Part shown: positions 1 to 20,000 of the stretch, piece by piece
How the letters are laid out: each line of letters opens with the position of its first letter
Numbering within the stretch: position 1 is the stretch's first letter
Source of the DNA: an uncultured virus (IMG/VR IMGVR_UViG_2630968826_000003)
Lineage: Duplodnaviria; Heunggongvirae; Uroviricota; Caudoviricetes
Virus record (IMG/VR): IMGVR_UViG_2630968826_000003
Direction: 5' to 3' (one strand)
DNA length: 20,000 nt
Notes under the pieces: model-generated
The model's database searches: none
What the model was told of the DNA's origin: nothing
The model's input: the letters and a program-made list of their open reading frames with translations, nothing else
Made by a program: the position numbers and the translations under genes

Positions 1-288
1 ACCGTTTGTGTAGAGGTAAGCAGCAACATCAAAAAGAGACATTGAATTAATGGACAAAACCACCCAGCTTTCAAAGCCAGCAACAACTTCATTTACTGGC
101 AGAACATGAGTGATCACCGCTGACCATTCCCTACCGGTGTATTTTCCGTGACTCCACTCCTTTAATGAAAGAACATCACCTACCTTATAATTACGGTCAT
201 TTTTGCGTAGTTCGGCCTTTTTCTGGCCAGCCACTACAGCATTAAGATATTTAGGCGCTATCTTCAGCGTATGAACTTTTATTGCCAT
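1..288 (-). CDS. ASCH/PUA-like (DUF3850-type) phage protein, 3'-partial at window edge
   Basis: Not in the ORF track. Manual translation from ATG at 288: [45 protein letters not shown]..., matching the HxLKI..GxKxAExRxNDRxYxVGD signature. Open to base 1 and overlaps the stop of the upstream gene. Confidence 0.8.
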
Positions 289-509
289 GCTGCACCGCCT
301 TTACTAAAAGTCACCGATTCTTCGCGCAGCAGTTCAATTATTTCAGCAGCATTAAGCCCCTCGGTGTCCGCATGGGTGGCCAGCTTATCCAGACGAGAGG
401 AAAACAGAACGGCGGCTGCTGCCTTTCCCTCATCTACGGCTTTTTTTAAGATTTCCTGATAGTTTGAAAGCGGAGTAGTAACGTTTACTTCAGAGCTAAT
501 TTGTGCCAT
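279..509 (-). CDS. DUF2732-family P2/186 early protein
   Basis: 76 aa; [24 protein letters not shown] pattern and position in the early operon. Confidence 0.75.
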
Positions 510-538
510 TTCAATATCCTCAAGGCAAAAGAATCCCC

Positions 539-557
539 GGCCACTTGAACCGTGGCC
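539..557. other. Intergenic hairpin GGCCAC-N7-GTGGCC (possible terminator/processing site in the early operon)
   Basis: Perfect 6-bp GC-rich inverted repeat followed by A6 on the + strand. Confidence 0.35.
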
Positions 558-576
558 AAAAAATTCAGGTTGTTAA

Positions 577-978
577 TTAGTGAAAAGCGGGTTGTGTAGT
601 GACGGCTGAATAATTCGGTGCCGGAATAAGGTGAAGCTCATAGGTTGTCCGCCACCACTCCTGGATCAGCGCCTTTATCTCGCCAACACCCAGCGCCCCG
701 GCTGTATAGAAAATTGCGCGAATCCCCGCCAGCGCTTCAATCTGTGCCTCTTTGCTCTCAGCTTCGCGGTACACGCAGCACCAGAAAGCGGCATTGATCG
801 CCAGCCAGTGGCGCTGGTTAGTCATGTGTTCGGTGTCATTGAAGAAGAATGGATGCAACGCAATGCGGCCATTTTTACTGGCGCTTTTCTCTGCAAATGC
901 TACCGCGTAGTTATGTGGGACACCCCACACAGCCAGTTCAGCCCCCAACGATTTACCCTCTACGGAAATAATGCTCAT
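577..978 (-). CDS. Phage hypothetical protein (early operon)
   Basis: 133-aa ORF whose start overlaps the upstream stop (translational coupling). Confidence 0.75.
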   Translation of the reverse strand: MSIISVEGKSLGAELAVWGVPHNYAVAFAEKSASKNGRIALHPFFFNDTEHMTNQRHWLAINAAFWCCVYREAESKEAQIEALAGIRAIFYTAGALGVGEIKALIQEWWRTTYELHLIPAPNYSAVTTQPAFH

Positions 979-1403
979 TAGTGATTCCCCTGCTGCAATT
1001 TATGGACAATATGAGGTGCGATAATCATCTGCACTTTGTTCCTGGTATTAATGGGATGGACGATTTTTACTGGACGTTCAGCGGTTCGTCTGGAGAAATC
1101 ACTGTCCCGTAAACTCCCGAATCCGCTAAAAGTTAAACGAGCACGGGAAATTCCCTGGCGCAGCTGTATCATGTCCCGATACTCCAACCGCTCAAAAAGT
1201 TCTCGCCAGCAACAATTACTTAAGCTGCGTTTAAAAACGCCGGATCTGGAATTGATTGCAGCAGCATGAAGAACCACCCCGCGCCATTCTGGTGTCAGGT
1301 TGTCCCACCATTCAGCGGCTTCACTGCTAGTACTGAAATATTTGCGCCGAATCTTTTTAAGATGATCCAGCCCACGCTTTTGCTGCTCATGGTTAATTGC
1401 CAT
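978..1403 (-). CDS. Phage early protein, weakly reminiscent of DUF5347/P2 protein B
   Basis: ORF track 978..1415; ATG at 1403 (MAINHEQ) after a G-rich RBS is preferred; sits directly downstream of fil. Confidence 0.6.
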   Translation of the reverse strand: MAINHEQQKRGLDHLKKIRRKYFSTSSEAAEWWDNLTPEWRGVVLHAAAINSRSGVFKRSLSNCCWRELFERLEYRDMIQLRQGISRARLTFSGFGSLRDSDFSRRTAERPVKIVHPINTRNKVQMIIAPHIVHKLQQGNH

Positions 1404-1620
1404 AACGCCCCCCAACCATTCCCAGCAGGCGGCGGGTTTTAGTCGTCAGGAAACGCAGAACAGAACCGCCCTTCATCTGGACAGACTCATGTGCATTGAA
1501 TTTATAGGTGTGACCAGGATTCCAGCGCTGGCCGTTCGGCAGTTCTATCCAACCGGTTGAACCACTGGGTAACTGCATAGCCGGTGATTCTTTTTTCAGG
1601 TAAGTCACAAACGCTTTCAT
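1393..1620 (-). CDS. fil: Phage 186 Fil-like filamentation protein
   Basis: LKKESPAMQ..GWIELPNGQRWNP resembles 186 Fil (LVKQSPGMH..GWI..DGKRWHP); directly after cII. Confidence 0.7.
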   Translation of the reverse strand: MKAFVTYLKKESPAMQLPSGSTGWIELPNGQRWNPGHTYKFNAHESVQMKGGSVLRFLTTKTRRLLGMVGGRYGN

Positions 1621-1629
1621 AATGTTCCC

Positions 1630-2133
1630 TCACATCAGGCCAGTGGCATTCGTCGTGACCAGATCCACCGCTGCGGCTAAAACCGGCGCAGAATGGATAC
1701 GGCTTTCAACGGTGTAAGCCAACACGGAAAGGCTACGGATAGCATCGCGAGCGCGATCAAGAATTTGTGTACGGCGGGCGGCGGTCATGTGCTCTGTTGA
1801 TACCGCTTCCCCAGCAATCGCGCCCACACTGGCGGTAGCGCTCAACGCGCAAAACTGCATATTCGCTTCAGTTGCGTTATTTACCGGCACTGATGGCAAA
1901 CAATTAATTTGCGAAAGCATTCCATCCAGCAGACGCGCATCTTCTGTATGGTCAGTAATGGCCAGAAGTTCATCACAGGTCAGGCGATGCGGTTGTAACG
2001 GATTTAACTTATTGCGTAACAACTGTGGTCTCATACCAACGGCAGCGGCCACATCTTCCAGATTGTGTGCTAGCGCGAACGCTCGGCAAGCGGCATTAAA
2101 GTGCGCATGTTTAGAAGTCTGATAATCAAACAT
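1630..2133 (-). CDS. cII: Phage 186-type CII transcriptional activator
   Basis: MFDYQTSKHAHFNAACRAFA..LRNKLNPLQPHRLT..TEDARLLDGML closely resembles 186 CII; true start is the ATG at 2133 (167 aa). Confidence 0.9.
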   Translation of the reverse strand: MFDYQTSKHAHFNAACRAFALAHNLEDVAAAVGMRPQLLRNKLNPLQPHRLTCDELLAITDHTEDARLLDGMLSQINCLPSVPVNNATEANMQFCALSATASVGAIAGEAVSTEHMTAARRTQILDRARDAIRSLSVLAYTVESRIHSAPVLAAAVDLVTTNATGLM

Positions 2134-2170
2134 AGTTTTATCCCTAAAAATATTTAATATTGATAAGGAG

Positions 2171-2374
2171 TTAAGAAACCCACGGACTTTGGTCTGCAGT
2201 CCATGCCAGCCAATCGACATAAACCCGCTCGCCGCGTTTATCTTTTGGTTTGATCTTCAGACGACCATTTTGATACCAATAGCGGGCGCGACGCAGGGGA
2301 ACGCCGGAACGTTCACAAAAGGTGTTTAAATCTACCCAACGGTTTTCGCTATATGTTGAAACGGTGGATGTCAT
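2171..2374 (-). CDS. Apl/Cox-like repressor-excisionase (winged HTH)
   Basis: 67 aa, first gene of the lytic operon, divergent from cI; excisionase-like basic HTH with a wing (GRLKIKPK..RVYVDW). Confidence 0.75.
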   Translation of the reverse strand: MTSTVSTYSENRWVDLNTFCERSGVPLRRARYWYQNGRLKIKPKDKRGERVYVDWLAWTADQSPWVS

Positions 2375-2398
2375 AAGGCAAAATCCTCTAACTATGGC

Positions 2399-2445
2399 TG
2401 TCAGTCAGTGTCAATGTTTGGTAGCCAGTGTGAATCGATGTAAGG
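2399..2445. repeat. Five 10-bp-periodic TGTCAGT-like direct repeats (putative Apl/Cox sites in the switch region)
   Basis: TGTCAGT, TGTCAAT, TGGTAGC, TGTGAAT, TGTAAGG at 2399, 2409, 2419, 2429, 2439; the same motif recurs near att at 4124-4160. Confidence 0.6.
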
Positions 2446-2491
2446 TTTTAGTGTTCATGAGCATGGTATGAACACTAAAATGAAATGTCAA
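2446..2491 (-). promoter_or_regulatory. Lytic promoter (pR-like) overlapped by a 13-bp inverted repeat (putative CI operator)
   Basis: Minus strand TTGACA (2491-2486)-17 bp-TACCAT (2468-2463); IR TTTTAGTGTTCAT-N9-ATGAACACTAAAA at 2446-2480. Confidence 0.7.
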
Positions 2492-2510
2492 CAAAAAATG
2501 ACAACTTTAG

Positions 2511-3086
2511 GTGTTCACTATGAATTTAGAGACGGGTGCGCGTGAGGCTATCGAACGCATATGTGAGGTTTACGGATTCACATCGCGTAACCAATTAGCT
2601 AAACATATTGGAATCACTAACAGTTCGCTTGGTAATAGGATAATGCGGGATAACTTTCCAGCAGATATTGCAATTAGATGTGCGCTTGAAACAGGGGCCG
2701 CATTGCATTGGCTTGTTACAGGCGATGGCCCGAAATTCGATCATGCCTTCAGTGATACCGTAAGAATTCCTTCATATAAATTTGAAGGAACAAAATTGGT
2801 GAAAACAGCATCATTTTTGTTCGATAAGGCAATGCTTCCCGACCACGTAGGCAACCCGGAAATCATCACCGAAGGAAACGCCAAATATCTGGTTGATAGA
2901 GCCGACTACCCCGCTGCCGATGGCAAATATCTGATTGAATACTCCGAAACCCAAAGCATTAAAGAACTAACACTATTACCGGGTAATAAGCTGCGCATCG
3001 ACTGGGGAAAATACCCGCTCGATTGTGAAATCGGCGACGTAAAAATAATAGGCAAAGTCATCATGACGATGGTGGTTAACACTTAA
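2511..3086 (+). CDS. cI: Phage 186-type CI immunity repressor
   Basis: AIERICEVYGFTSRNQLAKHIGI..RDNFPAD..CALETGAALHWLVTG is the 186 CI N-terminal HTH; start may be ATG 2520; stop overlaps the int start. Confidence 0.9.
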   Translation: MFTMNLETGAREAIERICEVYGFTSRNQLAKHIGITNSSLGNRIMRDNFPADIAIRCALETGAALHWLVTGDGPKFDHAFSDTVRIPSYKFEGTKLVKTASFLFDKAMLPDHVGNPEIITEGNAKYLVDRADYPAADGKYLIEYSETQSIKELTLLPGNKLRIDWGKYPLDCEIGDVKIIGKVIMTMVVNT

Positions 3087-4096
3087 TGGCGGTTCGTAAA
3101 ATAGACTCTGGCGAATGGCTATGCGACCTGCGGCCTACTGGCGTCAAGGGAAAACGCATTCGCAAAAAATTTGCCACTAAAGGCGAAGCGCTGGCTTATG
3201 AAAAATACATTGCCAGCGAAATGGAAGAAAAGCCATGGTTAGGTGAAAAGCAAGATAATCGACGACTATCAGAACTGATTGAACAGTGGCACGACCTTTA
3301 CGGCCGTACACTCTCTGATGCGGATCGGATGATGTCAAAATTGAAAGGTATCTGTGCGGGCATGGGCGATCCCATAGCGGCACAAATCACATCCGCAGAT
3401 TTTAGCCAATATCGTGAGGGCCGATTAAAAGGTGAAATTCCCGATGTTAACGGTCGACTAATGCCGATACAGCCCCAGACGGTAAATCATGAGCAGCGCA
3501 ACCTCTCAGCTGTATTTGGTACGCTAAAAAAACTGGGGCACTGGTCATTACCTAATCCTCTGGCAGGTATTCCAACATTCAAAGTTGATGAAAAAATGGT
3601 TTCTTTTTTGTACCCAGAAGAGATCAAAAGCCTGCTGCAATACCTATCAGAATCAAGCAGTGATAGCGTACTTATAATCACCAAAATCTGCTTGGCTACA
3701 GGGGCCAGATGGAGTGAGGCCGAAAATTTAGAAGGTGCGCAGGTCACGCCGTATCGGATAACCTACAAGAACACCAAAAATGGAAGAGTCAGATCGATTC
3801 CTATCTCGAAAGAACTGTATGACGAAATTCCGAAAAAACGTGGGCGTTTGTTCACGCCATGCCGTAAGACTTTTGAACGAGTAGTGGCTAAAGCGGGCAT
3901 TGAGTTACCTGACGGGCAATGCACACACGTACTGCGTCATACATTTGCCAGTCATTTTATGATGAACGGTGGAAACATCCTTGTCCTCAAAGAAATACTT
4001 GGGCATTCAGATATAAAAATGACAATGATTTACGCACATTTCGCGCCTACACATTTAGAAGATGCTGTACTTAAAAACCCTTTGGCTAACCTTTAA
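3086..4096 (+). CDS. int: P2/186/HP1-family tyrosine integrase
   Basis: 336 aa; TGARWSE, HVLRHTFASH, LGHSDIKMTMIYAH catalytic motifs; adjacent to att. Confidence 0.95.
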   Translation: MAVRKIDSGEWLCDLRPTGVKGKRIRKKFATKGEALAYEKYIASEMEEKPWLGEKQDNRRLSELIEQWHDLYGRTLSDADRMMSKLKGICAGMGDPIAAQITSADFSQYREGRLKGEIPDVNGRLMPIQPQTVNHEQRNLSAVFGTLKKLGHWSLPNPLAGIPTFKVDEKMVSFLYPEEIKSLLQYLSESSSDSVLIITKICLATGARWSEAENLEGAQVTPYRITYKNTKNGRVRSIPISKELYDEIPKKRGRLFTPCRKTFERVVAKAGIELPDGQCTHVLRHTFASHFMMNGGNILVLKEILGHSDIKMTMIYAHFAPTHLEDAVLKNPLANL

Positions 4097-4099
4097 CGA

Positions 4100-4195
4100 G
4101 ATCCACATAGTGTCCATTCAGCGTGTCAGTGGCTGTTATTAATTGTCAGTGATTGTTAATCATCCCTTTGATTTATAACATAACTCATTGTTTTT
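4100..4195. promoter_or_regulatory. Phage att arm: Int arm-type, Apl/Cox and IHF-like sites
   Basis: ATCCACA/TGTCCAT pair (~4101-4117); TGTCAGT/TGTTATT/TGTCAGT/TGTTAAT at 10-bp period (4124-4160); IHF-like TAACTCATTGTTT at 4181. Confidence 0.5.
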
Positions 4196-4212
4196 CTGTA
4201 CCTATTGGAAGA

Positions 4213-4257
4213 ATGTAGGAATTTCGGACGCGGGTTCAACTCCCGCCAGCTCCACCA
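4213..4257 (+). repeat. Duplicated 3' end of ssrA (tmRNA): attR of the prophage and left att of the second island
   Basis: ATGTAGGAATTTCGGACGCGGGTTCAACTCCCGCCAGCTCCACCA matches the enterobacterial tmRNA 3' T-arm/acceptor end; upstream sequence is not ssrA, so this is a fragment. Confidence 0.93.
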
Positions 4258-4291
4258 CTTTTTAGTTGTTTGAAGTACAATGAAGTCTACT

Positions 4292-4325
4292 AAGCCCGCA
4301 TGGAACCAGCCTTGCGGGCTTTTTT
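4292..4325 (+). terminator. Rho-independent terminator after the ssrA fragment
   Basis: AAGCCCGCA-N12-TGCGGGCTT followed by a T-run. Confidence 0.85.
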
Positions 4326-4370
4326 ACGTCTATAGTAGTCTAGTGAGAATTGCTGAGAACTATCACTTAT

Positions 4371-4420
4371 GGCACCCTGAATGGGACCCACAACGAAGGG
4401 TCCTAAAATCGAGGGTCCCA
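4371..4420. promoter_or_regulatory. Putative integrase arm-binding repeats
   Basis: GGCACCC, GGGACCC, GGGTCCT, GGGTCCC clustered immediately before the int start codon. Confidence 0.5.
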
Positions 4421-4422
4421 AA

Positions 4423-5652
4423 ATGGCAAAAATCGCTAAGAAGCTCACTGACACTGAAATCAAAAGCACCAAGCCAGCCGACAAAGAAATCAACTTGTTT
4501 GACGGAGATGGTTTGATACTACGAATCGCTCCCCTCTCGAAAGGAGGGAAGAAGAATTGGTATTTCAGGTATGCAGTGCCAGTGACCAAAAAGCGAACTA
4601 AAGTAAGCTTAGGAACCTATCCTCATCTTACACTTGCCAAGGCACGAGCTTTACGTGAAGAATACCTTTCCTTGCTTGCCAATGGCATTGATCCTCAAGT
4701 CCATAACAACGATAAAGCTAATGCCTTAAAGAACGCCACTGAACATACTCTCCAAGCCGTGGCAAGGAAATGGTTGGAGGAGAAGGTAAAGACCTCAGGT
4801 ATCTCACAAGACCATGCAGAAGACATCTGGCGAAGCCTGGAGAGAAATATCTTTCCCGGCTTGGGTAATGTTCCTGTCAATGAGATTCGACCCAAACTCT
4901 TAAAGCAACATCTTGACCCTATTGAGCAACGAGGAGTCCTCGAAACTTTACGGCGAATCATTTCCCGCCTGAATGAAATTTTCCGCTATGCAGCAACAGA
5001 AGAACTCATAGAGTTCAATCCGGCTGACAACCTGGGGCAACGGTTCAGTAAGCCTAAAAAACAGAATATGCCAGCATTACCCCCTTCCGAATTACCCCGC
5101 TTTCTATTGGTGTTAAACAATGCCTCTGTCCGTTTGGAGACTCGATTGCTGATTGAATGGCAGTTACTGACCTGGGTTCGTCCTGGTGAAGCTGTACGCA
5201 CAAGATGGGCTGATATAGATATCGATAATTCAGTGTGGAACATCCCAGCTGAGTTTATGAAAATGAAGAAGCCTCACAAAGTTCCACTAAGCAAAGAAGC
5301 TTTGAGAGTCCTGGAGTCAATGAAAGCGATAAGTGGGCATCGTGAATGGGTGTTTCCAAGCATAAAGGCTCCTCTTAACCATATGCATGAACAAACAGCT
5401 AATGCGGCCATAATCCGTATGGGCTTTGGGGGAGAGCTTGTAGCCCATGGAATGAGATCAATAGCACGTACGGCCGCAGAGGAGTCTGGTAAATTCAGAA
5501 CAGATGTCTTAGAAGCGGCCCTTGCCCACTCGAAGAAAGATGAAATAATTGCAGCTTACAATCGTGCTGAGTATCTCGCTGAACGAGTTGGTCTCATGCA
5601 GTGGTGGAGTGATTATTTGCGGTCTCAAAGACACAAAAGTATTGCGGCCTGA
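4423..5652 (+). CDS. intA: CP4-57 IntA/SlpA-like (P4-family) tyrosine integrase
   Basis: MAKIAKKLTDTEIKSTKP..LFDGDGL arm-binding domain; VRPGE, HGMRSIART, LAH, AYNR motifs; start at 4423 preferred (409 aa). Confidence 0.92.
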   Translation: MAKIAKKLTDTEIKSTKPADKEINLFDGDGLILRIAPLSKGGKKNWYFRYAVPVTKKRTKVSLGTYPHLTLAKARALREEYLSLLANGIDPQVHNNDKANALKNATEHTLQAVARKWLEEKVKTSGISQDHAEDIWRSLERNIFPGLGNVPVNEIRPKLLKQHLDPIEQRGVLETLRRIISRLNEIFRYAATEELIEFNPADNLGQRFSKPKKQNMPALPPSELPRFLLVLNNASVRLETRLLIEWQLLTWVRPGEAVRTRWADIDIDNSVWNIPAEFMKMKKPHKVPLSKEALRVLESMKAISGHREWVFPSIKAPLNHMHEQTANAAIIRMGFGGELVAHGMRSIARTAAEESGKFRTDVLEAALAHSKKDEIIAAYNRAEYLAERVGLMQWWSDYLRSQRHKSIAA

Positions 5653-5999
5653 ATAAAAAAATTTTTAAAGAAAACAATAGAATACTCAAAAATAAACTCT
5701 CTGTATATTGTACCTATTATACTTCTTTAAAAATCAAAGGATATCAATGTATATGCAGAGATGCACCCTTAATAAATGTTTCAACTAAAGATCCAATATA
5801 TGAAACCAATATACACAACATGTAAAGATGATGCCTATGCTTAGTAAGCATCTTTACACAATGAATTCACTGCCATTCATTTTTTAGCAATCCGATCAAA
5901 CCTTGATTTTGTCAAATTTCAGTTTAGATAAAACACTAATCTTATACAAAACTTCATTGAAGGAACAATTCCCCCCCTGAAAATTAACCATGAAACCTT

Positions 6000-7412
6000 C
6001 TACTTCAAATCAGCCAGTTCTTTTTCTTTTATAAATTTTGTTTTCACCCCCAACAAACTATATATATAACCACCACGTTCAATTAACCTATCATCGTTTG
6101 TTAGGAAGTAATCAGCTTTCCAAGCATGTGCTAAATGCTGAACATCCTGGTAGCTCGATAGTATTTTTTTCTTATCACGAACCCTTTCAGTTTTATAATT
6201 AATAATATCTAAAAATTCGCTAACTCTCTCTATAATTTCAACATAATCGAAGTCTTTATCAACACTAATTCTCCCTGCTTTCATGTCCTCTAGATCGAAT
6301 TGGTTTGTTATATTCAACAAAACACTTTGTAAAAAATCGAAAAAACTGGCATTGATATCATTTATCATGATATTTTTTGTAGAATCAATAGCCATGAAAA
6401 AATCAGATATATCATCATTGATTTTTGAAACTATTCTGCTATCTTTTCGTACAAATGGATATGCGAAATAGTTTAATTTAGCTTTATAATACTTTATATT
6501 TTCAGCAACCGAAGTCGCAGGTAACCATTCAATAACTCTATTAACCAAAGTATAAAACTCTTCTTTCACATAGCGTATTTCATTATTAACCTTGGAAATA
6601 AAAACACCATTTGTAAGTTTTAATACTTGTGCCAAGTATAAATTAAAATATACATAATCCATTTTAATCCCATCTTCAACCAAATAAGGACTAAACACAA
6701 ACACATACTCACCACTTTCTTTTAAAGAATTCAAAAGCGACCGGAGTTTTTTATTTTTCTCAGAACAATATGCACTAATAATATTTTGATCTATATATAC
6801 AACTTTTTTATTGTGAAGTAAATTCTCTGCATCAACTTGCTCATACTCTATTAGCTGATCAACAGCTAATGAAGCGTAATTTGATATGTCATCACATGAT
6901 TGAATTTTTTTATAAGAAAAATACTCCACCATAAAAGCATTATAATTAGCATCAATGGAAGAGTAAAACTTTGTTAGTTCATTCCTCATATCATCATCTT
7001 TTAAAACAAAATGCATGAAACTATAGTTCTTATATAAACTACAAATAACAATCTCCATAGGGACATTACTATTAAAACCAAAAATGCGTAAAATTTCGCT
7101 ATAAAAAATGTCATTATCCTTTATAAGAGTTTCGCAATTCATTTTGAAATCACTTAGCTTACTACTAATCATACAAAGATCATAATAATGCACAGAAAAA
7201 TCATTATTTATTGGGAGGCTTATTTCCTTTATTTTATCAATGTTATTTTTAGTGAAATCTGAAATTACTTGTGATAAATCGCAGTATGTTTTGTATTTAT
7301 CCGTATAAGTATAATCGATTAGATGATATAAATCACTACTAATTAGATCAATATACTCAGTCAATATAACCAATGCAGATTTTGATAAAATTTTAATATG
7401 GTCAATTTCCAT
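6000..7412 (-). CDS. Hypothetical protein with a C-terminal PIN-like ribonuclease domain
   Basis: 470 aa; VYIDQNII..SPYLVED..DVQHLAHAWKADYFLTNDDRL matches the PIN acidic-residue pattern; N-terminal ~195 aa unrecognised. Confidence 0.65.
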   Translation of the reverse strand: MEIDHIKILSKSALVILTEYIDLISSDLYHLIDYTYTDKYKTYCDLSQVISDFTKNNIDKIKEISLPINNDFSVHYYDLCMISSKLSDFKMNCETLIKDNDIFYSEILRIFGFNSNVPMEIVICSLYKNYSFMHFVLKDDDMRNELTKFYSSIDANYNAFMVEYFSYKKIQSCDDISNYASLAVDQLIEYEQVDAENLLHNKKVVYIDQNIISAYCSEKNKKLRSLLNSLKESGEYVFVFSPYLVEDGIKMDYVYFNLYLAQVLKLTNGVFISKVNNEIRYVKEEFYTLVNRVIEWLPATSVAENIKYYKAKLNYFAYPFVRKDSRIVSKINDDISDFFMAIDSTKNIMINDINASFFDFLQSVLLNITNQFDLEDMKAGRISVDKDFDYVEIIERVSEFLDIINYKTERVRDKKKILSSYQDVQHLAHAWKADYFLTNDDRLIERGGYIYSLLGVKTKFIKEKELADLK

Positions 7413-7486
7413 TTGAAGTTCCTTTAAGATTAATTATTAAAATTTAGAATAAAAACCATTAAACCATTGAAGCTAATACTGATAAT

Positions 7487-8608
7487 TTACTTATAATAAC
7501 TAGAAATACAATTTCTCACATAGTTTCTAAAGGAAATCAAACTAAAATGTCTAGCACAAGTGCCTTTTGCATTTTCTGATATCCATTTTTCTTTATCATC
7601 TAACCATCTATCAACAAAATAATCTCTTAGATTTTCATCACTTATTCTTAAGCAAAAAATACAATCGCTAACTAATGCTGATGTCCCTTTAAACACAACG
7701 GTTTTTCCTAACACCCGTGTCCCGACCCGCGCAACTAAAATGTCATTTTTTAATGCAATGCCATCATAAGAATTAAAATTTGTTTCTTTTTCTGTTAGAA
7801 TGCTATCAAATGATGTAGTGTGGAAATAAGGTAATCCTGAATTTCGGCATTCCTTTCCTGATTTTTTTCCTCGAAATAAAAGAAACTTATCATCAAACTC
7901 TTCGGAAGCATCAGGAAATTGGTTTTTAAAAATAAAATCCATATTAGATAAATATATCTCGCAACCATTCTTTTCAAATGCAATTTGAGATTGTTTTCTG
8001 GAAAAAACATTCCTAATATGATAGATATGGGTTTTAGCCTCTGTTTTCTTAAATGCTTTATGCTCGCATTCTATAATTTTACTTACAGAAAAGTTGTTAA
8101 TCAAATACTCACGCAACCATGAATAACTTAATGAAGAAAAAAATATATCGGGTAGTATAATTGCAAGCTCACCGGAAGATTTAAGTTTTTTAAGATTTAA
8201 AAGCAAAAAAACTATCTCAGCTCTTACTTTATCACCTTTGAATTTCTTACCAGTCATATCAAAAACCAGTGAAGATATATAAGAGTTGATAACTATACTT
8301 TTGAATGGTGGGTTACATAAAGCGATATCAAAAGATGAATCGTTGATTAAATCACACAGTTCTGGCAATGTAGAATCACCGCATAAAACATTAACATCTG
8401 GATATTTACCCCTAAGATAGGAAGCATTTTTATAATCTATATCCACTGCAGTAACATGCACTTTTGGGTATTTTTTGAGCACAGCATCAATTAAAGCGCC
8501 CTCTCCGGCACTCAATTCCAAACAATTTGAAGGTCGAGCTATCTGGATTAACGCAGCAAGTTTATCACTCACTTCTCGCTCGGTATAAAACTGTTTAAAT
8601 TCAACCAC
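7487..8608 (-). CDS. N6-adenine DNA methyltransferase (gamma-type motif order) with a C-terminal TRD-like segment
   Basis: QFYT (motif X), LELSAGEGAL (motif I), NPPF (motif IV), LAIILP, F..TEAKT; C-terminal NDILVARVG..GK resembles HsdS-type TRDs. Confidence 0.85.
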   Translation of the reverse strand: MVEFKQFYTEREVSDKLAALIQIARPSNCLELSAGEGALIDAVLKKYPKVHVTAVDIDYKNASYLRGKYPDVNVLCGDSTLPELCDLINDSSFDIALCNPPFKSIVINSYISSLVFDMTGKKFKGDKVRAEIVFLLLNLKKLKSSGELAIILPDIFFSSLSYSWLREYLINNFSVSKIIECEHKAFKKTEAKTHIYHIRNVFSRKQSQIAFEKNGCEIYLSNMDFIFKNQFPDASEEFDDKFLLFRGKKSGKECRNSGLPYFHTTSFDSILTEKETNFNSYDGIALKNDILVARVGTRVLGKTVVFKGTSALVSDCIFCLRISDENLRDYFVDRWLDDKEKWISENAKGTCARHFSLISFRNYVRNCISSYYK

Positions 8609-8685
8609 TTATTTTCAATCTATCGTTTGAGAAACTCTTATGCTATATTACTTTAAATACCTTTTAAAATCAAAGAGATTAAAGG

Positions 8686-10386
8686 ATGAACAAACAAATT
8701 TCTACAGACCTTTTGGAAGGGCTTGACGGGTTTGAGTTTGAAGAACGTGCTGATTACCTTCCACCGTCTATACTTGCTAAATGGTCACCTAACAATAAAC
8801 ATTTTAGAGCAATACAAAAAAAACTAACACAAGTTGGAGCAAAACTCTTAGTAGGTCCTCGTGGTGCAGGCAAAACTCACTACATGAGACACGCTTATCT
8901 TGATTGCAAAGAAAACAAAAATCTTCCACTCCCTCTCTATGTTTCCTTCAATCATTATCTCCGACTTGAAACTTATATTCACGAAACATCAAATGCAATT
9001 GAAATATTTCATGCATGGGTTCTCGCAAAGATAGTATTAGCTTGTTATGATGATTATAACATTTTTCCTTTTGAGGAAATCACTATTGATGATATCAAAA
9101 ACTTTATTTTGGACATTGAAAAACAAAATTATAAAACCGAGCATAATAAAGTTATAACATCGCTTAGTATTGAATCGACACAAGATATTATTGATACCTG
9201 TGCTAATAAACAAGGTCGTAAAAGAACCGTCCTTTTTTTTGACGATGCAGCCTTAACACTTACAAAAGAATATATGGTTGAATTTTTCGATATATTTCGA
9301 AGCATAAAGACATCCAGAATATCTCCAAAAGCATCTGTTTATCCAGGGACAACACAATATGGCCCAAGATTTCATGTTGGTCAGGATGCTGAACCAGTTA
9401 TGATTTGGCAAGAGGTAGATCAAAGCGATTATATCAATTTCATGCTGGAACTTGTCAAAGAGAGGTTTAACAACATCCCTCAAATTGATACTGAAATAAA
9501 CCAACTACTTATTTATGCTTCTTTCGGTATACCGAGGGCTTATATAAACTTAGTTAGAGCTTATAGTGAGTCGAATGCAAAAACAAAGCAATCGAAATTT
9601 AATATGGTTATTGAAGAGAGATGCAAATATTTATATGATGAGTATATATCCATAATAGACAAACTTCCCCAATATGGTGTTTATGTAAAATCCGGTTGGG
9701 ATTTCTTTTATAAAATAGTTTCAGATTTAAAGGAAATCAATCACATTAACATCCGAAAAGATGGTGTTAATTATAAAAAAATTGTCTCTATTGGTATTGA
9801 AGATCTTAATACTGATAAAATTGAAAGAGTTATTAGTTTTCTCATAGAAGCTGGACTTTTGTACGATTTATCCAGTACATCACACGGAGTAGGTAGAACC
9901 TTACGAAGATTCACACCTCATTATGCTTTTTTAATTAAAGAAAAAATCTTCTCAGTAAGCAGAGGTTTTAACGCTACGAATTTAGTTACTATTTTAGATG
10001 CTCCCTCAGAAAAGCATCCTTTGAGAAGATCAATGTATTCTTTAATTACAAAACAAAACTATGAAGCAATTTCACTAACACTTCCTAACTGTTCTAATTG
10101 CGGTGCAAAAAGATTAGCAGACAATCAAAAATTTTGTCATCAATGTGGTAAGCAACTTGTGGATGAATCTGCATTTCGCTTGTGCATGAAAAAGAACTTA
10201 GTAGAACTTCCTTTGACGGATTTCCAGAAATCAGTCATAAAGCAAACAAATTTCAAAACTGTTGAAGATGTTATATCTTCCAAAAACACTGCAACTGAGT
10301 TTATGAAAGTTAAACAAGTTGCTCAAAAAAGAGCGGCAACTCTGGAATTTAAAGTAAGAACTTGGGTTAACGAATTTTTAGCATAA
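8686..10386 (+). CDS. P-loop ATPase (ORC/CDC6/STAND-like) with C-terminal zinc ribbon and HhH/alphaCTD-like domain
   Basis: Walker A GPRGAGKT, Walker B VLFFDD, GIPR motif, CSNC..CHQC, C-terminal ELPLT..KTVEDVI..KVKQVAQKRA. Confidence 0.8.
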   Translation: MNKQISTDLLEGLDGFEFEERADYLPPSILAKWSPNNKHFRAIQKKLTQVGAKLLVGPRGAGKTHYMRHAYLDCKENKNLPLPLYVSFNHYLRLETYIHETSNAIEIFHAWVLAKIVLACYDDYNIFPFEEITIDDIKNFILDIEKQNYKTEHNKVITSLSIESTQDIIDTCANKQGRKRTVLFFDDAALTLTKEYMVEFFDIFRSIKTSRISPKASVYPGTTQYGPRFHVGQDAEPVMIWQEVDQSDYINFMLELVKERFNNIPQIDTEINQLLIYASFGIPRAYINLVRAYSESNAKTKQSKFNMVIEERCKYLYDEYISIIDKLPQYGVYVKSGWDFFYKIVSDLKEINHINIRKDGVNYKKIVSIGIEDLNTDKIERVISFLIEAGLLYDLSSTSHGVGRTLRRFTPHYAFLIKEKIFSVSRGFNATNLVTILDAPSEKHPLRRSMYSLITKQNYEAISLTLPNCSNCGAKRLADNQKFCHQCGKQLVDESAFRLCMKKNLVELPLTDFQKSVIKQTNFKTVEDVISSKNTATEFMKVKQVAQKRAATLEFKVRTWVNEFLA

Positions 10387-10397
10387 AAGGCTTTCAC

Positions 10398-11240
10398 ATG
10401 GCTAACAAAAAATTCACATACAGTATATCAGGAACAAAGGTAACACCAAATATTAATACTATTGATTTCTTTGACAAAGAATATCAAGAACCTGATATCG
10501 CCCCTATTGACATTTACAATAAAAAGAAAGACATACATATAAAATTATTAGGTGAGCCCAGTGAATCTTCAGAATGGAAATTGCTGGTTAATTTAGTAAT
10601 GCTTGGATTTGTCTCCCTTGTTGAAAGCTATTGTCGTTGCATTATTCGTAGGATACTAATTACAGATAAGCAAGCAAGATCCTGTAGCTATAAAAATAAT
10701 GTTAGCTATGCTGCTGCTGTTTATCATAGCAAAGATATATTACCGGAGGCATTGCTCGAAGATGCTTCTTTTATTTCAGAAGCAAACATTCTAGAAACTA
10801 TAAAAACTTTTACTGGTTTAAAAATTGATCGCCAGAAAGCTGCCTCAGTTATCTCAGCCTTACAAAAATATGATCAAATTTGCCAACTGAGACATTGTAT
10901 TGTCCATAGATCGGGATTATTTGGCACTAAAAATGCTATTAAGTTGGGCTTGGAAAAACATCATTTATTTCTTGAAAAACCAATAATCATAGGCTATGAG
11001 GCTATACAGTCTATTGCATCTGTTTGTGATAACGTTGTTAAGGAGTTAAACGATGAGCTATTTAATTTACTTTTGGATGGTATTGCCGAACAATATGATT
11101 GGACAGGTGACTTAAGGAAAGACAAGAAAATGTTCTCACCATATTTTGAGATATTTTATTCATCAATAGCAAATCCAAACAAAACAGAGGAACTTAAAAA
11201 ATGTTATCACGCATTCTGTCAACATTTCGGTTTTAAATAA
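10398..11240 (+). CDS. HEPN-domain protein (putative RNase effector)
   Basis: VSLVESYCR helix plus RHCIVH (RxxxxH) motif; 11 bp downstream of the ATPase. Confidence 0.75.
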   Translation: MANKKFTYSISGTKVTPNINTIDFFDKEYQEPDIAPIDIYNKKKDIHIKLLGEPSESSEWKLLVNLVMLGFVSLVESYCRCIIRRILITDKQARSCSYKNNVSYAAAVYHSKDILPEALLEDASFISEANILETIKTFTGLKIDRQKAASVISALQKYDQICQLRHCIVHRSGLFGTKNAIKLGLEKHHLFLEKPIIIGYEAIQSIASVCDNVVKELNDELFNLLLDGIAEQYDWTGDLRKDKKMFSPYFEIFYSSIANPNKTEELKKCYHAFCQHFGFK

Positions 11241-11312
11241 ATAATTGAAGCTTTAACTTTAAGTTAAAGTGTGAAATGTGAGCAAGAAACACATGATTTT
11301 ATATGAGGCCTT

Positions 11313-11777
11313 ATGAAAAAGAATAGCACTGATAACTTAATTGAATTTAGATACATGGGTTATTTCTTACTTGCTGTGATATTACTTCCTTTATTGTCTA
11401 TGCTTGTGTACATTTCATTCAACTCTGAATGGATGACCAACAATCCAAAATCTTACCTTTTAGGATACATTTTATTTTCTTCTTTTTGTCTGATTCGTTT
11501 GTTTATATTGAGAGGCTCTTATAAATATGCTAATGATTTAATTCTAGCGATTTCTGCCGGTTGGATAGGAACAAGTTATTTAACAACAGGCCAAAAAACA
11601 TTTGATGAACTACCATCTTTGGATTTATTAAAGGATAACCCTTTTTTATTCTATGCAATAGCATTTAAATTTATTTTAGTTTGTAGTAGTTTAATATCAA
11701 AAATCGTTATAACTTTAATTGAATTCATTCGCGCATGGATACAAGAGGAGAAAGATTTCAACGGCATCAATGCTTAG
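11313..11777 (+). CDS. Hypothetical membrane protein (~4 TM)
   Basis: 154 aa with about four hydrophobic stretches; GAGG RBS. Confidence 0.7.
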   Translation: MKKNSTDNLIEFRYMGYFLLAVILLPLLSMLVYISFNSEWMTNNPKSYLLGYILFSSFCLIRLFILRGSYKYANDLILAISAGWIGTSYLTTGQKTFDELPSLDLLKDNPFLFYAIAFKFILVCSSLISKIVITLIEFIRAWIQEEKDFNGINA

Positions 11778-11789
11778 GTCAGAATAAAA

Positions 11790-11990
11790 TCACTCTTTAA
11801 GAAATCCACTGCCAAAAAATAGACAAAAAGCTAAAACTACAGCCAATGGCGTTAGCATTATATCTAACGTCATTACAGTGACATTATATAATGCTAAAAA
11901 TTTATTTTGGCTGTCCCACCAAAGTGAAAGACCTACGTTTAATAATACAAAAATTAAAAAAAGAACAATCCAACTTTTAATATTTTCCAT
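11790..11990 (-). CDS. Small 2-TM membrane protein
   Basis: ORF track 11790..12014; GGAGG RBS favours ATG 11990 (MENIKSW, 66 aa); two hydrophobic helices. Confidence 0.6.
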   Translation of the reverse strand: MENIKSWIVLFLIFVLLNVGLSLWWDSQNKFLALYNVTVMTLDIMLTPLAVVLAFCLFFGSGFLKE

Positions 11991-12062
11991 AATAACCTCC
12001 CATATATATATCATTCACTATTTATCAGGTTGTGCTCAACTAGTCAATGGTATAATACAATT

Positions 12063-12113
12063 AAGCAAGGGCTAACTCATCGAAGCTCCGCTTCTTTGAG
12101 TTCCCTTGTTTTT
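12063..12113 (+). ncRNA. Candidate small RNA / terminator hairpin
   Basis: Extended -10 TGGTATAAT (12048-12056), then hairpin CAAGGG/AACTCA/GAAGC-tcc-GCTTC/TGAGTT/CCCTTG and T5. Confidence 0.35.
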
Positions 12114-12248
12114 CGCCCTTCGGTTGAAAAAGAAAGTCAAAGTCGTTCCTAATTCATTGACATGAATTGTATTTCCACTATAAATATATAATGTGTTGCA
12201 AAGGAATTGCTCACTTTAAAGAAAATACACATATGAAAAGGAGTTTAT

Positions 12249-12320
12249 ATGAGTAAAACAATAACATTGTCGTATACGAATAATTTTAAACCTGTCAGCG
12301 AACTTAGATCTCAGTCATTG
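12249..12320 (+). pseudogene. 5' stub of a gene cut by the IS (MSKTITLSYTNNFKPVSELRSQSL)
   Basis: TTGACA (12157) with TATAAA 16 bp downstream, AAGGAG RBS, 24 open codons running into the IS end. Confidence 0.5.
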
Positions 12321-12399
12321 TGTAAGTATCCCGCATAATCGTGCCATTCACATTTAGAGATCATCCGGCATAATCAATCTGCCAACGAAGGAGATCGCT

Positions 12400-12662
12400 A
12401 TGCGTAAAGCCCGTTTTACTGAGCATCAGATCATCACTGTGATTAAGTCGGTTGAAGCTGGACGAACCGTTAAAGATGTCTGCCGGGAGGCCGGTATCTC
12501 TGAGGCCACCTACTATAACTGGAAGTCCAGATACGGCGGCATGGAAGCTTCTGATATTAAAAAGATAAAAGATCTTGAGGACGAGAACCGACGCCTCAAA
12601 CAGATGTTTGCCGACCTGAGCCTTGAGAACCGGGCGCTGAAAGACGTTATCGAAAAAAAGCT

Positions 12663-12666
<4 letters not shown>
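12400..12666 (+). CDS. IS3-family transposase OrfA
   Basis: MRKARFTEHQII..VCREAGISEATYYNWK HTH; ends at the A7G -1 frameshift motif. Confidence 0.92.
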
Positions 12667-14693
<2,027 letters not shown>

Positions 14694-14777
14694 TGAGGCA
14701 CCTGTAATGTTCTGAGGTGAGCATATCACCTCTGTTCAGGTGGCCAAATTCAGTAAACCACTTCATCCTCTGCTCTA

Positions 14778-14807
14778 TTGCTAACCACATGAATATGATC
14801 ATAAAAT
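14778..14807 (+). promoter_or_regulatory. Putative sigma70 promoter of the RT locus
   Basis: TTGCTA-18 bp-TAAAAT immediately before the structured region. Confidence 0.5.
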
Positions 14808-14809
14808 AT

Positions 14810-15124
14810 CCCCGCTAGTACCTAGGAGAGAGCTCCTCGCAAAAGCTTGATGGTCTGCTCGTCAGCCATCGTGGAGGCTTCGGCCTCTATTCTCTCCCCA
14901 CACGACGCATGCCACACGTTCTCAATGTTCCAACGTTACGATGCTAACGCATCACCAACGCTCTGGTACTTGCTGTAACAGTTGGGATTGCCGGATTGTG
15001 GCGAGGGGACGTCACACAGTGACGTCGAATACTGGGGTTAATTGCTGAACATCTCTTATTCCTGTCAGTTCAGGCGAGGCCGGTAACCATAGTGGTGACC
15101 GGGAACTGAGAAGGAGATGTAATT
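14810..15124 (+). ncRNA. RT-associated structured ncRNA (atypical retron msr-msd-like leader)
   Basis: ORF-free and GC-richer, with nested helices: GGAGAGAG/TTCTCTCC (14825/14890), GATGG/CCATC, GAGGC-TTCG-GCCTC, GCCACA/TGTGGC, CCAAC/GTTGG, GTTAC/GTAAC, GATGC-TAAC-GCATC, GACGTCAC-ACA-GTGACGTC, and a long hairpin at 15049-15120. Confidence 0.8.
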
Positions 15125-15352
15125 ATGAGTCGTAAGACACGTAAACGTCGAAAGACAAATACAAGTCGAAAGACACGTAAAAAATACCAGGCTAGTGTTC
15201 AGCAAACGTTTTGTGTGAAGGAAAGACTAAAGAAATACTCCAAAGATGCCGGTAAGCTCTTGTTTACCTTAGTTATCAGCGAAGTGATTTCTGCTGTTTT
15301 TCATTCTGAAGCTGTTGCCTCCATCTTTGCATCCATCAAGGGATTCCTGTAA
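15125..15352 (+). CDS. Small protein with Arg/Lys-rich N-terminus and hydrophobic C-terminal helix; candidate RT-system effector
   Basis: 75 aa, AAGGAG RBS at 15111, lies between the ncRNA and the RT. Confidence 0.7.
   Translation: MSRKTRKRRKTNTSRKTRKKYQASVQQTFCVKERLKKYSKDAGKLLFTLVISEVISAVFHSEAVASIFASIKGFL
15128..15181 (+). repeat. Three imperfect 18-bp tandem repeats, each with a GTC-GNRA-GAC mini-hairpin
   Basis: AGTCGTAAGACACGTAAA / CGTCGAAAGACAAATACA / AGTCGAAAGACACGTAAA. Confidence 0.75.
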
Positions 15353-15382
15353 TGGAGGCTATAATGGATAGGAACAACAACG

Positions 15383-16342
15383 ATGAAAAGCACAAAACGT
15401 ACCCCTAGTCTTCAAAGTCCCCCAAAGATTTATCCCCTGAATCAATCGCCTCTATTCAAGCTTAAAAATAAAAGAAAATTACTTGAAATCATAGGGCTAT
15501 CCAAGAAACAAGCAGACAAGCTAATGCTTGACTCAGCGTACAAAGAATTTGTAAATGATGCCGGAAGGACAATACAGGAACCAATTGCTCAGCTCAAAGC
15601 GGTTCATAGGAAAATCGGCGTTTTATTGAGCAGAATCGAACTACCTCCATATCTTCACTCTGGTCGGAAGAAGCATTCAACACTTACTAATGTAGAATCA
15701 CATAAGCTAGCAACTGAACTTCTGAAACTCGACATTCATAAGTTTTTCCCCTCGACTAGGGCTGCAAAGGTCTACAAGGCACTTGTAGAAAAATTTGAGA
15801 TGTCACCTGATGTATCTTATATCATGACCAATCTCTCAACCTTTGCAGGAAAAGTGCCCACAGGCAGTCCGATAAGCATGGCTATGGCGTTTTGGGCCAA
15901 TAAAGACATGTTCGACGAGCTTAGCAACCTTGCGGCCTCAAACAGCTTAGTATTTACGGCATATGTTGACGATGTGGCGTTCTCTGGTTCGAAAATCCCA
16001 AAAGGATTTGCCGCCCAAGCTAAAAAATGTATTCGTTCCCATGGACTCACCTCTAAAGACAAAAAAGAGCGATTTTATCCGTCATCAGAGGGAAAGCTGC
16101 TTACGGGGATAGTCATTCGGGATGGGGAACTTAAGGTACGTTGGGCACATAACGATTCAATCGGAAAAGAATTCGCTACTTTGGCTGAAGCAAAAGACAA
16201 CGCTACAAAAATAATCCATCTAGAAAAGCTAGCAGGTAAGCTGCATGCAGCCGGTCAGGTTGACTTCAGACAAAAAGATAGAGCTCGTTTTTTTACACAG
16301 CAGCTCAAAGCCGCAAAAAAGCGCTCAGAACAAGGTACTTAA
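15383..16342 (+). CDS. Retron-like reverse transcriptase
   Basis: 319 aa; RTIQEP, NVESH (region X NAxxH-like), LDIHKFFPS, PTGSPIS, YVDD, LTG (region Y VTG-like); no maturase/endonuclease extension. Confidence 0.92.
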   Translation: MKSTKRTPSLQSPPKIYPLNQSPLFKLKNKRKLLEIIGLSKKQADKLMLDSAYKEFVNDAGRTIQEPIAQLKAVHRKIGVLLSRIELPPYLHSGRKKHSTLTNVESHKLATELLKLDIHKFFPSTRAAKVYKALVEKFEMSPDVSYIMTNLSTFAGKVPTGSPISMAMAFWANKDMFDELSNLAASNSLVFTAYVDDVAFSGSKIPKGFAAQAKKCIRSHGLTSKDKKERFYPSSEGKLLTGIVIRDGELKVRWAHNDSIGKEFATLAEAKDNATKIIHLEKLAGKLHAAGQVDFRQKDRARFFTQQLKAAKKRSEQGT

Positions 16343-16391
16343 AACAGCAAGTAGACTAAAAGTAATTATCGTGCCATACAAGGAAAATGAT

Positions 16392-17233
16392 ATGTTGTAT
16401 CACGTTGTTATTCAAAAGAAACCAGTAAAAACTGGCAAAGATGGTGCTGAAGAAAACAAAACAGATCTCACCAAAGAGCAGCTGGTTGCTCGCTTCATAG
16501 AACCTTACGAGCTAGGCAATCCAATTACAGTAAACGGCACGACTATTCAAACATCAGAAATCAACAGATTAACTGTTAAGGCTACTGAAACCAGCATTGA
16601 ATCTTTTATACCTGCGATAGAAGCAGAAGATCGAAATTCAAGTGTGATTATGTTTGGCGGACCGTCTTACCTAGAACGTGCGATATATCGAGCTCCTGAT
16701 GTAACTGATGAATTCATCACTGGTCCCGCTGGCAGCAAAAAATCGATCGCATCAAAAAAAAAACAAATAAATCAACAACAAACGCAAACTCTGACAAAGT
16801 TTTCATTGTTCACGGGCATGATGATGCAGCGAAGATCAAGACTGCTCGTTTTGTAGAACAATTGGATTACAAAGCTATTATTCTGCATGAACAAGCAAGC
16901 TCTGGTAGAACCATAATAGAGAAAATCGAGCAGTTTACTGATGTGGGATTTGCTGTTGTGCTATACACGCCGGACGATATAGGCAATGCCAAAGGCAATG
17001 CAGACGACCTACAGTTAAGAGCCCGTCAAAACGTTGTTTTCGAACATGGTTTTTTGATAGGTAAGTTAGGAAGAGATCGTGTAGTAGCTTTGGTTGATGG
17101 AGCAATAGAACTTCCGAATGATATTAGTGGGGTCGTCTACATAAAAATGGACGAGGCAAACGCATGGCATCTTCAGTTAGCCAAAGAAATGAAACAAGCT
17201 GGTTTTAACATTGATATGAACAAGCTTGTGTAA
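16392..17233 (+). pseudogene. TIR-like nucleotide-binding domain protein (CAP12/Pycsar-type TIR), frameshifted at an A10 run
   Basis: Start MLYHVVIQ after an AAGGA RBS; a -1 shift at A16754-16763 joins it to KVFIVHGHD..ILHEQ..TIIEK..FAVVLYTPDD..RARQNVVFEHG..LPNDISGVVY; ~280 aa if restored. Confidence 0.85.
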
Positions 17234-17320
17234 CCACTTGAAAATTACTGCCTTAATGTGACATTGACTCCCGCTACATTGCTCAAAGAGTCAGACAGTT
17301 AGTATTTGGTGTTGCTCTCA

Positions 17321-17333
17321 GCCAGCTCCACCA
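17321..17333 (+). repeat. Right att of the island (13-bp ssrA 3' end copy)
   Basis: GCCAGCTCCACCA identical to 4245-4257, followed by a terminator. Confidence 0.85.
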
Positions 17334-17366
17334 AATAATGATCCGGATACGTCCGGCGAAGTACAG

Positions 17367-17401
17367 AAAGCCCGCACAGCACAAGCTCTGCGGGCTTTTT
17401 T
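17367..17401 (+). terminator. Rho-independent terminator
   Basis: AAAGCCCGCA-N12-TGCGGGCTTT plus T-run; same stem as 4292-4325. Confidence 0.85.
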
Positions 17402-17604
17402 ACATCTATTGCCGCCTGGTGAGGATTGCAGAGAACCTTACGGACACTGGAGTCAAATGACGCGGTGGGTAAAGCGGCTGCGCGATGGGTGACAGGGCAA
17501 AACGCCAAAAGTCTCACCAATAACTCCCGAAAGAATTGGAATACGAGAGTCAAAGAAAATAGAACACTCACTGAGAGTCCTGCCTGGCTGGGGCAAAGCT
17601 CGCA

Positions 17605-17830
17605 GTCAGACTGTCGAGCATAAAGATAAGCAGTTGCCCGTGAGACGCCAGGATGTTGGGCTACGGTATCCATAGATTTGCGAAGATTCAGCAGACCTTC
17701 TTTGCGAAGCTTTAATGATCAATTCTTTTCTGTCAGCTGCTTTAAGCGTCCTGGCCGTAGTGGCACGAGCAGCGGCGAAACTATCTATGCGCTGTCGAAT
17801 GGTCTCTGTTCCTCCAGGAGCAATATTTTC
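17605..17830 (-). pseudogene. C-terminal remnant of a YheO-like (PAS + HTH) regulator
   Basis: ENIAPGGTETIRQRIDSF..LKAADRKELII / KLRKEGLLNLRKSMDTVAQHPGVSRATAYLY, with one frameshift near 17712; N-terminal domain missing. Confidence 0.6.
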
Positions 17831-17857
17831 TCACGGAATTTTTTATTACCGTATGCG

Positions 17858-18397
17858 TTATTCAGCATAATCCGAAGACGTGATCCTGCTCACCCAGTCA
17901 AACATAACTTGCATATGATTGCCATTGGATGTCCTCACACCAACCTGACACGCATTTACGCCTGTCGTTTTGCCAGTCAAAACCTGTCCATACTTCATAT
18001 AGATTTTGATACCGACTCCCTGTTTATAGCACTTATTGCAAATCGAGAAATAATCTCTTCTTGATGGAGTATATTGCTGAAGATTAAATCCGTCAGCCGG
18101 CACCAGCGAAAGATTAAAAGCGTCATTACCTGATAATTCTTCAAGAATTGCCAGAGACTCTAGTTTAACTTCAATGCGCTTATTTCCTTTAGGTTTATCC
18201 GAAGCCAGAATCAAATTTTCCTTCGGATTAAACTTCGCAATGTAGCCTGTGATTATCCGGGCATTATTACTCACCAATCGAACAGGGATATCATTAAAAC
18301 GTAGAAATTGAACTCGACGAGCAAGCATAGAATAATCCCGCGGCCATATTTCAGCCTCTCGCCCGTAGGAAATATCATTTACAGCTATACATTCCAT
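17858..18397 (-). CDS. fljA: Phase-1 flagellin repressor FljA
   Basis: MECIAVNDISYGREAEIWPRDYSMLARRVQFLRFND.., 179 aa, directly downstream of the flagellin. Confidence 0.95.
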   Translation of the reverse strand: MECIAVNDISYGREAEIWPRDYSMLARRVQFLRFNDIPVRLVSNNARIITGYIAKFNPKENLILASDKPKGNKRIEVKLESLAILEELSGNDAFNLSLVPADGFNLQQYTPSRRDYFSICNKCYKQGVGIKIYMKYGQVLTGKTTGVNACQVGVRTSNGNHMQVMFDWVSRITSSDYAE

Positions 18398-18423
18398 AAA
18401 GATATATTCATCTATGCTGAATG

Positions 18424-18447
18424 AAAAAGCCCCGGATTCACGGGGCT
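18424..18447 (-). terminator. fljB-fljA intercistronic terminator
   Basis: Minus strand AGCCCCG-TGAATC-CGGGGCT followed by a T-run. Confidence 0.85.
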
Positions 18448-18464
18448 GAATAAAACGAAATAAA

Positions 18465-19970
18465 TTAACGTAACAGAGACAGCACGTTCTGCGGGACCTG
18501 GTTAGCCTGCGCCAGAACGGAAGTACCAGCCTGCTGCAGAATCTGCGCGCGAGACATGTTGGAGACTTCAGTCGCATAGTCGGAATCTTCGATACGGCTA
18601 CGCGCTTCAGACAGGTTGTTTACGGTATTGCCCAGGTTGGTGATAGCGGAGTTGAAACGGTTCTGTACCGCACCCAGGTCAGAGCGCAGCGCATCCACCT
18701 GCGCCAGCGCGGCATCAATTTTCTGCAGCGGGTTTTCGGTGGTTTTAGCGGCTGCTTCAGCCAGCTCTGGTTGTGCTTTGAAATCATGACCAGCGGCTTT
18801 GCTGGCATTGTAGGTTTTACCGTCTATAGTAACGACTTCGGTTTTACCGTCTACGCCACCCAGTTGGTTAGCCGCTGTTTTGGTAGTGCCGTCAGCAGCA
18901 GTATAACTTGTGGTTTTAGCTTTAATTGCTCCTGTCGCTTCATCGTAATCTGCGGCGTAATACTTATCGCCAGCTTTAAGCGCATAACCGCCTTCAATTG
19001 TCTTACCATTTTTATCGGTATAAGACATTTTGACCAATGTCGCGGCATTTGCATCCGCAGATGATACGCCCCCATCTTGTAAGGCTTTTTTCGTGGCAGC
19101 ATCTGCTGCTACAGGAGCATTAACCTGTACCTTAGTAACAGCGGTATCACCTGTAACAGTAGATTTAGTTGGGGTAGCACCGAATGATACAGCCCCTGTA
19201 GCACTATCAACGGTAACTTCATATTTGCCATTTTTGGCAGTATCCCCCGCATCGGTATAACCACCTACAGTGGCATAATATTTACCATCCTTAAAGGATA
19301 CGGTGGCAGTCAATGTATCGCCAGTTACTGTCGGGTTGCCTAATGCAGCTTTAATCTCAGTTGCAGTTGGTGCCGTAAGCGCCTGAGTACCATCACTATA
19401 GGTAGAGCTGATAACGTCTGTCGCAGAAACATCATACGCTTTCTGCACGTTCAGTGAATCCAGGCCCAGGGTCTGAGAGTTGATCTGCTTCAGATCGATA
19501 TCGATAGTTTCACCGTCGTTGGCACCAACCTGGATGGTCAGGGTGTTGTCCTGCGCCAGGACTTTCACGCCGTTGAACTGAGTCTGGCCGGATACACGGT
19601 CGATTTCGTTCAGACGCTGGGTGATTTCAGCCTGGATGGAGTCGAGGTCAGACTGGGAGTTGGTGCTGTTAGCAGACTGAACCGCCAGTTCACGCACACG
19701 CTGCAGGTTGTTGTTGATTTCGTTCAGCGCGCCTTCAGTGGTCTGCGCAATAGAGATACCGTCGTTAGCGTTACGGGAAGCCTGAGTCAGACCTTTAATG
19801 TTCGCGGTAAAACGGTTAGCAATTGCCTGACCTGCCGCATCGTCTTTCGCGCTGTTGATACGCAGACCAGAAGACAGACGCTCGATAGCGGTGCCCAGTG
19901 CGGACTGGGATTTGTTCAGGTTATTCTGGGTCAGCAGCGACAGACTGTTAGTGTTGATTACTTGTGCCAT
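18465..19970 (-). CDS. fljB: Phase-2 flagellin FljB
   Basis: Conserved flagellin termini MAQVINTNSLSLLTQNNL / QVPQNVLSLLR; located between hixR and fljA. Confidence 0.97.
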   Translation of the reverse strand: MAQVINTNSLSLLTQNNLNKSQSALGTAIERLSSGLRINSAKDDAAGQAIANRFTANIKGLTQASRNANDGISIAQTTEGALNEINNNLQRVRELAVQSANSTNSQSDLDSIQAEITQRLNEIDRVSGQTQFNGVKVLAQDNTLTIQVGANDGETIDIDLKQINSQTLGLDSLNVQKAYDVSATDVISSTYSDGTQALTAPTATEIKAALGNPTVTGDTLTATVSFKDGKYYATVGGYTDAGDTAKNGKYEVTVDSATGAVSFGATPTKSTVTGDTAVTKVQVNAPVAADAATKKALQDGGVSSADANAATLVKMSYTDKNGKTIEGGYALKAGDKYYAADYDEATGAIKAKTTSYTAADGTTKTAANQLGGVDGKTEVVTIDGKTYNASKAAGHDFKAQPELAEAAAKTTENPLQKIDAALAQVDALRSDLGAVQNRFNSAITNLGNTVNNLSEARSRIEDSDYATEVSNMSRAQILQQAGTSVLAQANQVPQNVLSLLR

Positions 19971-19974
19971 AAAA

Positions 19975-20000
19975 TTTTCCTTTTGGAAGGTTTTTGATAA
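19975..20000. promoter_or_regulatory. hixR site for Hin invertase
   Basis: TTTTCCTTTTGGAAGGTTTTTGATAA (26 bp) immediately upstream of the fljB start. Confidence 0.92.

Follow-up and report, generated by a model that had tools for sequence, protein, structure and literature searches.

The window analysed here, a stretch of 20,000 nucleotides from an uncultured Caudoviricetes virus, carries on its plus strand a structured leader followed by a small-protein gene (SP, 15125–15352) and a reverse transcriptase gene (RT, 15383–16342), with a spacing of 30 nt between the two genes. A unit of this kind, consisting of a structured leader, a 75-aa ORF and a 319-aa RT with a YVDD motif, had been described in a first-pass annotation and proved to be real, with both ORFs on the plus strand, as are the promoter and RNA elements described below. 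The 75-aa SP is a putative toxic effector with an Arg/Lys-rich N-terminus and a hydrophobic, helical C-terminus. The retron reverse transcriptase of 319 aa shows YVDD at residues 194–197, N103-x3-H107 and T241-G242.

The RT falls among type VI retron RTs

By definition (Mestre et al. 2020; PADLOC retron VI), a type VI retron has an RT that falls into retron RT clade 3, on its type VI branch, an adjacent Cro/C1-type HTH gene (cluster 2_1/PADLOC HTH_VI) that usually overlaps the RT start, and a small helical SP whose gene follows the non-coding RNA and precedes the next gene. Further marks of the type are a hybrid RNA, in which non-coding RNA and SP coding sequence build up as a single structured transcript, and RT-dependent single-stranded DNA along with phage defence that needs RT, SP and RNA. 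At our locus we found the RT branch and the SP small-protein gene, and for a near-identical allele the accumulation of a hybrid RNA; the adjacent HTH gene is missing. Two general marks of retrons, retron-type RT motifs and a long variable msd stem-loop, are present as well.

PADLOC RT_VI was the best model for the RT (1.8e-78, 261.7 bits; next model 132.9 bits), and this score falls inside the 247–347 bits that RTs of HTH-bearing type VI loci reach on the same model. In NCBIfam the best match, retron_St85_RT with 99 bits, lies below the cut-off of 235, so the RT belongs to no curated family there. We placed the RT in a tree of 128 non-redundant RTs, with types IV and V left out and the root set on distant matches, among them one that PADLOC assigns to type VII-A2. 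In this tree the window RT lies in a clade of 11 rows, all of them HTH-less (SH-aLRT 99). Its sister clade (support 86) has 63 rows, of which 59 are HTH-bearing; further HTH-bearing clades are found outside both. Two of the checks proposed in the first-pass annotation, an RT phylogeny and PADLOC, point the same way, with the RT nested among type VI RTs and RT_VI as its top model. Its use of NAxxH-like and VTG-like segments as marks of retron RTs also held up: across 21 aligned homologues there is no variation at Y194, V195, D196, D197, N103, H107, T241 and G242, and residue 104 is V here and A in most homologues.

The HTH gene is absent from the whole lineage

An HMM built from type VI HTH proteins, which matches 145 of 213 sources, gave no match when the 20-kb window was searched in six frames, nor in any near-clade locus or its flanks of 2.5–4 kb. 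PADLOC HTH_VI likewise matched none of the 19 window ORFs searched and recovered two positive controls (3.3e-33 and 6e-36). The earlier reading that no HTH ORF is visible at the locus therefore stands, both models being blank on the window. Although IS elements lie directly upstream of the retron, removal of the HTH gene by their insertion was rejected as an explanation: IS-free relatives have the identical layout and share promoter and leader from ~14775, so the absence is not IS damage. When we searched four carrier genomes with PADLOC HTH_VI, we found no full-length match, just generic XRE-type partial ones, the best with 62.6 bits over profile positions 2–65 of 92, compared to 112–121 bits for true ones. 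The model also matches 13 of 14 control genomes and is hence poorly selective for a trans-encoded HTH, and the retron-carrying genomes contain many generic XRE HTH genes; a generic XRE-type HTH might act from elsewhere in the genome.

All 25 related loci examined show the order leader-SP-RT, with SP directly before RT and no HTH. They make up a single clade and come from several enterobacterial genera, with RTs 44–99% identical to that of the window and SPs of 48–81 aa, and their ORFs are intact except in L092 (a low-coverage metagenome contig) and L172 (a provirus record). The genes flanking the retron vary between genera. PDC-S35, a TIR-like PADLOC candidate, adjoins the RT downstream only in Salmonella-like loci (window, L090, L091, L170 and L172) and is frameshifted in the window, and in other genera different genes occupy its position. 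We therefore rejected PDC-S35 as the effector, since it is not kept beside the RT in relatives. A blastn search of 14780–16342 against complete E. coli genomes gave no match, and with megablast an IS end alone was matched there (query bases 1–53).

Because the HTH absence is real and common to the whole lineage, the label of a divergent type VI-like retron without HTH given in the first-pass annotation is right; the RT_VI match and the nesting in the tree support it as well. Very probably, the unit is a retron of type VI lineage from which the HTH gene is naturally missing.

Two abundant RNAs cover the leader and the SP gene

We used two public RNA-seq runs (X21 and X22) of another strain with a near-identical allele. 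Reads aligned to the locus numbered 13,000 and 8,832, of which 11,454 and 7,521 were at least 99% alike. Sense depth was 1,760–5,760 over 14822–15004, 747–3,383 over 15005–15370 and 19–111 over the RT body, the abundant RNA reaching 15–300 times the depth of the RT body. Depth is ~1.4–1.8 over 14761–14821 and 1760–2689 in the adjacent bin. In X21, 371 molecules have their 5′ end at 14825 and 630 at 14828; in X22, 417 have it at 14828. A promoter just upstream of 14825 drives a plus-strand RNA that is both very abundant and highly structured.

Roughly one molecule in two stops at 15034, where 1018 of a depth of 3491 (X21) and 637 of 2209 (X22) end. They constitute an abundant short msr-msd-like non-coding RNA of ~207–210 nt (14825–15034). 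The rest pass through the SP gene to ~15402 (295 ends in X21, 167 in X22; also 15421) and form a long hybrid RNA of ~575 nt (14825–15402), which comprises the non-coding RNA, SP's coding sequence and the spacer and stops ~20 nt into RT. Roughly 1–5% of transcription reaches into the RT gene. Minus-strand signal amounts to 1–3% of sense over 15005–15370 and ~0.1% over 14822–15004, and its ends, at 15032–15036 and ~15398, are a mirror image of those of the plus-strand RNA segment.

As to the promoter itself, the sigma-70-like match TTGCTA-18 nt-TAAAAT at 14778–14807 (9/12 matches, predicted start near 14814) is present, and diverged relatives also show a canonical −10 at this alignment position (TAAAAT/TATGAT/TAGAAT). 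The pattern as such, however, is no better than chance, with 4 sites found against 4.1 expected, and no RNA 5′ end was seen near 14814 in the RNA-seq data. An alternative −10, read from the sequence, might be the hexamer TAGTAC (14816–14821) within the conserved GCTAGTA, 7 nt before the main 5′ end at 14828; TG is found two bases upstream of it in 9 of 16 aligned relatives.

The leader is predicted to fold into an msr-like domain, a long arm and a helix over the SP ribosome-binding site

The dense base pairing that had been claimed for the leader is well beyond chance: 14814–15127 folds with an MFE of −116.5 kcal/mol (z = −3.32), and none of 100 dinucleotide shuffles was as stable. The consensus structure has 77 pairs with 96.3% of cells paired, compared to 38–48% when slid. 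Two-sided changes occur at 17 of the 77 pairs, a number reached by none of 500 shuffles, with the structure derived from and counted on one and the same alignment; most of these changes stem from the two most distant sequences, L005 and L085, and hence represent few events. The long-range helices and the helix over the SP ribosome-binding site carry little covariation because they are almost invariant.

At the 5′ side lies an msr-like domain (14824–14890) of three hairpins, 14824–14837, 14849–14870 and 14871–14890. In its helices 2, 4 and 5, 95.7–99% of cells are paired and each helix carries two-sided changes, and the last hairpin is the GGAGGC-UUCG-GCCUC element whose UUCG loop had been pointed out before. 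Next in the MFE fold comes an msd-like arm (14891–15007), long and imperfect, whose interior is variable; it is closed by helix 6 and is the candidate cDNA template. In each of the 8 relatives that were folded, the equivalent 111–133 nt likewise yield a long arm (−34 to −46 kcal/mol), with differing interior sequence. The first-pass annotation had seen no single long msd stem, which has to be revised, as 14891–15007 is a long arm here and a single long hairpin in relatives. Its perfect 8-bp hairpin, GACGUCAC-ACA-GUGACGUC at 15008–15026, is in place and kept in 15 of 16 aligned sequences. The closing helix that it drew from 14810–14820 did not survive: that strand lies 5′ of the RNA ends 14825/14828, and its CCCC is not conserved. 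What is conserved is a pairing of 5–6 bp, CUAGU(A)/(U)ACUGG (helix 1), the 5′ strand of which also lies upstream of these ends. Besides helix 1, no a1/a2-type terminal repeat stands out at the ends of the RNA, and no branching G could be assigned.

Downstream of the arm we found an invariant 17-mer, GGGGTTAATTGCTGAAC (15034–15050), which is exact in the 25 near-clade loci and occurs in no other locus compared, other type VI loci included (strand searched, up to 2 mismatches). It is a signature of the clade. It is followed by an arm (15049–15120, helices 10–12) that would sequester the SP ribosome-binding site by pairing ACAUCUCUU (15049–57) with AGGAGAUGU (15112–20), with inner helices 15063–71/15103–11 and 15080–89/15093–102. 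The helix at the ribosome-binding site shows one compensatory change, in L005 (ACAACUC/GAGUUGU), and the apical helix has five pairs with two-sided changes.

Rfam, searched over 14000–17500 with E up to 1, gave no retron or other relevant family; the only matches in this range were a terminator-like partial match to IsrM and a chance snoRNA match. A 43-aa ORF within the leader (14847–14978) was rejected as a protein gene, since neither its frame nor its length is kept in relatives.

SP is conserved and constrained at the RNA level

SP is conserved in all 25 related loci. Its dN/dS is 0.08–0.39 in 19 of 20 usable pairs and 0.75 in one close pair (one further pair gave no dS), that of RT is 0.06–0.09, and both genes are under purifying selection. 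SP evolves faster than RT, with dN between the window and L003 of 0.30 for SP and 0.08 for RT. An AF2 model of SP is all-helical with modest confidence (pLDDT 69, pTM 0.29). SP has no family match in Pfam, PADLOC or NCBIfam, and the ESM Atlas gave no lead (best score 0.78). From its position, its conservation and its helical basic/hydrophobic build, and by analogy to the SP toxins of the type VI retrons Vpa2 and Sen3, we infer that SP is the effector.

Among invariant degenerate codons, 7 of 14 in SP and 8 of 121 in RT use one codon only, and SP codons 25–28 and 30 are fixed at synonymous sites. This codon-invariant stretch, GUGUUCAGCAAACGUUUUGUGUG (15196–15217), is complementary to 15042–15052 and 14838–14846. 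The predicted long-range pairs are kept in 14–16 of 16 sequences, and the stretch is predicted to be the central node of the hybrid RNA. A further helix, CCUCC/GGAGG (15319–15358), encloses the SP stop codon just 5′ of the RT ribosome-binding site; it occupies alignment columns 555–559/591–595, and its pair 556/594 is CG in 6 sequences, UA in 5 and UG in 3.

Discussion

In this study we describe a unit that we consider to be a functional type VI-lineage retron in an HTH-less form, a joint reading to which, proposed mechanism included, we assign a probability of roughly 70%. In the mechanism and the anti-phage role that we infer for the 14778–16342 unit, the SP ribosome-binding site would be paired in the hybrid RNA with the conserved upstream strand and the codon-invariant SP stretch would pair back to two leader segments, so that SP translation would be held down by RNA structure. 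Upon phage infection the RT might copy the long arm 14891–15029 into single-stranded DNA, and either this synthesis or a loss of RNA integrity might open the structure of the hybrid RNA. The small helical SP could then be made and would stop the infected cell (abortive infection). The jobs of the HTH protein, repressing reverse transcription in Vpa2 and neutralising SP in Sen3, would be taken over by RNA structure together with very low RT expression.

The difficulty of such a scheme is evident from the two mechanistic studies of type VI retrons, both of which centre on the HTH protein. In Vpa2 this protein binds RT and RNA and represses reverse transcription, and its mutation is toxic (bioRxiv 10.1101/2025.10.22.683967); in Sen3 it is the antitoxin and central node, and its loss is toxic (bioRxiv 10.64898/2026.04.27.721009). 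Since HTH is indispensable in both, a simple Vpa2-like circuit without it would, by analogy, be expected to be leaky or lethal. Control of the Vpa2 type has in our estimate slightly less than an even chance. It seems rather doubtful that RNA, RT and a small toxin suffice, with the hybrid RNA alone keeping the toxin untranslated and the RT scarce, which would constitute a third regulatory mode beside HTH-repressed reverse transcription (Vpa2) and the HTH antitoxin (Sen3). In the boldest version of this reading, the minus-strand molecules that mirror 15032–15398 would be in-vivo cDNA of the SP-coding part of the hybrid RNA; if true, no retron with such a template has been described.

The strongest competitor is post-translational control as in Sen3, in which SP would be made constitutively and neutralised by the RT or by an unlinked regulator of the host or island until a phage trigger frees it. 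Sen3 makes SP and single-stranded DNA constitutively and controls its toxin at the protein level (bioRxiv 10.64898/2026.04.27.721009). The SP part of our RNA is abundant, SP evolves faster than RT, as might suit a protein co-evolving with a partner, and the carrier genomes are rich in generic XRE HTH genes. However, there is no linked candidate partner, as flanking genes vary between genera, and the four carrier genomes contain no full-length HTH_VI-like match (with a model that matches 13 of 14 controls too). Moreover, the helix sequestering the ribosome-binding site and the frozen codons point to control at the RNA level. We regard Sen3-like control as unlikely, with perhaps one chance in a handful.

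It is much less probable that the unit is a decaying or domesticated remnant that lost its HTH gene and no longer serves in defence, or only as an addiction module of an integrative island. Its surroundings are degenerate, with IS elements directly upstream and the neighbouring PDC-S35 frameshifted, and PADLOC HTH_VI finds no partner, so that type VI's defining accessory gene is missing. Against this, the HTH-less layout is kept in 25 loci of several genera with ORFs intact except in L092 and L172, and strong purifying selection on RT and SP, a conserved structured leader and high expression point in the same direction.

Least probable of all is a retron type of its own, as yet without a name, whose likeness to type VI is confined to the RT and which uses a different template and product, such as cDNA from the SP part of the hybrid RNA: minus-strand reads over 15032–15398 mirror the plus-strand segment ends and an invariant 17-mer marks the clade and is missing from the other type VI loci compared, but such reads can come from library preparation or an antisense transcript, the RT is nested within type VI, and Vpa2 cDNA maps to the long msr-msd stem (bioRxiv 10.1101/2025.10.22.683967), of which an equivalent arm exists here.

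Annotation at system level, where it demands the HTH gene, would probably miss our unit as a complete retron VI, and such HTH-less units may therefore be under-counted. The lineage offers a natural test of how a small toxin-like SP is restrained without an HTH brake. Being conserved, expressed, under selection, HTH-less, 1.6 kb in size and at home in enterobacteria that are easy to handle, the unit offers a minimal system for finding out what the coupling of reverse transcription to a translationally caged toxin needs. It also provides a compact RT and template RNA for retron engineering.

Comparison with known retrons

According to the two preprints, the RNA enrichment in Vpa2 and Sen3 comprises the non-coding RNA, SP's coding sequence and the spacer as far as the next gene's ribosome-binding site (bioRxiv 10.1101/2025.10.22.683967, 10.64898/2026.04.27.721009), and the RNA-seq profile found here matches this published type VI hybrid RNA. 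Retron-Vpa2 (Vibrio parahaemolyticus; Zhang et al.), as far as described there, shares with our unit the RT lineage, a basic/hydrophobic SP gene after a structured leader and one enriched hybrid RNA with msr-msd and SP coding sequence that stops before the next gene. In both, the ribosome-binding site and start codon lie in a stem-loop arm, and conserved repeats tie the arms to a central node. Unlike our unit, Vpa2 carries an HTH gene, placed after SP and before RT. The RTs of the Vibrio loci L007 and L025 are only 38–39% identical to the window RT, and Vibrio-type SPs of ~51–55 aa are not alignable with the 75 aa found here. As the 17-mer is specific to our clade, the leader sequence is unrelated to that of the Vpa2 type.

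Retron-Sen3/cl2075 (Salmonella enterica; Garcia-Rodriguez et al.) likewise has an enterobacterial host and an SP of similar size (79 vs 75 aa). Its SP, like ours, has an N-terminal extension, a hydrophobic C-terminal helix and a coding sequence under RNA structural constraint, and enrichment in RNA-seq extends from the non-coding RNA across SP as far as the next gene's ribosome-binding site. Its gene order, however, is SP-HTH-RT, whereas ours is SP-RT, and its RT is a different one, since its catalytic DD lies at 193–194 and ours at 196–197. The same preprint counts 13 of 66 cl2075-like RTs without the full SP and HTH arrangement and ~22% of 158 type VI entries without HTH, neither group being described there (bioRxiv 10.64898/2026.04.27.721009).

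Retron-Eco12, a type VI retron of E. coli, is reported to defend against lambda-vir without detectable msDNA (bioRxiv 10.1101/2025.10.22.683967). An identity of our element with Retron-Eco12 was rejected, as none of the complete E. coli genomes compared matches 14780–16342 at blastn sensitivity.

With Ec86/Retron-Eco1 our unit has in common a YxDD RT of ~320 aa, an upstream non-coding RNA in which short 5′ hairpins precede a long stem of variable sequence, and an effector encoded by an accessory gene, putative in our case. Unlike in Ec86/Retron-Eco1, no clear a1/a2 duplex is seen at the ends of the RNA, and the putative effector is encoded within the structured RNA, after the non-coding RNA and before the RT.

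A type VI-lineage retron without an HTH gene

The unit is genuine: an expressed retron of the type VI lineage, in an enterobacterial form that is conserved and has no helix-turn-helix (HTH) gene. A 75-aa ORF and a 319-aa YVDD reverse transcriptase had been proposed to share one transcription unit, and we find both on the + strand: the small protein (SP; 15125-15352, AAGGAG upstream) is followed after 30 nt by the RT (15383-16342, YVDD at residues 194-197). The RT belongs to the type VI family, one of the two options that had been suggested: it is a full-length match to its top PADLOC model, RT_VI (1.8e-78, 261.7 bits; runner-up RT_III-A, 132.9 bits), and lies among type VI clades in our tree. 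RT_VI scores are 260-287 bits in the window's clade and 247-347 bits for RTs of HTH-bearing loci. The RT passes the Pfam RVT_1 threshold, but narrowly, and falls below the cut-off of all retron models in the NCBIfam search; the SP has no family in Pfam, PADLOC or NCBIfam.

The type VI operon is described in two preprints as non-coding RNA, SP, HTH and RT (bioRxiv 10.1101/2025.10.22.683967; bioRxiv 10.64898/2026.04.27.721009). Here the gap between SP and RT (30 nt) is too short for an HTH gene. We seeded an HTH HMM with the corresponding ORFs of six type VI loci; it matches 145 of 213 sources and gave zero matches in a six-frame search of the 20-kb window. PADLOC HTH_VI matched none of the 19 window ORFs searched, with two control ORFs matching at 3.3e-33 and 6e-36. 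The impression from the sequence that no HTH ORF is present therefore stands.

The relatives of the RT form 116 protein clusters. The closest is a Salmonella enterica cluster (98% identical, 405 sequences), and other named clusters come from Enterobacter, Cronobacter, Serratia, Leclercia, Kosakonia, Pectobacterium, Erwinia and, once, E. coli. Loci were sampled from species-representative genomes (80 of 177 kept), metagenomes (80 of 267), IMG/VR (43) and 401 genomes belonging to one family, 7 of which had a match. We tabulated the layout of 25 near-clade loci with RTs 44-99% identical to that of the window, giving 19 distinct upstream sequences among 26 loci including the window; L105, whose contig begins within the RT, and the duplicates L081-L083 were excluded. 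An SP ORF lies immediately 5' of the RT in 25/25 loci and is mostly 67 or 75 aa long; it measures 48 aa and overlaps the RT start in L085, and is an 81-aa frameshifted reading on a low-coverage contig in L092. HTH was found in none of the 25, and the HTH HMM had no match in their 2.5-4 kb flanks, so that HTH is absent across the lineage.

For 128 RTs, made non-redundant at a 95% identity threshold, we also inferred a maximum-likelihood tree by quick search with SH-aLRT support, placing the root on the hits most distant from the window. The window falls in a clade of 11 rows, all without HTH (support 99), and the sister of this clade (support 86) has 63 rows, 59 of them with HTH, comprising Vibrio, Yersinia, Xenorhabdus and many enterobacterial SP-HTH-RT loci. 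The studied type VI retrons Vpa2 and Sen3 presumably belong to this sister clade. Additional HTH-bearing clades lie outside these two, and small HTH-less clades occur elsewhere, for example L009/L010/L015 with L011/L136. The no-HTH label needs 12 changes on the tree, at least 7 of them forced by well-supported branches; hence HTH loss seems to be recurrent among type VI RTs, and some of these labels may be HMM misses. The HTH-less RTs of L009, L010, L015, L011 and L136 and of L038, L125 and L166 come from Pseudoalteromonas, Catenovulum and marine metagenomes and have an ORF of 60-88 aa abutting or overlapping the RT start.

Both SP and RT are under selection. For the SP, 20 pairs gave a usable dN/dS, which was 0.08-0.39 in 19 of them and 0.75 in the other, a close pair; an additional pair gave no dS. 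For the RT, dN/dS was 0.06-0.09. The SP varies in length only by a 36-nt duplication of an Arg/Lys-rich segment. This N-terminal duplication (window 15134-15169, direct repeat GTCGAAAGACA) distinguishes the 75-aa from the 67-aa form. The SP family comprises 33 clusters, enterobacterial wherever named and every one annotated 'hypothetical', and the AF2 model predicts one long and one short helix at modest confidence.

A conserved structured RNA that includes the SP

The leader matches no Rfam family and folds far above shuffles (z = -3.32). An RNAalifold consensus from 16 sequences (15 distinct) has 77 pairs in 12 helices, with 96.3% of cells paired as compared with 38-48% when partners are slid. 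Two-sided changes occur at 17 of the 77 pairs, a level reached by 0/500 shuffles, where the structure derives from the same alignment as was counted and the two most distant sequences supply most of the changes. On the + strand the structure consists of three short 5' hairpins (14824-37, 14849-70 and 14871-90), a long imperfect arm (14891-15007) with an interior that varies by subgroup, an 8-bp hairpin (15008-26), an invariant 17-mer (15034-15050) and an arm that pairs ACAUCUCUU (15049-57) with AGGAGAUGU (15112-20), the Shine-Dalgarno region. The first-pass annotation had correctly picked out the C(UUCG)G loop, in the last 5' hairpin, and the 8-bp hairpin; its statement that a single long msd stem is lacking is contradicted by the long arm, which recurs in 8/8 relatives folded. 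The 17-mer is exact in the 25 near-clade loci and was found in no other locus at up to 2 mismatches on the strand searched.

The L005 locus of Erwinia persicina carries a compensatory ACAACUC/GAGUUGU in the 15049-57/15112-20 helix. In the same locus a GC-rich, visibly repetitive sequence (L005:1518-1770) replaces the 5' domain and long arm, the 3' part being conserved from the 8-bp hairpin onward. A metagenome copy (L097) is identical to the Klebsiella michiganensis locus L003 except for a 22-nt deletion, through which the long arm loses its end and the 8-bp hairpin its 5' half.

The conserved RNA extends into the SP gene. SP codons 25-28 and 30 (within 15197-15214) are invariant, and a single codon is used at 7/14 invariant degenerate columns of the SP versus 8/121 of the RT. 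The invariant stretch is complementary to 15042-52 and 14838-46, and folding the whole leader-SP alignment predicts SP-leader helices that are retained in 14-16 of 16 sequences; the whole fold counts 108 pairs, of which 24 show two-sided changes.

Expression

Two raw-read RNA-seq runs (X21 and X22; same species label, near-identical allele) were sampled at about 6% each. Reads aligned numbered 13,000 and 8,832, of which 11,454 and 7,521 were at least 99% alike. Sense depth (the strand of the RT and the downstream gene) in X21 and X22, respectively, was about 1.4 and 1.8 over 14761-14821, 2,689 and 1,760 over 14822-14882, about 5,300-5,760 and 3,370-3,650 over 14883-15004, 2,400-3,380 and 1,480-2,060 over 15005-15187, 1,160-1,470 and 750-1,010 over 15188-15370, 725 and 562 over 15371-15431, and 19-77 and 36-111 in the RT body. 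Many molecules begin at 14825 and 14828, and 3' ends lie at 15034 (about 29% of local depth), 15402 and 15421. From depth and end positions there are thus two RNAs, a non-coding RNA of roughly 210 nt and a hybrid RNA of roughly 575 nt ending just within the RT, and RT message is scarce.

These 5' ends disagree with the start near 14814 expected from the promoter TTGCTA-18-TAAAAT (14778-14807), and leave the closing helix proposed between 14810-20 and 15030-37 outside the accumulating RNA. Either the transcript is trimmed or the real -10 lies within the conserved GCTAGTA, where TAGTAC (14816-21) is a candidate 7 nt before 14828.

Opposite-strand reads amount to about 0.1% of sense over 14822-15004 versus 1-3% over 15005-15370. 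Relative to sense, they are 10-30 times commoner over 15032-15398 than over the adjoining 14822-15004. They end at 15032-15036 and at about 15398, mirroring the plus-strand segment 15035-15402 between the two 3' ends. A library artefact, antisense RNA or in-vivo cDNA could each account for this signal.

Genomic surroundings

The retron sits in an integrase-borne island. Upstream it adjoins an IS3-family element with minus-strand transposase ORFs (13603-14729) and an end near 14765 by comparison with relatives; from 14730 onward, query bases 1-44 to 1-53 match IS-copy ends in many E. coli genomes. Near-clade relatives without this IS still align from about 14775 onward, so the IS removed nothing of the retron unit. 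Two IS3-family elements lie back to back (12400-14765): the first (12400-13623, + strand) contains N's and a disrupted orfB, and 13 nt separate the end of the second (13603-14765, minus strand) from the retron's -35-like hexamer. At this junction L170 has an IS-like end that is similar without being identical. The orfA product (12400-12663) matches PADLOC 'DrmC' at 3.8e-57; this model seems to recognise transposase and is probably a source of false defence calls.

Downstream of the RT, PADLOC and Pfam matches identify two halves of a TIR-like PDC-S35 gene (16392-16856 and 16862-17233), split by a 2-nt insertion in an A-run (AA 16754-16755) relative to the intact 279-aa gene of L090, L091 and L170, and identically split in L172. 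The split gene is transcribed (depth about 260-300 at 16408-16500 in the two runs) and is not adjacent to the RT in other genera. Further right are a phase-1 flagellin repressor gene (Pfam Flag1_repress) and a flagellin gene. We take the host to be Salmonella-like from these genes, presumably fljA/fljB, and the best RT protein match.

The left side carries a type II methyltransferase and an ORC/Cdc6-like ATPase gene, along with a second integrase and a P2-like prophage end (1630-4096; CII-like, CI repressor, integrase). The left island (4381-11777) holds this second tyrosine integrase (4381-5652), a 470-aa ORF without family (6000-7412) beside the methyltransferase (7487-8608), the ATPase with a zinc ribbon (8686-10386), and then a 280-aa ORF and a 154-aa membrane-like ORF, both without family; its genes may be further defence genes. 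A 53 kb IMG/VR 'provirus' record (G001) has an RT gene identical to the window's, so the provirus call seems to extend into the neighbouring island. In the relatives L171/L096 and L098 the RT is followed directly by a P4-type integrase gene, which places the retron at the edge of integrative islands.

Possible mechanism and comparison with known type VI retrons

The SP is a putative toxic effector, and the RBS helix and a central node would cage its translation. Infection-induced cDNA from the long arm would then open the cage in a Vpa2-like manner, and RNA structure together with low RT expression would take over the role of HTH. The main rival is a Sen3-like control at the protein level by a partner other than HTH, which we regard as rather improbable. 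A decayed remnant is unlikely because the unit is conserved and expressed.

HTH-less entries are already on record, as about 78% of 158 type VI entries have HTH and SP and HTH are both present in 53/66 cl2075-like RTs, according to the available part of one preprint (bioRxiv 10.64898/2026.04.27.721009). Neither that part of the preprint nor full-text literature searches on type VI retrons yielded a description of them. The HTH-less form removes a component central to both published mechanisms, and for this reason we consider it of moderate to good interest. The predicted three-arm shape of leader and SP resembles that described for the Vpa2 hybrid RNA (bioRxiv 10.1101/2025.10.22.683967). The RNA picture is also the same as that reported for Vpa2 and Sen3, with the difference that here the RT occupies the place held by the HTH gene in those operons.

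Follow-up and report, generated by a model that had tools for sequence, protein, structure and literature searches.

The window is the whole stretch of 20,000 nucleotides that was analysed. It carries a locus of about 1.6 kb, measured from promoter to reverse transcriptase (RT) stop codon, in which the gene for a retron RT is preceded by a small-protein (SP) ORF within a structured RNA. The features of the locus are listed below.

14778..14807, + strand: promoter of the retron RNA, TTGCTA and TAAAAT separated by 18 nt (consensus scan, 9/12 matches).
14825..15402, + strand: abundant hybrid RNA, from RNA-seq, comprising the template arm, the riboregulator arm, the complete SP ORF and the start of the RT ORF (20 nt).
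14893..15007, + strand: long imperfect hairpin of arm 1, a candidate msd-like template (RNAalifold consensus).
15000..15006, + strand: first copy of the direct repeat GGCGAGG, at the 3' end of the template arm.
15008..15026, + strand: 8-bp hairpin GACGUCAC-ACA-GUGACGUC with a variable loop (fold).
15034..15041, + strand: GGGGTTAA, the junction of arms 1 and 2, a motif common to loci L005 (as GGTTAA), L006 and L007.
15042..15051, + strand: 5' strand of the arm 2 closing helix, a perfect 10/10 inverted repeat that pairs with 15196-15205.
15049..15120, + strand: hairpin sequestering the Shine-Dalgarno (SD) sequence, with stems of 9 bp (basal), 7 bp plus 1 (middle) and 5 plus 4 bp (apical).
15073..15079, + strand: second copy of GGCGAGG, within the SD hairpin's internal loop of 8 nt (unpaired probability 0.95-1.0).
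15111..15116, + strand: AAGGAG, the SD of the SP ORF (from sequence; paired in both alternative folds).
15123..15144, + strand: small stem-loop holding the SP start codon, 15123-27 pairing with 15140-44 (fold).
15125..15352, + strand: SP ORF of 75 aa, a putative toxic effector (translation).
15196..15215, + strand: 20-nt block within the SP ORF, of which 15196-205 pairs with 15042-51 and 15206-15 with 15391-400.
15383..16342, + strand: retron RT of 319 aa with a YVDD motif (PADLOC RT_VI, Pfam RVT_1, translation).
15391..15400, + strand: 3' strand of the arm 3 closing helix, covering RT codons 3-6 (perfect 10/10 repeat).

The RT was assigned to PADLOC family RT_VI with an E-value of 1.8e-78 over 277/279 profile positions, the next family being RT_III-A at 2.9e-39. 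The preliminary description had noted a resemblance to type VI retrons, and this is borne out by the RT_VI score, by the anatomy of the hybrid RNA and by the homology of the hairpin. In a quick tree, from which 13 near-identical lineage copies and any loci lacking a tblastn match at 1e-5 or having an ORF below 230 aa were omitted, the lineage nests in an RT clade of 13 rows (SH-aLRT 99), the remaining 9 being SP-HTH-RT loci. The locus was found in genomes of Enterobacter, Klebsiella and Kosakonia. It was unmatched in 20,395 E. coli records (megablast and blastn) and in 72,556 plasmids (blastn). Two short unannotated records in a phage collection are 100% identical to the locus and add no information.

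In the published definition, a type VI retron combines an RT of retron RT clade 3, a Cro/C1-type HTH protein of 91-110 aa (cluster 2_1) and a small accessory protein (Mestre et al. 2020, PMC7736814). At the present locus the RT belongs to the type VI group and an ORF of 75 aa is placed as expected upstream of it, with no detectable sequence similarity to the SPs of six canonical type VI loci. The SP stop at 15352 and the RT start at 15383 are separated by 30 nt, and no adjacent or nearby HTH ORF was found in the window. The HTH gene is likewise absent from loci L001 and L003, and the region is colinear in 12/12 lineage sequences. Among the other type VI loci, 16 of the 17 ORFs between SP and RT are Pfam HTH_3 proteins. 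An HTH has been reported missing from about 22% of type VI entries. What is new here is a lineage that consists of SP and RT only.

The N-terminus of the SP is basic and encoded by 18-nt repeats; its C-terminus is hydrophobic and amphipathic. It matched no Pfam or PADLOC family. Its own family comprises 18 clusters, all at least 54% identical and every one annotated as hypothetical, and dN/dS in deep comparisons was 0.25-0.32. An AlphaFold2 model calculated from a 9-row alignment was all-helical (pLDDT = 72, pTM = 0.31) and too weak for fold comparison. A search of the ESM Atlas with the SP returned a top score of 0.78, which is at chance level. By analogy with the small proteins of Retron-Vpa2 and Retron-Sen3, the SP would be toxic.

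The transcript was delimited from the raw reads of one public RNA-seq run from one study (X21; 12383 reads, first mate on the - strand), in which the strain carries the L036 allele of the locus (C14860T, G15256T). Depth was below 2 before 14808, 652 at 14808-34 and 2835-6185 at 14835-14996, then 1269-3399 at 15051-15185, 848-1484 at 15213-15401, 232 at 15402-28 and 38-86 beyond. Left ends cluster at 14825 (371) and 14828 (630), and right ends cluster at 15402 (295/998), although the RNA may in fact begin as much as about 12 nt before 14825. Three other RNA runs (X13, X14 and X15) gave 0 reads, which says nothing either way. From this run, the locus yields one discrete + strand RNA at more than 1000 times the upstream depth, and this contiguous enriched transcript contains both the template region and the SP ORF, as in a type VI hybrid RNA (hyRNA). 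A second 3' end was found at 15034 (1018 of about 3491 molecules). The promoter stretch is invariant or almost so in 12 distinct sequences. The boundaries of such an RNA, seen in the transcriptome of a natural carrier, are new. A search of 14000-17500 against Rfam in evalue mode matched the retron RNA to no family. Apart from an IsrM-like terminator (17324-17401) and a snoRNA match judged spurious, the interval gave no Rfam matches.

The preliminary description had drawn a hairpin from three stems, ACATCTC (15049-55) with GAGATGT (15114-20), TCAGTTC (15065-71) with GAACTGA (15103-09), and CCGGT.ACCA (15080-89) with TGGT.ACCGG (15093-102). All are present at these positions, and the minimum free energy (MFE) fold of 15040-15135 is exactly this hairpin, with the basal stem extended to nine pairs (15049-57 with 15112-20). 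The SD was proposed to be largely buried, and five of its six bases are indeed paired (A15112, G15113, G15114, A15115, G15116). The spacing between the SD and the ATG at 15125 is 8 nt. In the ensemble calculated for 14814-15402, the unpaired probabilities of GGAG at 15113-16 were 0.02, 0.00, 0.05 and 0.16. The MFE of 15040-15135 was -29.6 kcal/mol (z = -2.17), with 8/200 dinucleotide shuffles equally stable. By energy alone the hairpin is modestly above chance, and it is comparison that lifts it beyond chance.

Several elements were overlooked in the preliminary description. A second anti-SD, UCCU at 15060-63, pairs with 15112-15 and is favoured in the alignment fold. The AUG lies in a second small stem-loop with an unpaired probability of 0.02-0.04 in the ensemble, and the pairing UAUG:CGUA over the start codon is found in 12/12 sequences of the alignment fold (alignment pairs 323-378 to 326-375). 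Both in silico and by comparison, the RBS and the start codon each occupy a stem-loop of arm 2, as they would in a hyRNA. The third element is the arm 2 closing helix, which encloses the SD hairpin. Nine of its ten pairs are standard in 12/12 sequences; the tenth, A15051-U15196, is A-U in 10 and A-C in 2 (L003, L042).

With this helix and its neighbor, the hybrid RNA may be considered in terms of three arms. Arm 1 would be an msr-msd-like template arm that extends to about 15037. Arm 2, closed by 15042-51/15196-205, would present the SD hairpin and the AUG stem-loop, and arm 3, closed by 15206-15/15391-400, would hold the remainder of the 75-codon SP ORF and the start of the RT. The arm 3 closing helix is paired in 12/12 sequences (unpaired probability 0.0-0.07), and the RNA 3' end at 15402 falls 2 nt past it. 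The two perfect 10-bp helices abut in the block 15196-15215, in which 19/20 positions are invariant, synonymous sites included; only 15196 varies, being C in L003 and L042. At least two perfect repeats of 10 nt or longer occurred in only 4/1000 dinucleotide shuffles. A classical retron ncRNA has a1/a2 inverted repeats on either side of the msr-msd and a branching G. In the alignment fold, arm 1 is closed by only 4 bp, CCCC at 14810-13 with GGGG at 15034-37, and given the RNA ends at 14825 and 14828, 14810-13 may or may not belong to the mature RNA. The arm 1 hairpin is the most variable non-coding stretch, and one of its pairs (113-180 of the alignment) is G-C in 8 sequences and A-U in 4. By analogy, this hairpin may serve as the template for reverse transcription.

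Within the lineage, 311/311 cells of the 26 pairs of the SD hairpin are standard pairs among 12 distinct sequences. The hairpin is kept in all 12. Of the 26 pairs, 21 do not vary, 5 vary on one side and 0 on both, and the shuffle control was uninformative. All five one-sided changes give G-U on the + strand, where the complementary strand would carry A-C mismatches, which argues for selection at the RNA level. In the group of the window, A15085 and G15097 form a mismatch at a place where the 8 remaining sequences have G-C. The stretch 15031-15078 is invariant across the 12 sequences, loops included. Between clades, the SD hairpin is 87.5-98.6% identical although the dS of the RT is 0.47-1.72, and the arm 1 hairpin is 82-86% identical.

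The comparison was extended with a covariance model, R1, that was built from this lineage alone and run on 27 loci (96,807 bases, filters off). Four distant loci matched at E < 0.01 (L007, 1.3e-6; L048, 0.0022; L046, 0.0034; L006, 0.0075), and all four matches cover the full model and stop where the SP of an SP-HTH-RT operon has its start codon. Five of the nine canonical clade members gave no match to R1 (L005, L010, L011, L012, L047). In a joint alignment with the four distant loci, which was fitted to the structure of R1 and is biased towards it, 95.6% of 319 cells pair (shuffled mean 77.2, reached in 0/500 shuffles) and 26/34 pairs are changed on both sides (shuffled mean 9.7, 0/500; slid controls 5-11). 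For the SD hairpin itself, 18/26 pairs are changed on both sides once these loci are added, and for the hairpin at 15008-26 the inclusion of distant loci raises this to 8/8. By local MFE, 6/10 clade lineages (window, L005, L006, L046, L047, L048) have the SD on the 3' strand of a long hairpin, and it is left unburied in L007, L010 and L011. By this comparison, canonical type VI loci carry homologues of the hairpin.

Taken with the position of the SD and the boundaries of the transcript, the hairpin is very probably the RBS stem-loop of the riboregulator arm in a type VI hyRNA. That it also acts as a translational OFF switch is the favored reading and a fairly likely one, given the analogy with Retron-Vpa2, a type VI retron of Vibrio parahaemolyticus for which a preprint describes translational silencing of the SP that is relieved by msDNA (Zhang et al., bioRxiv 10.1101/2025.10.22.683967). 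The interpretation offered in the preliminary description thus matches a mechanism already in preprints. At the present locus, the single promoter at 14778-14807 would give rise to a very abundant + strand RNA of about 580 nt with three arms. In the folded RNA, AAGGAG would be held by either of two upstream pyrimidine tracts (15049-57 or 15060-63) with the AUG paired as well, and the SP, by analogy an abortive-infection toxin, would stay untranslated. Upon infection, ssDNA made by the RT from arm 1 would accumulate and open the switch, so that silencing by the hairpin would be followed by release by msDNA as in Retron-Vpa2. Since there is no HTH gene, the RNA fold may be the sole brake on the toxin.

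The alternative that survives best, while still unlikely, is that the hairpin is a structural arm of an RT-bound RNA, concerned with folding, stability or RT recognition, and that it is no switch. The SP would then be made at a basal level and restrained by a factor other than an HTH protein, which could be the RT itself, the basic N-terminus of the SP, or a low intrinsic toxicity. The precedent is Retron-Sen3, which makes its SP constitutively despite a predicted sequestration of the RBS, the HTH acting as an antitoxin that is needed for viability (Garcia-Rodriguez et al., bioRxiv 10.64898/2026.04.27.721009). The same precedent weighs against the alternative, as the HTH is absent here. No conserved antitoxin candidate adjoins the locus, the flanks differing among the window, L001 and L003. 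Conservation of the primary sequence at 15031-15078 goes far beyond the needs of pairing and fits a protein-contact surface, and RNA depth over the SP is high enough that even leaky initiation could yield protein. Against this, the SD and AUG are both paired in the ensemble, and pairing of the SD persists across lineages with differing stem sequences. Retron-Sen3 also bears on the preliminary description, which had set translational silencing in place of protein-level neutralisation of the toxin: the preference fits the missing HTH gene, but as a surmise it faces Retron-Sen3 as a counter-example.

Far less probable is that the hairpin is an msd stem that is reverse-transcribed into msDNA, with burial of the SD incidental. 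Long hairpins beside a retron RT are classically msd stems, and the flanking helix 15042-51/15196-205 may be read as an a1/a2-like pair. However, the variable positions pair only via G-U on the + strand RNA, leaving A-C mismatches in a cDNA, and another hairpin (14893-15007), longer than this one and more variable, occupies the arm matching the mapped Retron-Vpa2 template. The RNA 3' end at 15034 divides arm 1 from the SD hairpin, and in the distant loci the hairpin always stops where the SD and AUG of the SP lie. On these grounds the msd-stem identity was rejected. A chance fold, or a terminator or attenuator in the leader, is the least credible identity, since the 8/200 equally stable shuffles in its favor are contradicted by retention in 12/12 sequences, by both-sided changes in distant loci, by a terminator scan that was negative there with no U-tract after the stem, and by an RNA depth of 3367-3399 at 15105-15185, past the hairpin, vs 1269 in its 5' arm.

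Returning to the translational switch, its point of contact with msDNA may be considered in terms of the GGCGAGG repeat, the sole 7-mer that the hairpin region has in common with arm 1 in the window. The complement of 15000-06 would lie near the 5' end of the DNA and could pair with the same 7-mer exposed at 15073-79. Both copies change together, reading GGCGAGA twice in 7 sequences of the other clade, and a GGCGA core occurs twice, with GGGGTTAA between the copies, at the same two places in L005, L006 and L007. On the other side, one common 7-mer is at chance level (at least one in 55% of shuffles), the first copy is paired and not looped in the consensus fold, and in L042 it has been lost by deletion. 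A duplex search of the putative msDNA against arm 2, by a method that ignores intramolecular structure, returned long, loop-riddled duplexes that carry no weight here. Contact through the 7-mer repeat is possible and is put forward tentatively.

A more speculative extension, and a somewhat doubtful one, is that the locus is a self-contained SP and RT retron in which RNA structure replaces the HTH protein. The hyRNA would silence the toxin and the RT alike, the latter because the abundant RNA stops 20 nt into the RT ORF and because RT codons 3-6 are held against the SP ORF in arm 3. After msDNA had opened the SD of the toxin, ribosomes translating the SP would unzip arm 3 and more RT would be made with no protein regulator, giving a positive-feedback, all-or-none trigger.

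The two preprints disagree on how type VI toxins are controlled, namely by translational silencing that msDNA relieves (Retron-Vpa2) or by an HTH antitoxin (Retron-Sen3). The present lineage, which keeps the RT, the structured RNA and the SP, has lost the HTH and is nested among relatives that bear one, which makes it a natural test of whether the RNA switch can suffice on its own. With a small locus and a very abundant, sharp-ended RNA in one public transcriptome, such an experiment would be straightforward. If the reading is true, a retron RT with a template RNA that doubles as a DNA-responsive translational switch and works without an accessory protein would offer retron engineering a compact sensor-actuator.

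The comparison with Retron-Vpa2 was made by its published description and through SP-HTH-RT loci. On that description, both systems have one abundant RNA that joins msr-msd to the SP ORF with three arms radiating from a central node, and in both the RBS and the start codon are each held within a stem-loop of the second arm. In both, the SP has a hydrophobic C-terminus, and the RTs fall in the same PADLOC family. For Retron-Vpa2, a 7-nt direct repeat is described near the template 3' end and in a riboregulator loop, and GGCGAGG may be its counterpart here. The systems differ in that the Retron-Vpa2 HTH sits in the RT-hyRNA complex and represses reverse transcription, whereas there is no HTH here. 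The RNA is about 580 nt here vs about 470 nt in Retron-Vpa2, and the 3' closing helix joins the middle of the SP ORF to the first RT codons, whereas Retron-Vpa2 is described as using a repeat located after the SP.

Retron-Sen3 and the cl2075 lineage, as their preprint presents them, resemble the present locus in their enterobacterial hosts, in an N-terminally extended SP of about 75 aa, and in an SP ORF that lies inside a structured RNA with long-range repeats and a predicted paired RBS. For Retron-Sen3, RNA-seq enrichment likewise runs from the ncRNA through the SP ORF. In contrast, control in Retron-Sen3 is reported to be post-translational and exerted by the HTH protein that is missing here, and its RBS is placed in a basal stem formed with a 5' repeat as opposed to the local hairpin found at this locus.

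Type I toxin-antitoxin systems such as hok/sok offer a further parallel, with a small hydrophobic toxin ORF, an SD buried in cis and a stable, abundant mRNA that is activated by a change in structure. There, activation involves 3' processing and an antisense RNA, whereas at the present locus the proposed trigger would be ssDNA made by the RT, and the mRNA would also be the RT template.

The small ORF and the reverse transcriptase (RT) that follows it are preceded by a promoter and a long non-coding stretch. The RT scored best against a type VI retron family, the second-best PADLOC family being RT_III-A (2.9e-39). No family was found for the small ORF in Pfam or PADLOC, and the non-coding stretch has no Rfam family match. 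The encoded small protein (SP), a putative toxin, belongs to a family of only 18 clusters, every one annotated "hypothetical". The features are as follows.

14778–14807, sigma-70-like promoter, TTGCTA-18-TAAAAT
up to 15037, arm 1: two small hairpins, a long hairpin (about 14893–15007) and an 8-bp hairpin (15008–15026)
15000–15006, GGCGAGG copy 1, at the 3' end of arm 1 and immediately 5' of its 8-bp hairpin
15042–15051 with 15196–15205, perfect 10-bp closing helix of arm 2, with the Shine-Dalgarno (SD) hairpin and a small AUG stem-loop inside
15073–15079, GGCGAGG copy 2, within the SD hairpin (8-nt internal loop), P(unpaired) 0.95–1.0
15125–15352 (+), SP ORF, 75 codons
15206–15215 with 15391–15400, perfect 10-bp closing helix of arm 3, enclosing the remainder of the SP ORF together with the RBS and start of the RT
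15383–16342, retron RT, 319 aa, PADLOC RT_VI 1.8e-78, YVDD motif

The three stems proposed in the preliminary description were all located where it had placed them when the sequence was read directly. Its proposal that the SD is buried also holds, with five of the six bases of AAGGAG (15111–15116) paired and a basal stem of nine pairs (15049–15057 with 15112–15120). The ATG at 15125, 8 nt past the SD, starts the SP ORF. Folding of a 96-nt stretch returned the same hairpin at −29.6 kcal/mol (z −2.17), a value equalled by 8 of 200 shuffles; taken by itself, the energy of the hairpin is unremarkable. The larger region is more structured than its shuffles, both at 14790–15200 (z −3.77, 0/100) and at 14808–15385 (z −4.36, 0/100 as structured). 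In the ensemble of the window RNA, the SD is split about equally between anti-SD sequences at 15060–15063 and 15054–15057 with GGAG paired in both, while the consensus of the alignment fold selects UCCU at 15060–15063, not 15054–15057, as the partner.

Close relatives of the RT (86–100% identity) were found in four species genomes (Enterobacter chinensis, E. mori, Klebsiella michiganensis and Kosakonia oryziphila), nine metagenome contigs and two viral contigs. With the window, the lineage set comprises 16 sequences, 12 of them distinct across 645 nt before and into the RT. The lineage is colinear throughout (promoter, non-coding RNA, SP, 30 nt, RT) with variable flanks. The alignment fold produced a three-armed RNA in which the long hairpin of arm 1, the candidate template arm, is imperfect and variable. 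The closing helices of arms 2 and 3 abut and are invariant in the 12 sequences apart from position 15196, where L003 and L042 have C. Among 1000 dinucleotide shuffles, 4 contained at least two perfect repeats of 10 nt or more. The basic N-terminus of SP (15129–15182) is encoded by three tandem 18-nt units, whose repeated ACGUAA offers two alternative pairing partners for the AUG. Two units (36 nt) are absent from L003, L004, L042 and L043, in which SP extends four codons past the position of the window's stop codon.

Among the indexed runs containing the stretch, none is recorded as RNA; of four raw-read RNA runs examined, reads were present in X21 alone, and the native-transcriptome evidence is one run of one study, from a strain with the L036 allele. 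About 6% of this run yielded 12,383 reads, 99.5% with the first mate on the − strand, which in most stranded libraries indicates a + strand RNA. The depth is 0–2 before 14808, 652 in 14808–14834 and 2835–6185 over 14835–14996. It drops to 1269 in 15051–15077, returns to about 3400 over 15105–15185 and remains at 848–1484 up to 15401. Past this point it falls to 232 and then 38–86, the last bins being near the end of the mapped stretch and perhaps somewhat low. Right molecule ends accumulate at 15402 (295/998) and 15034 (1018/3491), and left ends at 14825 (371) and 14828 (630). These data describe a discrete, very abundant RNA that runs from the non-coding arm through the hairpin and the complete SP ORF into the first 20 nt of the RT ORF, with a 3' end 2 nt past the arm-3 helix. 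A shorter species corresponds to arm 1 alone, about 30% of the molecules there ending at 15034, the first G of GGGGTTAA. The left ends lie 18–21 nt past the −10 box, from which a start at about 14812–14817 is predicted; should these ends be genuine, arm 1 cannot be closed by its 4-bp helix. The ends at 15034 and 14825/14828 could have arisen by processing, from an RT/RNase H footprint or as a library artefact.

Antisense depth in X21 is 28–36 over 15078–15347 in the SP ORF and 4–7 over arm 1. Since it is lower where sense depth peaks, it is not simple strand leakage. A promoter-like site is found on the − strand at 15151–15122.

Upstream, an IS3-family element (13603–14765, − strand, HTH_Tnp_1 and rve ORFs) ends about 12 nt before the −35 box of the retron, and homology with other clades starts at about 14771. 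L035–L037 share this junction; as the retron RNA is abundant in X21, whose L036 allele has the same junction, the insertion does not silence the retron. A second IS3-family copy (12400–13623) has an N at 13340 with a duplicated stretch encoding the same peptide on both sides, which looks like an assembly join.

The hairpin, proposed earlier as a translational switch, is conserved within the lineage, where 311 of 311 cells of its 26 pairs are standard. Twenty-one pairs are invariant and five changed on one side (C-G to U-G, G-C to G-U, and A-U to G-U three times); as no pair varies on both sides, a within-lineage shuffle control is uninformative. The sole internal mismatch of the window's group, A15085 × G15097, is G-C in the remaining eight sequences. 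Since every tolerated change is a G-U on the + strand, the pattern suggests that selection acts on this RNA rather than on the complementary strand. Between clades, the RT dS is 0.47–1.72 versus a hairpin identity of 87.5–98.6%, with 15031–15078 invariant; by this comparison, the hairpin sequence is far more conserved than neutral sites.

A covariance model of 14995–15130 (R1), built from 11 sequences of the window's lineage only, was searched against 27 other retron loci (96,807 bases, filters off). Of 16 matches up to E 10, four were below 0.01 (L007, 1.3e-6; L048, 0.0022; L046, 0.0034; L006, 0.0075), each covering the full model and stopping at the start codon of SP in an SP-HTH-RT operon, HTH being the regulator protein of such type VI retrons. 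L005, L010, L011, L012 and L047 were not found by this search. In an R1-based alignment of six lineage members and the four distant loci, which was fitted to the model structure and is biased towards it, pairing holds in 95.6% of 319 cells, whereas the shuffles averaged 77.2 and 0/500 reached the observed value. Both-side changes occur in 26 of its 34 pairs (shuffled 9.7, 0/500; slid partners 5–11), including 5/9, 7/8 and 6/9 pairs in the helices of the SD hairpin. In six of ten clade lineages, independent local folds gave a long hairpin whose 3' strand holds the SD; in the folds of L007, L010, L011 and L012 this was not clearly so.

In none of the 16 lineage sequences is there a gene between SP and RT. 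Distant loci came from searching profiles against 401 genomes of the order, 40 of which had a match at 1e-40 or better, and against 400 of the class, where 13 reached 1e-65 or better and one was left unscored. Among 18 distant type VI loci examined, 17 have an ORF between the SP-like ORF and the RT, which is Pfam HTH_3 in 16 (that of L010 had no match). The exception is L056 (genome G545), a second, unrelated type VI-like case of a locus that lacks an HTH gene, in which a 76-aa SP-like ORF is followed by 62 nt and the RT. A quick tree of 42 RTs places the window lineage (4 rows, support 100) inside a clade with SH-aLRT 99 whose remaining nine rows are all SP-HTH-RT; L056 is separate, adjoining an HTH-bearing locus. 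From these placements, the HTH gene was most likely lost, at least twice.

The hairpin and AUG stem-loop probably keep SP untranslated until RT-made DNA opens the fold. They would block translation on an abundant, stable RNA that doubles as the template of the RT, and the DNA would build up on infection and open the hairpin. With HTH missing, restraint by that protein would be unavailable, and we infer a greater need for RNA-level silencing here than in any characterised relative. The main alternative, a rather unlikely one, gives the hairpin a role as scaffold or RT-contact element and has SP restrained in some other way. The extreme conservation of the loop bases would suit this role and it has a precedent in Retron-Sen3, in which the RBS is also predicted to be paired and yet SP is constitutive and neutralised by HTH (Garcia-Rodriguez et al., 10.64898/2026.04.27.721009). 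That the hairpin is an msd stem, part of the template for the RT-made DNA (msDNA), is highly improbable given the G-U-only changes in the lineage, the RNA-seq profile, the R1 matches ending at the SP start and the both-side changes. A terminator or chance fold can be dismissed almost entirely from the in-lineage pairing, the RNA-seq profile, the R1 matches and the both-side changes.

For the contact between RT-made DNA and the hairpin, the GGCGAGG repeat is a good lead. For Retron-Vpa2, contact is proposed through a direct repeat of 7 nt that the msd shares with a "riboregulator" loop (Zhang et al., 10.1101/2025.10.22.683967), an idea that the repeat fits, as cDNA of copy 1 could pair with copy 2. 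Seven sequences of other clades have GGCGAGA at both copies, and L005, L006 and L007 have GGCGA twice at the same two places with GGGGTTAA between copies (GGTTAA in L005). In L042, a metagenome contig, a 21-nt deletion (window 14997–15017) takes out copy 1 together with the 5' side of the 8-bp hairpin; either this locus is decaying or the contig is misassembled. One shared 7-mer is at chance level (55% of shuffles), the joint change of both copies is one split in the tree, and the consensus fold has copy 1 base-paired.

Immediately past the RT is a PDC-S35 / CAP12-Pycsar-type TIR gene (16389–17233) broken into two frames (ORF 16245–16856, profile positions 1–131; ORF 16862–17233, positions 157–277), the A10 run at 16754–16763 being the likely slip site. 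Its absence from L001 and L003 makes it an extra passenger outside the retron. The retron is part of an island that adjoins the end of a P2-like prophage, recognised by its CII/CP76 regulator, CI repressor and integrase (features within 1630–11777). Also encoded in the island are a second integrase, which bears an Arm-DNA-binding domain, an N6 DNA methylase and an ORC/CDC6-like ATPase that has a zinc ribbon. Three more of its ORFs are one of 469 aa lacking a Pfam match, one weakly HEPN-like (E 0.012) and one membrane-like. It may be a defence island.

The type VI translational mechanism invoked in the preliminary description is in print for Retron-Vpa2. There, a "hybrid RNA" (hyRNA) joins the msr-msd to the toxic SP ORF with the RBS and AUG in stem-loops, and msDNA, which builds up on infection or with a mutated HTH, is required for SP translation (10.1101/2025.10.22.683967); this was the sole full-text match for retron hyRNA. 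Both preprints already describe an SD-burying hairpin in the RNA of type VI retrons. HTH is present in about 78% of type VI entries in a published survey (10.64898/2026.04.27.721009), and in the literature searched, as far as its text was available, HTH-less type VI retrons are described by no more than a number. What is new here is the HTH-less SP-RT lineage, the arm-3 helix that reaches into the RT ORF and RNA ends from a native transcriptome: the same hyRNA pattern was reported when Vpa2 and Sen3 were expressed in E. coli, whereas here it is seen in a strain's own transcriptome.
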